This document shows positions 1-64,000 of a stretch of 64,000 nt of DNA, one piece after another. The position numbers and the translations under genes are program-made. The stretch's first letter is position 1. Each line of letters opens with the position of its first letter. Source of the stretch: Naegleria gruberi. Taxonomy: Eukaryota. The DNA is taken from NCBI GenBank assembly GCA_000004985.1, contig GG738857.1, one strand, 5' to 3'. The notes below the pieces were generated by a model. The model was not told where the DNA came from. It made no database searches and saw only the letters and a list, made by a program, of their open reading frames with translations.

Positions 1-118
1 AAGTTTTCACTTCATGGACATAAGAGCACCACATTTATTTTACTGAAAAAGGAATTAATTGGAAAACTGCTCTTCTGGATTATGCTAAATCAGTTCTTGC
101 TTGAGTTTTTGTGGATTA

Positions 119-421
119 TTATTGTTTTGGTTTTCCAATGAGATCATCAATTGTAATATTGGGAACTGTTAAATTGATAAAACGATCAACAGAGATGGAA
201 TCACTCATGATTTTTACTTGTTCTTCAGGTGTAGCATTTCTGAATTCTTCCATCATTTCGCCAACTTGTTGGTTAAGAGCTCTCATCTTATCGAATATGT
301 CAGGGTTGTTGTTGTTTCTTTCCATTTGATCACAAGTCTGGCTGATTCGAATAGTGTGATGTTTGTTTCTTTTTTTTGAATTATTGTTTGCTTGTGAACA
401 ATTTCTTGCTTGAGAAAACAA
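119..421 (-). CDS. Hypothetical small protein (100 aa), complete ORF with TAA stop at 116-118
   Basis: Intact ORF on the minus strand. No recognisable motif. It may be the last exon of a gene whose upstream exons lie in 422-1400. Confidence 0.25.
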   Translation of the reverse strand: MFSQARNCSQANNNSKKRNKHHTIRISQTCDQMERNNNNPDIFDKMRALNQQVGEMMEEFRNATPEEQVKIMSDSISVDRFINLTVPNITIDDLIGKPKQ

Positions 422-1469
422 ATTCGGTCGTCAAGGAAAACCTCCAATGATGGCAGTCAACCAAGTAACGTCAGTAATCCATTGGTTGTCACATTATCAA
501 AACCTTCATTACAAAATGAACAGTAGAGTACTCTTAAAGAAGTGAACCATTCCAAACTCTACAACAAACTGACAACTCTCCGCTCATTGTAAACTATCGC
601 TCTATGGCCTCAATTTGATTCTCTCTATTTTTACAATTAAAAATCAAAAAAATTGATCCTCAAATTAATCAATTATATTACATTACGTACGTAGAGTAGT
701 CAATGAACAACAACATTCCAAGCAACCTAACACCATTTGAAACCTCCCTCAACAATGCACCAGTATTCAGTATAATTAATACTTCAACAACTGAATATTA
801 ATACCTCCACGATCAAGAATCTTTTCATCATCATCAAGAAAATATATTGTACTGAGTTTTGAAGCATCAGAATTTGAACCTTTTTTTGTCTTCTCTCTCG
901 GTTAAAGCACAAGAAGAATATTTTCTTATTCCTACCACACATCCTCAATAATATCGAATCTTTTTGTGGATTAATTCACTGCTTCATTGCTTCATCATCA
1001 AAGGACTGTTTGAGTTTTGAATATTCAAAAGTTTTTAGTAAAAAACAAACACGTCTCATCAACCAACCAGAAAAACCCCATTCAACATTAATATTTGATA
1101 TCGGATTTTGAATAGGACATTAAATCCTCAAGTAAGCACCACCCTAATTAATTTTCATTCAATAGAAAGTGAGAACTCTCAAAACAGCCTTTCATTCTTC
1201 ATCACCATCAAACAATTTAGAACTTCTAAAGGCTTCTTCATCAGCAACAAGGAAGATAATTTAAATTTTTATTTTCCGCGCCTCTTTTAATCAAGACACA
1301 GTAGGATCGTTAGTTCCGACCACAAAATCTTCCATAGGATTCACCACTTGTGCTTACTGCAAACAAGTTGTTGTGTTCCAGGTTTTTAGCTTTTATCGAT
1401 AAAAAAAGACAAGACTTGTTGTATCATCTCTCACTCTATCACTAAGAAGAATCAAAGCAGCAGACTGTT

Positions 1470-2613
1470 TTGATTGCAAGAGTAACTGTCAAGTTTGAAT
1501 ATTCATCATCACCATCATCATTATCAGCAATAACAATGTTTGAACAATTATTGGAAGGAAAGGCTTCTGTTGCCTTATCTCAATTAACTTTCCAACTGCA
1601 AGAAAATGTATATAGTCAATGGACGGAAGATTACACTATTTGTTTGGTCTCTTTCGTGAATAGTATTCTGTTTCATACGCTGGTTTATTTGGTTATTTCG
1701 CCACTCATATCCAGAACTTTTAAATCATACCGTGAAGGAAGTGAAGAAACCAAGATTGAGTGGAATAGTCGTATGGTTAGTAATGTACATGCTGTGTTGT
1801 ATGTCCTCTTGTCATGTTACTGCATCCTTATAGAGAATGCTTTCCCTACTTTTTCAATGGATGAAGCAACGAAAATGTCAAGATTTGCCGTTTGTTATGC
1901 TGGAGGATACTTTTTATATGATTTGGTTCTGATTTTCAGATATCCAAGTAAGTTTTTCAAGTTTTATTGAATGTAATGGGTTACTCTATTCTCCTATTAA
2001 TTATTATTATCTTCATCAATCATGAACATTGTTGCTTTCACAAATATTTTTGAACTCTTTCCTGAATTATTCAAATTGATTATTTCACCATCATCATGAA
2101 CAATGTCTTTACTACATGGCCACTTAATATTAATAATGAAATATTATTATCATGCCATTGTTAAAATTCTAACAATCATTAGAACTCGGAGGAATTGCCA
2201 TGTGGTTCCATCACGGATTTGTTCTCTTTGGTATTCTCAGTATTTGGTATTGTGACAAATATTGGGTAGTTTTATGTTACTATTCCATTTTGGAGGTTTC
2301 CACTCCTTTTGTCAATGCTAGATGGTTCTTGTTGGCTTGTGGATTGAAGGAATCACCATTCTATTTCATGAATAATGTTCTCATTTGGCTTGTTTTTGGA
2401 ATGTGTAGAATGCCATTCGTTTTATTTGGACCTTACCTCATCTATGTGAATCATGACAAGATGTTCCAACATTCATTCTATTTTGCCTCCATTCTGTACA
2501 TTCAAATTGCCAATATTAGTATTTTGAATGTTTATTGGTTTGGTTTAATGTCTAAAAAGATGGTGGAAACTGCCTCTTCCATGTTATCATCCAAAGCAAA
2601 GAAGAATTTGTAA
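1470..2613 (+). CDS. TLC-domain (TRAM/LAG1/CLN8; TMEM56/TLCD4-like) multipass membrane protein. Two exons: 1470..1947 and 2183..2613 (intron 1948..2182, GTAAGT...TTAG)
   Basis: Exon 1 carries EWNSRMVSNVHAVLYVLL, and exon 2 carries the AMWFHHGFVLFG HH motif and further hydrophobic helices. The donor cca|GTAAGT at 1948 and the acceptor cattag| at 2182 restore the frame (K-LGGIAMWFHH). The start could be M1470 or the internal M at about 1536. Confidence 0.65.
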
Positions 2614-3222
2614 ATTTCACTTCATTACAATCAAAGAACCACTCGATTGATAACAGTTGACAATTATTATCATCCAAAAGGTTTGATTATTATCCTATTT
2701 CCACAAACTAATACCAAAACCTTGCAATTTACCCATTCAATCTTAAAGTAAAACATACTCAATTGAGCCATAATCATCTTGATCTTTGTTCTCTNTCACT
2801 CTTAATGAAATACCATCTAAAAACAATACCTTCCTCATCCTTTTCCACTCTTCTACAATCAGCACCTAATTTCCATTTCCCAACTGTGAAAGTATCATTC
2901 CAAACTTGGTCCCTTCTCGTCATCCCATTGTCAAGCATCTGTCCAGCCAGTTTGCTGAATTGAGAAACCTTTCAAGAGAAATTTTTCCAACAAGAAAAAA
3001 ATTTCATCTTCACAATCACCACGATTCTCTCTGCACGTGTTGTTGTTTGACTTGTTGTGTCGTTGTCGTCTTTGAATATATTATTATAGAGGAGAATTTT
3101 GTAGTGTTGTACATATTGTAAAATTATCAAGAGATTGCAAAGAGTGTATTATTATTGTCATTGAGTATCTTAATAATCATAGAGTGTATTCGTCATCATC
3201 AAAATTATAAATTATCAACAAT

Positions 3223-4777
3223 ATGAGTAATAGTGATAGTAGTGAAGGTAGTTTGGATATTACCATCTCTGAAGAAACACAAAGTAGATCCCAAATTGCT
3301 AAAGCCATCCTCAAGGAAAAGTATGGTTCACAAAAACTGGTAAAGGAAGGTGTATCCACTTGGACTGATCTTCTTAAATCACGTCTTTCATTGGCTGATT
3401 TTGATGTCATCAAGGTTATTGGTAGAGGTGCTTTCGGAGAAGTAATGTTAGTCAGAAAGAAGGATTCAAAGGAAGTTTTGGCTTTGAAAAAGTTGATCAA
3501 GAAGGAAATGATGAAGAAGAAGCAAATTCTCCACGTTAGAGCAGAAAGAGACATTTTGGCCCATTCTAATAATCCTGTATGTATTGTTTTTATTCTCTCC
3601 TCTGTAATATTTACCAACAACTATATAATGTATTCTTCTAATTGACAATTTTATTATATAATATTTGATAATATATTTAATAATTATTCATCATATCACG
3701 TGACGATGATGTTGTATTATTGGATATATAATGGATGACAAACTTTTCATATGATATCATATGGAACTGTATTCAATATACAAATTTAAACATTAACAGT
3801 GGATTGTAGATTTACGTTATTCATTCCAAGATGATGACAATCTCTACTTGGGTATGGAATTCTTACAGGGAGGAGATTTGATGACTTGGTTGATAAAGAA
3901 GGAAATTTTCACGGAAGAACAAACAAGATTCTACATTGCAGAACTCATTCTTGCTGTTGAATCTATTCACAAAATGAATTATGTACACAGAGATTTGAAA
4001 CCAGATAACATTTTACTCGATTCTAGAGGTCACATCAAGTTGACTGACTTTGGATTGTGTAAGCCTTTTGATGAAGATCCATTCGAGGATGTCAGTGAAG
4101 AAGAAATGAAACAAGCTCAACAAAATGATCAAAAAGGTCCAATTGACAAGGTTGACTCATTGTCTAGAAGAGAAAAGATGAGAAGTTGGAAGATTGAAGG
4201 TAGAAAAATGTTATATTCCACTGTTGGTTCACCTGGTTATATTGCTCCAGAAGTTTTGTTAAAGAAGGGATACAGATATGATTGTGATTGGTGGTCTGTT
4301 GGTGTAATTATGTACGAAATGATTTATGGTTATCCACCTTTCTATGCTGATGATCCAATCAAGACATGTCAAAAGATTGTCAGATGGAAACACTTTTTGG
4401 AATTCCCTGATGATATTAATGTTAGTGCTGATGCTAAAGATTTACTTCAACATTTATTATGTGACACTGACAAACGTTTGGGATCAGAAGATGATAAATC
4501 AAGAGGAATTGATATTATCAAGAAACATCCATTCTTCAACGGATTTGATTGGTATACTGTCAGATCCAAACAAGCTCCATTCACACCTGATGTCAAATCT
4601 GATTTGGATACAACCCACTTTGATGAATTTGGTACACCTGGTGTTAATAGCCCAACTGTTCTCTCCAAATCAAAGGTTGCCAAAAATCAAGTAGCCGAAT
4701 TTACTAATTTTACCTATGTCAGAGATCAAGATAAGAGCAGAAAAGGTTTGGATTCAATCTTCCCAAATCAAAAATAA
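3223..4777 (+). CDS. NDR/LATS-family (Cbk1/Orb6/Dbf2-like) AGC Ser/Thr protein kinase. Two exons: 3223..3576 and 3800..4777 (intron 3577..3799, GTATGT...TTAACAG)
   Basis: Canonical kinase motifs are present: GRGAFGEV glycine loop, [15 protein letters not shown] (LTDFGLC), and [10 protein letters not shown]. There is a long activation-segment insert typical of NDR kinases and a C-terminal hydrophobic motif FTNFTYV. The junction reads ...HSNNP|[22 protein letters not shown], matching the NDR consensus. An AATAAA lies just after the stop. Confidence 0.85.
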
Positions 4778-5233
4778 ATTTTACAACACATTCAACATTC
4801 AAATAAATCTGTCAATATTATTTGTGATGAATCATCAATGTGCAAATTTGAGCAAAACGATCAGTAATACCGCGTGCAACATTCTTTACTAATATTTTCA
4901 CACTTTACAATTAACAGCTACCAAAAGAGGCAAGCTTTACAACAAGTATTTAACATTATGTTTGATTTGACTTGATTCAACAGGAGTATCCTTCATAAAT
5001 GGTCTTCGTTAGTCTTGCATATCGTTATACCTGCATTATGAGTGTTAGATTCCCACTGTAATGAAGGTTAAATTTCACTCCAGCAACTTCCTCAACCGCA
5101 AGCTTTTAATAGCCACTTTTAACCTTCTTGTAACCTAGCAAGAAATCTTCAAATACTTCACTTTTAAACCACAGCTTAAAAAAATCAACAACAATCTTCA
5201 TCATCCAATTAATTTATTATTACTTATTACAAA

Positions 5234-7600
5234 ATGTCCCACTCCTCTCTTATTGGTTCATCTGTTGAATTTTTGCAAGCTTTGGAACAAGTTGGAAAAC
5301 AAGCTGGCACCGAATCATCATCGTCCTATGTTGCTCAAGAAAGATTTTTGGGTAGCAAGGATTTGATCAAAACAAGATTCGGGGATGATAAAAGTGCCTT
5401 GGAAAGAGTTGTTGTAGATTTGATGGATTCATCAAAGACTCCACTCATCAGAGATCAACGTATTGGTGTCAAATTGGCAATCCACCAACAAGTTAATAAG
5501 AGTGGTTTGAGAGCCTTGTTATTGGCTGATCAATCGAGAACCTTGAGTGATTTGATTGCTGCTCACGTTCATCAAGTATTTACTAATGAAGAATTATTGA
5601 ATTTATTTGATGATGAAAATTTAAGTGAACACACAAGAGTGAGAGTAGAAAAGACTATTCGTAATGAATGCAAGAATTTGATTCTTGATGTTGTTAAGAA
5701 GATTATTGGAAAGGTTAAACCTTCGGAATGTGTTGTTTTACTTTCTCATTTGCCATCATCGACACCAAGTGAAGCAATTTTGGAACTTTTGAATGAATTA
5801 AAACTTGAAACTCTCGAAGGATCAGTAATTGTTAGAAAGCATCCAGAAGTTGTTGCCAAGTTTATTAGACAAGAATTGGATAAGACTATCAAGGGAGCTG
5901 TTCCACAAGTTTCATTGTGGAATCTCTTGATTGCTACCTTGAATGAACTTTCATCGGTTTTCAACACATTGAGCAAGGTTAATCCAACACTTGCCTTTGC
6001 CATCATTGATGAATACTTTGTACAATATGCTCTCAAGGAAGATATTCCAGTTGATGCTGTTCAATCCTACTTGTTGCTCAAGGTTAAAAACTTCCCAGAA
6101 ACCTTCAAGTCATGCATCAATTCCAAATCCAAGATTCAACTCAACGTTTCACAACTTTTGAAAATGTTCTCCATCGAAGATGTTGCTGGAATTTATTTGA
6201 AGAAGCTTGAAACTTTAAATTATGCTACTTCACCAGAATCAAGTGCCTTTTTGAGATCATTCGAAGTTTACGATAACAGAGATGCCAAGAAGGTTGTCAT
6301 TCTCATTAGCAAGTTGGTTGCTAAGGGTGCTACTGTTGAAAAGTTGAGTGATTGGATCTTTAGAAATGTTCAACCATCAACTGATATTCCAAGCTTTTTG
6401 AAATACTTCCCACTCCCTGTTATCCACAGTGTCGCTACCAAATTGTACGAAGTTAGAAAGTTGAAAGACTTTTCCACTCCAGATCAAGAATCCAGATATT
6501 GGAGATATATGAATATGGTTGAAGAAGAAGCTTCCTATAAGAAATTTAAAGGATCTTGCTCAAATTCTAATTCCAATGTCAGACTCAATGTTTTACTTGA
6601 CTTGTTCTTCTGTTCTCTCTTGCACAATAAGAGAGTTAAGGAAACTTTGGAATTTATGGATTCTCGTTTGAAGAATGATGTCGAATCAATTCCTACTGTC
6701 ATTTCAACCCTTTCTAGTGATATCTTCTTTGCTACAAAAATCTTTTCTCTTTACAAGAATGAAGAATATAGAGAAGCTTTACACACTCTCTTGGAAAATA
6801 CTGCCAAAAAGTCAGAGGCTCCATGGTACTACAGAAACTTCTTCTCATCAGTCTTCCGTTATTATAAGGATGATATTACAGTTCTCAAGTTCCTCATTGA
6901 GAAAACTTCCAATTTTGCCAAGTTTAACGATATGGGCTTTATTGGTCTCTATGGTGTTACCTTGAAGCCAGAAATTCACAAGGTTGTCTCTGAAATTCTC
7001 TTCCAATCTATGATAAACAAAATTGAATCTGAAGGAAATCCTCAAATATTGAGAGATGTATTGAACTTGGGAAGATACAAGAAACAACCAAAACACGTTA
7101 AAGAATTATACCAAAAGTTCTTCGACGAATGGATTCCACTCATTTTCAAGAAGGATCCTTACATTGGTTCAGTAAATGATATTGCTAATGGTGCATTCAA
7201 AGGTATTGAAAAGAAGGAAGCCATCGAATTGGTGAAAAAGGTATTGGCCTATGAAGCTGCTTTCATCATGTGTGATAGAGTTCAAAAATTATTGCTCTCC
7301 CGTACCACCAACTTGGAAACTGATTTCATCTTCAAATTTATCAGGGAAAAGGCCTTGACTGGTGCTGAATTGCAAGCTCTCTCTTCTAGTGGTTTTATTC
7401 ATAGTGATTATGTTGCCGCAATCCTTCCTCAATATTTGGGAAGCTTGAGACTTGAAGAATTTGCTTCTCCAGAACTTACCAGAAGACTCATCAGTACCTA
7501 TGAAAACTTGTTGTTCAGATGTGGAAGAGTTAACCCTATTAGTTTCTGCTCAACATATGTTTCTAATACCAGTATTTGCAAGATTATGATCAAGACATGA
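5234..7600 (+). CDS. Large alpha-helical (ARM/HEAT-like) repeat protein, N-terminal 788 aa. The gene probably continues across the 609-N gap
   Basis: Uninterrupted 2.4-kb ORF with repeated amphipathic helical segments. No catalytic motif was recognised. The ORF ends 18 bp before the N-run. A frame change and a possible GTATTT donor at about 7572 suggest splicing into sequence hidden by the gap. Confidence 0.55.
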   Translation: MSHSSLIGSSVEFLQALEQVGKQAGTESSSSYVAQERFLGSKDLIKTRFGDDKSALERVVVDLMDSSKTPLIRDQRIGVKLAIHQQVNKSGLRALLLADQSRTLSDLIAAHVHQVFTNEELLNLFDDENLSEHTRVRVEKTIRNECKNLILDVVKKIIGKVKPSECVVLLSHLPSSTPSEAILELLNELKLETLEGSVIVRKHPEVVAKFIRQELDKTIKGAVPQVSLWNLLIATLNELSSVFNTLSKVNPTLAFAIIDEYFVQYALKEDIPVDAVQSYLLLKVKNFPETFKSCINSKSKIQLNVSQLLKMFSIEDVAGIYLKKLETLNYATSPESSAFLRSFEVYDNRDAKKVVILISKLVAKGATVEKLSDWIFRNVQPSTDIPSFLKYFPLPVIHSVATKLYEVRKLKDFSTPDQESRYWRYMNMVEEEASYKKFKGSCSNSNSNVRLNVLLDLFFCSLLHNKRVKETLEFMDSRLKNDVESIPTVISTLSSDIFFATKIFSLYKNEEYREALHTLLENTAKKSEAPWYYRNFFSSVFRYYKDDITVLKFLIEKTSNFAKFNDMGFIGLYGVTLKPEIHKVVSEILFQSMINKIESEGNPQILRDVLNLGRYKKQPKHVKELYQKFFDEWIPLIFKKDPYIGSVNDIANGAFKGIEKKEAIELVKKVLAYEAAFIMCDRVQKLLLSRTTNLETDFIFKFIREKALTGAELQALSSSGFIHSDYVAAILPQYLGSLRLEEFASPELTRRLISTYENLLFRCGRVNPISFCSTYVSNTSICKIMIKT

Positions 7601-7617
7601 GAAAGCTTGCTGTGAAC

Positions 7618-8226
7618 NNNNNNNNNNNNNNNNNNNNNNNNNNNNNNNNNNNNNNNNNNNNNNNNNNNNNNNNNNNNNNNNNNNNNNNNNNNNNNNNNNN
7701 NNNNNNNNNNNNNNNNNNNNNNNNNNNNNNNNNNNNNNNNNNNNNNNNNNNNNNNNNNNNNNNNNNNNNNNNNNNNNNNNNNNNNNNNNNNNNNNNNNNN
7801 NNNNNNNNNNNNNNNNNNNNNNNNNNNNNNNNNNNNNNNNNNNNNNNNNNNNNNNNNNNNNNNNNNNNNNNNNNNNNNNNNNNNNNNNNNNNNNNNNNNN
7901 NNNNNNNNNNNNNNNNNNNNNNNNNNNNNNNNNNNNNNNNNNNNNNNNNNNNNNNNNNNNNNNNNNNNNNNNNNNNNNNNNNNNNNNNNNNNNNNNNNNN
8001 NNNNNNNNNNNNNNNNNNNNNNNNNNNNNNNNNNNNNNNNNNNNNNNNNNNNNNNNNNNNNNNNNNNNNNNNNNNNNNNNNNNNNNNNNNNNNNNNNNNN
8101 NNNNNNNNNNNNNNNNNNNNNNNNNNNNNNNNNNNNNNNNNNNNNNNNNNNNNNNNNNNNNNNNNNNNNNNNNNNNNNNNNNNNNNNNNNNNNNNNNNNN
8201 NNNNNNNNNNNNNNNNNNNNNNNNNN
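7618..8226. other. Assembly gap (609 N)
   Basis: Run of n characters. ORFs reported across it are artefacts. Confidence 1.
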
Positions 8227-8267
8227 TCAGCATTAATTGAATTTTTGGAACTAAATTCCTTCCAAAG

Positions 8268-9788
8268 AATGCCAAGAAGGATGAAGAAAAAGTTGAACAA
8301 GATGAAGAAGAAGATGTTGAAGAAGATGATGAACAAGAACCTGTAGAAGCTGGAGAAGAAACTGTCAAGATGGATGTTGAAGATAATGCCACCAGATGCT
8401 TGGCCTCCCTCGTCAGAATTTACTCTCAAAACCCAGTTGAACATTTGCAATATGTTTTAGAAAATATCAGCTCTGAAAACGTCTTGTACTACTTCTCTGC
8501 TATTGGTAGAATTTCAACCTTCTACAATGATGTCAAATTCATTGATGCTTACTGTGCCATTTTGAAGAAGCAATTCACTGAAGTTCTCACTTCCAAACAA
8601 CCTCTTCCAACCAATATGAGCATTGCTGTTCAAAAGATGTTAATTTCCAGACTCAAGGCCTACGTTCAACATTTGAATAGTGAAATTCCAAGTAAGATTG
8701 TTGATACTCTCGTTCAAATTTGGGATTTGAAACCACAAAAGGATGTTCAAGTTGCAATTTTGAGCACCATCTTGTTGGCTATTAAGAATGATAGAACTGA
8801 TCAACTCTACAATAAGGCCAAGAGTATTTTGGAACAAGCTACTACTCATGAATATGAAGATATTGTTCTTGCATTGGCTGGATTTGGTCCAACTAAGAAT
8901 GTTACTACCATGAGAGAAATCTTCTCCTTGAGATTGAAGACTCTTGAACATCCAACTTCCAAGATTCAAACCTCTGCATGGTCAACTGTTTCCAGCTCTG
9001 CAACCACACCTTCCTTCATTAAGAGAGTTGCTTCAGAAAGTTTCAATCCTATTGCCTTGTTCAGAAAGTACATTGTTGATGCTGTTCTCACTTTTAATCC
9101 ACAACAACAACACAATATTGCCAACGTTGCCATTGATGTCTTGCTTAAGGAAATTATTCAAACTCCAGAAGAAGCTGGTTCAATTTTACTTGACAGTATT
9201 TTGGTTCCTCTCTTGACTGAAGAAAAATACCAAAAACTCGATAGAGAAACTTACAATGCTGATATTACTTGGGATAGACCTGTTAAGGCTCGTTTGGCCC
9301 ATATTGTCAATTCTCTTTCTACAAAGGTTGCATCTACTTACTTGCTCATTTCAGACAGCAATAAGCAAACTATTCAATCAAAGATTGTTTTACCACTTGT
9401 TGAAGTTGTTAAGAAGCACGTTCAAAATCGTCTTCCATATGTCTGCATTGTTTCATCAATTAATACTAACTGGAATGATGTTGACTCTGTTGTTCAAAAC
9501 TCAATCAAGAATGTTGCCGATTTATTAAGTGATGTTGAAGAACCATTGAAGACCCTCATTTTGTCCAAGATTGTTAATCACTCACATCAAATTACTCTCA
9601 ATAGATCCAATGTCAATGTTCTCCTTGATGCAGTTGCAAAGGTTTTGAATAATGCCAGTGAATTCTCTCAAACTGAACAAATTATTGCTACAGGAATTTT
9701 GATGAGTCTTGGAACTGCTGATGACAAGACAAGAGAATTGAAGAAGATTGCCAGAAAGAGTAATGTTCTCAATTTGTTGACTGAATAA
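8268..9788 (+). CDS. C-terminal portion of an alpha-helical repeat protein (acidic linker then helical repeats). Probably the same gene as 5234..7600
   Basis: The frame is open from 8241. A candidate acceptor ttccttccaaag| lies at 8267. An acidic stretch (KDEEKVEQDEEEDVEEDDEQEP) is followed by 470 aa of helical repeats to TAA at 9786-9788. Same strand and similar composition to the upstream ORF. Confidence 0.5.
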   Translation, partial: NAKKDEEKVEQDEEEDVEEDDEQEPVEAGEETVKMDVEDNATRCLASLVRIYSQNPVEHLQYVLENISSENVLYYFSAIGRISTFYNDVKFIDAYCAILKKQFTEVLTSKQPLPTNMSIAVQKMLISRLKAYVQHLNSEIPSKIVDTLVQIWDLKPQKDVQVAILSTILLAIKNDRTDQLYNKAKSILEQATTHEYEDIVLALAGFGPTKNVTTMREIFSLRLKTLEHPTSKIQTSAWSTVSSSATTPSFIKRVASESFNPIALFRKYIVDAVLTFNPQQQHNIANVAIDVLLKEIIQTPEEAGSILLDSILVPLLTEEKYQKLDRETYNADITWDRPVKARLAHIVNSLSTKVASTYLLISDSNKQTIQSKIVLPLVEVVKKHVQNRLPYVCIVSSINTNWNDVDSVVQNSIKNVADLLSDVEEPLKTLILSKIVNHSHQITLNRSNVNVLLDAVAKVLNNASEFSQTEQIIATGILMSLGTADDKTRELKKIARKSNVLNLLTE

Positions 9789-9839
9789 ATAGTTTACAAA
9801 GATTAATTGTATTAAATATTCATTTCAATTTGAAGTAGA

Positions 9840-10388
9840 CTACGAAGGATCAGGCTCGCCTGCCATCCTCCTCAATATATAGGTTACCAAAGGATCAAAT
9901 GTGTTAAAAGCATAAACAATAAACACAATTGACATTATGGCTAATACTACAAATAAAATAATTGCCAATCCTAATATAACTATTCCTACAATCTTAATTT
10001 CCGCATTCCCATTCAATCCAAACGTCATGGCCATTGTAAAATCACTCGCGTTATTGTAGTAACATCCAAGTATTGGTGTAGAATTGGTCAGAACAACGAC
10101 ATTAGTTTCGTCTAGAATCGAACAAGGAAATTCAACCTTTTCTTCTTGTTCTACTGTTATTGAATAATTATCTTTCCTGAGATAGTATCTCATAATTGTT
10201 GTATCCTTACAAGTTCCTCTTCCTGCACATGTGCTTGTTGCGATTTTACATTCCGAAGCAAAACAATCTTGATGATGGGAACCTGTCAATGTAAATGCCA
10301 CCATGACAGTTCCTACAGAGCACGAGATGATCAGGATGACGCAAACGGAGAGAAGAAAGATACCCAACCGAAGGTAGAAAACATGCAT
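9840..10388 (-). CDS. Small membrane protein (182 aa) with N-terminal TM or signal anchor, a Cys-rich ectodomain (TLTGSHHQDCFASECKIATSTCAGRGTCKD) and a C-terminal TM. Paralog of 18134..18491
   Basis: Two hydrophobic segments flank a motif with 6 Cys. The Cys motif and the FP...NDF...TM tail are shared with the locus at 18134..18491. Confidence 0.5.
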   Translation of the reverse strand: MHVFYLRLGIFLLSVCVILIISCSVGTVMVAFTLTGSHHQDCFASECKIATSTCAGRGTCKDTTIMRYYLRKDNYSITVEQEEKVEFPCSILDETNVVVLTNSTPILGCYYNNASDFTMAMTFGLNGNAEIKIVGIVILGLAIILFVVLAIMSIVFIVYAFNTFDPLVTYILRRMAGEPDPS

Positions 10389-10493
10389 TCGTCTTCGAGG
10401 TATTTTTTAGAGATCGAATTTATTCGAAAGTTCCCTTGTGTCATAAAAGGAAAGATTTAAAAATTAAATTTAATACAATGTGACCCAATTCCA

Positions 10494-12647
10494 TCACAGA
10501 TCTATCAACCAGGTTTGGTGTTTGTTTTTTTTGAGTTTTCTGTTTTCCTCTTCCAATATTTTAATTCTTTCCGAAAGTTTGTCAACATCCTCTAATATTT
10601 TAATTCGTTCCAGTAAAGAGTTCTCCTCCAATAGGTTAATTCTTTCTAATAGGTTGGTATTTTCATCAGAAAGTTTATCAACTTCCTCTGCAAGTTGAGA
10701 GTAGCTCCTTAATGGTGAGATTTTCTTCAATTCTCCAATTTCCTTTTCAATATTCAAAGTGATATCTTTGATTTCACCTTTCAAAAATTTCAAAATATTC
10801 TCAATGGTTAACTTGTGAGAATAACAATTCAATCTTTTTGATGAATCTCTTTGAATCATGCTAATAATGCTTCTAATCAATATGTTATTCACTCCTAAAT
10901 CTGGATTAATCGTTTCATTGATTAGTTTTTCAATTGCATAATGTAATTTCATTTCTCCCTCTGTTGTTGTTACAACTGTATAGAAATATTTTCCATGTCC
11001 ACTAAAATATGGATACTTGTCATTATATTTAGAGATATCTGAATCATTAACAAATCTTTCACACAATTGCAAAGGACAATTTGTTAATAATTTCAATAAA
11101 ATACATCCCAATGAAAATATATCACACGAAATGGTAATTTGTCCAACATTGTGAGCAAGTTTTTCATCATCACCACTTTTCAATAAATCATCAGAATAAT
11201 TATCATGTGAAACTTCAGGAGACATGTATGCAAACTTTCCACGAGCAATTGTAATTGAATTACCTGTCTTGATAACTCTTGATGTTTCAAAATCAATAAT
11301 TTTGTAATGATCTTGAACTTTGACAATATTTTGAGGATCTAAATCTCTGTGCAAAATGTTGTGATCATGAATTGACTGAACTGATTTCAATACTTTGATA
11401 AATATTTCAAGAATTTCAATCAACTTTTCCTTCTTAATGAATCCATTTCTATAAATTTCACTTTCATTATTTCTTGAAATGTAATTTGATAATGATTCCT
11501 CTCCAAGTTCCATCACTGAATATAAATGATTTTGAATAATTTCACAATCAAAACATTTGATCTTTCCTTCAATATCTGTTCTTTTCAATAAATTAATGGT
11601 TTCTTTTGTTGATTCTTCAGATTCCTCTGGATCATATTTTAATTTTAATGCCCTTAATGATTTGCTACTTTTGTGAAATACTTTGAATGCAACACCTTCA
11701 CCTCCATATCCTAACAATGAAATAAAATCATAATTATTTTTGAAATAATTATAGAAATAATTGAGAGCTTTGAATACTTTTGATAAATCTCCTCTCAGCT
11801 CATTATATTTACACAAGGTTTGTTTGTAATTTTCAAATGTTTGCTCATTTTCAAACCACTTGTTGGCAAAATTCATAATTTCAGTAATTTCCTGTTTTGT
11901 ATAAAATGATGTTTCGAAATTTGTTGCAACTTGTTCCACAATATTCTTCAAATCTTTCATTCTTGTTGATTGACAGGGATTATCTTCAAGATATTTGTCC
12001 AATCTGAAACAAAATAAATAATAATTGACTCTTTCTGGAAGAAGAGTTTCAGTGGATAATTCTGAATGGTTCATTCGTTTCAATATTTGGAAAATAATCA
12101 ACTTTTCAACAAATACTGGTGTATAGATAGAATTAAAATTGAATATTGTACCTTTTGGTGTTGGATTAAAGAGACTTGTTAATTCAATAGCATAATATAA
12201 ATCCTTTTCATTCATAAATATTTTGGAGTATTGTTCAATTATATTAGTTGACAGCTTTGTCTGAAGATTAATGGATTCTTCAATTGTTTTGGTTATAGAG
12301 GGTGAGAACCTTCTTGCATTTACCTTGCTAAATTTAATTAATAAATAAATAAATATACTATCTTCTTTCAATGATGAATCAGCATATTGAAGTGCCTTTC
12401 CATGTTGTTTAACAGATTCCAATACAAATTCTCTGTTTTTCCTCAATGATGAATCTGCATATTTAAAAGCATATCCATTTTGTTTGACAGATTCCAACAC
12501 AATTTCTCTATCTTTTTTCAATGATGAATCAGCATATTCAAGTGCATTTCCATTTTTTTTAACAGCCTCCAATATAATTTCTCTATCTTTTTTCAATGAT
12601 GAATCAGCATATTGAAGTTCCAATCCATTTTTTTTAACAGCATCCAA
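10494..12647 (-). CDS. Protein kinase with N-terminal DUF4116 repeats (four or more) and a C-terminal coiled coil. The 5-prime exon is probably missing from this model
   Basis: Repeats match the DUF4116 pattern (ALEYADSSLKKDREIVLESVKQNG). The kinase motifs are GYGGEGVAFKV, ALKLK, HRDLDPQN, DFE replacing DFG, and YMSPEV. The C-terminal heptads (LSERIKILEEENRKLKK) are repeated. The reading frame stays open upstream to a TAG at 12662, immediately 3-prime of a possible acceptor (aatag|GCC GAT AGG AAA TTT GTA TTG GAT = ADRKFVLD, another DUF4116 half-repeat). The first in-frame codon is TTG, not ATG. Confidence 0.8.
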   Translation of the reverse strand: MDAVKKNGLELQYADSSLKKDREIILEAVKKNGNALEYADSSLKKDREIVLESVKQNGYAFKYADSSLRKNREFVLESVKQHGKALQYADSSLKEDSIFIYLLIKFSKVNARRFSPSITKTIEESINLQTKLSTNIIEQYSKIFMNEKDLYYAIELTSLFNPTPKGTIFNFNSIYTPVFVEKLIIFQILKRMNHSELSTETLLPERVNYYLFCFRLDKYLEDNPCQSTRMKDLKNIVEQVATNFETSFYTKQEITEIMNFANKWFENEQTFENYKQTLCKYNELRGDLSKVFKALNYFYNYFKNNYDFISLLGYGGEGVAFKVFHKSSKSLRALKLKYDPEESEESTKETINLLKRTDIEGKIKCFDCEIIQNHLYSVMELGEESLSNYISRNNESEIYRNGFIKKEKLIEILEIFIKVLKSVQSIHDHNILHRDLDPQNIVKVQDHYKIIDFETSRVIKTGNSITIARGKFAYMSPEVSHDNYSDDLLKSGDDEKLAHNVGQITISCDIFSLGCILLKLLTNCPLQLCERFVNDSDISKYNDKYPYFSGHGKYFYTVVTTTEGEMKLHYAIEKLINETINPDLGVNNILIRSIISMIQRDSSKRLNCYSHKLTIENILKFLKGEIKDITLNIEKEIGELKKISPLRSYSQLAEEVDKLSDENTNLLERINLLEENSLLERIKILEDVDKLSERIKILEEENRKLKKNKHQTWLIDL

Positions 12648-13050
12648 TACAAATTTCCTATCGGCCTATTGTTGTAGTCATCCATCACACGTTAATAAAA
12701 TCCCATCACAAAACACAAACCCAATCTTCGCCAAACATTTTTTTTAAAGTATAATAATTATAATAATTATTATAATTATTGACATTTAATTCCTTCTCGA
12801 TATATTATAATAATACCGATCACTTTCTAATTAAATTTTGATTTAAGGTCCTATCCACAAAAGACCTATATTCCGATCATTCATTTTCTTTTTGGACTAT
12901 TGCTAATACATGCATTTTTGTATGATAAAAGAGGGTCTACTTGTCTTACATTTTTTTAATTTAAATTTAAAAAGAATTTGAAAAATTAAGTAAGCGTTTT
13001 TTATTTGAAAGATTTTTTACCTTAATTTTGAACTTGTACTACAAATGTGC

Positions 13051-14151
13051 TCAATCTTTGGCTGCTGTAATTTTGTTAATTAACTTTTGAATTGTTTCTT
13101 CATCCTTTCCACTACTTTCCAAATTTCTGTTCCATTTGACACTGAAAACATCTCTCTCCATGGTTTGATATCTTCCCAATCGAATCAAATCAGCCAAACA
13201 AATGAAAATTACTGCACATTTCTCATCAGGAATATCTTTCAAATATGTCTCTAACAGTGCTTCTCTTTCTTCGTCATGAAATCTTGTTGATTGATGAATT
13301 AAAAGAAAGAATGAATTTCTTGTTTCATTGAGGTTAATTTCTGATTGGGAATTCAACTTTTTGAATTTAAATTCAATGTTTGAAAGTTCGAGAGATTTCT
13401 TGAATTTTTCTTCTAAATATTCTTTAGTGATATAACTAACATTTTCAGAAATGAATTGAATTTGGTAGGTTTTAACTTGTGGAGAGGTAGAAATGTTTTC
13501 GTTTCTGTTTGTTTCTAATGGTGATTGAGTGGTTGTGTGACTATTGTTAATAACATTTGGTTGAATTGGAGAATTATTCGAAATGAGTTGAAACTTGGAA
13601 TATTCAATGGCGATCAAGGTTGAAAGTAGGAGAACTGAAATCCAGAGAGGAGTTGAAATTGACCACATGTTTCGTTTAGTTTCTTTCACTTGTTGCTTTA
13701 ATTCTTGAATGGAATTATTAATTGGTTGAATGGTAGATTGAAACTGTCTATTAATATTTCTTTTCCATTCCCTTTCAGGAATTTCAACTTGAAATGTTTG
13801 GATTGTTTCTTCATTCTCAAAAATTTCACTTTCCTTTTTCAATTGTTTTTTAGTTTCCTTTCTTGATTTTACTTCCATTTTAGGAATTGTAAATGTTTCC
13901 TCTTGATCTCCTTCATAATCATCAGAATGTCCATTTCCAATCGGAGATGATTCTGTTGGAGTTTGTTTTTTAACCTTCTTCAAAGAAGGTGAATATTCTT
14001 CACTCTTATTCGAATCGTCCAAATTTCTCTTCTTGGCACTTTTAACAGTAAATCTAAACGAAACCTTTCCACCTCCATCTTCTTCACCATAATAGCTTTT
14101 CTCCTCATCAAAATCAACTGGTGAAGAATCCATCTCTGAATCCGCAAGCAT
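13051..14151 (-). CDS. Hypothetical single-pass membrane protein (366 aa). Acidic and Ser-rich N-terminus, one TM, C-terminal globular region
   Basis: Complete ORF. One strong hydrophobic helix (MWSISTPLWISVLLLSTLIAIEY). No recognised domain. Confidence 0.55.
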   Translation of the reverse strand: MLADSEMDSSPVDFDEEKSYYGEEDGGGKVSFRFTVKSAKKRNLDDSNKSEEYSPSLKKVKKQTPTESSPIGNGHSDDYEGDQEETFTIPKMEVKSRKETKKQLKKESEIFENEETIQTFQVEIPEREWKRNINRQFQSTIQPINNSIQELKQQVKETKRNMWSISTPLWISVLLLSTLIAIEYSKFQLISNNSPIQPNVINNSHTTTQSPLETNRNENISTSPQVKTYQIQFISENVSYITKEYLEEKFKKSLELSNIEFKFKKLNSQSEINLNETRNSFFLLIHQSTRFHDEEREALLETYLKDIPDEKCAVIFICLADLIRLGRYQTMERDVFSVKWNRNLESSGKDEETIQKLINKITAAKD

Positions 14152-14340
14152 TTTTTTTCTATTAATTTTTGCAAATTGAAAGTAAACGAAACGTGAAGTT
14201 TTTTACAATCAACATCACGTTAAGTACTAATCGAGTCTTTCTCAATTATCTCCGTGTCTGATCCTGATCACGTTTTAAATTTTCCTATTTAAGCTTTCAA
14301 AGTTGTTTGAAATTTTCAAAAACGAAATCAAAAAAAAATT

Positions 14341-15927
14341 ATGACAATAATTTCAAAGAGTGTTGATGAGAAGGTGGAATTTCCAAGTGAAACCTTTGCA
14401 AATCTTGAACAAGAAGAAGTTGATATTGATGTGGATGATAGTTTGAGTTCGATCACTTTCAAAACCGAAACTGTTTTGTTATCCGAAAGTGGATTGGAGA
14501 ACTGGAGACAATCTGAAAGTATTCTTGACAGAACTGTTGAAGAAGATGTTGATCAAGAAGAAGAAGAGCAAAATGAAGATATTGCCAAAGGTCAAGTTGT
14601 TGAACAAGACGAAACTAAACCAAAAGGTGATGAACATGCTGACGAAAGATCAACCAAATCCTATTCGAAATATGTCACTGCTTCTCAAACCATTGCTGTC
14701 GTTGCCTTGATTGCAATTCTAATTGGTGTCCTCTTTATTCAATACGATACCATCAAAGCACTATTCGAAACTAAGGAGAAACCAACTCCTTGGAAGATTC
14801 CTCTCCTCCTTCATCAATCTACTCACAATCTTTACGATGGAAAACAAAATCTTCAAGTCAAAGTCTTCATTCCAATTAACAACACACTCGAAAATGATTT
14901 CTATTTTGGTGTTAAAGTGGAAGATTCCAAATATGTCAAAATGTATAATTTCTCAACATTTGAACTCAAGCACAATTCAAGTCATCCATGTTTTCAAGAT
15001 TATCTTGTTATTGAAAATGTTAATTATGATCCAAATAAGGAGTTTATGGTCAATTATACCATGCCTATTCGAACTGAGAAGAATTGTTTCGAACATAATT
15101 TTACGAGACTCCCAAATGAATTCTCCTTCCAAGTTAAGGTAAAGGATATTGATGGAAATTCCCACTTCTTTACATTCAATCAGACCATTAGAGCTAATTT
15201 CTTTATGGGAAAGTTTGAAAAGATTTTAACAAATTTGAATGGAAAAATTGTCAAGTTTTTGAGTATTGGAAAAAGTGGAAGTGCAAAATCGACTGGAATT
15301 GTTGAATTATTCTTTTTCAGGGATATTTCTAACACTCCTGAGCTTCCTATTGATCTACCTTCAAAAATGGTTCCAAGTCATGTGACTCTCAATGTGTCAG
15401 AATATAACATGTCATTTGTCCCAGCTCACAAACAGTATTATCAATTTCCATTGCCTATTATTGGTGTAGATCCTATGGGTTTTCTTAATGTTACTGATTT
15501 TGACAAGTTTTTGATTACTGGCAGATTGCCACTTCATGTTGACCTCGTTTCCAAATGTAAAAACAAAAAAGATTGTCTAAAACGTTATGCAAACAAACCA
15601 ATTAACATGCCAGATGTCATTCTCTATTACATTTATCCAGATCAAGTCGAATCACAAGCTATAGAAATCAATCAACGTCTTCAACTAATTGCCGATCATG
15701 GAATCACATGTATCTTAATGTTTCCATCTGGTAATTTCGACTCAGAAGTTGACCTTTCATTCATTAATGGCAGATTCGCAAACAAATTCTTCCTTTACGA
15801 TTTCTATAGAAGAGATGATCCAGGTTCTGCTAATAATCCAAATATTTATAAGCGAAATGCTGATTTGTTAATGAGAATGTTGGAGATTGCGAATGGAAAG
15901 AGAGTTAGTGAGCAGAGGGAAAATTAA
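14341..15927 (+). CDS. Hypothetical type II membrane glycoprotein (528 aa). Acidic cytosolic N-terminus, one TM (IAVVALIAILIGVLFI), large lumenal or extracellular domain with many N-x-S/T sites
   Basis: Complete ORF. It is transcribed divergently from 13051..14151, with a 189-bp spacer. Confidence 0.6.
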   Translation: MTIISKSVDEKVEFPSETFANLEQEEVDIDVDDSLSSITFKTETVLLSESGLENWRQSESILDRTVEEDVDQEEEEQNEDIAKGQVVEQDETKPKGDEHADERSTKSYSKYVTASQTIAVVALIAILIGVLFIQYDTIKALFETKEKPTPWKIPLLLHQSTHNLYDGKQNLQVKVFIPINNTLENDFYFGVKVEDSKYVKMYNFSTFELKHNSSHPCFQDYLVIENVNYDPNKEFMVNYTMPIRTEKNCFEHNFTRLPNEFSFQVKVKDIDGNSHFFTFNQTIRANFFMGKFEKILTNLNGKIVKFLSIGKSGSAKSTGIVELFFFRDISNTPELPIDLPSKMVPSHVTLNVSEYNMSFVPAHKQYYQFPLPIIGVDPMGFLNVTDFDKFLITGRLPLHVDLVSKCKNKKDCLKRYANKPINMPDVILYYIYPDQVESQAIEINQRLQLIADHGITCILMFPSGNFDSEVDLSFINGRFANKFFLYDFYRRDDPGSANNPNIYKRNADLLMRMLEIANGKRVSEQREN

Positions 15928-16008
15928 AGAACTAAACGGAAACTATTCTTCATCTCTTAAACACAATCTTGGATATTTACCTTAATAAACAAAACATTGT
16001 AACAAATT

Positions 16009-17977
16009 ATGCTGAAAAAACAAAAGTTTTTGTTCCTTAATTCAAAAAAGTTTAAAAAAAAAATGATCACAATGAACATGTCTCATCCTCATCCTCCGAT
16101 GCTACTCTATAATTCTCAACAGCACGCCTATCTAGTATCATTAGTCTCCCAAAATAAATTAACAATGCAAATAATTCAAGAATCAATTTGTTATATAAAT
16201 TGTAATGTTCCGAATTATTTACCTTCCTTGTTGTTTGTGGCGGTTGAGAATAAAAAGATGGATATGATTAAATTATTATTGAGTTGTTCGCAAATTAATC
16301 CGAATATTGGGGTATGTGATGGTTCTTATTTAAATATATTTAATAATATTTATTGTAAAATATTTACAAAAATTTATTTAGAAAGTTGAACATGTTAATG
16401 ATGGATCCATGGTTATTTCACCTCTTGGACTTGCTGTAAAGAAAGGATTAACAGAAATTGTAAAAATCCTCGTACTGGATCCAAGAATTGAAATTGGGAC
16501 TGGATGTGTAAAGTATGAAACATTTGGAGCAACAAATTACACTTGTTTGGATCTGGCATGTGGAGAATCTTTATTTAAAGTTGTGGAATTGTTACTGTTT
16601 CATCCATATGTTCAAGTTAATCTGCCACTTTTACATCATCATACACACCTCAGACGATATCCATTGACAGTTGCTTGTGAAAACAACTGTATTGAAATTG
16701 TGAGATTGCTGCTTGCACGACCAGAAATTGATATCAATGTTACACAAGATCCAAAGCATAACAATTGTATCGATCAATTCAGTTTGAATACTCCTATGTT
16801 TTCTATTGAGGAAATTAGAAAGGTTGGTTTCAATTATCAAATAATCTATGATTTGATTGTTGCTGGACTCACTCCAAGCAATCCTACGCTTCTTAAAGAT
16901 TATTCACTTGAGGAAATTAAGAGGAGAAAGTTCAAGTATTTCACAAATAGAATTATAATCCAGAAATTTGAATGGGACAAAATTGGAGATACCAATTTGA
17001 CTGCATTTGTTCCCTTACTGAAAATAATGGATCCAGAATTAGAGACCATTTTGAAATTAGGTGTAAACTTTGATAAGGAAGAAGAACGTTTTGTTCAAAC
17101 GGTTATTGATTTTCTTATTTATGGATCGGATATAGATTTTCGTCAATTATTTCAGGCCTATTCTAATAAGGGTCATAATGCCAATATTAAGGGAGTTATT
17201 GGTGCTCTCGTTCTGTGTGGTTCATTACCACAAATCAATAGTTTATGTTACGAGTGTATATCAATACTTATCAAAGACGAATATTCTTTAGATATGGTAT
17301 TTAATATTTGGAAAATAATTCATGAGTACGAGAAGAGATTTCCATCATTATTGCAAAGTATGAACAAGTCCCTTGTTGGAAAAATCAAACAGCATGTATT
17401 AGACTGTATTGGAAACTTTGGACTAAAGAAGGATGCTAATATTTCAGAATTTCTTTCAGATTTTGATAATTACCATGAAGTCATTGAAGCCTTAATGAAA
17501 AGAAGAGCAACACCCTCATTCCCAAAGTTTAGCAAAAACGAAACCATCTCATTTCCATTTTCATCAGTTAAATTATTCGACCAACTTGCTTTAGATTCAA
17601 CAACTGATATAGAATTGCAAATTGGAAAAGAGAGAGTGAAATGTCACAGAACAATTCTCATGTCAAAGAGTACTTATTTCGCTACCTTATTGAATGGAAA
17701 TTGGAATTCACAAAACGATAACTATCCTATTGAAATGAAATATCTCATTCAATTCTGTTATGGATTTTTAGAATATGTTGAACCTAAACTTTGCATTCCA
17801 TTGATGAAATTAGCAAATATGCACGAAATGAAAGAATTAGCCATTCAGGTTGAAAAGCAAGCAATCATCACAAGAATCAATGTTGCTGAATATTTGAATT
17901 CACTTCTAAATGATGTTGAAGAACAGGAGAATGAAATTATTCAAGAGTTCATTCGAAGGATTGTCTTGTACAAATGA
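16009..17977 (+). CDS. Ankyrin-repeat plus BTB/POZ-domain protein. Two exons: 16009..16311 and 16382..17977 (intron 16312..16381, GTATGT...TTTAG, 70 nt)
   Basis: Exon 1 ends ...LLSCSQINPNIG|GTATGT. Exon 2 begins KVEHVNDGSMVISPLGLAVKKGLTEIVKILV, which is ankyrin consensus. The C-terminal BTB domain reads DIELQIGKERVKCHRTILMSKSTYFATLLNGNW...YPIEM. Both exons join in phase 0. Confidence 0.75.
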
Positions 17978-18133
17978 CGAGTTTTGATTGAATGATTCTC
18001 TACATGCCAATCAAAATAGAAACGCAACTTGTCAAAATATTCAACATCAAAATCAGATATTTTCACATCAAAAAAATTACATTTTCACATGCTTGGAAAA
18101 TCTTCATCTATTTATTTTACATCATCATGAAAA

Positions 18134-18491
18134 CTAGCGGAATTTACAATTTACAACAACAAGTACAATTGTGCATACAAAGGTACATGCAACAATAAAT
18201 ACGAAAGCTAGAGTTAAAAAGATTAGCAAAGCCAATCTTCCAAAATCGTTTTCAGTATTTGACAAGGAGAGGCCTAGAACATTGTAAGGTGTAGGAATAG
18301 GAAATAACTTTATCAACACATCCAATACTGATACATGTGCTTCTCTTTAGGGCACATTCAAATGCCAAACAATCATCGCGTCTTGTACCAGTCAAGGATA
18401 AGGCACTCATAACGATACCAACTATAAAACCAATGGATATGATAGAGAAACAAGCACCAATAGTAGCCAAGAGCAATAGACCTTTATTCAT
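18134..18491 (-). pseudogene. Paralog of the 9840..10388 small Cys-rich membrane protein. Its two conserved halves lie in different reading frames (apparent 1-bp frameshift, or a very unusual splice)
   Basis: Frame A (18491..18252) encodes TM plus SLTGTRRDDCLAFECALKRSTCISIGCVDK. Frame B (18325..18134) encodes FPIPTPYNV...NDFGRLALLIFLTLAFVFIV (C-terminal TM). Both halves align with the 9840 gene. No clean GT-AG intron links the frames. Confidence 0.4.
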
Positions 18492-18742
18492 CTTGTGTGG
18501 ATTGATTTTTTTGTATGGATGATGATTGTGAATAGAGGCGAGTTATGTGTGTGTGGATTGTTTATTGTTGTGGAGGTACTTCCACGCGTTTGTGGATCGA
18601 CGGAAATAACTGATCGAAATTCTATTTTTAAATTCTATTAGAAATGACTGGGTGATCGGCCGTTCTCGTGTATAACTCCCATGAAAACATTGTATACAAT
18701 CAAATGCATATGGATGAAAAGGATTGATGTTTACTATTATAT

Positions 18743-19654
18743 TTAAATCATGATCATTATCAAGACCATCACCAAAACTAAATAATTCGAAACCTTTACA
18801 ATATCCACACTACTCACTGATATCTTTGTAAAGGTAGAAAACGAGCTAGGATATCCAAACGCAATCACCTTACATGCAGTACAACTTGTCTTGTGATTAT
18901 TCATATAAATTGAAAAATCAACAACATCACCAATGATGGCATGAACTCTATTTCCAATAACTGCATCGAATTGTTCATCATATCCCAATGGAAGATAGGT
19001 TGCAAGTGGAAGGTTTTCCTTGATCCAATCCTCAAAGATAGTTCCAGAATAAGCTCCCACAATGGTGCCATTCTTATTGAACGAGTAAACATTTGAACTA
19101 TATCCAAGAGTTTCGTTATCCTTATTGTTTCGAATAAATCCGTATGAAGTGGAGCCATATGGACATGTTTGAAAGCTTACTTGAGTGGCTCTATCTGATG
19201 AATAAGAAGTGTCAGCAACAACAACATCACATCTTCCATCATTTACGGCATTTGACAAGGATGTAAAAAATCCATCGGTTGTGTTTATGAGAACGAGTGA
19301 ATTTTCCAATGACATTGAATATTGAGTATTGATTGCCTTGGTCAATTCTTCAGCAACCAACTTGTAGGCACTCGTCCAAGGTTCCATTGATTCCATTTGA
19401 TAACAATTCTTCAGTTGACTCATTCCTTTGAATGGATTCACACTCGGAAACACAACATTTGATGAACATTTAGGAACGTTGAAGAGAAGAATATCGAATA
19501 TTTTGCTTTGGAATGTAGATTCTTGAACAATGTTTTGAATGGCAGCATTAATTGCTTGTGTGAAGAGAGCTTGTTGACTATTTGTCAAGTCAATTGTCAT
19601 GAAAATGATCAACACTGCAAGAAAATTACTAGCAATAGATGAAGGAGCAAACAT
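18743..19654 (-). CDS. Secreted, probably GPI-anchored protein with a bacterial-type solute-binding protein family 3 (PBP type II; iGluR ligand-binding-domain fold) domain
   Basis: N-terminal signal peptide (MFAPSSIASNFLAVLIIFMTI). SBP_bac_3-like core (CDVVVADTSYSSDRATQVSFQTCPYGSTSYGFI). The C-terminus has Ser-rich omega-site candidates (SVSSVDIVKVS) followed by a terminal hydrophobic tail (NYLVLVMVLIMIMI-stop), typical of a GPI signal. Confidence 0.65.
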   Translation of the reverse strand: MFAPSSIASNFLAVLIIFMTIDLTNSQQALFTQAINAAIQNIVQESTFQSKIFDILLFNVPKCSSNVVFPSVNPFKGMSQLKNCYQMESMEPWTSAYKLVAEELTKAINTQYSMSLENSLVLINTTDGFFTSLSNAVNDGRCDVVVADTSYSSDRATQVSFQTCPYGSTSYGFIRNNKDNETLGYSSNVYSFNKNGTIVGAYSGTIFEDWIKENLPLATYLPLGYDEQFDAVIGNRVHAIIGDVVDFSIYMNNHKTSCTACKVIAFGYPSSFSTFTKISVSSVDIVKVSNYLVLVMVLIMIMI

Positions 19655-19776
19655 TGAGATGTTTTTTATGTGAATGTTGTGTGTGATTTTGTTTGTTGAT
19701 TTGGCCTTTCAAAAGTCTTTTCAAAAACTTTAAGTGTCACATTACAAAGATGCGTCTCTGTGTCTCACATTTACAA

Positions 19777-19826
19777 NNNNNNNNNNNNNNNNNNNNNNNN
19801 NNNNNNNNNNNNNNNNNNNNNNNNNN
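19777..19826. other. Assembly gap (50 N)
   Basis: n-run. Confidence 1.
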
Positions 19827-20501
19827 GCCATCAAGGTGATTCTCTTGCATTTTCTTATTTTCCTTTTCACACTTTCAATATGGAACTAATATCCATCATC
19901 AAGTAAATAGGCAGCAAATCGAGTAATTCACTCGGAAAGGATCATCCATAGAGATTAACAGTGTGACTTGGTATGAGTTTAAATTCACCATAGTTGTTGA
20001 TGAGTAAGTATTGAATGTTCCGAAAGACTTTCCTTTTTTCGATGGTTTGGTAGTACGTGGACCGACGGTTCTACCTTCCTTTTTGTTGGCATTTGGTTTG
20101 TTATTCTTCAAAGGATTCTTGTTTTTGAAAATAAATTTTAAATCAAATAATAATTATTTTAAAAAAGAAAAAATATTCAAAAAATGATGAAGCAGCTAAA
20201 CTACCTTTTCTCATCATCGGAATGTTGAGAACTTTATCATGATTCCGTATCATCAAGTAGTTTTCTTTTTGATGGAAATAATAGTGTGAGAGATTACTTG
20301 ACACTGAAGAGGTGGAGTTAATAGCAAAATAATGGGTCTACCAAACTTCATATAAATATCTAGTGAGAAGGTGGACAAGACTTGGGAATTGTCAATTACT
20401 GATTTTACAACGACTTGGTTACGATAATCATCCTTTTGTAATTCCCAAGTGACGACTCTGTTGGTTTCCAAGTAATTACTCGTCAACTTCCACAAAAAAA
20501 A

Positions 20502-23500
20502 ATGTTGACAGGGAGCAGAGACTCTTCATCAGTAGCTGCCGTTGACCAACAAGATCCACGAAGCCAAAAACAAGATATGACTTTCGAGTACACATATTTG
20601 ATACAAGCACTATTGAATCAAAATCCAAAACTGAATAATTCTGAGTTTATTCAAGAGTTCAAAAAAAAGTTAGAGTCTTTTAAAGAAGATATTCAATCAG
20701 CCTACGAATTCACCGTTTCATTTAGTAACTATTTAAAGAAGGGCAAGGATGGTACGTTGCACGAGTTGAAATCTTTCAAATTCTTGAAAGTGGCAAGTCA
20801 CAAGCAACACTCATTTTTTCCAAAGAGGTTTTATGTAAAGGCAGTTGGTATTAATAATGATAGCACAACTGTATACCAATTACCAAAACTTATTGAGAGC
20901 AACAGAGTGTTTAGAAAATTTGACTTGATGGATTTCATCAAAGTTCAGTTTTCTGAGAACAGCAAAGTTTTGGACATGATAACAATTCTTGACAAGAAAT
21001 TCCAAGTTGTTGGTGGATCACAAAGCCAAATCAAAAAGGGATCTATTTACTACTATGACATCTCGAAACTGGAAACTGGAAAAACAGCCAATAGCTTGAT
21101 GGATAAACTTGGAAAGTTCGATAATGACTTTTTCAAGAAGATATCAAGACAAAGTTTAAATTTTACTCCTACTGTACGCATATGTACTCTTAAAAAGGAT
21201 GATATTGTTGAAGAGGACGATACATATGCAGGGAATGGGTCCATATTATCGGATGGAATAGGCATGATATCTTATTCTTTTGCTGCTGAGCACTTGAAGA
21301 ATGAAAAAGAAAACTTACCAACAGCATTCCAAGTAAGAATTGCTGGTTTTAAGGGGATGTTAACAGTGTATCCTGATGACATGCTAAAAAGAAAAGGAGT
21401 TAAAAAGAAAGTGATTTTGAGAAAAAGTATGAAGAAATTTGAGTGTAACAAAGATGACAAATATGATCTAGAAATAGTGGCATCCACGAAGGAAGAGCCA
21501 TCTCCCGCCTATTTTAACACACAAGTCTTTCTTTTGCTTTATTCACGCCGCATGAATTTCTTCTCTCAAAAGAAAATTGAGAATTATGATTATGATGTGA
21601 TGAAAATACTGAAATCCCATTACGGTGATGTTTTACCAAGTATTGATAGAGCGTCCTTTCACTCAAATCCTTTTTTGATAGATTTGTTGAGAAGTACACT
21701 AGCAAAGAAAAGAGATAATGGTAACATGTTGGTTACAGAAGGTATGACATGTTATGGTTTGCTGGATGAAACTAAAGAACTTAAAGAAAAGGAAGTTTTT
21801 GTAATGTTGGGAAACAAACATACCAAGTACGCTAAACCAAATACCAAATTTTTAAAGAGTGGGACAAAGGTGTTAGTTTTCAGATATCCAGTATTGAATA
21901 TAAATGAGATAAAGATGCTGACTGCAAAAGAACCTATCAATAATTTACAATTGAGTACAAATGATTGTGCAGTTGTTTTTTCAAGTGTATGTGCTGCATC
22001 TGATATTTCAGGTGACCTTGATGGTGACAAGTATGTTGTTATTTGGGATGAATCATTATCCCTGATAGGAGATAATATTACAAAAAAAATTGAATTGAAA
22101 GAGAAAAAAAAGGAAGATAAAGAGGAGCAAACAGAGTATGAAGAAATTATACCAAAAACGAAAGTTACACCAAAAACACTTTCAGAAGCGTTCACTCATT
22201 TAATAATAGCGCAACAGTACGTCGGAAAGATAGTAACGACCTGGCAAAATACAATAATGAATGGAAGATACACATATCTAACAGAATCTAGAAAACTAGC
22301 CAAACAATTCCAAATTGCAATGGACTTTCCTAAAACTGGGATACTTCCAAACATTGATTTGCTGCACTCGCCTCCAAACTCTCCCCTAAAGACTGTAAGA
22401 AAGAGAATAGATTTTATGTACAATTTTTTGACTCCAATATCTGACAATTCTAAAGTTGCTAAAATACCACCAGATATCAAGCCTATTTTTGATAAATATA
22501 TAGCAGAGATGGAACATTGGAAGTTGGTTTTGGGTATAGATGAAGTAGGAGTGATTACAAGAAAGAGTGTGTTTGAACCTATACAAGAGAAGTTTTCTAA
22601 ACAATTAGAAGGAAAGTCAGTTCCAATGAGTTTGGGGAGTTTTTCATTGCTGATGAAACCATCTGGAAAGGCTAAAAAATCAAAATACTCCAGTTTTAAA
22701 ACAATACTGGAGGGAAATTTCAGAGAATTTGTCGAACAATATTTGAAAAGAATTTTTAATAATGGGAAGGAGGAATTGAAGTATTTACAAAATTCCCTTA
22801 AAGAAATTACAAACAACCAAATTCTTTGGAAATACATTGCTCAAAAGCCAAATCTATACCTCATTCTTACTTACCTTATAGATAGAAATAATACAATGAT
22901 GAAATATGAACAGTTTGCTACAGATGAGTTGGTGTGGTCTTTTATCAAATATTGTATTTTAAAAGAATACCTTGTTCACGAAGATGAAAATCAGGCTGTT
23001 ACTTACGAAAAGGAAGAGCCAAACCTGGAATACCTCCTTGTTGAATTTAAAAAAGATAACCATTTCACTACAGAAATAGATAAGTTGATTGGTTTTATTA
23101 CTGATATTCCTAAAATGGATATATGGTATCCGAGAATTAAGGAAGTTTGTGAAAAAGTTAATGTAGAATACATTCCATTTTCAGAATTACTTCCATTACC
23201 TAATGAAAAAATGCTCGGAAAAGGAATACATGGAGAAGTGTTTCCAATGATGTTCCGATCAAAAAGAGTTGCTGTTAAAAAAGTTGAGTTTATATATCCA
23301 GATACTATTACTGGGTTTTTAGACGAGTTGGACCTTTTGGCAAAACTTAGAGGCCATGAAAATATAGCTGAATTGTATGCTGTTTCTCTTGATGGATACA
23401 ATGGGTTTTTAATCATGGAATATTGTGATTATGGATTATGGAATCACTATTTCAATAAGCAAAATAAGCAAAAACCAAAGATTAATTTTGACAAACTGCA

Positions 23501-24056
23501 ATTCCTTTCATTACTCAATGATATAGCTAACGGAATGGAGTGGATGCACAAAAAAAATGTGTTACACAGAGATCTAACAGTCCATAATATTGTATTGCTA
23601 GAATATAAAGGAGAACAAGGACCATTCCTCAAAGCCAAGTTGATTGATTTCCATTTAAGTGTTTCCAAAGACTGGTCAGATGCTGAAGAGAAACTGAAAT
23701 TCCTACCTCTTGAAAAATTAATCAAATGTTCTCCTGAAGCCATTAATGACAAATCAAATTATCATTTCCCAAGTGACGTTTTCATGTTTGGGAATATACT
23801 ATGGGAAATATTGCACCGAGAGGAAATATATCATCGGCTCAAATTTAAACATGCCATTCAATTGATTTTACAGGGAAAACTAAAACCTGTAACTGTAAAA
23901 ATTGATTTAGAAGTTTTGAAAGTTTTGGAAAACTGTTGGAACCTTGATCCAGACCAAAGGCCTACATTTGAGAGCATAGTTAAGGAGCTTTCTTCTCTGC
24001 TTGAACATGAAAAGAAGAAACGAATGAGATACAACCATTTCAATGCCTTAAAGTAA
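20502..24056 (+). CDS. RNA-dependent RNA polymerase (eukaryotic cellular RDR/QDE-1 family) fused to a C-terminal protein-kinase-like (TKL-like, possibly pseudokinase) domain. 1184 aa, single exon
   Basis: RdRP hallmarks are FQVRIAGFKGMLTVYPD, VLVFRYPVLNINEIKMLTAKEP, and the catalytic SGDLDGDKYVVIWDE (DbDGD motif). The C-terminus carries GKGIHGEV, VAVKK, HRDLTVHNIVL, DFH (not DFG), SPE (not APE), DVFMFGNILWE, and DPDQRPTF. The true start may be M at about 20577 (MTFEYTYL). Confidence 0.85.
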   Translation: MLTGSRDSSSVAAVDQQDPRSQKQDMTFEYTYLIQALLNQNPKLNNSEFIQEFKKKLESFKEDIQSAYEFTVSFSNYLKKGKDGTLHELKSFKFLKVASHKQHSFFPKRFYVKAVGINNDSTTVYQLPKLIESNRVFRKFDLMDFIKVQFSENSKVLDMITILDKKFQVVGGSQSQIKKGSIYYYDISKLETGKTANSLMDKLGKFDNDFFKKISRQSLNFTPTVRICTLKKDDIVEEDDTYAGNGSILSDGIGMISYSFAAEHLKNEKENLPTAFQVRIAGFKGMLTVYPDDMLKRKGVKKKVILRKSMKKFECNKDDKYDLEIVASTKEEPSPAYFNTQVFLLLYSRRMNFFSQKKIENYDYDVMKILKSHYGDVLPSIDRASFHSNPFLIDLLRSTLAKKRDNGNMLVTEGMTCYGLLDETKELKEKEVFVMLGNKHTKYAKPNTKFLKSGTKVLVFRYPVLNINEIKMLTAKEPINNLQLSTNDCAVVFSSVCAASDISGDLDGDKYVVIWDESLSLIGDNITKKIELKEKKKEDKEEQTEYEEIIPKTKVTPKTLSEAFTHLIIAQQYVGKIVTTWQNTIMNGRYTYLTESRKLAKQFQIAMDFPKTGILPNIDLLHSPPNSPLKTVRKRIDFMYNFLTPISDNSKVAKIPPDIKPIFDKYIAEMEHWKLVLGIDEVGVITRKSVFEPIQEKFSKQLEGKSVPMSLGSFSLLMKPSGKAKKSKYSSFKTILEGNFREFVEQYLKRIFNNGKEELKYLQNSLKEITNNQILWKYIAQKPNLYLILTYLIDRNNTMMKYEQFATDELVWSFIKYCILKEYLVHEDENQAVTYEKEEPNLEYLLVEFKKDNHFTTEIDKLIGFITDIPKMDIWYPRIKEVCEKVNVEYIPFSELLPLPNEKMLGKGIHGEVFPMMFRSKRVAVKKVEFIYPDTITGFLDELDLLAKLRGHENIAELYAVSLDGYNGFLIMEYCDYGLWNHYFNKQNKQKPKINFDKLQFLSLLNDIANGMEWMHKKNVLHRDLTVHNIVLLEYKGEQGPFLKAKLIDFHLSVSKDWSDAEEKLKFLPLEKLIKCSPEAINDKSNYHFPSDVFMFGNILWEILHREEIYHRLKFKHAIQLILQGKLKPVTVKIDLEVLKVLENCWNLDPDQRPTFESIVKELSSLLEHEKKKRMRYNHFNALK

Positions 24057-24248
24057 CAGAAAATTGTCACATTATTCATAACATTCTATCACATAATAAA
24101 TTAAATTCAGAAAATATTCCAAATCCAATAACTGCCAATTTTTGAGATTTTTCTTCTTTTGAGTAATAGAGTTGAGAATATCCTCAAGTTCTACTTGGGA
24201 CATTCCTGGTAATTTTCATGAAACATGTTGATGATAATTAAATATTAA

Positions 24249-27206
24249 TTGAAAAAAATGAAAAAACGAATTTTGGCGAGAGTTGTTGATAAATCCGATA
24301 ATTGCTCGAAGCCTTGTTCATCATCTTTATCAAATAATAATAATAATCACATTATGAATGAAGACTTGGATAATTATTATCAAAATAATTTTGTTATTGG
24401 AGATTGGGGATTTATTCCGAAGGAATGGATTTGGGAGATTTGTTCCTTTCTCTTCCCGATTGATTATATGAAGTTAATTTGGATGAATAGTCATTGGTAT
24501 CATAGTATCCGAGGATTTGCTTCTCATCAGGAAGAGTTTAGATTCACCAAATTTATATTTGATAGGATCATGTTGTCGAGTTGTAAATATTCTCATCAGA
24601 AACAATTGGAAAAACATTCGGAAATGGATGAAGGAATCAGCCAAGAGCAATATTCAACATTTTTGGAATCTAATAGGAAACAGGTTCATTCATTGTTTAA
24701 TTTGTTTTTCACTGGTGTTCGCCATTGGTATTTTAGTGATTTGTTTATAGAAAAAGAATTAATTACGTGGTGTTTAGGTAGTGATGAGGAAAATCCGAAT
24801 AATACTTTGGAGAGCATTACATTTTTCAATTGTAAATTGGAATGTGGATTGGCACAGAATATTGCAAATAGTACGAGTAATTTGAGAGAGATTAATCTTC
24901 CTTATAGTGGATTTTGTGACATTGAAGTGACAAGGCAAAAGAATCTTCGGTTTGTGGACTCGTATCAGTCACAGTTCATGTCCTTCCTCTTGTTTCAAAA
25001 TGATTTTTCGTCGATAGAGAAGGGAAAATATAAAACAAAATCCATAGATCACGAAAAGAAACAAAACCGAGTGGAAGATGATAATTCACACATATTGGGA
25101 AATATTGACATCCTTGAATTATTGCCATTTTTCAATGATAGTACCAATAAGAGTTTTGAAACTTTAAAGTATATTTATTTGGAGGCATACGATGGTATAT
25201 CCGAGTCACATATTTCTCAGGACATTACTCAAACTCATGGAAATTTGATAACGAGCAATTCAGACGACAGAGAATTTTTACAGAGGAATATATTTAAAAA
25301 GAATAATCAATACTTTACATGGATAAACCTTCCAGATACAAGGAATAAGAGATTGGAAGTACCACTAGAGTTGTGCAAGGTTGGTGACCTGGATCATCAG
25401 CTCAAATCTGTGATATTTTCCAATGCAGATGAAGAGGGGGAAGAAGAATTTGGAAGGAGAAAAACTCCACAAGATTTAATTTATTTGGCTGCCATACTGC
25501 CTTCACACATTAATTTGATTTGTTTCTGTGGTTTGGAATCGTTCAAGACGAGAAGTGACTCAATAGACTCATATTTTGAATGTGTAGGATTTGAAAAGTG
25601 CTATGGAAAGACCAGTGCTCCTCCCTGTGTTCTTCTTAGCTCGCTGCAATCGAACAAGCACAAGGACTTGCCAACCGTATTCCTCAAATTGCAAAATAAT
25701 CTGCGAAAGAGAAACAAGACGAGGAAGGAATTCTCCCTAGTCAATTATTACGGCATTGAAAATCATTCTGGTGTTTATGGACATATTCACAGATTGACTG
25801 ATGTTATTATTTGGGGTGATATTCAAAAAGTAGACTATTTGCTGAATATGGGATTTCATATTCATGATTTATTGTACTTTGCACAAGTGAATAGTGCATT
25901 GTATACACACGATGATTCCTCAGATACGTGTGAGTGCTACCTGAGTGATTTGATGTTTTCCATAGTATTTTTCGGAATTGTACATAGGAAGGGTGAAAAT
26001 TTCTTAGAGTTATTAGGATTACTGACAAGGTTTGGAATGGAGAAGTTATTTGGACCCTTGTTGAATGTTTGGGAGAATAATTATTTGGATGTAAAGTTAT
26101 TGGAAAGTTTAACTCTTGTAGATTTATTAATTGTTATGAAACTTTACAAGTCTATGCTTTCATTTTCAATGATGTTTCCAGTCATCAAGACAGAATTCTT
26201 TGTAAAGATTGATTCTGATGAACATGATCATGAAATTAGAGACATGCTGGACTTGGATTTATTGGAGAGTAATTTGAAAGATTTATGGACCTGGTTGTTT
26301 GCTTCAATTGAACTATTGATGGAAGAGTTTTGGAATAGAGTTTATAAAAAGAAATCCTCTCTGATTGGTGTGAAAATCGAATCAAAGAGGGAACAGCCAG
26401 TGAGAATGGCCAAGATAATCAAACGACTAGAAAAAGGAGACTCGGCCATGTTTGATCAGGCAGAGAATGATTTAAATGAACTGAAAAAGGACTCGTTATG
26501 GAATTTCTTTATGACTGTGGATCATTCCTACATTGGAGAGCTCAGAGAAGAAGAGGAATGGTCTGGAGTATTGGAATCTGAAGATTTTGATTGGATTAAT
26601 TATTGTGACAATCCAGATCAAGCATCTAGAATTGGAATGATTATGAATAGTATTTGCATGGATCAGAGATTTGAATCGCCCATTCTCTCGGCAAGTTTAA
26701 ACTGCAATGAGGATGGTATTCGATTTTTGTTGGAAAAACTTCCTCCCTTAAATGTGGAATCTAGAACTGAACGATTTACTGAATGGCTCAATGAACCTCG
26801 TTTCCACGATACAACCAACAGAACTGTCACTCTATACGACGTTGTGGAATCTTCTTATCCAATTCTACGAGTATGTGATTTACTTTGTTTTAAACCTGTA
26901 GTGGTAGCTGGCATGATGCTAATTTATTGTCATGACGATAATGAATCGGACGAATCAATTGATTATCTTTCTCTCTTTAAGAGCTTGTTGGCAGATATTT
27001 ATTTTGAAACTGGAAGTATGAGAGATATTCCAGATATTGACATGTCCCTTACCAAATTCATTTCCAAATTGGATGTCAAGAAGAAATCAACTCCCTACTC
27101 GACAACATCTGTCTCTGAAGATCGAAGATTATCTACCTTAATTTATTTAACAGAAATTGGATGTAAAACAGTTTCCTCGAGAAGAGGTAGATCTTCCAAT
27201 AGGTAG
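24249..27206 (+). CDS. F-box-like protein with a large C-terminal region of unknown function (985 aa)
   Basis: The N-terminal segment IPKEWIWEICSFLFPIDYMKLIWMNSHWYHSI fits the F-box consensus (LPxEI..I.s.L...dL.....V.k.W). Long uninterrupted ORF with an N-rich low-complexity start. Confidence 0.65.
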   Translation: MKKMKKRILARVVDKSDNCSKPCSSSLSNNNNNHIMNEDLDNYYQNNFVIGDWGFIPKEWIWEICSFLFPIDYMKLIWMNSHWYHSIRGFASHQEEFRFTKFIFDRIMLSSCKYSHQKQLEKHSEMDEGISQEQYSTFLESNRKQVHSLFNLFFTGVRHWYFSDLFIEKELITWCLGSDEENPNNTLESITFFNCKLECGLAQNIANSTSNLREINLPYSGFCDIEVTRQKNLRFVDSYQSQFMSFLLFQNDFSSIEKGKYKTKSIDHEKKQNRVEDDNSHILGNIDILELLPFFNDSTNKSFETLKYIYLEAYDGISESHISQDITQTHGNLITSNSDDREFLQRNIFKKNNQYFTWINLPDTRNKRLEVPLELCKVGDLDHQLKSVIFSNADEEGEEEFGRRKTPQDLIYLAAILPSHINLICFCGLESFKTRSDSIDSYFECVGFEKCYGKTSAPPCVLLSSLQSNKHKDLPTVFLKLQNNLRKRNKTRKEFSLVNYYGIENHSGVYGHIHRLTDVIIWGDIQKVDYLLNMGFHIHDLLYFAQVNSALYTHDDSSDTCECYLSDLMFSIVFFGIVHRKGENFLELLGLLTRFGMEKLFGPLLNVWENNYLDVKLLESLTLVDLLIVMKLYKSMLSFSMMFPVIKTEFFVKIDSDEHDHEIRDMLDLDLLESNLKDLWTWLFASIELLMEEFWNRVYKKKSSLIGVKIESKREQPVRMAKIIKRLEKGDSAMFDQAENDLNELKKDSLWNFFMTVDHSYIGELREEEEWSGVLESEDFDWINYCDNPDQASRIGMIMNSICMDQRFESPILSASLNCNEDGIRFLLEKLPPLNVESRTERFTEWLNEPRFHDTTNRTVTLYDVVESSYPILRVCDLLCFKPVVVAGMMLIYCHDDNESDESIDYLSLFKSLLADIYFETGSMRDIPDIDMSLTKFISKLDVKKKSTPYSTTSVSEDRRLSTLIYLTEIGCKTVSSRRGRSSNR

Positions 27207-27267
27207 TTTTCCACAAATTTTAAACTAAATTGGAATTTGATATTTTTATAATTATTAGAAATAATAA

Positions 27268-27795
27268 TTATGGTAATTGTATTGGATTTGAATTCTTATC
27301 ATAAAGTTGACCACCATGATCTTCACACAAATACGAAACTCTATCAGCATCTTCCCTAGGTGCCGTAATTAAGAGCTGCACTGATTCATCATCATCCTTT
27401 TCCTCCTTCACATCCAATAATATTTTAAAAAAGGTAGAAACCAATTGTTCATTCAATTCCTCATCTTCCCTTTCCAATACTGGAATGGAAACTACATTTA
27501 CAAGTACATACGAAAGATCGTCCTCATGGTAATTTCTCAACATGGTAAAGAAACCATCCCAAAACTTTTGGAAATCCGAATCAAGTGCCTTCTCGAAACA
27601 GTTAAATACATCTTCCTCTGATGTGATATTTTCCTTGTCAATATTCACAATTTTGACAGTTTTGTTATTTGTGATGGAAATGATTTTTGATGCAGCAGAT
27701 GCAACTGTTTTCATGTCCTCTGCATCTAGCAGTACAACATCTCGTTCACCACATCTATTTCCTTCCACAAGTCTGTCAATAATGGCGTTTGGCAT
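27268..27795 (-). CDS. Hypothetical acidic protein (175 aa)
   Basis: Complete ORF, convergent with and 61 bp from the F-box gene. No motif recognised. Confidence 0.45.
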   Translation of the reverse strand: MPNAIIDRLVEGNRCGERDVVLLDAEDMKTVASAASKIISITNNKTVKIVNIDKENITSEEDVFNCFEKALDSDFQKFWDGFFTMLRNYHEDDLSYVLVNVVSIPVLEREDEELNEQLVSTFFKILLDVKEEKDDDESVQLLITAPREDADRVSYLCEDHGGQLYDKNSNPIQLP

Positions 27796-28094
27796 GATGT
27801 GTTTTTTTTTATGTTTGTTTAATATTTAACTGTTCGTGCTTTTTCGCCATTTCAGTGATAAGTCGGAGCGAAATTATTAATCCACTAATGGAATGAACAC
27901 TATTTTAGAAAACAAATATAAGCGTTTACAATGTATTTACTGCATCAATATTGATTTTAAATATCCAAGTATGTTAAAATGAAACTGTTGTATTTTATTC
28001 TAATAATTATTTGTAATGATCTCTTTGATTTAATATTATTTACAATTTTCCTTTTTTCAAAATTGATTTTTTCCAAATTTTCTAATTTCCCAAT

Positions 28095-29105
28095 TTAATC
28101 CTTTCTCGATATTTTTCTCTTTTTCTTTTTCAAATTCTTCTTTGGTCGTTTTACATGCAAATGATCATGAACAGGTGGTTCATTTGGCAATGTCAAACAA
28201 ACAATTGGTGTGTCCATAGCCACCACTGGATCCATATTCACAATATTATGTGGCATTCTCTTTTGTGGTGAATGTAAGATGATGGTATTCTTTGGATCGA
28301 CATGTCCTTTATCAAACCACAAACTCGATGGTAAACTATTCGATCGATTCTTCCTTAATAAATCCACAAGAGCTGGTTCTTCAAAGATGGAGTCTCTTTG
28401 GGCATCTCCAGAAATTGTTGGTTGACTATTAAGAGAATGAGAGGATGAATCATGTTGGAATGCATTGATTGGATGTACTCTGTTTTTGGGAGATTTATTG
28501 CCATGCATGGATCGAGAAGCATTTGGAGAGGAGGAAGATAAGGGAAGCATGTAAGCCAATCCATCTTCGGATGTGATGGACATGGATCGATTGGCATGTA
28601 TTGGTCTACTATCTAGTGGTGTTGGAGATTTGTGTTGATTCTCAAGAGCTCCATCGTGATGAGCATGTCCTTTCCGATGATGCTGTGAAAAGTGTTGTTC
28701 TTGTTGAGAATTTGATGAAGGAGAGGAAGGTTGGGAAAGAGAATAAGTTGTTTTCAGGATGGATTTTGGAGGAGAGGATGAATATGATATCCTGTACTTG
28801 TTTTCACTAGAAGGTAATGTCGTTGTTATCGAAGAGGAATTATCAAACGTTGAATGAATATTATTATTCATCATTGTCATGGAGTGTTGTTGTTGCATAT
28901 TGATGGAGGGTCGAATCATCATGTTATTCCTCCGAATGGATTGTATTGAATTATTAAGCACATCATCATTGAGGAATTTGGCTGGATTGCCTGAATCATC
29001 CTCTCGACATGAATCATAGCCAAATGTTGAAGCCGATGATGAAGAACCTGCTGCTGATGAGGAGGACACTGATGAGAAGAATCCATTGGATGCTCTATTG
29101 CCCAT
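28095..29105 (-). CDS. Low-complexity S/N/H/Q-rich protein with an N-myristoylation consensus (MGNRAS) and a basic C-terminal tail (KRPKKNLKKKKRKISRKD)
   Basis: Complete 336-aa ORF. Gly2 and Ser6 fit the NMT consensus. Otherwise predicted disordered. Confidence 0.55.
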   Translation of the reverse strand: MGNRASNGFFSSVSSSSAAGSSSSASTFGYDSCREDDSGNPAKFLNDDVLNNSIQSIRRNNMMIRPSINMQQQHSMTMMNNNIHSTFDNSSSITTTLPSSENKYRISYSSSPPKSILKTTYSLSQPSSPSSNSQQEQHFSQHHRKGHAHHDGALENQHKSPTPLDSRPIHANRSMSITSEDGLAYMLPLSSSSPNASRSMHGNKSPKNRVHPINAFQHDSSSHSLNSQPTISGDAQRDSIFEEPALVDLLRKNRSNSLPSSLWFDKGHVDPKNTIILHSPQKRMPHNIVNMDPVVAMDTPIVCLTLPNEPPVHDHLHVKRPKKNLKKKKRKISRKD

Positions 29106-30014
29106 TCTCTATGCTGATGAAATGATTTATATATATTTATTTTGGCTGTTCCTTAATGCCCTATTCCAAATGAACATACAGTAAGGAAAAGGAACACAAT
29201 TTTTCTACTAGTTAATTACCATCACGATTTTGTTGATGTTCTCCTCTCGGTTGCTTCTAACAATCGCATAATTTCCAACTCGAGTAAAATAGATTACCAT
29301 TTATTTACAAGCTAAGGCTTGTTTAATGACCATTATTTCCGTGACGGACATCATGATGGACAATAGGGAATCACTTCCGCGCGATCATCCACCATAACCA
29401 TTAAGGTCATGAAAAATTTATTAAGGAAGAAAAACTTGTATTGATTGATCAAATCGATAATATTTATGGCCACGTTGAAGAAAATTGGACGAACATTAAT
29501 TACTCGATTTTCCAATTTTACTCTTGCTCCTAGATTGTTCACTTGAAACACAAAAACTTCATAACGAATAAATTCCCACAACAAATCAATGACTATTTTC
29601 AATTCTTCATGGACTATTTAGTAAGGCACATATCAATGCTACAATAAGCTCATAGATCTCTCAATATTGATCAGTGTAATAATTGAGAAAATTCCCAAAT
29701 AAGGTCTTTATATCCGTACTAAGGTGATTAGAAAGCAATTGTTTTATATTATAAAAAGAACTCATGTGGAAATTACATTACCTTAGAATGACATGACTCC
29801 TTCGCCGTATTTTAAATGCTAGGGTTGTGCCACAGGTCAATTCTATATAAGGAAATTAAGGTGGCGAAACTTTTGAACATATGCTTAGAAAATTAGTTGT
29901 AGTCAGTGAAATAAATAGAACGGTTACTATTTGTGATAATTAGCAAGTTCATCCAATCTGTCAGACATCAAGGAGAGAGTTGTTCACTAGCCAAAGATTC
30001 CACCACGTAAAAAA

Positions 30015-33014
30015 ATGTCATCCAAAACGAACCCCATTACTAGGCATATGCCATCATTATTAGCACACTATTTATTGTTATTATTCTTCTTTATTTTAAC
30101 ACTTTCGAATAGTTTAGTCTTGGGCGAAAGTTATAATGTTTATTCTTGGGGATTAAATATGGATGGTCAGACCGGAATGGACCTTCCAACAACACCCGGA
30201 AGCTTTGCAACTCCAACTTTAAATCAACACGTTTCTTCCTTGCTAGCGAATCCAAATTCTCTATACGAAAGTGTTTACAACATTGCGACGAAACCTTCAG
30301 ACATTACAATCTCGTTAAAAACCATCATTCCAGGATATAAATACAATCTCTATTGGTTCACATTCACGAATACCACCTCATCCGAAACTACTGACCAATT
30401 ATTTTCATGTGGAGATAATACAGACTATTGTTCTGGACTAAAGTCTCCCAAGTTTACAACAGAATTACAAGTAGTTTATGAATATTCAGCAACTTCTAAT
30501 AACAGATATTTGGATGGATCACTTTCTGGTAAGAAACTTGAAAGTGTTGATTGTATGGTTTCGTGTATTGCTTGTACGAAAGATGGTTTAGTCTTTGTTA
30601 GAGCTAGTTCACAAAAATGGGCATGGTATGCAGTTACTATTGATTCTGGATTGGTAGATGCCCAAGGAATCACAGTTTCGAATAAGTGCAAAAAGGTTTC
30701 GGTTGGTGGAACTTCCACCTCTGCTACCTATTTTGTAATGACAGATTCTGGACATTTATTCTCATGGGGAGAGTTTAACAGTGCAATGAGAGGATATGAT
30801 GATGCAGAATATTCAGGAACTGCTCCTCATTTAATTTCTACTGTTTTTGGAGCTTTCGAATTTGCAGTTCTTAAGGATTATGATATTCCAGTAAATGATG
30901 GGTTGGGAGTTTTGGGATATTTGAACGATACTGGATTATACTTGATTGGAAAAAATACGTATGGCCTCTTTGGAATTACAGTCGATGATTTGTTTTATTT
31001 AACTCCTTATTTGGCAATTGATAGTCAAGTTATTGGTTCCAAATTGAAAAAGATTGTTTTTGGTTATGCCAACGCTTTGGTTTTGGCAGAATCTGGAAAG
31101 GTTTATGCATTTGGAGGAAATGATTATGGTCAAGTCAATCCAAGTGGTTACGGCCCTTATCAGGAAAGTGTAGCTGAAATTAGTTCAGTTTCTGGATCTG
31201 TTGATTGTTTCTGCTCTGCTCATGCATGTGGTTGTAGGCAAACAGGTGGAAGTTTCAAAACTTGGGGATCTGATAAGGAGAGAGGATGGACAGGAGCTGC
31301 TTTGTTCGATTACATTAACTTTCCCGAGTCAAGCTCAACATTTTCCTTATTAACTAGGGGAGGATTTGCCATTTCGAATACAAATAAGCTCTATGCATGG
31401 GGTGATAATACGAATGGATACATGTGCTTGGGAGAAAAGTCAATTCAGATGACACCTAAATTACTTTTCAGCGCAAATTATCAATTGAAACAATTGGTGA
31501 GTGGAGAGGCCTGTTCTTATTCTCTCGGTGAGAGTGGAGGAGTTTCCATTGTAAACATGTGGGGAAATTGCACGAATGGATTGGGATTTGGAATTGCACC
31601 AAGTGGAGGATACTTGTTCCATAATTTAACAACTTTGGATAATAGTTTGCATTTACAAGGGTTGAAATATTCTCAATTGAGTATGTACAACCTGCATGCT
31701 GGTTTCCTATCGAGCTCTACACAACAGAAACCTTACATGATTGGTTATGGTGATAGTATGAGATTGGGAACTACTAATTTGAATGATTTGGATGTGTTAA
31801 CAAGTGTTGACACTACTGTTTTGGTAAATGAGGATATTGTTCAAGTTTCTGCTGGTTATGATCATACTGTCTATCTTACAAGAGGTGGTTACTTGATGGG
31901 TTCAGGTGACAATTCAAAAAGACAATTGGATCCTTTGGATGTATCTTATTCTGAATTGTTGAACATTAGTACAACAGTAATTCAGGAAGCAGGAGAACGA
32001 ATTGTTAAGGTAGTTGCAGGAAAACAGACAACATTTGTCCTGACAGATGCTGGTCATATTTGGGGAAAGGGATCAAATGAACAACAACAAATAAGCAAAA
32101 ATGGTCCTTCTCCAATTACTGAATTTCAACAACTTGATCCAACAACTAAAAATTTTACCAAATTGGCTGTAGGAACCTATCCAATCGCGTGTGAAGCTGG
32201 CGGGTTTGCATACAGATTCTCTGGGGACAATAAGGGTCCATGGCAATATTTCTATACCTATATGGAGTCTTGCTCTGATGTGTTTGCCAAAGATGACATT
32301 TATTACTTTATCACAAATGTTGGAAAGGTTTATGCAATTGGATCAAATTATTATAATCAAATCTCTACTGTCTATGGATTGGATGAAGTTACCCTTACTG
32401 CAAATATGATCTTCTCACCTGTAAAACTTGGTGGAATGCCTCGAATGATTGCTGTTGGAAATGGTTTCACAAGCATTGGTGTTGAAGTTCCTTCATATAC
32501 TTGTAATGGAAAGAATTTCTCAGATCCAACTGTGTGTAACGGAAAAGGTTATTGCATTTCCCAAAATCAGTGCCAATGTGAAAACTCCTATTGGACTGGA
32601 TCTGATTGCAGCACTCCAGTTTGTATTCCTGTGGAAGGAGGAGCAATTTGTAGTGGAAGAGGAGTGTGTATTGCACCAGATACCTGCAAATGCAATAGTG
32701 GATATTTTGGATCCAGATGTGAAACATATTATTGTTTTGGAATATTGCCAGATCCTTATGGAATGGCAACTACTAAACCTTGTAACAATAGAGGAAGTTG
32801 TAAAGGACCAGATACATGTGAATGTACCAGCAGTGAATATTATGGAGATGAGTGCCAATTTAAGAGGTGTTTCAGTGGAAATGGTGCATTCTTAAAGAGG
32901 AATTCATTAGCAGATCGCTTGTGTAATAAGATTAATTCACAAATATTGAATATTACCTATCCTATTCCCACTGGTGATATGTCTGGTACTCCTAATATTC
33001 CGAATAGAGGGTAA
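30015..33014 (+). CDS. Secreted protein with N-terminal RCC1-like beta-propeller repeats and C-terminal tenascin-type EGF repeats (999 aa)
   Basis: Signal peptide (LLAHYLLLLFFFILTLSNSLVLG). At least 9 repeats of the RCC1 kind (YSWGLNMDGQTG, VYAFGGNDYGQVN, LYAWGDNTNGYMCLG, YLMGSGDNSKRQLD, HIWGKGSNEQQQI, VYAIGSNYYNQI). The C-terminal Cys-rich repeats read CNGKGYCISQNQCQCENSYWTGSDC, CSGRGVCIAPDTCKCNSGYFGSRC, and CNNRGSCKGPDTCECTSSEYYGDEC. Confidence 0.8.
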   Translation: MSSKTNPITRHMPSLLAHYLLLLFFFILTLSNSLVLGESYNVYSWGLNMDGQTGMDLPTTPGSFATPTLNQHVSSLLANPNSLYESVYNIATKPSDITISLKTIIPGYKYNLYWFTFTNTTSSETTDQLFSCGDNTDYCSGLKSPKFTTELQVVYEYSATSNNRYLDGSLSGKKLESVDCMVSCIACTKDGLVFVRASSQKWAWYAVTIDSGLVDAQGITVSNKCKKVSVGGTSTSATYFVMTDSGHLFSWGEFNSAMRGYDDAEYSGTAPHLISTVFGAFEFAVLKDYDIPVNDGLGVLGYLNDTGLYLIGKNTYGLFGITVDDLFYLTPYLAIDSQVIGSKLKKIVFGYANALVLAESGKVYAFGGNDYGQVNPSGYGPYQESVAEISSVSGSVDCFCSAHACGCRQTGGSFKTWGSDKERGWTGAALFDYINFPESSSTFSLLTRGGFAISNTNKLYAWGDNTNGYMCLGEKSIQMTPKLLFSANYQLKQLVSGEACSYSLGESGGVSIVNMWGNCTNGLGFGIAPSGGYLFHNLTTLDNSLHLQGLKYSQLSMYNLHAGFLSSSTQQKPYMIGYGDSMRLGTTNLNDLDVLTSVDTTVLVNEDIVQVSAGYDHTVYLTRGGYLMGSGDNSKRQLDPLDVSYSELLNISTTVIQEAGERIVKVVAGKQTTFVLTDAGHIWGKGSNEQQQISKNGPSPITEFQQLDPTTKNFTKLAVGTYPIACEAGGFAYRFSGDNKGPWQYFYTYMESCSDVFAKDDIYYFITNVGKVYAIGSNYYNQISTVYGLDEVTLTANMIFSPVKLGGMPRMIAVGNGFTSIGVEVPSYTCNGKNFSDPTVCNGKGYCISQNQCQCENSYWTGSDCSTPVCIPVEGGAICSGRGVCIAPDTCKCNSGYFGSRCETYYCFGILPDPYGMATTKPCNNRGSCKGPDTCECTSSEYYGDECQFKRCFSGNGAFLKRNSLADRLCNKINSQILNITYPIPTGDMSGTPNIPNRG

Positions 33015-33082
33015 AGTTTTATTTAAATGTGTCCAATAAATATTTAAAATAAACTCTATCTTCCAATAAAGTAATAATAAAT

Positions 33083-34081
33083 TTACAATTTAGAATTATT
33101 CTTATAAGCAGAATAAATTCTTTGAGTGGCAACAAATTCACCTCCCTTTTCTAATTTGATTGGTGTTTGAATTTGACCAACTTCAACACAGACAAACTTT
33201 TCATAATCCTCTGGTTTCATATCAGCCATCTTTTTACACTTTTCTTGCCACAAATTCCACACCACTACATTTTGAGCAGTATTAGCTTGTTGATCAATGT
33301 GAATTTCTCTTGTAGTGTGTGAATCACCTGATTCATCAACAATAACACTACGAATATCATCCAACATGTCCAAATAAACTCTATCAACTTCTTCGGAAAT
33401 GACAATAGGTTCTGATGGTGCAATAATAGTTGCTGACTTGTTGATCTTATCTACATATTGTACATGATGGTGATTATTGTGAACACCATCAATATGAGCC
33501 TTTCTAATATCTCCAATTCTGAAATAATTGTGGAATGCAAAAGTGAAGGAACTAATAACATCCCAATTAGTTGATTGTCCATTAGTTGCATCCACAACCT
33601 TCAATGACATATCCAAATGATTATCAGTCAATGAAACAATTAAGAAAACATCCAATCCATCATAATCAGCCATCATTTTAGCAATATCCTTGTTTTGTCC
33701 TCTATAAGCTCCACTCTTGATCATTTTGAGTGTTCCTACACTTTCCAATGATCCAATCTTTTGATCAACAACTTCCCACAAGACATTTCTAGCAAATCCA
33801 TGACTCATCGAGAGAGGTCCTTTATCAGAAAATTGTGGGAAACAAATAGGAACACCTCCTCTGATGGCTTTATCAGTAGCAAAGATTGCCTTCTCACTGA
33901 CAAATATCACTTCATCATTTAAAGCTTCGGAAGAATTTGGTGATGTACAACGATAGCTTGTAAGATGAGCACCATGCAAATGAACATCACATTGGCTTTT
34001 ACCATTTGGACTGGTAATTCGCAACATTTTCCATTCGGAATTGAAAGGACTGGCAAGAGTTTCAACCTTTGAAGAGGACAT
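33083..34081 (-). CDS. Glucose-6-phosphate 1-epimerase (YMR099C-like aldose 1-epimerase family)
   Basis: Hallmark motifs GGVPICFPQF and HGFARNVLWEV plus the overall length of about 330 aa. Convergent with the upstream gene, 68 bp apart. Confidence 0.85.
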   Translation of the reverse strand: MSSSKVETLASPFNSEWKMLRITSPNGKSQCDVHLHGAHLTSYRCTSPNSSEALNDEVIFVSEKAIFATDKAIRGGVPICFPQFSDKGPLSMSHGFARNVLWEVVDQKIGSLESVGTLKMIKSGAYRGQNKDIAKMMADYDGLDVFLIVSLTDNHLDMSLKVVDATNGQSTNWDVISSFTFAFHNYFRIGDIRKAHIDGVHNNHHHVQYVDKINKSATIIAPSEPIVISEEVDRVYLDMLDDIRSVIVDESGDSHTTREIHIDQQANTAQNVVVWNLWQEKCKKMADMKPEDYEKFVCVEVGQIQTPIKLEKGGEFVATQRIYSAYKNNSKL

Positions 34082-34785
34082 GTTGAAGATGATGAGAGTT
34101 GTTGTGTTGATTATTTTTTTTAAATAAACATTAAATGATGAAAATTGATATTAATAAACAATTTCCTGATATGTGATTTAAGGAGGAGAATAAGAGGTGT
34201 TAATAAGCGCAGAATAATCCTTTCTATGTGGATGGAATAATAATAATATTAAATATAAAATTCAAGCAATAATAAATATTAATTTGTAGATGGAAGAAAT
34301 ATTACAATCAAGATCTGAAAGTAAATTGTTGTAATATTAGAAATTCCAAAACAATACCACATCATTCTTGTTTCATTCCTTTCCAATAAATCACTCCACG
34401 CTATGAGTCCGCCTCGATAAATCTCACTCCTACTTTTACCAATTTCCTTCGCAACAGGTCAAACTCCTCCATTCTACTCCTTCTTCATATGAAGAAGTGC
34501 AACAACATAAGAAGCTTCATAGGCAACCTTATTCTCTCAATAGCACACAAAAAAGATACAAAAGAGAGCACTCTCAATACAAAGTAAAATCCAATTTTCT
34601 CTTCTTCTTCTCTTACTCAAAAGGAATGAAGTGAAATTGTATGCAATTGTTCATCACCATGTATTGGAAGTTGTGTATTGTTTATCATAATACACTCTTT
34701 AAATCAAGAAACCAACAACTGTCACTGAAATAGTGTTATTTTAGCTAAACTTGTCAAGCAAAATTTCAAGTATCATTAAAAAAAA

Positions 34786-37700
34786 ATGATGGTCAATCAT
34801 GAATTGACAGATGAAGATCCACCCACTCTACTCACAACACCACTCAAAAAACCGACACATTCACTTGAACAACAACAACAAGATGAATTGTTGATAATCA
34901 ATACATCTTCTTCTTCTTCTAATCGCAACGATGATTTTCCCTCCAAAAAAAACAACAATAATTCGGTAACGGCCGCAGCTGTAAATAATTTTTCTTCAAA
35001 TTCTCTCCAACAACAAGTACAATACAACAACAATAACGTCGAAAGGCTAAAGAACAATGCGAATAATAATAATAATATAGATAATTCTGGTGGTAATAGC
35101 GCTTCCTCTCCATTGCAGAGAACCAAGCCTTTTGTGGGATCTCCTGCTTCCAATCATACATCGTCTTCATCATCATTGAGAAGTCCTCTTTCTGCTCTGA
35201 CTCCAGGTGGAACGAACAAGGCTACCACTACTACTACTACAACAGAAGATATCATGATGGGTATCGATTCTGTTGCTGAGGAGGTTATTGTGGATGATGA
35301 AGAGGATGATGAGGATGACTTGGAAGTGGTCATCCACAAGACGACTAGACAAACTGAGGATGTTATTGGTGGTCCTGGCGTTGTTGGATACTACTCTAAT
35401 GAAAGCGATAATATGGATGAAGATGATGATATGGAGGATGATGACACTACTATGCAAACCCTCTCCACAAGTCATTCCTCTTCAATTTGTTCAACAACTT
35501 CACACACTAACAAGTTTCCAATGTTGGATTTGAGTGCTCTGAATGGGAATAGCAAGAAGGCAAAGCTAACCTCAGTGATGCAACACTCTTTCATGATTAC
35601 ACCAAAGAGAATTGGTTCCAACTTGGTGAATAGTTACGAGATGCACCACAACCAACACCATGGCAAGACAGGAGCTAGTAATCAACATGTAGATCAATTG
35701 GAGTTACCATCTTCTATCCATACCAAAATGTCTCAAAATGATGATGAAGATGACCTCAACCTAGGTACTCTCAACCTGAATAGAACAAAAACAGCAACAC
35801 AGCCACACCAAGTCTACTTGCACCGAAGAGGTATCAGCTTCTCCAAAGATGTTGACACTCAAGTTTATTCTGACGATGAGGAAGATGACTTGAAGTGTGT
35901 CACTAGTAATCTTGGTCACGATGATGATGAGCTACCAGCAATTAAAACCAAGCCTCATCATGAAAAGAGGGCCTCCGTAGTGACTCAATTCGATGATGAT
36001 GATTTGGGATTGAGCATTTCAACCAGAAAACCTTCAGATCCAATGATGATAGATGACGATGATCTTCAAATCAAAACCTTCAAAAGCCAACATCCTTCCC
36101 AACAGAAATTATTGATTTCAACTTCTAAACAACTTGGAAACCAACGAGCCATGACTGATGATGGTTCAGACTCACCTCTCGGTAAACTCAACATTTCTTC
36201 ATCTCATCAACAAAAACAAACCAAACGTAGTGATGATTCCAACAAATCATCCAACAATAATCAATTTTTGACCGTAGGAAATACTTCAAATGCACCTACA
36301 TATTCTCCAAGAAGTCCTAATAATACTAAATCAGTATCCTTCATGATGCCTTCCACACTGAAAAGTGGAGCCAACCCATATCACTACAATAAGAGCACTC
36401 CTTCAAAACCTTCAATTTTCAATTTGGAACGTCATGTTTTGAGCTCAGACGATGAATTTTGTAACTCGCAACTTGCTGATCCAGAATATGTTCGTCAACA
36501 TTTGGAATTACTCTTTGAAAATACCTCTTCTCACCAATGTCAAAAATTAGAGAAAGAGTTTGAAGAATTGGAGGAAATTGATATGACTACTTGGCTTCAC
36601 AAACGTTTATATTTCAGAACAGGTCTCAAATATATGGATATGAATAGATACAGTAATGTTTTACCTAACGAAGATACTAGATTTAAACTCTACAAGGGTA
36701 TAGGACCAGTAATGCACATGAATTTTTCCTCTCAACAAATTTTTTCCAATTTTGCACTGTTGGCTAATCCATTGACTATTAATACTGAGACACCAACACA
36801 ACCAAAACCAAGTTCAATATCTATTACAAGTAGTAATACTATCAATAATAGTACAACAACAACAAATAACAGTGCCAATAATACTACTAACAATACTCAG
36901 AATAACAGAGTGGTATCTCCAAATGCAGAATTGTTATCCTCGTGGGAAGAAGATTACATTAATGCCAATTTGATAAAGACAAGAAAGGAATTTCTCTTTA
37001 ATTGGGATGAATTCTCAATTAATACCTCTCCACTCAGTATTACCGGTTCCAACTCTGATAGCCCAAATACCAACTATAGCAACAATAGAAAGGAAAGGGA
37101 AGAATTAGCAGAGAAGGTGAATATGGTTGATTATATTTGTACACAAGGTCCTCTTCCATATTCTGCTTCTCATTTTTGGAGAATGATTTATCAGAGTAAC
37201 TCTCACATTGTGTTGATGATTGGTCGTGAACAGGAAGAAACTGGTGTCAAGTGTGCCATCTATTATCCTACTCCTTCTCCAACTGCCAATTCCTTAACAT
37301 TGTCTTCAATTCTGACAACTTCATCTTCTCTGGATGGTGTCTCTCCAAGAAATATGTTAACTATTCCTGGTATGAAGAATGGAGCTACTGATTCGATCAT
37401 TATTGATGTGAACCCTCCAAAGACCATTTCTAACACGCAAAAATGGAGACTTGAAATTACCATTCCAAAGAGAGAACATGGTGATGACGAAGAACCAGTC
37501 AAGTGGATTATGCCAAAGGAACTTGTTCAAAGAGCACTCGTTATCAAACTGAAGAGAACTAAGGTTAATTCTGATGACGAGGAAGTTTTGGATACAAGAA
37601 AGATTCACCTTCTTCAATATGTTGGATGGATAGATCAGAGTGTTCCATCTCAAATTTCTACTTTCCAAAAAGTTATTGATCATGTCAATGAATTAATTGA

Positions 37701-38127
37701 GAAGAGAAAGAATGATATCTTGTCATTGTCACCTCTGTTAGCTTCAAACACCATTTTGCCATCACATTTAGGAAAATCTGTTTTGGATACAGTTGGACCT
37801 ATTGTTGTTCACTGCTCTGCAGGTATTGGTAGAACAGGAACATTTTGTGCTGTTGATTGTGCTTTGAAACAATTCAGAGCTCACATTTTTAAACATGTAC
37901 ACTCTTTGAAAAATCAAAATACTGTCAGTCCTCCAACCTCCTCTCGTATGTCTAACATTCCTGCTTTCCCTTTCAATATTTTCAATATTGTTAAAAAGCT
38001 CAAAGAACACAGGACTGGTATGGTACAGACAGAACACCAGTATGAATTTGTTTATAAGGCTGTTATTAGATGCTATAGTGACATTCTTAAAAAGTACAAT
38101 ATTAACATGCTGGAAAGAAAGAAATAA
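34786..38127 (+). CDS. Classical protein tyrosine phosphatase with an approximately 600-aa disordered N/S/T/D-rich N-terminal region (1113 aa)
   Basis: PTP motifs in order are NRYSNVLPNEDTRF (KNRY), DYINANLI, FWRMIYQSNSHIVLMI (WPD-region context), the catalytic VHCSAGIGRTGTFCAVD (HCxAGxGRT), and the Q-loop QTEHQYEFVYKAV. Homopolymeric T8, N-runs, and DDD or EED tracts lie upstream. Confidence 0.85.
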   Translation: MMVNHELTDEDPPTLLTTPLKKPTHSLEQQQQDELLIINTSSSSSNRNDDFPSKKNNNNSVTAAAVNNFSSNSLQQQVQYNNNNVERLKNNANNNNNIDNSGGNSASSPLQRTKPFVGSPASNHTSSSSSLRSPLSALTPGGTNKATTTTTTTEDIMMGIDSVAEEVIVDDEEDDEDDLEVVIHKTTRQTEDVIGGPGVVGYYSNESDNMDEDDDMEDDDTTMQTLSTSHSSSICSTTSHTNKFPMLDLSALNGNSKKAKLTSVMQHSFMITPKRIGSNLVNSYEMHHNQHHGKTGASNQHVDQLELPSSIHTKMSQNDDEDDLNLGTLNLNRTKTATQPHQVYLHRRGISFSKDVDTQVYSDDEEDDLKCVTSNLGHDDDELPAIKTKPHHEKRASVVTQFDDDDLGLSISTRKPSDPMMIDDDDLQIKTFKSQHPSQQKLLISTSKQLGNQRAMTDDGSDSPLGKLNISSSHQQKQTKRSDDSNKSSNNNQFLTVGNTSNAPTYSPRSPNNTKSVSFMMPSTLKSGANPYHYNKSTPSKPSIFNLERHVLSSDDEFCNSQLADPEYVRQHLELLFENTSSHQCQKLEKEFEELEEIDMTTWLHKRLYFRTGLKYMDMNRYSNVLPNEDTRFKLYKGIGPVMHMNFSSQQIFSNFALLANPLTINTETPTQPKPSSISITSSNTINNSTTTTNNSANNTTNNTQNNRVVSPNAELLSSWEEDYINANLIKTRKEFLFNWDEFSINTSPLSITGSNSDSPNTNYSNNRKEREELAEKVNMVDYICTQGPLPYSASHFWRMIYQSNSHIVLMIGREQEETGVKCAIYYPTPSPTANSLTLSSILTTSSSLDGVSPRNMLTIPGMKNGATDSIIIDVNPPKTISNTQKWRLEITIPKREHGDDEEPVKWIMPKELVQRALVIKLKRTKVNSDDEEVLDTRKIHLLQYVGWIDQSVPSQISTFQKVIDHVNELIEKRKNDILSLSPLLASNTILPSHLGKSVLDTVGPIVVHCSAGIGRTGTFCAVDCALKQFRAHIFKHVHSLKNQNTVSPPTSSRMSNIPAFPFNIFNIVKKLKEHRTGMVQTEHQYEFVYKAVIRCYSDILKKYNINMLERKK

Positions 38128-38129
38128 AT

Positions 38130-41100
38130 TTAATTACCAATCATTTCAAGAATGCTTTGAGCAGTTACAACTGTGCAATGTGGATTCTCCTTGATATATT
38201 TCCTAGTGAGAGTTGTTTCTTGATCTTCAATTTCATCATGATCAATCTCTGCCAATTGATTTTCACTATTTACAATAATCATATCCAAAGACTTGATTTC
38301 ATTAGTAATAATTCCTCCGTTCAAAGCTATAGATCCTTTCAACTTTCTATTATTCTTATTTTCCATTCCAAATAGATAGATTTTCATGCCTTCTAGAGGG
38401 TCATCCTTAGCAGAATCTTCTGCTGCTTGTTGCTTTTGAGCTGGAGAAGCTGATACGGTTCTTGTTGGCGTGTTTGCAGCTCTTGTTGGAGTTGATGTAG
38501 GAGCTTTACTATTAGATTTTGTTGGTGTTGAACTTGTTGAGCTTTTGTGTTGTTGAGTTTGTGGTTGCTTATTCCAATTAGAATAAGACCCACTTCTATC
38601 AAAGTAATATATATATGTTTTGACTTTGGCTTTCAATAGGCATTTCTAATAAAATATTATTGTAAATTAATTAAAATGTAAAGAGCAAACAAACCTTAAT
38701 AATTCTTTCAGTTGAATACCAATCAAAACCTTGAATTCCAAATCCAATTCTAGGCATGTGCACTGTAGCATCCATTGTGACAGCAGAGTAACAGACTTTT
38801 GCTAGGGCAATCTCTAGAGCACTATTAATAATTGGACCGTGACCCTTTGATTTCTCATAGTGTTGAGCAATTACATTTACAATATAGGTTGATCCCTTCT
38901 TACTCTTTACAGGAGTGAGTTGAGCCTCACCGACTGAGATAAGATCCTGTTCACAAGCATTTTCATAAATTAGCTTGATTTTCTTCCCGTACTTGCTGGT
39001 AATATGTTTAGAAATACCAGCATTTGGAAATTGTCCAAAATCTGAAATAACACTGTTGAAATTGTTATCTTGTTTGTGAATAAAAATACTTACTTGACAA
39101 TAAATCTAGTACCTGAGTGTTCATATTTTTCAGGTTGAGTAACATCTCCTTTCACATATTGAATAGTATTACTGTCGGAAGTGATTGGAGAGAATGGTTC
39201 ATCATCTTCTTCCTTGTTGAATTGTTTTTCCATTAGATAAAGGTCCAATTCCCAATCATCAGGTATTTCAATCAAATGTGGATCAAATTCATCATACTCA
39301 GATTCCTCATCTTCATCATCACTAGTTTTAATCTTTCTTCTCTTGGTTGTTGCATTTCTTTTGGAACCTCTTGTTCTGGTTGAAATAGGTGAAATGTATC
39401 CATCATCGTCTTCATCATCTGAAGGAGATAATATGAGAGATTCGTCCTTTTCAACTTCTTTCTTCTTTGGTTTCTTCTTTGGAGCTGCCTTCTTTTTCTT
39501 AGATTTAGTATGGTGATCTGTTTTTTGAGAACATAGATCAATGCCAGCATCTCCCAACAAGTTTTGTAATGCCTCCACATCCTTTGAAGATGAAGTTGTC
39601 TTTGGTCGATAGTCAATTCCGTCGTACATGTAAATGGATCCAGATTCAACATCTTGTAAACTCTCCGCAGCACTTTCTAAAGATAAACTCAATCTCTTAG
39701 GTCCCTTCTTGGCTAATAATTCATCAATGGTGATACCAAGAAGCTTTTCATCTGATTCTTCAGCACTGACGTCAGAGGTAGAGTCCATAATTTTGTGTAA
39801 TCCAAATGAAATCATTTCCATAATAGTATCGGAAGAGAGTTTTTCATCAGAGCTTGAATCAAATGCATTCGAAACGGCAGATGATGTATCAATAGTATTG
39901 ATGGATAGAGCAATCTTTTTCATTGATCTTTTCAAGATTACTTCTTCTACTGAGCTTTCAGTGACCAATCTGTAAACTGTTACTGGCTTATCTTGACCTA
40001 TTCTGTGACATCTGGCCTGAGCTTGTAAATCCATTTGAGGATTCATATCCATATCCATAAAAATAACTGTATCCGCACTGGTCAAGTTCAAACCAACACC
40101 TCCTGCTCTAGTGGAGAGCAAAAAGACAAACACATCCTTATCTGTGAAACTCTTAATTGCTTCAAATCTTTCCTCTCCTCTGACAGAACCGTCGAGTCGT
40201 TCATAATTCCACTTTCTGAAAGAAAAGTAGTCCTGTAAAATGTCCAACATTTGAGTCATTTGAGAGAAGATCAAAACCTTGTGCCCTTCTTGTTTGAGCT
40301 TTTTCAATAGTTTGTCTAAAATAATCATTTTACCACTGTTATTCACAATATGTTCACCTTCAACAAATGGTTCTTCTTCTGCTCCTTCAAACATATAGGG
40401 GTGATCACAACATTTACGTAAACTCATTAGGACATTGCTGAGACCTCTAGAATTCTTCTTACCAATAGCATTTCTATCAGCCATGAGGAAACCCTTGTAG
40501 AATTTCTTTTGTAAAGTTGTCAACCTAGTATAGATGATGTGTTCTTCCTTTGGAGGAAGATCATTCTTGAGAACTTGATTCTTTGTTCTTCTAAGAAGGA
40601 ATGGCTTGAGAACAATTTGGAAATTATTCCTCACAGAATCAGCATCCACATCCTCAACATTTTCATCAATATCTTCTTCAATATCTACACTCTCAGAGAT
40701 GGATTTCTTCAAAGTTGATTTGGAGAGGAAACATTGCTGAGGGAACCAGCTGTCAAATGTTTCGAATAAATGATCAAAGTAAGTTGGAGCACAGAAATAT
40801 AGGAGAGCCCACAGTTCTTTTGTATTGTTCATTAATGGAGTACCACTCATGAGAATGACTCTTTCATACTTGTAGATTTGTTGGAGGGCCTTGTAAAGGA
40901 TTGAATTTGGATTTTTCAGTCTGTGAGCTTCATCCACACAAAGACATTTATATTCGAAACCAGAAAGAAAACTTTCATCATTTGTTACTGTTTCATATGA
41001 TGTAACAATAACATCATATGGAAATTCTCCACTCTCCGCAAACTCCTCATTCAAAGTATCTTGCAATTCTGCACGTTCTTCTTGATTTCCATGATATCTC

Positions 41101-41823
41101 AACACACGAACAGAATTTCCACAAAATTTGTTAAATTCCAAACACCAATTTTCAATCAATGACAATGGCGAAACAATTAGAAATGGTTTCCTTGAACTTT
41201 CCTTGTCAGTACTTTCCATCCAATAACAGAAAAAACTAATCACCTCCAAAGTCTATATTATTACACGATCGTATTCACTCCAAAATTTTGATTACTTACT
41301 TTACCAAGACCCTATTTAAATAGTTGATCAATTAGTTTAAATTTCCAATTTAGAATAAGAAGAAACATACCATATCGTCACCTAATATTCCACCATGCGT
41401 CTTGTTATCCAACAATAAACTCTTCAACCAAGAAACAGCTTGCCACTGATGATTCTTCAATTTACACGAATTCAACAAGTATTTTGATGAAGGATTCGGC
41501 AACTGATCAACATCTCTCATCTCATTCAAACACTCACAATCAATTTGCAATGATTTAATTCTATTCAAAAATACATTAAAATCCAGCGTTTTGTTTTTTG
41601 GTTTTTGCAATTTTAATTTACTCAAATCCTTCTTCTTCTTTTTATTCCGATGATCATGATTGTGGTCATCATCATCATGATCGGAATCTGAAAGAGGCGG
41701 AGGTGAGTCATCTTCATCTTCTATATCTGAAAATTCTTCTTCCGATTGATGATCAACTCGTGGTTGTCTTGTTTCTTCTTCATCTTCATCAACAATGATG
41801 GAATCTTTTTTACGTTTGGACAT
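38130..41823 (-). CDS. ALC1/CHD1L-like chromatin remodeler: SNF2-family ATPase, then a TARG1-like macro domain, then a BRCT-like C-terminus. Five exons: 41823..41371, 41311..41300, 41252..39094, 39052..38695, 38645..38130
   Basis: Exon 1 carries the Q motif HQWQAVSWL...GGILGDDM|GTATGT. The 12-nt micro-exon GGTCTTGGTAAA (GLGK) lies between atttaaatag| and |GTAAGT. Exon 3 reads TLEVISFFCYWM...PFLIVSPLSLIENW...DEAHRLKN and the helicase-C motifs ([43 protein letters not shown]). A 41-nt intron GTAAGT...TTTCAACAG leads to the macro exon (YIVNVIAQHYEKSKGHGPI...VHMPRIGFGIQGFDW, compare TARG1 SMPRIGCGLDRLQW). A 49-nt intron GTTTGT...TTATTAG leads to the BRCT-like exon (KIYLFGMENKNNRKLKGSIALNGGII...TVVTAQSILEMI). 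All splice phases are consistent. Confidence 0.8.
41300..41311 (-). other. 12-nt micro-exon encoding G-L-G-K (the Walker-A/motif I lysine) of the SNF2 ATPase
   Basis: GGTCTTGGTAAA is flanked by acceptor ...atttaaatAG and donor GTAAGTaatc. Upstream exon 1 ends GGILGDDM. The downstream exon starts TLEVISFF. Together these reconstitute GGILGDDMGLGKTLEVISF. Confidence 0.65.
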
Positions 41824-41963
41824 TTTTTTTGTAACTGAAATTCAATTTTCTTAATTTTATTGGAAAATTTAATATATTCACATTTTAAATAGTTAAATAT
41901 TATTTATTATTACATTACAACGAATTGCAATGCATCGATTGACAAAGTTCATTTGATGGAAGT

Positions 41964-43085
41964 ATGAACTTTTCAAACTATAAAAAAATGTCTCAAATTC
42001 AGGTTGCTGATCGTGATTGTGAGGTATTTTCTGATGATGTTTGTTTTGAAATATTATCCTTCATTGAAGAATCTTGGAGTATCATCAATGCATGTTCTCT
42101 CGTTTCAAAACAATGGCTAAATGTTATTAGAAATCGTAGCAGATTATACTTGGCATTTTGGAAGGAAATGAATGATGAAAGAGCTAATCAAATGCTTCAA
42201 AGTAGATTCTTGGGAAATATTCATCGTTTAATGATCTACAAGTTGGATGATAATGCAATTTATGGAGAAGTATTTTACAGAGCTCTACAAGGAATGAATA
42301 ATCTGACATCATTGAACATTAGCAGTCAACAAATAGGTCCAGAAGGTGCTAAATTAGTGAGTGGAGTTAAGCAATTAGAAAAGTTAATTCTAGTTTTCAA
42401 TAATGTTGGTACTGAAGGTGCCAAATATATTAGTGAAATGGAAAATTTAACATCACTCATCATTAGGAGTAATAACATTGGTGATGAAGGAGCAATTCAC
42501 TTGAGTGGAATGAAGAAATTGACAAATTTGGATGTTAGTGATAATATGATTAGAGAGGATGGAATGAGGGCAATCCGTAATATGACACAATTGAGGAGTT
42601 TTGTGGATTGTGGAAGTTGTGCTCTGGAAGAAGTTTCAAAGATGGATCAATTGACCTATTTAGATGTTTCACACAATCTCAGTGGAGCAGCTATAGGTAA
42701 ATTCAATAACTTGACTTGGCTCAGTATGGTTAATACCTGTATTGGTGATAACGAACTTGAATTGATTAGTAAATATCCAAAATTGACCAAGCTCTTTGTC
42801 TCCAATAATTTTATCACCTCAGAAGGTGTGAAACCTTTGAGTGAAATGAAACAATTGAAAGCTCTTCACATTGGCGATAATGGTATAAATGAGGAAGGAG
42901 TGAAAATCATTAGTGAGATGAAACAACTAACGGAGCTCAATGTTGAAGGTTTGAATATTTCAGAAAATGACCGTGAAGTGCTACTTTGTATGAAGAGTCA
43001 ATTGAAAAGTCTTAATATTACTGGATGTGAAGAAATTCCTGGTGCAAAATATGAATCATCATTATTGGATCCAGAGTGGTTCTAA
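41964..43085 (+). CDS. F-box/LRR protein (FBXL-like; RNI-type leucine-rich repeats), 373 aa
   Basis: F-box-like segment CFEILSFIEESWSIINACSLVSKQWLNVI, then about 9 LRRs of the ribonuclease-inhibitor type (LTSLNISSQQIGPEGAKLVS..., LTSLIIRSNNIGDEGAIHLS..., LTNLDVSDNMIREDGMRAI...). Confidence 0.75.
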   Translation: MNFSNYKKMSQIQVADRDCEVFSDDVCFEILSFIEESWSIINACSLVSKQWLNVIRNRSRLYLAFWKEMNDERANQMLQSRFLGNIHRLMIYKLDDNAIYGEVFYRALQGMNNLTSLNISSQQIGPEGAKLVSGVKQLEKLILVFNNVGTEGAKYISEMENLTSLIIRSNNIGDEGAIHLSGMKKLTNLDVSDNMIREDGMRAIRNMTQLRSFVDCGSCALEEVSKMDQLTYLDVSHNLSGAAIGKFNNLTWLSMVNTCIGDNELELISKYPKLTKLFVSNNFITSEGVKPLSEMKQLKALHIGDNGINEEGVKIISEMKQLTELNVEGLNISENDREVLLCMKSQLKSLNITGCEEIPGAKYESSLLDPEWF

Positions 43086-43215
43086 AGGGTTTTAAACTAT
43101 AAGAGAATTTCCTACATCAAAGTAAATAATTAATTAATTGATGATGATGAATAAATTCCAAAAATTAAAAAACAAAAAACAATCATGATGATACTATGAA
43201 TGATGAGGTTGTTCA

Positions 43216-43608
43216 TTACTTGTTTTGTTTCTTCTTTTTCTTTTCTTCCGATTCTTCTTCCTTCATAATTTCTTCCACAGCTTGTTGATGTTCTTTAAAT
43301 TCTTTCAATATCCTTCTACATTCCTCCGATTTAGCTTCCTCCTTAAACGAAAAGAATATCTTTATCGAGTCTTCAGGCATATTCACAATATAATCACGTA
43401 GAAATTCTTCAAATCCGTTCGGATTTTCAATCTTCTTCATTTCAAAGTGTGCCAAAATTTTCTTTAACAGCATTCCCGTCAGCCCTTGATCCTCACCTTT
43501 GTGTCTTTCGGTTTGAATGGTCGAGTGGAGTTGTTGAGGTTTTATTGTCGACATTTTTTTTGAATTTTTGAAAAATTTTGTTAAAAATTTTGTTTTTTTC
43601 TTTAACAT
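43216..43608 (-). CDS. Hypothetical small basic/acidic protein. The start is probably M at 43554 (MSTIKPQQ..)
   Basis: Complete ORF with a Lys/Glu-rich C-terminus. No motif recognised. Confidence 0.4.
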   Translation of the reverse strand: MLKKKTKFLTKFFKNSKKMSTIKPQQLHSTIQTERHKGEDQGLTGMLLKKILAHFEMKKIENPNGFEEFLRDYIVNMPEDSIKIFFSFKEEAKSEECRRILKEFKEHQQAVEEIMKEEESEEKKKKKQNK

Positions 43609-43804
43609 TAAAAAATATTTTAGATAAAAAGGAAAGAATTGAAAAGATGCTACTTTTAATTATGCAAAGAATATGACTCGCTATTTATTGGAGCAAAATG
43701 GGATTGTGGAAAATGGTTTTTTTTTATATTAAAATAAATTATTTTGTAATTTCTCTTTATTCGACTCATTTGGTAATTTTTGATGGTAATTATCGTAACG
43801 AAAA

Positions 43805-45340
43805 GTGATCGGACAGTTCGTTAGAAAATTCATCATGAAAAAAATGAAATTATTCATCATCTTGCCGTTTCTCTTGTTAATTATTCAACTTGTCACTGGT
43901 CAAAGTGTCATGACACAATGTTATAATGGTTCTGCAACACATTACACAGGAACTACTTTTATGTGTGGTTACGATCAAGTACCAACAGCACAATGGAGAA
44001 ATACCATTCCTGTTTATAGAGGTTTCGCTCCGGACGAACCTTGGTAAGTTTCCACCACTTTCATCAGCATTTCGAATATAATTTTATCATCAATTATTAG
44101 GTTAAAGATGACAGATTTATTACTCAGAGCAAGTTGTGGTGAATGTTTCCAAGTAGTGGGACCATACGGAACAAATGCCATTCTAATGGTCATTGATTCA
44201 TGTCCAACTTCGTCCAACACTGAATGGTGTAGTGGAAAAACTTCCATTAATGGAGATCATTCAAGTCATTTCGATTTACTTACAAATGGTAATAATGGAG
44301 CTTGGGAAGCTATTGCAAATGGATTTTCCAATACTTTTAATCCAATTTATAGAAAAGTCAGTTGTCCAATTTCTGTCAATCCTAGTACAAATCAAGCTTA
44401 TCCATTGAGAGGATATATTGGAAAAGGTAGTAGTCAAAATTGGATGACCATCTTTTTCTTTGATTTTACAGTTGGAATGAAAGATACCATTACAATTACA
44501 GAAAGTGGTGGAACTGAGAGAAGTATTACAAAAACTTCTTACAATACTTTTGAAATTCAAGCAAGTAGTGGAGCATTTAAAATGCCAATGGTATTGAAAA
44601 TTACAAGTATTTATGATGAAGTGGTCACTATGACGATTAGTTCAACACCTGCTGAGGGAACTATTGTGGATGCAAGTGCAAATTTCAAGATTTTAACCAA
44701 ATTGTCAGGTTATTCATCTGGTTCCATGTGTATTTCATTACCCAATTTGGTAATTTATAGAGAAAAGTTGGATCCTTATCAAAATACTCTCAAACCAACT
44801 ACTGGTTCAGATTGGAGACAAATGGCTTTGTGGAGTGGTACCACAAATTATGTTTCTACTGCAGTTACTGGTCTAAATTCACACAAAGCTGTTTGGGAAA
44901 TTTCTTTAAGTGGTTATGGTGGAATTAATATTGGAAGAGATGTCAAATTATTGAAATCTTATTTTAAATCCATCAATATGTCCATAAGAGCCTCTAGTTC
45001 TATTGCTGCCTCGAGTATTTATTGGGTCATCAATGGAGACGAAACGAATCCAATGAAATTACCAGCACTTTCCACTTCATGGACACAAGTAAGCATGCTC
45101 ATTGCCAATAATTCTGCAATTCCATCTGAAATTACAATGGTAGGATTCAAGAATGCATTGAATAGTCAATTTACAATTTATGTAGATACTATGGATTTGA
45201 TTTTACAAGATGGAATTAATGCCTCATCCATTATGGCTGCATCGTCAAATTATAAGGTTTCTGAAGGTGCTAATTGGCAAACAAGTGGATTGTTAATTGT
45301 TACCTTGATCATTTGTTTAATTTCAACTATTTTCAATTAA
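43805..45340 (+). CDS. Expansin-like (DPBB domain) secreted protein with a large C-terminal extension and a probable GPI signal. Two exons: 43805..44043 and 44101..45340 (intron GTAAGT...TTATTAG, 57 nt)
   Basis: Signal peptide MKLFIILPFLLLIIQLVTG. DPBB/expansin motifs are QCYNGSATHYTG, MCGYD, CGECFQVVGPYGTNAILMVIDSCP, and HFDL. The codon TGG (W) is split across the intron (TG|...|G). The C-terminal tail QTSGLLIVTLIICLISTIFN-stop is hydrophobic. Alternative start M at 43835. Confidence 0.75.
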
Positions 45341-45409
45341 ATCAAATATCAACATTACAATGAAAATAAAACATTTTATCGAGTTAAAAATACAAATAAG
45401 TCAATCATG

Positions 45410-46666
45410 TTATTGACTTGCTGGATCCAATAAGAGTTCATTAAGTGATTTTCTAATTGATCTACCTGGTGGTGCTTTTCCATGGCCAACTCTTCCCATA
45501 AATACAGTGTTCTTGCCTTTACCTTCTACCATCTCATTCAAAGTCTTTTCGATTGACTTGGCTAGCTCTCTACTTTCTTCCTTCTCGGAAAACTCAACTC
45601 CATTTCTCACATAATTTGAAAATATCACAGGAGTAGCTTCTGGTTGAAATTGCAATCCCAATTTCGTTGAAGTCAACCAAAGTCTTTGTAAAGCTCTTCC
45701 AACCTTAATAAAATCATTAATGTCCTTTGCCTCCTTCTCTGCAACCAACATGAAATGGCCTCCACAGAAGAATCCAGGCAATAAATCCATCTGCAATCTT
45801 GGCAATAAAGTTCCACCCATGAATCTATTCAGAAAATCAACTCTCTTCCAACCTCCGTCCAATGCCCATTTCATAAAGAATAAACCAAGTGGATCCAAAC
45901 CAACTGCTGGAGATGGAATTCTATCTTTACTCTGGTTGACTCCAAATTCAATGATGGTGCTATGGGTTGCATAAGCTTCTGGAGTGATGAGTCTTAACTT
46001 TCCATTCTTTTGGAGAAAGAGAGCAGTTTTGAAACGATCCATTGGTGACTCTTTCCAAAGCAAGGAAAAACCTAAAGAAGCAACACTTTGAGAAAATTCC
46101 TGCTTTTCTTGAGGAGTGAGTGCCTTGGTTGAAAATGGTCTTCTATTGACACATCGTTTTTCAATGAATTCTGACAAGTCATCCTTTCTAATATTTTCAT
46201 TCGAATCTCTAATTGAAACTTGAACGATTACTCTACTGTCATCCTTCTCATGTACTCGGGGTTCAGAAAACTCAACACTCAATCCCATTTCCCCACAACT
46301 CAACTCGATATTCTCCAATAAAGCTCCCAAAGCAATACAACTTGCACTTCCACGTAAATCGTAAACACAATGAGAACGAGTATCGAAATTGTGGATCGTG
46401 AATTGAGTGGAAGAGTTGGAAAGTTGTGAAGGGATTTCGAAACGCCAAGGTTGAACGTTATCACCTGAAGGAGCCCATTTTGATCTTTCTAATACTTTCT
46501 CAATGATTAGTTTGGAATCGAGTGAAGGTTTGGAATCAAGGAGAGGAGAAAGAGTGTGAAAAGATCTTGCAGCTGTGATGGAAGAGAAGAGTGCAAGAGT
46601 TTGTTTGTTCACAAGTTTAGAACTTTTTAACATTTTTTTTCTGTTGGAAAGTCCACAAATGATCAA
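45410..46666 (-). CDS. Nitroreductase-superfamily protein (double nitroreductase-like fold) with a predicted mitochondrial presequence
   Basis: The hallmark SKWAPSGDNVQPWRF (nitroreductase APSxxNxQPW) is present. The N-terminus MLKSSKLVNKQTLALFSSITAARSFHT is basic and hydroxylated with no acidic residues. Complete 418-aa ORF. Confidence 0.65.
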   Translation of the reverse strand: MIICGLSNRKKMLKSSKLVNKQTLALFSSITAARSFHTLSPLLDSKPSLDSKLIIEKVLERSKWAPSGDNVQPWRFEIPSQLSNSSTQFTIHNFDTRSHCVYDLRGSASCIALGALLENIELSCGEMGLSVEFSEPRVHEKDDSRVIVQVSIRDSNENIRKDDLSEFIEKRCVNRRPFSTKALTPQEKQEFSQSVASLGFSLLWKESPMDRFKTALFLQKNGKLRLITPEAYATHSTIIEFGVNQSKDRIPSPAVGLDPLGLFFMKWALDGGWKRVDFLNRFMGGTLLPRLQMDLLPGFFCGGHFMLVAEKEAKDINDFIKVGRALQRLWLTSTKLGLQFQPEATPVIFSNYVRNGVEFSEKEESRELAKSIEKTLNEMVEGKGKNTVFMGRVGHGKAPPGRSIRKSLNELLLDPASQ

Positions 46667-48112
46667 AAATCATCAAGTAGTAACACTGATTCAGTGTAAT
46701 GGAAAGATGAGCTTCCAGTTGCGCATTAAGCGACTTGATGAGTTTAACCTGTCAACAAAAGATTCTAATCAACTGAATTTACAAACAGCTTTACAATTTC
46801 TTTACAATTCTTTAATTTCTCTCACACAAAGATAAAGATTTTTTCCAATTATTTAAAAAAAATGGAAAATTTTAAATTGACTAAAATGTCAAGATGCTGA
46901 TGATTTTGTTTAACATAGAATTATTCAAAAGAAATATTTTATTGTTCATCAGTAACATCAGTAGTCATCCCGATGATTTCAATGGTTTATTATTTTCTTC
47001 ATCCATCAAACACAAAATAATTAATTGCTCATGATGGCATTCATTAATATTATACAAGGCTCATCTTTCCTTTTAGGAACTAGTTATATTGATGGAATGT
47101 TGTCCAGAAAAACATGCAGGTTCCACCATGACTCATCAAATTTTGGCAATCTTTCTTTCATTCCTGGTGGTGGAATACATTCAGAGAGAATCTTCATTTG
47201 TTGGGGGAATTTTCAACATCGGATTGGATGAGTATTGGACAGAAGGAAGATTCATTTTGGTTGTTCTTGTTGTTGTTAGGACCAAAGATGAAGCCATTCT
47301 TGTTGAAGGGGTTTGGAACTACTACTAGGGTAGATGTGAGATATTCAGTGTCAATCATATCTTGCTCTTCAGAGGACAGATATGCTATGGATTTACGAAT
47401 ACTTTTAATTACTTTCTGATAATTATCGTCATAATCAAATCATCTCCTAAATCCATCAATTTATCCAACGATTTCATTACACTTTAATTTACTCAAATAT
47501 TCCAACATTTCCATTGTGGAATCATGATTCTTTCGCACACTCACTAACCACTGCATGCTGTTGTGCTTTTTGTGATTATTGTTGGCAGATTTAATATCAA
47601 TGTTCACCACAATAGACAGTGGTTATTAATAGAGATTTGCTTTGGATAGAAAAATGGTTGCATTTCCATTCTCATCGCTTTCTATTGCAATTCCAAGAAA
47701 CATTTATACAATGCTCGATTTTATTCTAATCAAAGCTTTGAGTGGTTCACTAAATGACTTATGGTCTTTTAACAAATTATGGAACATCTATTGCCAAAAC
47801 TAAAACCCTCCAAGAGATACGGTTGATTATATTTCCATTCCCATCATCTCGACCTATTAATAATAATAAGAATTTGGAAAATCCTAATATCAATTGTATC
47901 AGAAACTTCAGGCCCTATCATATCGTACGATATGCATTAAGAATTGACTGTACATCATTTGCTATCAAGTTTCAGTTTGATTGAGAGATGACAATTGTCA
48001 CGAACCATTAACATCGCAACTTCATTCCTAATAAGAATATCAAGCTCCCGCTCATGATTGTCTTGAGTTACTGAACGCATTTCAAACATACAAAAAAACA
48101 TCAGCACAATAG

Positions 48113-50583
48113 ATGACAAAAGTATCACCACTTCTAGATGAACAACAAAAAGATGCTGCCAATAAGAATCAGCAACACTCTGATATTAGTCAAGCTCTGA
48201 AACTCTTCTCTATCAAGACATGCTTGATATTCATGACAAGTATGCTTATTTTAATGAGGTTTGTACCCTATTCTTTATTGGTGTTAATCAATGATTTTGT
48301 AACCGACACAGTGTTGTAATTTTATCATCCATTTGGATTAGTTGCTTCAGTCCAACAGTTTCAGTCATCTCTTCCCAAGTAAGAGATGCAGAGTTCAATC
48401 GTATTGTATCCCACATTAAGCAAACCATGAATGAAGTGACCATGGTTTTAGAAACAGCCAAAGTTCAGATCGACAATCAAAGACCATTTCATTTGGATTC
48501 AACGTTGGAGCAATTGACTTATTCTTTGTACAGATCAGAAATATTGACCTTCCATCCTGATCTCATTCTAGCTATTTATATTGGCGAACCATTTGGATGG
48601 GAAGGTGGAATGCTACTCATTGGAAAAGATCACATGTATTTTGATTTAATTCGTGGTGTTGGTATTAGTTTGTATCCATGTAAAGACATTCAACTTGATT
48701 CATGTCAAAGAAACAATACTCCTTCAACCACATTTGCTTATTCTTCCAACGTTGTTTCGTATACTGCTTTGAAACGTCCTGGTGGTCCAGTATTTACTTT
48801 GAGTTATGCTGACAAGACCTTGCCATCAATTACATTCTTGACACTCATTACAAGTTATCCAAATCCAGCTGGATCAACAAATAATACCTATCCTTACTCA
48901 TTCCACCTTGGTTATGATATGAGTGTTGGTTCAGTTTCAAAGTATTTGACAAATTTTACATCAGCAATTTCAGGATCTAAGGCTTTTACAATTGAAATTG
49001 AAACTGGATATATTATCAGTTCTGATGTAGCAGATGCACGTGTTGCTGAATGGGATGCTAATGGAAAGGAATCTAGAAAGACTGCTCTGAATTTTGAAGA
49101 TCCAGAAACTGTTGAAATTGGAAAGATGGTCTATAATGCCTTTCCTGATTTTACTAAGATTCCATGCAACAGTGGAGCTGTTATTTCCGGATCAATGAGA
49201 TATGTCTCTGTCTATAGATATTGTACAGATACAAAGATCGATTGGTTGATTGTCTTTTCTGTACCTCAATGGAATTATATTGGAACAATGATAATTGCTA
49301 TTGTAATTGCTATTGGAAGTGGAGTTATCATTACATTGGTCTCAATTTTGATTGCAGTCTTGATGTCAGTAAGAATTGTGAAACCATTCCAAAACTTGAT
49401 AACTGCATTCGAAATGGTTGCCAACATGAAATTGGATGGTTTTTCAATTTCCAAGACTAGTTTTAAGGAAGTGAGAGTTTTACAATATCACTTTATGAAA
49501 ATGGTTTCCTCCATTGAAAAGTACAGAAGTTTCATTCCAGCTCACTTACTTTCAGAAATGGACGATGCAGAAGCTGCTGAAATTGAACATGATGATGCCA
49601 CTAGTATGTCAAGTGTATCAATGGCTGCTAGGTCTTTGCATCATGGACTTTCTGATAAATCAGTAAGAAACAGTATGAAGAAGGCTGCTGCCAGTCATGC
49701 CTCAATGGAAAAAGGCCACGTAAGAAATAGATTTGCACTCTATTTGGAAAAGAGAAAGGTTAGTGTTGCCTCTCTTAGAATAGAAGGATTGGGTAATTGG
49801 ATTAGCCACTTACATCACCAAGATGTTGTCAATTTGTTGAGTGATGTTTTCGAACAAATTACAATTGTAAATAAGACATCTGGAGGTCAAACAGGTCCAT
49901 TCGAGAATGCAACTATTTTAATTTACTTTAATGCAGCTAAGGATCAAGCAGATTATATTGAGAAAGCCATTTCAACAACTGCCAATCTCAATACTAAATT
50001 GGAGCAAATCAGAGAAAAAAAGTGGAAAGGAATGGAAACATTCAGACATAATAATCATATATTGAATCAACTCAAATTCAGATTAGCTTCATCGATCCAA
50101 GAAACAACTTGTGGTAATGTTGGTACCAAAGATGCAAAATCATTTACAGTACTCGGAAGTGTCAATTATAACTTGGAATCACTCTTGGAATGTGCCAGAG
50201 AATTGAACGTAAATGTTGTAATTTCAGAACCATTGAAAATAACTTGTAATTCCTACCATACCAGAATGATAGACTCGCGTAGCATTTGTGCAGATGAGGT
50301 TGTTGGAAAACCATGTGCAGATGAAGATTTACATTTTAATAAGGTCAACATATATGAAATTGGTGAACCAACCTCCATTGATAGTGATGAATGGATGTAT
50401 GAATTACAGCAACAAGAAAAGAAGGACAAGTGGAAGAAGTATAACGAAGCAACCAAAATGTATTTGGAAAATTGCTTCCCCGAGGCAACAATGTTGTTCA
50501 AGGAATATCTAGAGAAGAATCCAAACGATTTACCTGCAATGAATTTTATTGCAAAATGTTGTGAAATGGTAACTGAAATGTAA
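48113..50583 (+). CDS. Receptor-type membrane protein: TM1, extracellular sensor domain, TM2, juxtamembrane helix, degenerate class III nucleotidyl cyclase homology domain, C-terminal helical region. Two exons: 48113..48258 and 48312..50583 (53-nt intron GTTTGT...CGACACAG)
   Basis: Exon 1 gives MTKVSP...IKTCLIFMTSMLILM. Splicing yields ...S-VVILSSIWISCFSPTV, which is colinear with the downstream paralog. The cyclase-like block reads VSVASLRIEGLGNW...FRLASSIQETTCGNVGTKDAKSFTVLGSVNYNLESLLECARELNVNVVISEPL. It follows the class III pattern (FaDIvGFT ... RIGIhtGpvvaGviG ... GDtVNlASRMES ... IlVSe) but lacks the metal-binding Asp and the Arg. Confidence 0.75.
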
Positions 50584-51370
50584 TCAAAATGAAAACCTAA
50601 TTCGAGTCAACACTTGCTCAATTTTATTAATGGTTGTGTTAAACCTTATTAGTGTCTCATAACAGTTACCCAACAAACTATTTTAGAGAATTAGCCAGAT
50701 TAAGGGCTCATATATTTTCATCGTCATAACTAACCAAATTCAGAATTAATACCTTCCTTACAAATTCGTTTCCTTAAATATTTGATTCAAATGCAACCTT
50801 CAAATAGAAGATGCATTTCTCCCTGTATTTATATAATATAACAAGAGTGCTGTAGTAATTGTGTGAGATACATCTTGGTCGGCCAGATGACTCTAATACC
50901 ACACATAAGCTTCATAATGCCCTTTGGATTTAATAGCAGTAGAGTTGCTGCTCTTCTTAGGTTCCTCTGTTTGTGTGGGCAATGAAAACAGTTGTTCTTT
51001 AAATTCACCTTATTAGGTGAGTGCGCATCAACTTCCAAGAAAACGTTGTGTGTAAACCAGGCCTTAAGATAGTGAGAGTGTTTGTTTGTTGTTCGCTGCA
51101 GAGGAGGAAGGAATGCATGACTACTGTAATATTGCTCACTTCACACAACAAATGGTTATAACCTCCACCATATTTAAACATTTAAAAAACCGAAGACAAA
51201 GTGCTGCAGAACACTCCACAACTGGGCGTGTATCTACATTGTTTACAGTTTGATTACCATCATCCACTAAGAAATTAAAACTAAGCTCTTGAAGCATCCA
51301 CTAAGGAATATATATTTAGAATATTAAGGATTTTCATCATCATCACAATTATATATATCTAAATAACAAA

Positions 51371-53956
51371 ATGACAAGAATAACACCCATGTTCGGCATT
51401 GACTCCTCTCACAATGCAGGAATCTCCTTCACCAACAACAAGTATAAAGCAAATAACATCACCCCCGCCTCTAAGGAGGACAACAACAGTAATCTATCTA
51501 GTAATGAAGGAGAAGAAGCAGTGAATTTACAAGAAGAGAGACGATACCTATGTGGATCTATCAAGTTTTTGTTAATATTTCTCATTTCATTACTTCTTCT
51601 CATTTCAGTGTTCTTTTTATCAATTATTTGGATTAGTTGCTTTAGTTCGGCAGTTGTGGATTTAAGCTCTCGCATGAGAGCTCAGGAATTTGATAAAATC
51701 ATACAATTTACCAAGAAAACAGTTAATGATGTGCTGTTAGTGACAGAATCTGTCAAATCTCAACTATATTATGATTTTGATTTTAGTAACATGATTGAAC
51801 ATCACTTACATCGAGCTATGAAAGTTGCTCAAGCTAATTTACCCAATGTAACACAAGGAGTCTATGTTGGTGATCCATTTGGTGGATATTTTGGTTTTGC
51901 ACATTTGAGTGGTGAAATAACCTATTTCAATTTAACACCAAATTGTAATCAAGTTTACTTTGTTTGTAAAAATTTTGATACGAGTGAAAATTGTGATAGA
52001 GGAACAGAACCAGAATTTGTATTTCCTCCGTACACATCGAATTATGTAGCAGAGATGGCTTCGACGAATCCTGGCAATCCAGTTTTCACACTTTCCTATG
52101 TGGATCCATCACTTCCTTCTTTTGTATTCATGACAATGGTTTCGTCCATCAAGACTGGACAGCAGCCAATCAAGCCAGGAGCTTCATTTTCCTATTATTT
52201 TGCCTACGATATGACTGTCATGTCAGTTTCCACATTTTTGGTGGACATTACAACTTCAATACATGGGAGTTCTTCTTTTATTATTGAAACACAGTCGGAA
52301 TTTGTGATTGCAAGTGATCATCCTGAAGTGAGTGTGGCCATAGTGGATAAGGATGGAAATGTTGAAAGAAAAACAACTGCCACTTTTGGAGGACAAGTTA
52401 CCAAAATTGGAAAAATAGTTTATGATACTTTTGAAAAATTAACTTCAATTCCTTGCAATGAAGAACGAGTTTTATCATTGACAGAATCAGTAGTATCAAT
52501 TAAGAGATTTTGTTCAAAGGAAGGAATTGATTGGATTATCATATTAAGCGTTCCTCAATGGAATTATTTAGGATCGATGATTATTGCTATTGTTTCGGCA
52601 GTTGTTGGTTCCATACTCATAGTTTCTGTCGGTATTGTTGTGGCCATTATATTTTCACTCAAAATTGTGAGACCATTTGTTAATTTAATTAGTGCTTTCG
52701 AATGGGTTTCTCTAATGAAATTGGAAAATATCAATTTGTACAAGTCGTCATTTTCTGAAGTGAAAAGTTTACAGTTTCATTTCAAGGAAATGATTGAAAG
52801 GATTAAGTTGTACAGAAAATTTATTCCTCCTCATCTATTAGTTCAATTGGATGCTAATAATGTAAATCAACAAGAGGAAACATTTAAGAAAACTTCAAAT
52901 ACAGCTGAAACAAGTTTGAATGTAACTTCATCTTCGAAAAACAACAAATCCTACTCACAAAAAGAATCTAACCACGATGATCCTCAATCATCTGGTGATT
53001 TGAGGAGTAAGAATTCGAGTGGAGCAAATTCTGGACCAAATGCCAACATGTTTAGTTTATATTTGGATAAGAGACAAGTCACCTTATTGAATATTTATTT
53101 GGAAGGATTAAATGAGTGGTTTGTTGTGATAAATCCAACTGAAATAGTCACTATATTGAGTGAAATATATGATGTAATTGTCAAGCTGGTGAGATTGACA
53201 GGTCAAGTTGGGCAAATTGAAGACGAAACCATTCCAATACATTTAAACGCAACAAGTGATCAATCTCAACATGAATTGAAAGGTATTCAATTGTGTCACT
53301 CACTACTCTCCAAGCTTAATGCTTATAAGGAATCAAAATTGATGAATCATGCAATTGTTTCAAAATACGATGAGGAAGTTTTCGAAAATTTCAAGTTTCG
53401 TATTGTTGCCAATAGCCAGAGTGCATATTGTGGAAATTTGGGAACCAAACAAGCCATGTCCTTCTCCATAATTGGTAGTTCACAACACAACCTCAAAATC
53501 ATGACCATCCTCGCCAAAGAGCTTGATATTCCAATTTTAATCACCGAAGATTTATATGAAAAGGTGGAAAACAAATTCCAAGTAAGATATGTGGATACTG
53601 TCCAATTGGTCAATGATCAGCATTTCTCTAATCCATATTTCACTACCCACACTCGATCTAGACTCTACGATTCAATGAAAGTATTCGAATTGGGTGAAAT
53701 TAACACAGTTTCCCAAGATGAATGGATGTATGAATTAGATGCAAAGGAAAAGAAGAAGAATAGATGGAAAAAGTATAACGATGCTTGTTTCTTTTTCTTT
53801 GCCAGTAGATATGCAGAGGCCAGCAACATGTTGGAGGAATATTTGGATGAACTGATATCACCAACTGGAAAGCAAGATATTGTTGCTTTGAAATTACTTG
53901 ATAAGTGTAAGGATAGAGCTGCAGATTGTGTGGAAAGTTTTGAAAATTTCAAATGA
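51371..53956 (+). CDS. Tandem paralog of 48113..50583: a 2-TM receptor-type protein with a degenerate cyclase homology domain (861 aa, single exon)
   Basis: Colinear blocks are shared with the upstream gene: MT(K/R)..P N-terminus, TM1 IKFLLIFLISLLLLISVFFLSIIWISCF, PVFTLSYVDPSLPSFVFMT, and DWIIILSVPQWNYLGSMIIAIV...KIVRPFVNLISAFEWV. The cyclase-like block is VTLLNIYLEGLNEW...FRIVANSQSAYCGNLGTKQAMSFSIIGSSQHNLKIM. The C-terminal DEWMYEL...WKKYN motif is also shared. Confidence 0.8.
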   Translation: MTRITPMFGIDSSHNAGISFTNNKYKANNITPASKEDNNSNLSSNEGEEAVNLQEERRYLCGSIKFLLIFLISLLLLISVFFLSIIWISCFSSAVVDLSSRMRAQEFDKIIQFTKKTVNDVLLVTESVKSQLYYDFDFSNMIEHHLHRAMKVAQANLPNVTQGVYVGDPFGGYFGFAHLSGEITYFNLTPNCNQVYFVCKNFDTSENCDRGTEPEFVFPPYTSNYVAEMASTNPGNPVFTLSYVDPSLPSFVFMTMVSSIKTGQQPIKPGASFSYYFAYDMTVMSVSTFLVDITTSIHGSSSFIIETQSEFVIASDHPEVSVAIVDKDGNVERKTTATFGGQVTKIGKIVYDTFEKLTSIPCNEERVLSLTESVVSIKRFCSKEGIDWIIILSVPQWNYLGSMIIAIVSAVVGSILIVSVGIVVAIIFSLKIVRPFVNLISAFEWVSLMKLENINLYKSSFSEVKSLQFHFKEMIERIKLYRKFIPPHLLVQLDANNVNQQEETFKKTSNTAETSLNVTSSSKNNKSYSQKESNHDDPQSSGDLRSKNSSGANSGPNANMFSLYLDKRQVTLLNIYLEGLNEWFVVINPTEIVTILSEIYDVIVKLVRLTGQVGQIEDETIPIHLNATSDQSQHELKGIQLCHSLLSKLNAYKESKLMNHAIVSKYDEEVFENFKFRIVANSQSAYCGNLGTKQAMSFSIIGSSQHNLKIMTILAKELDIPILITEDLYEKVENKFQVRYVDTVQLVNDQHFSNPYFTTHTRSRLYDSMKVFELGEINTVSQDEWMYELDAKEKKKNRWKKYNDACFFFFASRYAEASNMLEEYLDELISPTGKQDIVALKLLDKCKDRAADCVESFENFK

Positions 53957-54062
53957 ATATAGGTTAATACTGATCATGATAAAAACAATTTGTACATTTA
54001 ATAACATAATAAACATTATGAATTGTTGTTTTATTGTTGTTTGATTTGTAATTATTCTATGA

Positions 54063-54625
54063 ATCAACTCTGGTAGCATGAAATATCGGAACTTGGTAAA
54101 TTGACAACATGACGAAAATCTGATAATAAATATGATGTTTATTATCTATTTAAATAGTAGTACTAAAAGACATGATTCAAGTTGGTGAAGTACATGTTGA
54201 GTTATGGTCCATGTACTTTTTCAAAATTCACATGTACCTATCCCTATCATAACTTGACCAAAATTGTAAGAGAAAGTTCTCTTACCTACTATTGACCATT
54301 CCGAACAATACTACATTGACAGTTTTCCAACTTGTCCAGTAGATCCAGCAGTGATGATGAATTTAGTGAAAATTTTGACATTTCACCAAAATTACATTAC
54401 TAAAAATTAATTTCCACAAATACTATTATTATATTGATGGAAAACAATAATGATGTTGGTGAATGATCCGATGATGGAACATAATCCACCAATAAAAATT
54501 ACTATTATTAATACTATATAGATCATGTTGAGATGATGATGTGAAAGTTTGGTGGTTTTATGATGTAAAACCACTCCAAAAATCATCATGTCCTCCTTGA
54601 GTAGAAGAATGTTGAATATTTTTTT
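54063..54625 (+). repeat. Dispersed repeat, copy A (about 560 bp). Same family as 57650..58290
   Basis: About 75-85 percent identity by eye over long stretches (for example tgataataaatat..tgtttattat.tatttaaatagtagt..aagacat...caagttggtgaagtacatgttgag.tatggtccatgtac). Contains no credible ORF. Confidence 0.7.
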
Positions 54626-54879
54626 TATGATGGGTTCAAAAATATTGGCAACAAACAGTCCATCGACTCGGTTGATTCTTGGAGTAGTTTCACCACAGCA
54701 TCTCTATATCACTGCTCTGGCAGAAATGGAAGAAGATTTGAATACAGACTCATCACAAGGGATAGGAAGGATTATATTAATATTAAATTGAAATTCAGAT
54801 TATTGGAATATTTTTGTACCGTGCATAGATGAATCAAGTATTTGTAAATTGATGAATATTGTTTTCTCTCCCTATCTGA

Positions 54880-55140
54880 ATCTATCATCATTTAAATAAT
54901 AGTAATTGTTGAAATTTAATCCTTCATCATGATTTGGAAATAATTTTATTATATCATCATCGTAACAACTACCAACCATCATTGTTATTTATCATCATTA
55001 TAATAGTAATATTTGTGGAAATAAATCTGATAGTAATATTTTAATTCAAATATTTTCACTAAAATCATCATCACTGCCAGATTTATATGATAATTTGGAA
55101 AACTTTCAATCTAGTATTGTTCTGCATCAACTACCTGTTT
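54880..55140 (-). repeat. Inverted partial copy of the same dispersed repeat family. A further fragment lies at about 55290..55370
   Basis: The reverse complement matches copy B at 58000..58170 (ccaaccatcattgttatttatcatcattataatagtaatatttgtggaaataaatctgat). Confidence 0.6.
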
Positions 55141-55594
55141 ATTGCAAAAAGTGAAGTAACTTTGCCAAAATCAAGATATAGATGCTATTTTGTAGTTTGG
55201 GCAAAATACTTCTCAATACGGATCACGGAATGTCAAGAGCTCATTCTTACAACACGATAATTCATTATAACTGCATGTTTGTTATTAAGATCCTTCCACC
55301 ACCACGATTATTAATATTACAACTGTGATGGTAATTGTTCCGATGATGCTTTACCAACATGAATTTTTCCTAAGAGAGGTGCAAGAAAGGCCTCTCAACA
55401 AGCGCATTTTACGTTCCCAGAGACAAAGCCAACGGAACCCTAGTGAGTAACATGATGATTCATTACTGGATGTGTGCTATTAAGCTATCACTGTAAATCG
55501 ATTATTACCACCACGATTATTTCTATGAAGCTTCAAAATCCTATTTTTTGCTTCCACTAGTGTTTGTTTCGCTTGCCAACCAAAACCTTAAAAA

Positions 55595-57063
55595 ATGTTA
55601 ACACGTTATTGCAACACCAGTAGCTATTCAACATGGTTAGTATTAGGGATGCTTGTTGCCTTTCTAATCGTCTTGCAACATTGTTCATCCAATGTTGATG
55701 GAGCAGCAACTTCAAATGGTACACTAAGGGAATGGCTCACCTCTTTGCAAAATGAAGCAGCTTCATTAGAACGCTCAGCTTTACAATTGGAAATGGCGAT
55801 TGCTTTGTTGACTAAGGCAAATTCAACAAGTACATCCCTTAGAGCTTCTCAACTTGCAAAGATTAGAAAGTCTATTGCCTTACTTGCAAGTGAAATTCAA
55901 ATCATCAACGAAACATGCTCTACATACACTGGTCAAAACTGTGATAATGCCGTCTGTAATTCAAAGTGTTTGAGCTGTTTTTCTAATAATAATTGTATCC
56001 AGTGTACTGGAAATTGGGATGGAAAAGAATGCTCAATTTGTAAAACTGGATGGGGTGGCTCTGATTGCAACACTCCAGTATGTGATTCTAAATGTAGTAT
56101 GTGCTCATCGCCAGGAGTTTGTTCTGCTTGCTATGGTAACTGGAATGGTGTTACTTGTTCAACATGTAATTTAGGATGGACTGGTGTTGATTGTAATACA
56201 CCAATTTGTGAAGTCAAGTGTAAGAACTGCTCTGCACCAGGTCAATGTTTAACATGTTCAGGTAATGGAATGGAAATGATTGTTCAACTTGCAAATCAGG
56301 ATGGACTGGTATTGATTGTAACACACCTATTTGCGATTCAAAATGTGTGAATTGTACTTTACCTGGTCAATGTAGTACATGTATTGGTAATTGGAATGGA
56401 ACATCTTGTTCAACATGCAGAATTGGCTGGAATGGAACTAATTGTACCACACCAGTATGTGATTCTAAATGTGCTAATTGTACATCACCAGGAGTTTGTT
56501 CTGTTTGCTCTGGAAACTGGAATGGAACAACTTGCTCTACTTGTAAGACTGGTTGGACAGGTTCTGATTGTAATACACCAATTTGTGACGCCAAATGTAC
56601 AACATGTGCCTCACCAGGTGTTTGTTTTGTATGTTCAGGAAACTGGAATGGAGCTACTTGTTCAACATGTAAAACTGGTTGGTCAGGTACCAGTTGTGCA
56701 ACACCAATTTGTGATGCCAAATGTACAACTTGTGCCTCACCAGGTGTTTGTTCTGTATGTTCTGGTAATTATGATGGTGCAACATGTTCCACTTGTAAAT
56801 CAGGATGGGGTGGCTCAACATGTTCAGTCTCGACAACATATACCATTTATGCTGGTGCTGACAATTCGTACACTCTCTACCATAATGGTGTTGCTATTCT
56901 GTCAGGAAGCACTTGGAGTTCTCCTCAAACAACTACAAGAGTATTGAATAGTGGTGATATTTTGATATCTAAAGGTTATGATTCTGATGGAATGGGAGGA
57001 CTCGTGGTTGAAGTTTACAACTCAAACAATGATTATTCAACTGGTAGAGTTACATGGTATTGA
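55595..57063 (+). pseudogene. Secreted tenascin-type EGF-repeat protein (about 12 near-identical 31-aa repeats) with a C-terminal non-repeat domain. A 1-bp frameshift lies at about 56268. Otherwise a continuous CDS
   Basis: Signal peptide LVLGMLVAFLIVLQHC. Repeats follow the pattern NTPxCDxKCxxCxSPGVCSxCxGNWNGxTCSTCKTGWTGSDC. At 56262-56275 the sequence ggtaatggaatgg replaces the ggtaattggaatgg found in every other repeat, which splits the ORF into 55595..56350 and 56347..57063. TGA at 57061-57063 lies directly before a 49-N gap. Confidence 0.65.
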
Positions 57064-57065
57064 CN

Positions 57066-57114
57066 NNNNNNNNNNNNNNNNNNNNNNNNNNNNNNNNNNN
57101 NNNNNNNNNNNNNN
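57066..57114. other. Assembly gap (49 N)
   Basis: n-run. Confidence 1.
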
Positions 57115-57224
57115 TCAGAGAGGTTGGTGACGGCTTGGGATGATATTCAGATGAGGAATAAACTGATTGGCAACAAACTTGGAACGCTATAAACTTTGTG
57201 GAATGGATAATCCTTTGTTAACGT

Positions 57225-58616
57225 GTCATTTTCTCTCTGGTTTGGGATCCGCACATGAGCAGATCTTATCACTTATCATTGTGATATATAAATAGTCTAT
57301 GTGGCTCTTCCAAATAATCATAGCATGAATCCCTCCTCATTTCATTTAAAGAGGAATTATAATTATTTGGTGAATTACCTCTGGATATTTCTCAAAATTT
57401 CAAAATCTCGAATACACCATAAAACAGCAAACAATGAATAGAGTATCGACTATGTATTGCGTACATCCTGCCAAAACACTTTTCACCATAGGAGACAATG
57501 TAGGTGATATGAAATTTAAATAAAAACAGAAAAATCAAAATCTTCATGGTTTCAACGAAACAAGACGAAATAATTGATATGGTACATCTACAATAGTACT
57601 AATAAAAGTTTATTAATGTTTCAAGATGATTGGCTGTGTACTTTTGGCATGAATCATGATTGGTGACCATGAATAACCCGAAGTTGACAAAAAATACAAA
57701 ATGATGAAAAACTGATAATAAATATATTGTTTATTATGTATTTGAATAGTAGTGATGAAAGACATTTTCCAAGTTGGTGAAGTACATGTTGAGATATGGT
57801 CCATGTACATGTTGAAAATATACATGAACCTATCATCATGATAACCAATAGGAAAATGTTCGGAAGTGATTTTACCTGATGGAATCGACCATGCTGAACA
57901 ATACTAGATTGAAAGTTTTCCAAATTATCATGTGAATCTGGCAGTGATGATGATTTTAGTGAAAATATTAAATTTCACTAAAATAATACTATTATCAGAT
58001 TTATTTCCACAAATATTACTATTATAATGATGATAAATAACAATGATGATGGTTGGTAGTTGTTCCGATGATGATGTACCAACTTGAATTTTTCCAAATA
58101 ATAAAATTATTTCCAAATCATGATGAAGGATTGAATTCCAAAAATTACTATTAATAATATTATTTAAATGATGATGAGATGATGTGGTGAAATTCTTGGA
58201 GTTAATAGATGTGAAACTACTCCAAGAATCAACACAGGCATGATATACCTGATGTTGATATAATATTTTTAAGAAATATTTCAAAGTCCTTTCATTTTTC
58301 AAAAAAGGCAAGTGGTGAAAATTGGAATGGACCTTCACTGCCAAGAATTAAAATTGGAATGGCTACTGTGTGATTAATATTGGCGCATAACATGTGTTAA
58401 AAACACGAAGGTGTAATATTCTATATTTATTGAGATAATCAATAAAGTTTAGAATTTGTCAGAAAAACTTGCCCTGTCGCCAAGAATTCATATTTCCATA
58501 TTTGGGATCTGGACTTTTATAGTCTGGAAACATGCTAGATGTGTTCTATATTCAATAATCTATATGAAAATCAGAAGAAATAAAATTAACTCTTCAATTG
58601 AGCTTATTGATATTAC
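57225..58616 (+). repeat. Composite repeat X-Y-Z, copy 1. X is 57225..57303, Y is 58392..58470, Z is 58512..58616. X and Y are separated here by the insertion above
   Basis: X is tctctctggtttgggatccgcacatgagcagatcttat.... Y is catgtgttaaaaacacgaaggtgtaatattctata...ataatcaataaagtttagaatttgtcagaaaaacttg. Z is gacttttatagtctggaaacatgctagatgtgttctatattcaataatctat.... All three recur at 59545..60330. Confidence 0.7.
57304..58391 (+). mobile_element. Candidate about 1.09-kb insertion of a non-coding dispersed element (includes repeat copy B at 57650..58290) into another repeat. It is flanked by the 5-bp direct repeat ATGTG
   Basis: The host repeat is contiguous in its second copy (59545..59700: ...aatagtctgatctacATGTGGtaaaaacacgaagg). 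Here it is interrupted: aatagtctATGTGG|ctcttcc...1088 bp...gcgcataac|ATGTGTtaaaaacacgaagg. No terminal inverted repeats or ORF were seen. Confidence 0.45.
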
Positions 58617-59544
58617 TATATGTTTTCCCCGTATTTTTACAATGCTCCTTACAAAAAAGGAAATATTAAATTTAATACTTAGTGAAATAAAAATATTATT
58701 TATTATTCTTGTTCTAATTGATGTTTTCTACAAGATTCTGTTTTACTGAATATCAGTTATTTGTATTAACCAAGAAAACATGCTCGTCTTACTACCACAT
58801 ATGAAAATTTTGAAATCACTTTTCTCGATAACTAAAGAGCCAAATCCGTAACAAACTTGATATTATGATTGTTAACATAATTAATAATGACCATACGGTA
58901 TGTTTCTATAACATCCAGTGTTGTTATTGAGATATGCTTTGTTGAAGTTGAGTGAATTTGCTTAAGTAATAAATCGGTGTTATTGGCGCATCCAATTACC
59001 CCTACAGGTAAATCAGCTTTGGGAGCATTCCATGTTTTTTGGGAGCATCACAAAAATGCGCCGAGAACCTGACCACAGATATACTTAGTAGTACCGTTTG
59101 GTGGTTTAGTGTGTTTCTCGATCTAAATTCGAGTTTGAATATAATTTTTGTATATTTTCACAATTTATTTTGTTGCTATATGAGAATTGATTTTTTGTAT
59201 TTTATTTTTTTGATAAATTATTTGGTGAATATATATATATATATATATGTGAACAAAAATTATATTTATCTATGTTAGAAAAATCATTTCCCTTTTATTC
59301 TTCATCATGCTCCTCCTCATGTTTTTTACACATCCTGTCTTTATCAAATCCCATTCTCACTACATCCTTTTCATCATAATTCCTCGCAAATTCATTTATC
59401 TGTTCAGATAACATTTATTTACCCCTTAAAAGTGATTTTCCATTCTTCATTTTACATGAGTTTTTCGGTGATTTCTTGGTAAGAACTCTTTATTAGTAGA
59501 CTTTTTGTATTTCATTTTTTTCTGTGGGTTTGGTACCTGTCATT

Positions 59545-60330
59545 ATCTCTCTGGTTTGGGATCCGCACATGCTCAGATCTTATAGTTTATCAATGTGATG
59601 TATAATAGTCTGATCTACATGTGGTAAAAACACGAAGGTGTAATATTCTATATATATTGAGATAATCAATAAAGTTTAGTATTTGTCAGAAAAACTTGGG
59701 TTTGGTTAGGATTCAGAGTTGATTTATTTGGGTTATTTAAGAGATTACTTAGTGAAGATTCATATCATTGATTATATTTCTTATCATCTATTAATGATGT
59801 AAATTTGATGGTTTCATTTATTATATTGATAGATATTTAAAGGTCAGGTCAGAACTAACTTTTGAAATATGGACTTTGAGAATTCAAATGTTTGGGACGT
59901 GAATCTACTCATTAGATTGAATAGGTATTGCTAATAAAGGAACATTTCATTGATTTATTGATCATAACGGTCAAATTGAGTTGAATGGAAGTGAATCACA
60001 TGTTGATTAATCGTGGATGGGTAGTTTCGCCACGTAGTGGTGCAACTACCAACCTTTGTAGATTGAATCAGGTTGATTTGAATGCAATAGATTCTTCTCC
60101 AATTCAATGATCAATATTCATTATTCGGTTTGATTTCAATAGCTTGCTCAACAAGCTTTGAATTAATATTCCAGTAATTAACGGCAGTCTATTTTTAAAT
60201 TTAATCAAAGACCATATATAGCATCTTGACTTTTAAAATCTGGAAACTATCTAGTGTGTTCTATATTGAATAATCTATTTGAAAATGAGAAGAATTAACT
60301 CTTCTATTGAGTTTTATTGGTATTGCAAGG
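59545..60330 (+). repeat. Composite repeat X-Y-Z, copy 2. X and Y are contiguous at 59545..59700. Z lies at 60222..60330 after about 520 bp of unrelated sequence
   Basis: See copy 1. X and Y adjacent here define the empty site for the insertion at 57304..58391. Confidence 0.7.
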
Positions 60331-60929
60331 TATTACGATTATAATAATCTACACAGAAATCACTCTTGAAATATAAACTGTACTAAAATGTATGAGAAAC
60401 ATAATGGTGGTAGAATTAATCAATAAATCGTTGAAATGACTGAGATGGAATGTAAACTATGGTCTATTTGTCATGTAATGGTGACTAGACAGTGTCAATT
60501 TCATCAAATTATTTCAAACTGATTACATTCAATAAAAAACCGTTCTATACATCAAACATGTCATATAGAATGAGTTTCAATATTTAATATTATGAACTGA
60601 CTCTGTTGGATACCATCTCTATAAATATAACAAGATGAAAAGTGTCAACATTCAATTTCACATGCATGTTACAATGGAGAGTCATCACTATATCATCTAG
60701 ATAGGTAATATTTCAAGTTCCAGCGGAATTGACAGTCTAGATATTGAGATGTGCATACTAAGGTTATAGAAGTGTCACCTTCACTGATTACTGACATGAA
60801 TATAACAATTGATTTTATGATTATTGTATAATTAATTCATTATTCAATGATTTTGATATGATGGTAAAATTTAATTTTGAAATTAAGATTGTTCCCTATT
60901 GATTACCTTAGATGTTCCTTAGTTGACTT

Positions 60930-61160
60930 GAAGATACTGAGCCATCAATATGAAACTCTCACAGATTGTTCTCCTCATCAAGAGGAGTGTATTCATATTT
61001 GATACTTGTATGATATTTTGTAAAATGAATGAGATGGAGTATATTCTATATGTTGAAATGTGACAATTTGACAGATTGTTATTATTATCATACTGAATTC
61101 AACTCTAATAGACTTAAATTGATACCATATGTATAAAAGTGTGATTAAATGTATCTGGTA
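60930..61160 (+). repeat. Repeat W, copy 1. It recurs at 63640..63840 (spacing about 2.7 kb), which suggests a higher-order tandem unit
   Basis: Shared blocks are ctcacagattgttct.c.catcaagag...attcatat.tgata.ttgt...aatgaatgag.tggagt and aaattgataccatatgta.aa.agtgtgatta. Confidence 0.5.
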
Positions 61161-61284
61161 AAGTTACATGATGGTTGGTTATACTTTCATTGAGATAGAG
61201 TGTACACTTGGATATAAGCACTTTTGACATTGAACATTAACTGACTTACTAATTGTAAGTAATACGAATTGTTTCCAAACTATT

Positions 61285-61516
61285 NNNNNNNNNNNNNNNN
61301 NNNNNNNNNNNNNNNNNNNNNNNNNNNNNNNNNNNNNNNNNNNNNNNNNNNNNNNNNNNNNNNNNNNNNNNNNNNNNNNNNNNNNNNNNNNNNNNNNNNN
61401 NNNNNNNNNNNNNNNNNNNNNNNNNNNNNNNNNNNNNNNNNNNNNNNNNNNNNNNNNNNNNNNNNNNNNNNNNNNNNNNNNNNNNNNNNNNNNNNNNNNN
61501 NNNNNNNNNNNNNNNN
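61285..61516. other. Assembly gap (232 N)
   Basis: n-run. Confidence 1.
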
Positions 61517-62285
61517 GGAAGAAATCTTTAAATATGAATGTGAAAATAAACTTGATATTCTATCTCTACACATCGAATGGAGCATTTTCATGTATAATTT
61601 GTTGATTGAAGTGATATATTTGATAGACTTGGTCTTGACTTGTGTTTCCTTTCAGTCAACTTTGGAAAATAAACATTTACATTCCCATTGTACCATTTCT
61701 AATTCTTATGATATGAAATTGAATTCTATATCACTATAGATCATATAAATCATTTTGGTAAAGTTTCAATAGGTGGTCCTTTTTCAAGATTTCCGTCCTT
61801 ATCATACAAGTGGACCATGTGTGGTTGAGGGAAGAAATCTTTAAATATGAAAGTTAAAATAAATTTGATATTCGATGTTTACTCATCAAATGGAACATTT
61901 TCATGTCAGGATTCAATATGTTTTGATGAGAAACTCAAAAGTTATAGTTGACCTCTTTTACCTCACAACTTCCCTTTTCACTTGATACTTTTATATCTAC
62001 AGACTTGAAATTTTGAAATTTCATATGAGAGTGATTATAAATGTTGTTAATGATGATATAGACTATATAATCTCATTAAAGGATTTTGAAATTATTATCC
62101 TTCCTATGGTTTCATTTTACAAATTTTTAATCTTACATTATTTACAATGTTAATATTTTATAAATTGAAAAACTAAATATAATACATTATTCTACTCATC
62201 ATTTACAATCGAATGATATAATATTCAATAATTTGGGCTAGGGTTTGATCTTTGAAACATTGGGTCTGGACTTAAATATTTTTCA

Positions 62286-62699
62286 GGTTTTAGGTTTGGG
62301 TTTAGGTTTGGGTTTTTAGGTTTGGGTTTGGGTTTGGGTTTGGGTTTGGGTTTGGGTTGGGTTTGGGTTTGGGTTTGGGTTTGGGTTTGGGTTTGGGTTT
62401 GGGTTTGGGTTTGGGTTTGGGTTTGGGTTTGGGTTTGGGTTTGGGTTTGGGTTTGGGTTTGGGTTTGGGTTTGGGTTTGGGTTTGGGTTTGGGTTTGGGT
62501 TTGGGTTTGGGTTTGGGTTTGGGTTTGGGTTTGGGTTTGGGTTTGGGTTTGGGTTTGGGTTTGGGTTTGGGTTTGGGTTTGGGTTTGGGTTTGGGTTTGG
62601 GTTTGGGTTTGGGTTTGGGTTTGGGTTTGGGTTTGGGTTTGGGTTTGGGTTTGGGTTTGGGTTTGGGTTTGGGTTTGGGTTTGGGTTTGGGTTTGGGTT
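62286..62699 (+). repeat. Telomere-like hexamer microsatellite (TTTGGG)n. It is imperfect at its 5-prime end (ggttttaggtttgggtttaggtttgggttttt) and then perfect for more than 60 units. It runs directly into a 50-N gap
   Basis: Direct read of the sequence. A second short copy starts at 63262 (gggctagggtttgaaggttgggtttgg). All ORFs predicted inside it (poly-GL, poly-PK, poly-TQ and similar) are artefacts. Confidence 0.9.
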
Positions 62700-62749
62700 N
62701 NNNNNNNNNNNNNNNNNNNNNNNNNNNNNNNNNNNNNNNNNNNNNNNNN
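62700..62749. other. Assembly gap (50 N) placed inside the hexamer array
   Basis: n-run. The true array length is unknown. Confidence 1.
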
Positions 62750-64000
62750 CATGTTGGTAAAGTTTCAATAGGTGGTCCTTTTTCAAGAGATTTCATCCTT
62801 TTGTCATAGTTGACCATGATGGTTGAGGGAAGAAATCTTTAAATATGAAAGTGAAAATAAATTTGATATTCGATGTTTACTCATCAAATGGAACATTTTC
62901 ATATTAGGATTCAATATGTTTTGATGAGAAACTCAAAAGTTATAGGTGACCTCTTTTACCTCACATCTTCCCTTTTCACTCGATACTTTTATATCTACAG
63001 ACTTGTAATATTGAAATTTTATATCAAACTGATTATGAATGTTGTTAATGACGATATAAATTATATAATCTCATTAAAGGATTTTGAAATTCTCATTCTT
63101 CCTATAGTTTCATTTTAGAAATTTTAATCTGACACTATTTACAAAGTTAATATTTTATAAATTGAAAAACTAAATATACCACGTTGTTCTACTCATACTT
63201 TCCAATCGAATGATATAAAATTTAATGATATATGAAGAAGTTTATAATTTTGGGCTAGGGTTTGAAGGTTGGGTTTGGAAACGTGTTGTTTTGATTTGTT
63301 TCTTCTGTGGCTCCATGGTCTTTATGATCTGATATAGGGTTATTAAGCGCCGTTTGGGTATTTTGTTGGTTTTTTTAGTAAAGTTTTAAAAAAAGTATAT
63401 AGTTCTTATCTAGTTATCGAGTTGTGGTGTAAATGTCTTGTTTTCAAGCTATTCGAAAGTAGTAACGATTTCGATATTCCGTTAGTTTGCGTCACTTTGC
63501 GGACGGACTTATATTCAATCAATTTGGTTGTCATTCATATTGATGCGTAGAATTTTTGAGAGTATTTTTGAATGTACGTTATTTTTATCTACGCATGAAT
63601 GAAAAGTACAACAATGATCAAGAGGAATTGAGTCATGAGTATGATACTTTCTCAGATTGTTCTACGCATCAAGAGTATTCGATTCAGGATTCTATTCATA
63701 TATGATATTTGTTATACATATATTGAATTGAATGAGCTGGAGTGCCATCTTGTTGTTAAAAGTTGAGTCGACATTAAGGTATTCAGTAAATTGATACCAC
63801 ATGACTAATTAGAGTGATTATACGTCATTATATCAATTTATTTGAAAACAGACTTGCTTTTGGACCTTTCAGATTTCTAGCCACATATGACAGATCACCA
63901 AGTACTATCTACTGGATGCATTTCTTGAAATAAAAGTATATAATTTGAATAAAGTCCACTTTATTTGAGATGTACTACATGATAATAAAGTTTATTTTGA

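What the first reader, a model, noticed from the sequence alone, without database searches (positions are those of the whole stretch)
48113..53956. Tandem pair of receptor-type proteins with a degenerate (probably non-catalytic) class III cyclase homology domain
Two adjacent same-strand paralogs (intergenic about 790 bp) share a 2-TM topology: N-terminal TM1, an about 330-aa extracellular domain, TM2, a juxtamembrane amphipathic helix, and a domain that follows the adenylyl/guanylyl cyclase catalytic-domain pattern block by block. In both copies the first metal-binding Asp of FaDIvGFT is replaced (SLRIEGL and NIYLEGL). The Arg of the GDtVNxASRMES segment is also absent (GSVNYNLESLLE and GSSQHNLKIMTI). 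These changes indicate pseudo-cyclases that retain a sensor and dimerisation scaffold. The first copy has a 53-nt intron that the second lacks, so the duplication is old enough for intron gain or loss.
Basis: partly seen in the sequence, partly recalled or inferred. Interest (0 to 1): 0.6.

Follow-up and report, generated by a model that had tools for sequence, protein, structure and literature searches.

The report
Tandem dead-cyclase sensor receptors in Naegleria
Two neighbouring Naegleria gruberi genes encode bacterial-style membrane receptors (outside sensor, two membrane helices, HAMP relay, adenylate-cyclase-like domain) whose cyclase domain has lost the residues needed to make cAMP or cGMP. 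They belong to a large family of such apparently inactive receptors, so part of this amoeba's large "cyclase" repertoire probably does not make cyclic nucleotides.

Summary
The window is Naegleria gruberi. Gene 1 (48113-50583, 53-nt intron, 805 aa) and gene 2 (51371-53956, 861 aa) are same-strand paralogs: 34% identity, E 4e-152, 787 bp apart.

Pfam finds no cyclase domain in either protein. Other evidence shows a genuine class III (IIIb-like) cyclase homology domain:
- a profile of five paralogs hits only class III adenylate cyclases in the PDB (E 1e-8);
- the same profile retrieves canonical bacterial cyclases from 1.8 billion proteins;
- an AlphaFold model (pLDDT 88) matches only cyclase catalytic domains.

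In the register set by those canonical cyclases (D-K-GD-T-N-R), both proteins lack four catalytic residues:
- first metal Asp: R / Y
- second metal Asp: A / E
- Lys: P / Q
- Arg: L / M
They keep the Asn and the Thr/Ser. None of about 56 family representatives has the first Asp or the Arg.

Other features:
- The ectodomain is a divergent dCache fold that Pfam does not detect.
- HAMP follows TM2.
- A 37-85-aa disordered linker separates the transducer motif from the cyclase domain.
- The TPR-like tail is shared with bacterial cyclases.

Best reading: catalytically dead, ligand-sensing receptors. Their output mechanism is unknown.

The public model of gene 1 is N-terminally truncated.

The parts
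48113..48258 (+). Gene 1 exon 1: N-terminal cytosolic tail and the first part of TM1 (codons 1-48, plus 2 nt of codon 49). Missing from the public model NAEGRDRAFT_47649.
48259..48311 (+). 53-nt intron of gene 1 (GTTTGT...ACAG).
   Evidence: Removing it joins exon 1 in frame to the long ORF. The result aligns without a gap to paralogs across the junction.
48312..50583 (+). Gene 1 exon 2 (to stop). Spliced product is 805 aa. The public model starts only at ATG 48427 (718 aa).
48352..49272 (+). Gene 1 ectodomain (aa 63-369), dCache-like, with 4 family-conserved Cys.
   Evidence: By alignment to gene 2. Fold evidence from the gene 2 model. Cys conservation.
49273..49554 (+). Gene 1 TM2 (aa 370-399), HAMP (400-455) and the YRSFIPAHLL transducer-type motif (453-463).
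49555..49728 (+). Gene 1 low-complexity Ser/Ala-rich linker (aa 464-521).
49729..50385 (+). Gene 1 degenerate class III cyclase homology domain (aa 522-740). Catalytic positions: R538, P578, A582, T661, N669, L673.
50386..50580 (+). Gene 1 TPR-like helical tail (aa 741-805, DEWMYEL...).
51371..53956 (+). Gene 2, single exon, 861 aa = NAEGRDRAFT_47650 (XP_002679537.1, UniProt D2V927).
51554..51646 (+). Gene 2 TM1 (aa 62-92).
51647..52561 (+). Gene 2 ectodomain (aa 93-397): long stalk helix plus two alpha/beta modules, i.e. a dCache fold. Conserved Cys at 199, 208, 362, 381.
   Evidence: AF2 pLDDT 86.6. Foldseek against the PDB: the top 50 are dCache ligand-binding domains or sensor proteins, E 3e-11 to 7e-6. 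Weak profile hits to dCache structures. Cys.
52562..52843 (+). Gene 2 TM2 (aa 398-427), HAMP (428-483) and the YRKFIPPHLL motif (481-491).
52844..53047 (+). Gene 2 Ser/Asn-rich disordered linker (aa 492-559).
   Evidence: (low pLDDT at the model's N-terminus)
53048..53716 (+). Gene 2 degenerate class III cyclase homology domain (aa 560-782). Catalytic positions: Y576, Q615, E619, S699, N707, M711.
53717..53953 (+). Gene 2 TPR-like helical tail (aa 783-861).

Best explanation
Both genes encode type-III-topology membrane receptors of bacterial design. The domain order is: short cytosolic N-terminus, TM1, disulfide-containing double-Cache (dCache) ligand-binding ectodomain, TM2, HAMP, a conserved 'YRxFIPxHL' transducer-type helix, a 58-68-aa disordered Ser-rich linker, a class IIIb-type cyclase homology domain (CHD), and a TPR-like helical tail.

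The CHD fold and its structural motifs are kept (GNxGT arm, FNA, conserved His, Asn, Thr/Ser). Both metal-binding Asp, the adenine Lys and the transition-state Arg are replaced, so the domain cannot carry out two-metal cyclisation of ATP or GTP.

The two genes are members of a heterolobosean family (Naegleria gruberi, N. fowleri, N. lovaniensis, Willaertia; distant relatives in Percolomonas). In that family these losses are universal, yet the rest of the domain is under purifying selection.

Most likely mechanism (inferred, not shown):
- The receptors act as dimers.
- An extracellular small molecule binds the dCache module.
- TM2 and HAMP relay the change.
- The dead CHD-tail dimer acts as a non-enzymatic output module. 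Its conserved former active-site pocket (FEN[D/E], Asn, Thr/Ser, a family-specific Lys) serves as a binding site for a nucleotide or a partner protein rather than as a catalyst.

Confidence by layer: architecture and CHD homology about 0.95; catalytic inactivity about 0.8; the specific output mode at most 0.35.
For: Homology
- A five-paralog profile against PDB sequences gives only class III cyclases: 3r5g 1.4e-8, 2w01 4.3e-8, 6fht 6.4e-7.
- The same profile against 1.84 billion representatives gives 4597 hits at E<=1e-3, including canonical bacterial CHDs.
- A 30-sequence family profile hits PF00211 proteins (with HAMP, dCache_1, CHASE2) at E down to 5e-20.
- 12 of 30 family members give weak PF00211 hits, best 1.7e-5.

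Fold
- AF2 model: pLDDT 87.9, pTM 0.86.
- Foldseek top 50 are all class III AC/GC domains, TM up to 0.79 on CyaB.

Catalytic columns: 19 canonical rows read D/K/G/D/T/N/R. The family, 59 rows, reads:
- D1 = Y15 H10 K8 L7 F5 R4, no D;
- Lys mostly S/N;
- Gly -> N45;
- D2 = D26 E10 G9 N8;
- Thr = T27 S14;
- Asn = N46;
- Arg = L27 M21, no R.

Sensor: AF2 pLDDT 86.6; the Foldseek top 50 are dCache ligand-binding domains or sensor proteins; four conserved Cys.

HAMP.

Linker: 37-85 aa (median 55) in 67 relatives (the family plus more distant clades), against about 12 aa in bacterial dCache/HAMP-cyclases.

Tail: TPR_2 hits in 10 of 30 members. The same tail is present in canonical bacterial cyclases.

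Selection: intact ORFs; 30-50% identity in the folded domains against 18% in the linker; family members in four genera.
Against: - No activity measurement exists. Inactivity is inferred from residue identities.
- About half of the family (not gene 1; gene 2 has Glu) keeps the second metal Asp, preceded by a conserved Glu. The Asn and Thr/Ser are also kept, so residual or unconventional chemistry is not formally excluded.
- Pfam itself does not recognise the CHD, dCache or HAMP in either protein.
- Dimerisation, ligand binding and any partner are untested.
- The TPR-like tail is ancestral to active bacterial cyclases, so it is not evidence for a new output.
- There is no expression evidence for either gene or for the intron.
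Confidence: 0.72

Rival explanations
1. The dead CHDs work by heterodimerising with catalytically competent cyclase paralogs. They would be ligand-controlled inhibitory or regulatory subunits that tune cAMP/cGMP output, as in asymmetric C1/C2-type or heterodimeric receptor cyclases.
For: - Class III CHDs are obligate dimers (established knowledge).
- The dimer-arm motif GNxGT is invariant in the family.
- The long flexible linker would let the CHD reach partners in trans.
- Naegleria encodes many cyclases.
- Chytrid rhodopsin-cyclases that function only as heterodimers are a precedent (abstract of PMC8815786).
- Some weaker hits keep both Asp but lack Asn/Arg, i.e. look C1-like (P0103, P0139, P0150).
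Against: - The family supplies neither a C1-like set (no first Asp) nor a full C2-like set (no Arg, usually no Lys). Any heterodimer would therefore have two crippled sites.
- dCache, TM and HAMP normally homodimerise along the whole protein.
- No partner was identified. The neighbouring genes 1 and 2 cannot complement each other.
Confidence: 0.2
2. They are still active nucleotide cyclases, or catalyse a related nucleotidyl-transfer reaction, using non-canonical residues such as the conserved Glu-x-Asp/Glu of the FEN[D/E] motif.
For: - Conserved acidic residues remain at and next to the second metal site. Asn and Thr/Ser are retained.
- One family member is annotated 'adenylate/guanylate cyclase', and several as 'Guanylate cyclase domain-containing protein'.
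Against: - The first metal Asp is absent in all about 56 representatives. It is replaced by chemically unrelated residues (Y/H/K/L/F/R), which indicates that position is unconstrained.
- The Arg is always hydrophobic.
- Gene 1 has Ala at the second Asp.
- Both Asp are required in every characterised class III cyclase (established knowledge).
- The database names are automatic domain labels, not tests.
Confidence: 0.07
3. The genes are decaying relics (pseudogenes in the making) with no function.
For: - Catalytic residues are lost.
- The public model of gene 1 is truncated.
- No expression data are at hand.
Against: - Both reading frames are intact over 805 and 861 codons.
- Fold-determining residues, four ectodomain Cys, HAMP and tail motifs are conserved across four genera at 30-50% identity, while the linker has diverged to 18%.
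- High-confidence AF2 models were obtained for both halves.
Confidence: 0.02

Closest known systems
Bacterial class IIIb adenylate cyclases with periplasmic sensor + HAMP + CHD (dCache_1-HAMP-CHD and CHASE2-CHD types; structural representatives CyaB of P. aeruginosa 3r5g, Cya2 2w01, CyaC 1wc1)
   Same: - Same domain order: sensor, TM, HAMP, 'xxYVPxxLVxxL' transducer motif, CHD.
- Same Thr at the base-contact position.
- Same GNIG arm, and the same TPR-like 'YNxAxxxYFxxxFxEA...PxDxP...C' tail.
   Different: - The bacterial proteins carry the full D-K-GD-T-N-R set. The Naegleria proteins lack both Asp, the Lys and the Arg.
- A 37-85-aa disordered linker is inserted between the transducer motif and strand beta1.
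- The sensor and HAMP have diverged beyond Pfam detection.
Degenerate half-sites of pseudo-heterodimeric cyclases (mammalian tmAC C1/C2 forskolin site, soluble guanylate cyclase alpha/beta, heterodimeric chytrid rhodopsin-cyclases)
   Same: A CHD that has lost part of the catalytic set but keeps the fold and dimer interface, and is used for regulation rather than catalysis (established knowledge; PMC8815786 abstract).
   Different: In those systems each subunit keeps the complementary half, so one active site survives. Here neither half is intact, and no complementary partner is evident.
Degenerate GGDEF/EAL receptor proteins of bacteria (e.g. LapD, PelD, FimX) and receptor pseudokinases
   Same: A functional analogy only. 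A sensor-HAMP receptor whose former nucleotide-processing domain has lost catalysis and serves as a nucleotide- or partner-binding output (knowledge-based lead, not tested here).
   Different: The domain family is different or only distantly related. No nucleotide binding has been shown for the Naegleria CHDs.
dCache_1 ligand-binding domains of bacterial chemoreceptors and kinases (TlpQ 6fu4, PctD 7prq, PctA-C, Mlp24/37, Tlp3, mmHK1S-Z3)
   Same: The same fold: a long N-terminal helix carrying a membrane-distal and a membrane-proximal PAS-like module, placed between two TM helices.
   Different: - Sequence similarity is below Pfam thresholds.
- Two conserved Cys pairs are present.
- The RxWY-type amino-acid motif seems to be missing; this was judged by eye only.
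- The host is eukaryotic. Earlier work reported Cache in only one Naegleria protein (PMC4822843).

Membership tests
Class III nucleotidyl cyclase homology domain (Pfam PF00211 superfamily) | Significant sequence similarity to known CHDs | tested here: met
   A direct Pfam scan of the two proteins found no hit at E<=1. Profile searches did:
- Family profile against PDB sequences: only class III cyclases, 1.4e-8.
- Against 1.84 billion proteins: canonical CHDs at 1e-21 to 1e-12.
- Against PF00211-annotated proteins: 5e-20.
- 12 of 30 family members hit PF00211 weakly.
Class III nucleotidyl cyclase homology domain (Pfam PF00211 superfamily) | Palm-like beta-alpha-beta-beta-alpha-beta fold of the CHD | tested here: met
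   AF2 pLDDT 87.9, pTM 0.86. The Foldseek PDB top 50 are all class III AC/GC catalytic domains, E 6e-11, TM 0.79 on 3r5g.
Catalytically competent class III cyclase | Two metal-binding Asp (FxDIxGF, xGD) | tested here: not met
   Gene 1 has R538 and A582. Gene 2 has Y576 and E619. The first Asp is absent in 0 of about 56 family representatives... that is, none retains it. All 19 canonical rows have D and D.
Catalytically competent class III cyclase | Substrate-defining pair (Lys/Glu plus Asp/Thr/Cys) | tested here: inconclusive
   The Lys is replaced by P578 / Q615 (family mostly S/N). The Thr position is kept as T661 / S699.
Catalytically competent class III cyclase | Transition-state Asn and Arg (GDxVNxASR) | tested here: not met
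   The Asn is kept (N669 / N707; 46 of 53 in the family). The Arg is replaced by L673 / M711, and no family member has Arg.
Catalytically competent class III cyclase | Measured cAMP/cGMP synthesis | not testable with these tools
   Needs an enzyme assay or cya- complementation.
dCache (double Cache / PDC) extracellular sensor | Long helix plus two tandem PAS-like alpha/beta modules between two TM helices | tested here: met
   AF2 pLDDT 86.6. The Foldseek PDB top 50 are dCache ligand-binding domains or sensor proteins (TlpQ, PctD, PctA-C, Mlp24/37, Tlp3, HK1S-Z), E 3e-11 to 7e-6. Weak profile hits to 7k5n, 3c8c and 5ave.
dCache (double Cache / PDC) extracellular sensor | Match to Pfam dCache_1 (PF02743) at the curated threshold | tested here: not met
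   There was no hit in the two proteins. One of 23 relatives hit at E 0.086, and one hit MCP-like_PDC_1 at 0.0022.
HAMP domain | About 50 aa helix-connector-helix directly after TM2, with the conserved Pro and Glu | tested here: met
   - In the model TM2 runs into AS1, followed by a 14-aa connector and then AS2.
- NarQ TM2-HAMP is the best PDB sequence hit, E 0.017.
- hhalign against the HAMP of six bacterial HAMP-CHD proteins gives 93.3%, E 2.6e-7.
- The Pfam HAMP model itself does not reach threshold.
TPR-like repeat | Helical hairpins with the W/Y-N-A-F-A-P pattern | tested here: inconclusive
   The model has four C-terminal helices. TPR_2 or TPR_1 hits occur in 10 and 5 of 30 members, at E>=0.002, below the curated cut-offs. 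The same tail is found in canonical bacterial cyclases.

The most novel reading that the evidence does not exclude
A whole heterolobosean receptor family (more than 50 clusters at 50% identity, at least 10 genes in N. gruberi) has turned a bacterial dCache-HAMP-adenylate cyclase into a non-enzymatic signalling receptor. The dead cyclase dimer, freed from HAMP by a flexible linker, would act as a ligand-controlled nucleotide sensor, scaffold or regulator of the active cyclases. If so, this would be the first large expansion of Cache-type chemoreceptors in a eukaryote. It would also mean that a sizeable share of Naegleria's counted 'cyclases' do not make cyclic nucleotides.
Probability: 0.35. 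Interest if true: 0.6.

Novelty: new variant of a known kind. Interest (0 to 1): 0.45.

Why it matters
Naegleria is often cited for its unusually large cyclase repertoire: at least 81 in the genus pangenome (PMC9928731). Earlier work reported a Cache domain in only a single Naegleria protein (PMC4822843).

This locus changes both points:
- A substantial, conserved sub-family of these 'cyclases' lacks the catalytic machinery.
- Each member carries a divergent dCache sensor that standard HMMs miss.

Consequences:
- Counts of active cyclases and of Cache receptors in Heterolobosea need revision.
- It gives a tractable case of how a class III cyclase domain can be reused without catalysis.
- It provides candidate chemoreceptors for an amoeba genus that includes the pathogen N. 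fowleri.
- It corrects the public gene model of NAEGRDRAFT_47649, which lacks TM1.

Tried and rejected
- Direct Pfam scan of both proteins found no cyclase, Cache or HAMP hit. This would have refuted the finding had profile and structure searches not been run.
- The word-indexed homolog search returned only four proteins, twice. It missed gene 1's own database entry. From that I first concluded that gene 1 was unannotated. One search rejected this: the gene is present as a truncated 718-aa model.
- My first by-eye register placed the second metal Asp one residue too early (on the N/D of FEN / IED). HMM alignments to CyaB and to 19 canonical CHDs corrected it to A582 / E619.
- The idea that genes 1 and 2 form a complementary C1/C2-like heterodimer was rejected, because neither supplies the first Asp or the Arg.
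- The idea that the TPR-like tail is a newly acquired output module was rejected, because canonical bacterial cyclases have the same tail.
- A search for further paralogs or other CHDs in the window found none.
- The look-up of encoding contigs gave no record for either protein.
It was repeated with an exon-2-only segment.
- Literature searches found no description of inactive cyclase receptors in Naegleria.

Full report
**Source and gene models**

The window is AT-rich eukaryotic DNA (GC about 0.33). Gene 2's product is 100% identical to a Naegleria gruberi predicted protein, NAEGRDRAFT_47650 (XP_002679537.1, UniProt D2V927), on a 573-kb scaffold. Gene 2 is a single ORF, 51371..53956, 861 aa.

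Gene 1 consists of exon 1 (48113..48258), a 53-nt GT..AG intron (48259..48311) and exon 2 (48312..50583). Three observations support the intron:
- Unspliced, exon 1 runs into a stop at 48317-48319.
- The frame of the long ORF is open and conserved for 38 codons upstream of its first ATG at 48427.
- Splicing yields an 805-aa protein that aligns without a gap to gene 2 and to a third paralog across the junction.

The public model of gene 1 (NAEGRDRAFT_47649, XP_002679536.1, D2V926) is only the 718-aa ORF from 48427. It therefore lacks the N-terminal tail and TM1.

**Paralogy**

The two proteins share 34% identity over 781 aa (E 4e-152). They lie 787 bp apart on the same strand. No further copy or other cyclase-like ORF is present in the window.

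Each protein is more similar to proteins encoded elsewhere than to its neighbour:
- Gene 1 is 40% identical to N. fowleri FDP41_005001.
- Gene 2 is 61% identical to NAEGRDRAFT_73198 and 39% identical to NAEGRDRAFT_69161.

Identity between the two copies by region:
| Region | Identity |
|---|---|
| TM2 | 50% |
| HAMP | 51% |
| Ectodomain | 35% |
| Tail | 36% |
| CHD | 31% |
| Linker | 18% |

This is the pattern expected for folded domains under constraint joined by a free linker.

**Is the C-terminal domain a cyclase homology domain?**

Pfam alone says no. There is no PF00211 hit at E<=1 in either protein. Single-sequence phmmer against PDB sequences gives class III adenylate cyclases as the best hits, but only weakly (gene 1: 3r5g 0.011, 2w01 0.03; gene 2: 2w01 1.5).

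Profiles and structure settle it:
- A profile of just five paralogous C-terminal regions hits only class III cyclases in the PDB: CyaB 3r5g 1.4e-8, Cya2 2w01 4.3e-8, 6fht 6.4e-7, CyaC 1wc1 0.016.
- The same profile, searched exhaustively against 1.84 billion representative proteins, gives 4597 hits at E<=1e-3, 247 at <=1e-10 and 51 at <=1e-30.
- A 30-sequence family profile hits proteins whose precomputed Pfam domains are PF00211 together with HAMP, dCache_1, CHASE2 or sCache, at E down to 5e-20 in a 5.8-billion-sequence database.
- Twelve of 30 family members give weak PF00211 hits on their own, best 1.7e-5.
- An AlphaFold2 model of gene 2 residues 554-861 is confident (pLDDT 87.9, pTM 0.86).
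- Its 50 best Foldseek matches in the PDB are all class III adenylate or guanylate cyclase catalytic domains (E 6e-11 and up; TM 0.79 normalised on CyaB).

UniProt already labels several N. fowleri and N. lovaniensis relatives 'Guanylate cyclase domain-containing protein'. One N. gruberi relative (D2VR72) is annotated 'adenylate/guanylate cyclase'. Domain-level recognition therefore exists for relatives, though not for these two proteins.

**Catalytic residues**

I aligned all 151 retrieved proteins to the family profile and read the six canonical positions. Nineteen canonical bacterial CHDs in the same alignment (for example a CHASE2 protein from Peregrinibacteria) read D...K-x-x-G-D...T...N-x-x-x-R without exception. 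This validates the register.

| Position | Canonical (19 rows) | Family (59 rows, about 56 proteins) | Gene 1 | Gene 2 |
|---|---|---|---|---|
| First metal Asp | D | Y15 H10 K8 L7 F5 R4, never D | R538 | Y576 |
| Lys | K | mostly S/N | P578 | Q615 |
| Gly of GD | G | N45 D7 | N | D |
| Second metal Asp | D | D26 E10 G9 N8 A1 | A582 | E619 |
| Thr | T | T27 S14 | T661 | S699 |
| Asn | N | N46 of 53 | N669 | N707 |
| Arg | R | L27 M21 I4 V2, never R | L673 | M711 |

Structural CHD signatures persist: the GNxGT arm (invariant), FNA (for FGAP), the following conserved His, and hydrophobic core positions. Family-specific conservation appears in the old pocket (E of FEN, and a Lys where canonical enzymes have F/M/I). 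The scatter of unrelated residues at the first Asp position argues that metal binding there is no longer selected. The pocket as a whole has not simply decayed.

**The rest of the protein**

*Topology.* Hydropathy gives two TM segments per protein.

*Ectodomain.*
- An AF2 model of gene 2 residues 51-489 (pLDDT 86.6) shows TM1 continuing into a long stalk helix. Two alpha/beta modules follow, then TM2.
- Its best 50 PDB matches are dCache ligand-binding domains or sensor proteins of bacterial chemoreceptors and kinases. They include TlpQ 1.5e-9, PctD, PctA-C, Mlp24/37, Tlp3, HK1S-Z2/Z3/Z8 and TlpA; the top hit is a full-length MCP model at 2.9e-11.
- A family profile also gives weak hits to dCache structures 7k5n, 3c8c and 5ave (E 0.04-0.1).
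- Pfam does not see this. Among 23 relatives there is one dCache_1 hit at E 0.086.
- Four cysteines (gene 2 C199, C208, C362, C381) are conserved in 16-17 of the 17 closest relatives. This fits two disulfides in an extracellular domain.

*HAMP.*
- The model shows TM2 running into a helix, a 14-residue connector and a second helix.
- The best PDB sequence hit of this region is the NarQ TM2-HAMP crystal construct (E 0.017).
- hhalign of the family segment, with TM removed, against the HAMP segments of six bacterial HAMP-cyclases gives 93.3% probability, E 2.6e-7.

*Transducer motif and linker.*
- Right after HAMP comes the nearly invariant YRxFIPxHL[LV]xxL.
- This motif corresponds to 'FGQYVPKALVERL' in a bacterial dCache_1-HAMP-CHD protein. 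In that bacterial protein about 12 residues then lead to strand beta1.
- In the Naegleria-type proteins a low-complexity insert of 37-85 aa (median 55; 58 and 68 aa here, rich in Ser, Asn and Ala) sits at that point. It is predicted to be disordered (low pLDDT).

*Tail.*
- After the CHD, the conserved DEWMYEL motif leads into four helices with a TPR-like pattern.
- TPR_2 and TPR_1 hits occur in 10 and 5 of 30 members.
- The same tail (YNxAxxxYFxxxFxEA...PxDxP...C) is present in canonical bacterial CHASE2-type cyclases. It is therefore inherited and not a new output device.

**Distribution**

Named members come from:
- N. gruberi: at least ten genes (47649, 47650, 73198, 69161, 65846, 68321, D2VR72, 65007, 74863, 54123);
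- N. fowleri, N. lovaniensis and Willaertia magna;
- more distant clades that are also degenerate, in Percolomonas and in metagenomic eukaryote contigs, some with an N-terminal ankyrin-repeat extension.

The whole architecture (ectodomain, TM2, HAMP, degenerate CHD, tail) is conserved across these proteins.

**Mechanism**

Shown by computation: the topology, the dCache, HAMP and CHD folds, loss of four of the six catalytic residues, the inserted linker, and family-wide conservation.

Inferred from established knowledge of the families:
- dCache, HAMP and CHD modules act as dimers.
- dCache domains bind small ligands.
- Class III catalysis needs both Asp and is severely impaired without the Arg.

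My best reading is a ligand-sensing receptor that makes no cyclic nucleotide. Its CHD-tail dimer would be a non-enzymatic output, with the conserved former active-site pocket used for binding a nucleotide or a partner. Confidence in inactivity is about 0.8. Confidence in the output mode is at most 0.35.

Rival readings:
- Main rival: the dead CHDs pair with active cyclase paralogs as regulatory subunits. The flexible linker would permit this. However, the family offers neither a C1-like nor a C2-like half-site, and genes 1 and 2 cannot complement each other.
- Residual or unconventional catalysis is unlikely but not excluded. About half the family keeps the second Asp, preceded by a conserved Glu.
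- Decay to pseudogenes is contradicted by intact ORFs and cross-genus conservation.

**Comparison with what is known, and novelty**

The closest known systems are bacterial class IIIb sensor-HAMP-CHD adenylate cyclases. The design and tail are the same. The differences are the dead active site, the inserted linker, and a sensor and HAMP too divergent for Pfam.

Partly degenerate CHDs are well known as the second half of pseudo-heterodimeric cyclases. A lineage-wide receptor family in which every member has lost both halves was not found described in my literature searches.

Upadhyay et al. [quoted passage not shown] The present family indicates many more hidden dCache receptors.

I rate this a new variant of a known kind, of moderate interest (0.45). 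It is correct and coherent, it revises two published counts and one gene model, and it poses a clear question: how does a dead cyclase signal? It rests on sequence and predicted structure only, and pseudoenzymes as such are common.

Noticed in passing
window 62289..62749: About 68 tandem copies of TTTGGG (97% matches), with TTTAGG-like variants at the inner edge, run 5'->3' into a 50-N assembly gap at 62700..62749. TTTGGG is the candidate telomeric repeat proposed for N. gruberi by Fulneckova et al. 2013 (PMC3622300). This may be a chromosome end joined to another contig during scaffolding, or an interstitial telomere-like array. If it is a true end, the receptor pair lies only about 8 kb from a telomere, i.e. 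it is subtelomeric.
   Followed up: partly
window 20502..24056 (+): A single 1184-aa ORF combines a eukaryotic RNA-dependent RNA polymerase domain (PF05183, 2.5e-68, aa 121-622) with a C-terminal protein kinase domain (PF07714/PF00069, aa 902-1163). This is an unusual fusion.
   Followed up: no
window 48113..48426: The public N. gruberi model of gene 1 (NAEGRDRAFT_47649, 718 aa) starts at ATG 48427. It omits exon 1, the 53-nt intron and 38 conserved codons, and so loses TM1.
   Followed up: yes
P0002 (NAEGRDRAFT_73198, 567 aa), not in the window: The closest paralog of gene 2 (61% identity) lacks the stretch from mid-TM2 to the second CHD strand in the alignment. This is probably a mis-predicted gene model with a skipped exon or a false intron, not a real deletion.
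   Followed up: no
window 55595..57063 (+): Two adjacent ORFs encode Cys-rich repeats of the type CxxCxxxGxCxxCxGNWxGxxCxxCxxGWxGxDCNTPxC (weak EGF_laminin and teneurin-EGF hits). They are probably one secreted or surface protein split by an intron or frame change.
   Followed up: no
P0090, P0091, P0099, P0112, P0113, P0133 (about 1160-1190 aa; metagenomic contigs): A more distant clade has the same ectodomain-HAMP-degenerate CHD-tail architecture. It carries an N-terminal extension of about 390 aa (JGI name 'ankyrin repeat protein/class 3 adenylate cyclase') and a different set of substitutions at the catalytic columns, e.g. K-D-S-S-S-T-R-M.
   Followed up: partly
window 34786..38127 (+), 30015..33014 (+), 39090..41249 (-), 45410..46666 (-): Neighbouring genes appear unrelated to cyclic-nucleotide signalling: a 1113-aa protein with a C-terminal tyrosine phosphatase domain, an RCC1-repeat plus EGF protein, an SNF2 helicase, and a nitroreductase-like protein.
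   Followed up: no

What the first reader, a model, noticed from the sequence alone, without database searches (positions are those of the whole stretch)
57299..58397. Empty-site versus filled-site evidence for a 1.09-kb insertion with a 5-bp target-site duplication
The X-Y repeat is continuous at 59545..59700 (…tagtctgatctacATGTGGtaaaaacacg…). At 57299 it reads tagtctATGTGG|insert|ATGTGTtaaaaacacg. That is the pattern expected from transposition with an ATGTG duplication. The insert has no obvious TIRs, so the element class is unknown (non-LTR fragment, or a novel DNA element with very short TIRs).
Basis: seen in the sequence. Interest (0 to 1): 0.5.

Follow-up and report, generated by a model that had tools for sequence, protein, structure and literature searches.

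The report
1.09-kb insertion splitting a short repeat
In a gene-poor stretch of the Naegleria gruberi genome, one of two copies of a ~164-bp repeat is split by 1,087 bp of non-coding, locally repeated DNA bounded by a 5-bp direct repeat; this is most likely an ordinary insertion of an unclassified non-autonomous element, but transposition itself is not shown.

Summary
Copy B of the repeat is continuous (59535-59698). Copy A is split into 57221-57304 and 58392-58471 by 1,087 bp (57305-58391). The junctions read ATGTGG / ATGTGT, so the exact repeat is 5 bp. The window is Naegleria gruberi nuclear DNA. The insert is non-coding (29% GC) and has no Pfam domain, no protein homologue, no significant terminal inverted repeats, no TG..CA ends, no poly(A) and no Helitron ends. 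Its core (57582-58280) belongs to a local repeat family. There is an old copy at 53992-54630 (78%), a young partial inverted copy at 54671-55127 (95.6%) and a fragment at 55306-55373. None of these shares the insert's termini. A degenerate tandem paralogue of the host repeat (XY', ~50% identity, P about 0.007-0.03) has the two halves contiguous. This weakly favours insertion in A over deletion in B. The rest of the genome could not be reached, so copy number and shared termini remain untested. Verdict: a real insertion/deletion difference, probably (~0.5) insertion of an unclassified non-autonomous element with a 5-6-bp target duplication. Rivals are deletion by microhomology and repair-mediated copying. 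Interest is low.

The parts
57221..57298 (+). X half of host repeat copy A (XY_A)
   Evidence: 88.3% identical to 59535-59611.
57299..57304 (+). Left copy of the flanking direct repeat, ATGTGG
   Evidence: Read directly. It abuts the insert terminus at 57305.
57305..58391 (+). The 1,087-bp insert: non-coding, 29.4% GC
   Evidence: Absent from copy B. No Pfam domain in six frames. The 138-aa ORF has no homologue. No TIR.
57305..57581 (+). Left part of the insert, unique in the window
   Evidence: BLAST and nhmmer find only the self-match.
57582..58280 (+). Core of the insert, member of local repeat family R
   Evidence: Homologous to 53992-54630 (+), 54671-55127 (-) and 55306-55373 (+).
58281..58391 (+). 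Right part of the insert, unique in the window
   Evidence: Only the self-match is found. Its last 23 bp do not significantly resemble the host repeat (P 0.28-0.40).
58392..58397 (+). Right copy of the flanking direct repeat, ATGTGT
   Evidence: Read directly. It follows the insert terminus at 58391.
58398..58471 (+). Y half of host repeat copy A
   Evidence: 58392-58471 is 96.2% identical to 59619-59698.
59535..59698 (+). Host repeat copy B (XY_B), continuous: the 'empty site'. GATCTAC is at 59612-59618 and ATGTGG at 59619-59624.
58470..58640 (+). XY'_A, a degenerate tandem paralogue of XY directly downstream of copy A. It includes block Z (58496-58614).
   Evidence: About 50% global identity to XY, z 2.6-2.7, P 0.007 against random non-coding segments. 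The TTTGGG motif sits in the same register. It serves as an outgroup in which the X-end and Y-start are contiguous.
59697..60345 (+). XY'_B, the same paralogue downstream of copy B, interrupted by about 473 extra bp (59734-60206) with no flanking direct repeat
   Evidence: 60212-60324 is 86.6% identical to 58496-58614. Four-way alignment; junctions read.
53992..54630 (+). Old copy of family R (78% ungapped identity to insert 57649-58073)
54671..55127 (-). Young partial inverted copy of family R. It is 95.6% identical to insert 57891-58180 and has a 23/23 match to 58211-58233. It carries its own 168-bp extra segment at 54712-54879.
55306..55373 (+). Short fragment of family R (89% over 45 bp)

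Best explanation
A 1,087-bp piece of non-coding, AT-rich DNA was inserted into copy A of a ~164-bp low-copy repeat in a gene-poor intergenic region of Naegleria gruberi. The inserted DNA is the most complete copy in this window of a local repeat family (R). Its other pieces lie 2.2-3.4 kb upstream and have different ages. The most likely mechanism is integration of a non-autonomous mobile element at a 5-6-nt staggered cut, followed by fill-in. This would duplicate the target ATGTG(G). The 7 bp GATCTAC next to the left junction were lost at or after integration, and one base of the right duplicate later changed (G to T). Shown: the indel, its exact ends, the 5-bp direct repeat, the repeated nature of the core, and the absence of coding capacity and of TIR, LTR, poly(A) or Helitron ends. 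Weakly shown: the direction (insertion, not deletion), from the degenerate paralogue XY'. Inferred: that a transposition enzyme, rather than DNA repair, did the joining.
For: The split and continuous copies have sharp junctions. The ATGTG repeat at both junctions is unlikely by chance. The insert core is repeated elsewhere at 78%, 89% and 95.6% identity, so the family was copied several times, most recently at about the age of the host-repeat divergence. The tandem paralogue XY' has the X-end (AATAATCT) and Y-start (TGAAAATCAGAAG) 3 nt apart in both loci. Continuity of X and Y therefore predates the A/B split (P 0.007-0.03 for the homology). The contig is uninterrupted between the N runs at 57065-57114 and 61285-61516, so the insert is not a scaffolding artefact.
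Against: No other copy in the window shares either terminus of the insert. The related pieces are internal fragments, which is not what transposition normally leaves behind. There are no significant TIRs (P 0.29), no TG..CA ends, no A-rich tail and no protein domain. The junction is untidy because 7 bp are missing in A. Indels flanked by 4-6-bp direct repeats are common between the young R copies: 24 nt between GTGAAA repeats and 9 nt between TATTA repeats. Slippage or microhomology events are therefore frequent here. Classified TEs make up only 0.28% of this genome (bioRxiv 10.64898/2026.06.24.734286). The outgroup homology is only about 50% identity.
Confidence: 0.5

Rival explanations
1. 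Deletion in copy B. The ancestral unit was X-insert-Y, and copy B lost the 1,087 bp by slippage or microhomology-mediated joining between two ATGTG repeats. This leaves one ATGTG and mimics an empty site.
For: Only two full copies exist, so direction rests on a weak outgroup. Direct-repeat-flanked indels are common in the same region. The two loci differ by another large indel (about 473 bp, 59734-60206) that has no target duplication. The insert has no transposon hallmarks. The genome is compact and TE-poor (bioRxiv 10.64898/2026.06.24.734286).
Against: XY' shows X and Y contiguous in both loci. This rival would therefore need a gain before the A/B split and then a loss. The insert core exists independently of X and Y elsewhere, so it must have been joined to XY by an insertion at some time anyway.
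Confidence: 0.2
2. Insertion without transposition. A break in copy A was repaired by copying or capturing DNA from a nearby R copy, through template switching or end joining. The ATGTG repeat would come from fill-in of a staggered break or from microhomology, and the 7-bp loss from end processing.
For: The closest relative (95.6%) lies only 2.2 kb away in inverted orientation. That region is itself a mosaic of inverted and direct R fragments, typical of local rearrangement. The junction shows a small target deletion. At the right junction copy A and copy B share ACATGTG, 7 bp of possible microhomology.
Against: The upstream copies do not contain the outer 277 bp and 111 bp of the insert, so no donor for the whole insert is visible. 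A 5-6-bp duplication on both sides is longer than typical fill-in duplications (general knowledge of end joining, not tested here).
Confidence: 0.2
3. Assembly artefact: the insert, or the second copy of the repeat, is a misjoin or a collapsed haplotype in a draft assembly.
For: The region sits between assembly gaps (57065-57114, 61285-61516) in a repeat-rich part of the scaffold.
Against: The insert lies inside an uninterrupted 4.2-kb contig. A 5-bp repeat cannot drive a misassembly. Copies A and B are only 88-96% identical with unalignable flanks, far too divergent for alleles.
Confidence: 0.03

Closest known systems
Non-autonomous DNA transposons / MITE-like elements with short target-site duplications (5 bp is typical of Transib, for example)
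   Same: Short, non-coding and AT-rich. Bounded by a 5-bp direct repeat of target sequence. Related fragments lie nearby, as expected from local hopping.
   Different: No terminal inverted repeats (tested, P 0.29). No second copy with the same ends in the window. 1.09 kb is large for a MITE.
Solo LTRs of Copia/Gypsy retrotransposons (4-6-bp target duplication)
   Same: The size range, the non-coding nature and the 5-bp flanking duplication.
   Different: The ends are GC...AC (or CT...AC), not TG...CA, under every placement of the repeat. No internal retrotransposon sequence or RT/integrase remnants lie nearby.
Cryptons / integration of a circular intermediate by recombination at a short shared core
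   Same: No TIRs, no LTRs, and a short direct repeat at both junctions that could be the crossover core.
   Different: No tyrosine-recombinase ORF. Nothing here can test for a circular intermediate. This is a resemblance only.
Microhomology-mediated deletion or replication slippage between short direct repeats
   Same: It produces exactly this two-state pattern, with one copy of the repeat left. Smaller events of this type are visible in the same region.
   Different: The outgroup XY' suggests the continuous state is ancestral.

Membership tests
TIR DNA transposon / MITE | Terminal inverted repeats at both ends | tested here: not met
   The best local alignment of the first 40 nt against the reverse complement of the last 40 nt scores 8, against a null mean of 6.8 (P 0.29). 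The terminus-anchored score is 1-4, against a null 95th percentile of 5.
TIR DNA transposon / MITE | Target-site duplication of fixed length flanking the element | tested here: met
   ATGTG is exact on both sides (57299-57303 and 58392-58396); the sixth base differs. The chance of a repeat of 5 bp or more is 0.9% per position pair.
TIR DNA transposon / MITE | Multiple copies sharing both termini | tested here: inconclusive
   None is found in the 64-kb window. The rest of the genome could not be reached.
LTR retrotransposon (solo LTR) | 5'-TG...CA-3' termini with short inverted ends | tested here: not met
   The ends read (G)CTCTTCC...GCGCATAAC. No rotation within the 5-bp ambiguity gives both TG...CA ends and a flanking duplication.
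LTR retrotransposon (solo LTR) | 4-6-bp target duplication | tested here: met
   A 5-bp exact repeat.
Non-LTR retrotransposon / SINE | A-rich or simple-repeat 3' tail; copies sharing the 3' end with 5' truncation | tested here: not met
   There is no A- or T-run at either end. The related copies lack both ends of the insert. No tRNA-like part is present, no Rfam match reaches the gathering score, and no RT domain is found.
Helitron | 5'-TC and 3'-CTRR ends, subterminal 3' hairpin, insertion between A and T without duplication | tested here: not met
   None of the six possible placements of the ends gives TC...CTRR. A flanking duplication is present.
Crypton / tyrosine-recombinase element | Tyrosine recombinase ORF; integration of a circle at a short shared core | tested here: not met
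   No Pfam domain in any frame. A non-autonomous derivative cannot be excluded or tested here.
Introner-like element | Insertion in an exon with functional splice sites at the ends | tested here: not met
   The host repeat has stops in all frames and no ORF. On the minus strand the ends happen to read GT...AG, but there is no coding context.
Microhomology-mediated deletion (in copy B) | The longer state is ancestral; one copy of a short repeat is left at the junction | tested here: inconclusive
   The junction repeat is present. The only outgroup, XY', shows the short state, but it is only about 50% identical (P 0.007-0.03).

The most novel reading that the evidence does not exclude
The 1,087-bp insert is a full-length copy of an undescribed, recently active, non-autonomous mobile element family of Naegleria gruberi. 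It would lack TIRs, LTR-type ends and a poly(A) tail and would make 5-6-bp target duplications. That would point to an unusual integration mechanism (for example Crypton-like, or unknown) in a genome where almost all repeats are unclassified.
Probability: 0.1. Interest if true: 0.45.

Novelty: new member of a known kind. Interest (0 to 1): 0.15.

Why it matters
If this is a true transposition, it would give exact ends and a target duplication for one of the many unclassified repeats of N. gruberi. Classified TEs make up only about 0.28% of that genome, and most repeats have no assigned class (bioRxiv 10.64898/2026.06.24.734286; PMC12344493). That would help repeat annotation and the interpretation of methylation on 'young repeats'. 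Otherwise it is an ordinary structural difference between two paralogous pieces of intergenic DNA. It shows that indel turnover is fast in this gene-poor stretch.

Tried and rejected
- **Reaching the rest of the genome.** The N. gruberi proteins of this window are not indexed for contig retrieval. The only retrievable relative was a 3-kb Logan contig from another organism.
- **Exact-pattern scans.** Scans for the host-repeat core and for two parts of the insert core found nothing in metagenome, viral or prokaryote collections.
- **Pseudogene fragment.** I tested whether the insert carries part of the neighbouring paralogous genes. blastx and tblastn against both window genes and two genomic paralogues gave nothing.
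- **Coding capacity.** No Pfam hit in six frames of 57115-61284. The 138-aa ORF has no homologue.
- **Structured RNA or tRNA-derived SINE.** No Rfam match reaches the gathering score, no tRNA is found, and XY folds no better than shuffles.
- **A longer (~30-bp) duplication at the junction.** BLAST and nhmmer extensions into the insert end suggested one, but it is not significant.
- **A and B as the two LTRs of a small retroelement.** The homology decays gradually rather than ending sharply, there are no TG..CA ends, and there are no internal RT remnants.
- **The 10-bp TGGGTTTGGT flanking copy B as a target duplication.** Its 172-bp spacing equals the tandem unit period, the second unit is in register, and 10-bp repeats at spacings of 100-400 bp are common (119 pairs). 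It is more likely the leader of a tandem unit.
- **Mitochondrial or viral origin.** No coding or rRNA signal and no viral match.
- **Literature.** No described Naegleria element with these features was found.

Full report
**Source and setting.** The window is nuclear DNA of the amoeboflagellate Naegleria gruberi. The ORF at 51371-53956 is 100% identical over 861 aa to an NCBI 'predicted protein [Naegleria gruberi]' on a 573-kb contig. The window is gene-dense and about 33% GC, with six runs of N. The finding lies in an unusual 4-kb stretch (57190-61284) with no convincing ORF and 26-29% GC. This stretch sits downstream of a Cys-rich repeat gene (55595-57190) and is bounded by assembly gaps at 57065-57114 and 61285-61516.

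**The observation.**
- Copy B of the repeat is continuous from 59535 to 59698. At the critical point it reads aatagtct-GATCTAC-ATGTGG-taaaaacacg.
- Copy A reads aatagtct-ATGTGG (57299-57304), then 1,087 bp (57305-58391; termini fixed), then ATGTGT (58392-58397)-taaaaacacg.
- The left half (X) is 88.3% identical between copies and the right half (Y) 96.2%.
- The exact direct repeat is five bases, ATGTG.

**Is the repeat more than chance?** Two random positions 1,093 bp apart in this window show a direct repeat of 5 bp or more in 0.9% of trials. The hexamer ATGTGG occurs 20 times in 64 kb. Allowing for the freedom the 7-bp gap gives the alignment, chance remains at about 1% or less. BLAST and nhmmer extended the Y homology 21-23 bp into the insert. 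This is not significant (P 0.28-0.40), so the duplication is limited to ATGTG(G).

**What the insert is.**
- It is 29.4% GC.
- Its longest ORF (138 aa, minus strand) has no homologue among 5.8 billion proteins.
- A six-frame scan of the whole 57115-61284 interval finds no Pfam domain at E up to 1.
- It is not a fragment of the neighbouring paralogous genes.
- It contains no tRNA, and no Rfam match reaches the gathering score.
- The two ends are not inverted repeats (local score 8 against a null mean of 6.8, P 0.29).
- No placement of the ends within the 5-bp ambiguity gives TG...CA, TC...CTRR or an A-rich tail.

**The repeat family R.** The central 700 bp (57582-58280) is repeated. I call this family R.
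- An old copy lies at 53992-54630 on the same strand (78% ungapped identity).
- A short fragment lies at 55306-55373 (89%).
- A young partial copy lies inverted at 54671-55127. It has only 11 mismatches in 248 aligned bases (95.6%), plus a perfect 23-mer. It is interrupted by its own 168-bp extra segment.
- The outer 277 bp and 111 bp of the insert are unique in the window.
- R sequences have therefore been copied several times at different dates within 4.5 kb. None of the other pieces shares the insert's ends.
- Between the two young copies, small indels are frequent and often bounded by short direct repeats. Examples are 24 nt between GTGAAA repeats and 9 nt between TATTA repeats. Slippage-type events are clearly common here.

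**Direction of the event.** With two copies alone, an insertion in A and a deletion in B between ATGTG repeats are indistinguishable. I therefore looked for an outgroup.
- The block the self-comparison found downstream of each copy (58496-58614 and 60212-60324, 86.6%) is part of a degenerate tandem paralogue of the repeat itself, here called XY'. The roughly 30 nt in front of it belong to the same unit.
- All four units carry TTTGGG at offset 30-31 from the unit start. Global identity of XY to XY' is about 50%. That is 2.0-2.7 standard deviations above random non-coding segments of the same region (P 0.007-0.03).
- In both XY' units the end of X (AATAATCT) and the start of Y (TGAAAATCAGAAG / TGAAAATGAGAAG) are separated by three bases. 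An alternative local alignment instead matches ATCTATATG-AAAATCA to GATCTACATG..AAAAACA.
- Either way, X and Y are contiguous in the outgroup. This makes the continuous state ancestral and the 1,087 bp an insertion in copy A. The evidence is moderate, not strong.
- XY'_B carries its own extra segment of about 473 bp (59734-60206) with no flanking repeat. Large indels without target duplication therefore also occur at this locus.

**Most likely mechanism (confidence about 0.5).** A non-autonomous element of family R integrated into copy A at a 5-6-nt staggered cut. Fill-in then duplicated ATGTG(G). Seven adjacent target bases were lost at or after integration, and the right duplicate later mutated G to T.
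- Shown: the indel, its ends, the repeat, the repeated core, and the lack of known hallmarks.
- Weakly shown: the direction.
- Inferred: the enzyme.

**Rivals.**
- Deletion in B by microhomology (about 0.2). Supporting it are the frequency of such events here and the lack of transposon features. The outgroup argues against it, as does the independent existence of R.
- Repair-mediated copying from the nearby R copies (about 0.2). Supporting it are the 95.6% relative 2.2 kb away, the mosaic of inverted fragments upstream and the untidy junction. Against it, no donor for the outer parts of the insert is visible.
- Misassembly (about 0.03). This is unlikely because the insert is inside an uninterrupted contig and the copies are far too divergent to be alleles.

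**Comparison with known kinds.** The element works most like a non-autonomous transposon with a short target duplication, but it fails the TIR test. It has the duplication length of a solo LTR but not the TG..CA ends. It lacks everything that defines a non-LTR element or a Helitron. A Crypton-like or circle-integration mechanism would fit the pattern of no TIRs plus a short shared core, but this cannot be tested here. The literature held here reports that classified TEs make up only 0.28% of the N. gruberi genome and that most of its repeats are unclassified (bioRxiv 10.64898/2026.06.24.734286; PMC12344493). An unclassifiable repeat is therefore not surprising in itself.

**Limits.** Exact-pattern scans of the metagenome, viral and prokaryote collections found nothing.

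**Verdict.** This is a real and well-delimited structural difference, most likely an insertion of an unclassified non-coding repeat with a 5-bp target duplication. Transposition is plausible but unproven. It is ordinary in kind, and interest is low (0.15).

Noticed in passing
window 58470-58640 and 59697-60345: The host repeat is followed in both loci by a degenerate tandem paralogue (XY', about 50% identity, same register of a TTTGGG motif). The locus is therefore an old tandem pair that was later duplicated as a block.
   Followed up: yes
window 59734-60206: About 473 bp are present only in XY'_B, with no flanking direct repeat and no other copy in the window. The segment contains a strong 13-bp-stem GC-rich hairpin at 60020-60050 (-20.1 kcal/mol, z -2.7).
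   Followed up: partly
window 59525-59534 and 59697-59706: The 10-mer TGGGTTTGGT occurs only twice in the window, exactly flanking copy B of the repeat at a spacing of 172 bp. It looks like a target duplication but is more likely the conserved leader of the tandem unit.
   Followed up: partly
window 59566-59579 and 59612-59623: In copy B the target ATGTG and the 7 bp GATCTAC form an imperfect inverted repeat with upstream CACATGCTCAGATC. The insertion point is at the foot of this small hairpin. Copy A has lost one arm.
   Followed up: no
window 53992-55373: The intergenic region after the gene ending at 53956 is a mosaic of R fragments. An old direct copy and a young inverted copy meet almost head-to-head near 54634, forming a large imperfect palindrome.
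   Followed up: partly
window 62289-62699, 61751-62232 and 62750-63229: A (TTTGGG) array of about 68 units lies between two 480-bp direct repeats that are 90% identical. An assembly gap (62700-62749) sits next to the array. This could be a real structure or a collapsed or duplicated assembly region.
   Followed up: no
window 56003-56808: The gene upstream of the finding contains five or more tandem 126-bp (42-aa) Cys-rich units (CxxCxGNWNGxxCSTCxxGW...). Its 3' end is interrupted by the N run at 57065-57114.
   Followed up: no
window 48427-50583 and 51371-53956: These are two tandem paralogous genes for large predicted membrane proteins with no Pfam domain on record. Further paralogues lie on other N. 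gruberi contigs (39-61% identity).
   Followed up: no
window 59295-59414 (minus strand): A small charged 39-aa ORF (MLSEQINEFARNYDEKDVVRMGFDKDRMCKKHEEEHDEE) lies just upstream of copy B. It is the only protein-like reading in the 4-kb gene-poor stretch.
   Followed up: no

Follow-up and report, generated by a model that had tools for sequence, protein, structure and literature searches.

Genes and gene-free DNA of the window

The stretch of DNA analysed in this study, hereafter the window, comprises 64,000 nucleotides of contig GG738857.1 from the Naegleria gruberi assembly GCA_000004985.1, and its open reading frames (ORFs) are long, intron-poor and in the standard genetic code. An SNF2/CHD1L-type ORF at 39090-41249 matches, along its whole length and with 100% identity, the NCBI entry 'predicted protein [Naegleria gruberi]' from a 573,072-bp scaffold; its next-best relatives come from N. 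lovaniensis (64%) and N. fowleri (60%), and a second ORF ranks the relatives alike. Several other loci were recorded along the way. One ORF of 1184 amino acids at 20502-24056 (+) carries an RNA-dependent RNA polymerase domain (PF05183, E 2.5e-68) and a C-terminal protein kinase (PF07714/PF00069), an unusual combination. Another single ORF, at 10494-12647 (-), contains DUF4116 repeats and a protein kinase domain, the DUF4116 repeats being encoded by a 75-bp tandem repeat of 4 copies at 12358-12662. Two adjacent ORFs of 718 and 861 amino acids, at 48427-50583 and 51371-53956 (both +), look like paralogues by eye, unaligned, and have no Pfam match at E<=0.001; they may belong to a lineage-specific family near the chromosome end. 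The EGF/laminin-type cysteine-repeat gene at 55595-57130 shows an internal tandem periodicity of 126 bp in Tandem Repeats Finder and is broken at 56347-56350 into two ORFs that overlap, perhaps owing to a change of frame or to a short intron, while its 3' end is uncertain because it adjoins a 50-N gap at 57065-57114. A dispersed non-coding repeat with 69-82% identity flanks this gene (55595-57063) on both sides, pairing 57582-58274 with 53992-54630 and 57891-58180 with 54880-55127, the latter inverted. Far from the array described below, a 2-kb Logan contig from run ERR1078381 is 98.6% identical to 32324-34303, intergenic DNA included, and this level of identity means that public reads of a very close N. 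gruberi strain or haplotype exist.

The last gene-like ORFs, those of the EGF-repeat protein, stop at about 57.06 kb, and about 7 kb of gene-free, AT-rich and duplicated DNA precedes and surrounds the array. From 57.1 kb on the GC content is down to 26-29%, compared with a window range of 29-37%, and no credible ORFs are present between 57.1 and 64 kb, where each ORF is either read from the array itself or is short AT-rich noise. No matches were obtained when the window was scanned for Rfam families and tRNAs. The proximal part of this zone (57115-60929; gene-free, 26-29% GC) consists of diverged duplicated modules, and self-comparison reveals three collinear pairs among them, 57214-57298 with 59529-59611, 58369-58471 with 59594-59698, and 58496-58614 with 60212-60324. 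Isolated TTTGGG hexamers outside the array were also counted. Between 57066 and 64000 the + strand has 10 (1.6 per kb) and the - strand 0, and the corresponding counts for the genic 57 kb are 19 and 10 (0.33 and 0.18 per kb), which brings the window totals to 29 and 10. The distal zone is about five times denser in isolated hexamers than the genic part, and they lie on the same strand as the array. The isolated + strand hexamers are suggestive of decayed, outward-oriented telomere relics across the distal zone, such as CTTGGGTTTGGTTAGG at 59695-59710.

The TTTGGG array and the elements around it

At 62289-62699 lies a period-6 array with the consensus TTTGGG, for which Tandem Repeats Finder, applied to the 64-kb window, reports 68.3 copies with 97% matches. 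Read unit after unit, its order is TTTTAGG TTTGGG TTTAGG TTTGGG TTTTTAGG (TTTGGG)6 TTGGG (TTTGGG)56, followed by 50 N. The tract measures 411 bp overall, with 336 bp as its longest perfect stretch. Five proximal units form the base, where three A-containing variants alternate with two TTTGGG units, and the distal 56 units are perfect. Apart from these variants and one TTGGG, the composition is pure TTTGGG, and TTGGGG units are absent. When the probe TTTGGGTTTGGG was scanned across the 64-kb window with up to 1 mismatch, all 65 matches fell on the + strand within 62289-62697, where 0.49 would be expected in shuffled sequence, and the array is the only run of at least two TTTGGG units in the 64 kb. 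Because every match of this two-unit probe falls in one + strand tract, TTTGGG is not a common microsatellite in the 64 kb; the original prediction had named the occurrence of the hexamer at many interstitial sites as evidence against its telomeric reading, and within the window the hexamer does not behave in this manner. The array is a real and statistically unambiguous feature that continues to the end of its own contig, although it is one array and not the several that had been predicted. Its G-rich strand is the + strand, which points 5' to 3' away from the genes and toward the right of the window. The array thus unites a short G-rich tandem motif that is the candidate telomere repeat of the species, an outward-oriented G strand and a gradient from degenerate to perfect units, all of which are characteristic of a telomere.

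The layout of the contigs is important for interpretation of the array. The window contains six runs of N, of 1, 609, 50, 50, 232 and 50 bases, and because three of the six are exactly 50 N, this value appears to be a default or floor gap size in the assembly. The contig that bears the array is only 1183 bp long (61517-62699) and has a gap at either side. On its left is a gap of 232 N (61285-61516), so that position 61517, given as the start of the repeat in the original prediction, is merely the first base after a gap. On its right is a gap of 50 N (62700-62749), of the apparent default size. This gap had been placed inside the array; it marks instead the distal edge of the array, because the contig beyond it opens at once with the non-telomeric sequence CATGTTGGTAAAG and shows no TTTGGG repeats past the gap.

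Comparison of the flanking DNA with itself identifies a set of repeated elements, all on the + strand. The array is borne by a telomere-associated element, B (61751-62288), which is 89-90% (89.4%) identical to a second copy, B' (62750-63247), that starts at the first base of its own contig. Immediately upstream of B is an old partial copy of the same element, A (61517-61750), which matches the inner part of both full copies (61830-62077 in B and 62828-63075 in B') with 66% identity. The long array is attached to B only, whereas B' terminates in a degenerate telomere-like relic of 30 nt, TTTTGGGCTAGGGTTTGAAGGTTGGGTTTGG (63248-63278), which follows B' just as the array follows B. This relic has non-telomeric DNA on both sides in continuous sequence within a contig and is in this sense interstitial. 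It is followed by a spacer, C (63279-63628), without a match elsewhere in the window or in the relative's contig described below, and then by a second copy of an X-Y module, X'-Y' (63629-64000), which reaches the end of the window. The first X-Y copy (60930-61284) forms the start of a long subtelomeric unit, and its segment 60938-61063 is 68% identical to 63629-63766; because X recurs in this way, the larger periodicity of the scaffold is about 2.7 kb.

These relationships do not amount to the tandem satellite with a unit of about 1 kb that had been proposed. Only two full copies (B and B', 89%) and one partial copy (A, 66%) are present, their contents differ, and the B-to-B' spacing of 998 bp in self-comparison includes the 50-N gap. 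The apparent satellite is largely the product of two diverged copies laid out on either side of this gap. Tandem Repeats Finder, whose longest period is 500, reported no long-period tandem array at the locus. The A and B elements contain no ORF, and a protein search with a chimeric peptide assembled from six stop-free translated pieces of the B/B' region, including the array-B junction and spacer C, returned 0 matches.

The same elements in a contig from a relative

A 22-mer common to A, B and B' was scanned against metagenome contigs and gave two matches. One of these lies inside a coding sequence and was discarded as a chance match. The other contig, VFQN01031297.1 (2627 bp; L003 hereafter), contains modules that are 82-94% identical to those of the window, and by this identity it belongs to a close relative of the sequenced strain. 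No tRNA was found in it. In the orientation of the window, the order in L003 is Y, a segment of about 0.37 kb ending in a leader, A, a copy of B, a relic, an unrelated spacer of about 1.1 kb and X. Its Y (2291-2512) is 82% identical to 63780-64000, and its X (positions 2-54) is 89% identical to 60930-60982. The leader that closes the 0.37-kb segment resembles the first ~80 nt of B. The A copy of L003 is 85.7% identical to 61517-61750 and likewise lies directly upstream of a B, which is itself 93.7% identical to B of the window and 91.4% identical to B'. The final ~57 nt of B (62232-62288), which start with TTTGGGCTAGGGTTTGA, are common to both contigs, and the junction that precedes the array is the same in L003, reading TTTGGGCTAGGGTTTGA.CTTTGAAA.ATTGGGTCTGG and continuing, but it is followed merely by GGTTTGGGTTTGG, a relic of about two units. 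As with the relic after B', this one is flanked on both sides by non-telomeric DNA in continuous sequence and is interstitial.

Judged by sequence comparison, L003 supports several points about the organization of the locus. Because its B is nearest to the array-bearing B and has the same pre-array junction, the internal structure of the 1183-bp contig is validated, and its A|B and pre-array junctions are genuine. L003 also supports a canonical long unit of about 2.6 kb with the order X-Y-A-B-relic-spacer and one B per unit, and the placement of the small contig after X-Y agrees with this order. By analogy, the 232-N gap should conceal about 0.3-0.4 kb of sequence, with the leader of copy A in it. 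Finally, L003 supports the view that it is typical of the repeat family for B to end distally in a telomere-like relic. The DNA directly proximal to the telomere repeat is gene-poor and repeat-rich, as in a subtelomere, and its elements recur in the same order in a relative.

Terminal and interstitial readings of the array

The motif itself has been proposed before. In a survey of 143 genome assemblies for minisatellites that are terminal and correctly oriented, Fulneckova et al. (2013, Genome Biol Evol, PMC3622300) put forward TTTGGG for N. gruberi as its candidate telomere repeat, on the basis of position and orientation in the assembly, and stated that experiments were still needed. The candidate and the present locus share the species, the motif and the genome assembly, and reasoning from position and orientation is used in both; the text of the survey gives the motif only and does not describe this locus, the A and B elements or the ~2.6-kb unit. 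A literature search for Naegleria telomeres or telomerase after the 2013 survey found nothing relevant and no Bal31, TRF or TRAP data. The original prediction held that the region is probably subtelomeric if TTTGGG is the real telomere repeat, and this holds up well, as the motif is the published N. gruberi candidate (PMC3622300) and the final 7 kb consist of duplicated DNA without genes. This part of the window has the anatomy expected of a subtelomere with the chromosome end to its right, and we are highly confident that the array is a telomeric repeat, by a motif that is so far a candidate, within this subtelomere. Nothing was found in support of the suggested ancient fusion or fragile site.

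Two explanations would make the array something other than a Naegleria telomere repeat. It could be an ordinary expanded hexanucleotide microsatellite whose match to a telomere motif is coincidental, and the isolated TTTGGG hexamers throughout the window (29 on the + strand and 10 on the - strand), together with the two-unit seed at the same site in the relative, are what such a reading would draw on. However, a single run of at least two units occurs in 64 kb, the motif is the published N. gruberi candidate (PMC3622300), and the strand orientation, the degenerate-to-perfect gradient, the contig-end location and the gene-free duplicated surroundings are all consistent with a telomere, so we reject this explanation as very improbable. 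A contaminant or chimeric read, for example a ciliate macronuclear telomere joined to Naegleria DNA, might be considered in view of the telomeres of Paramecium, which mix TTGGGG and TTTGGG (PMC5855555). In that ciliate the same hexamer as in the array is one of two units mixed through telomerase stuttering, whereas the array in N. gruberi, a heterolobosean, is pure TTTGGG with A-containing variants at its base only and lacks TTGGGG. In addition, the array is continuous with element B inside one contig, and the independent contig of the relative shows the same pre-array junction after B. These findings effectively refute a contaminant origin.

A more difficult question is whether the array is terminal or truly internal, although the region is subtelomeric in either case. 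We favour, on balance and with some reservation, the explanation that the array is the N. gruberi telomere repeat, joined to the final element of a subtelomeric repeat, and we likewise lean somewhat toward a terminal array. According to the model that we prefer, telomerase would add TTTGGG at the 3' end of the chromosome, and the ~2.6-kb X-Y-A-B-relic-spacer unit would have been duplicated by unequal exchange or break-induced copying, with each relic marking a site of past or potential healing, or a remnant that moved inward as the units multiplied. The 1183-bp contig, A-B-(TTTGGG)n, would most likely be a real chromosome terminus, perhaps the last unit of the same chromosome just past the right end of the window after Y', which is where a simple terminal model puts it, given that in L003 Y is followed by about 0.37 kb and then by A-B; it might alternatively derive from a truncated homologue or another chromosome end. 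The scaffolder would then have slotted this contig into the gap ahead of B', and both the 'interstitial' position and the 1-kb period would therefore be products of assembly. Several features agree with a terminal array: the contig is gapped at either side, no TTTGGG lies to the right of the 50-N gap, and a gap of 50 N occurs three times in the window. Moreover, each unit in L003 has a single B, so that 'B-array' and 'B'-relic-C-X'' would seem to be two different ways of continuing X-Y-A and not neighbours. Against a terminal array, the assembly joins it to B', presumably via mate pairs, and B' starts exactly at the element boundary set by the A|B junction, as a true array-B' junction would look.

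The alternative is that the chromosome does read X-Y-A-B-(TTTGGG)n-B'-relic-C-X'-Y' and onward, with a long internal telomere array between two tandem copies of the element and the real terminus further to the right, an arrangement that would resemble the tandem Y' elements of budding yeast. Such a tract could have come from a terminal tract that recombined with an internal relic, or from distal subtelomeric DNA that was copied onto a healed end. The scaffold order itself is the most direct argument for this arrangement, and the start of B' exactly at the element boundary is what would be expected if its contig merely could not extend into the array. The relics found within contigs at the same junction, after B' (63248-63278) and in L003, also indicate that telomere-like sequence becomes internal in this repeat family, and the array still has a rightward orientation. 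On the other side, no telomeric repeat lies to the right of the gap, and the gap is of apparent default size, yet a 411-bp array plus at most 50 bp should have been spanned by Sanger reads. An internal array would also leave B' without an X-Y-A of its own, whereas the unit of L003 has one B preceded by A, and the perfect distal repeats look freshly synthesized while the other internal relics have decayed. We therefore regard a true interstitial tract as possible but doubtful. The statement in the original prediction that the array is 'therefore not a chromosome end' depends solely on a scaffold join across an unsequenced gap whose far side is without telomeric repeats.

Comparable arrangements occur in other eukaryotes. 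The subtelomeres of budding yeast contain X and Y' elements, and internal tracts of telomere repeat lie between tandem copies of Y', which encodes a helicase. As in yeast, the N. gruberi locus shows tandem telomere-associated elements with short telomere-like tracts at their distal junctions in a gene-poor, recombination-prone setting. Unlike yeast Y', the A and B elements have no ORF and show no sequence or protein kinship to it, and a long internal tract is only a candidate here. Interstitial telomeric sequences also occur at the boundaries of subtelomeric duplications, for example in human subtelomeres. The relic at 63248-63278 and the two-unit relic of L003 resemble such tracts in being short, degenerate and outward-oriented and in ending duplicated blocks, but the 411-bp array is much longer and more homogeneous. 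The locus is in this sense ordinary and known in kind, an already-proposed N. gruberi telomere repeat in its own subtelomere.

The value of the locus lies mainly in annotation, since it marks the right part of the window as belonging to an N. gruberi chromosome-end region, and it flags a probable scaffolding artefact in the reference assembly. The A and B elements within the X-Y-A-B-relic-spacer unit are a concrete telomere-associated element that could be used as a probe or anchor for long-read Naegleria assemblies. The TTTGGG candidate of 2013 gains support at the level of sequence from within a contig, through the orientation of the array, its degenerate-to-perfect gradient and the conserved junction. 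Much more tentatively, and rather against our own preference for a terminal array, the chromosome ends of N. gruberi may contain telomere tracts that are long and perfect, set within tandem, non-coding subtelomeric units of about 2.6 kb, similar to Y'. Such an arrangement, if true, would point to recombination-driven subtelomere amplification or ALT-like copying in a heterolobosean.
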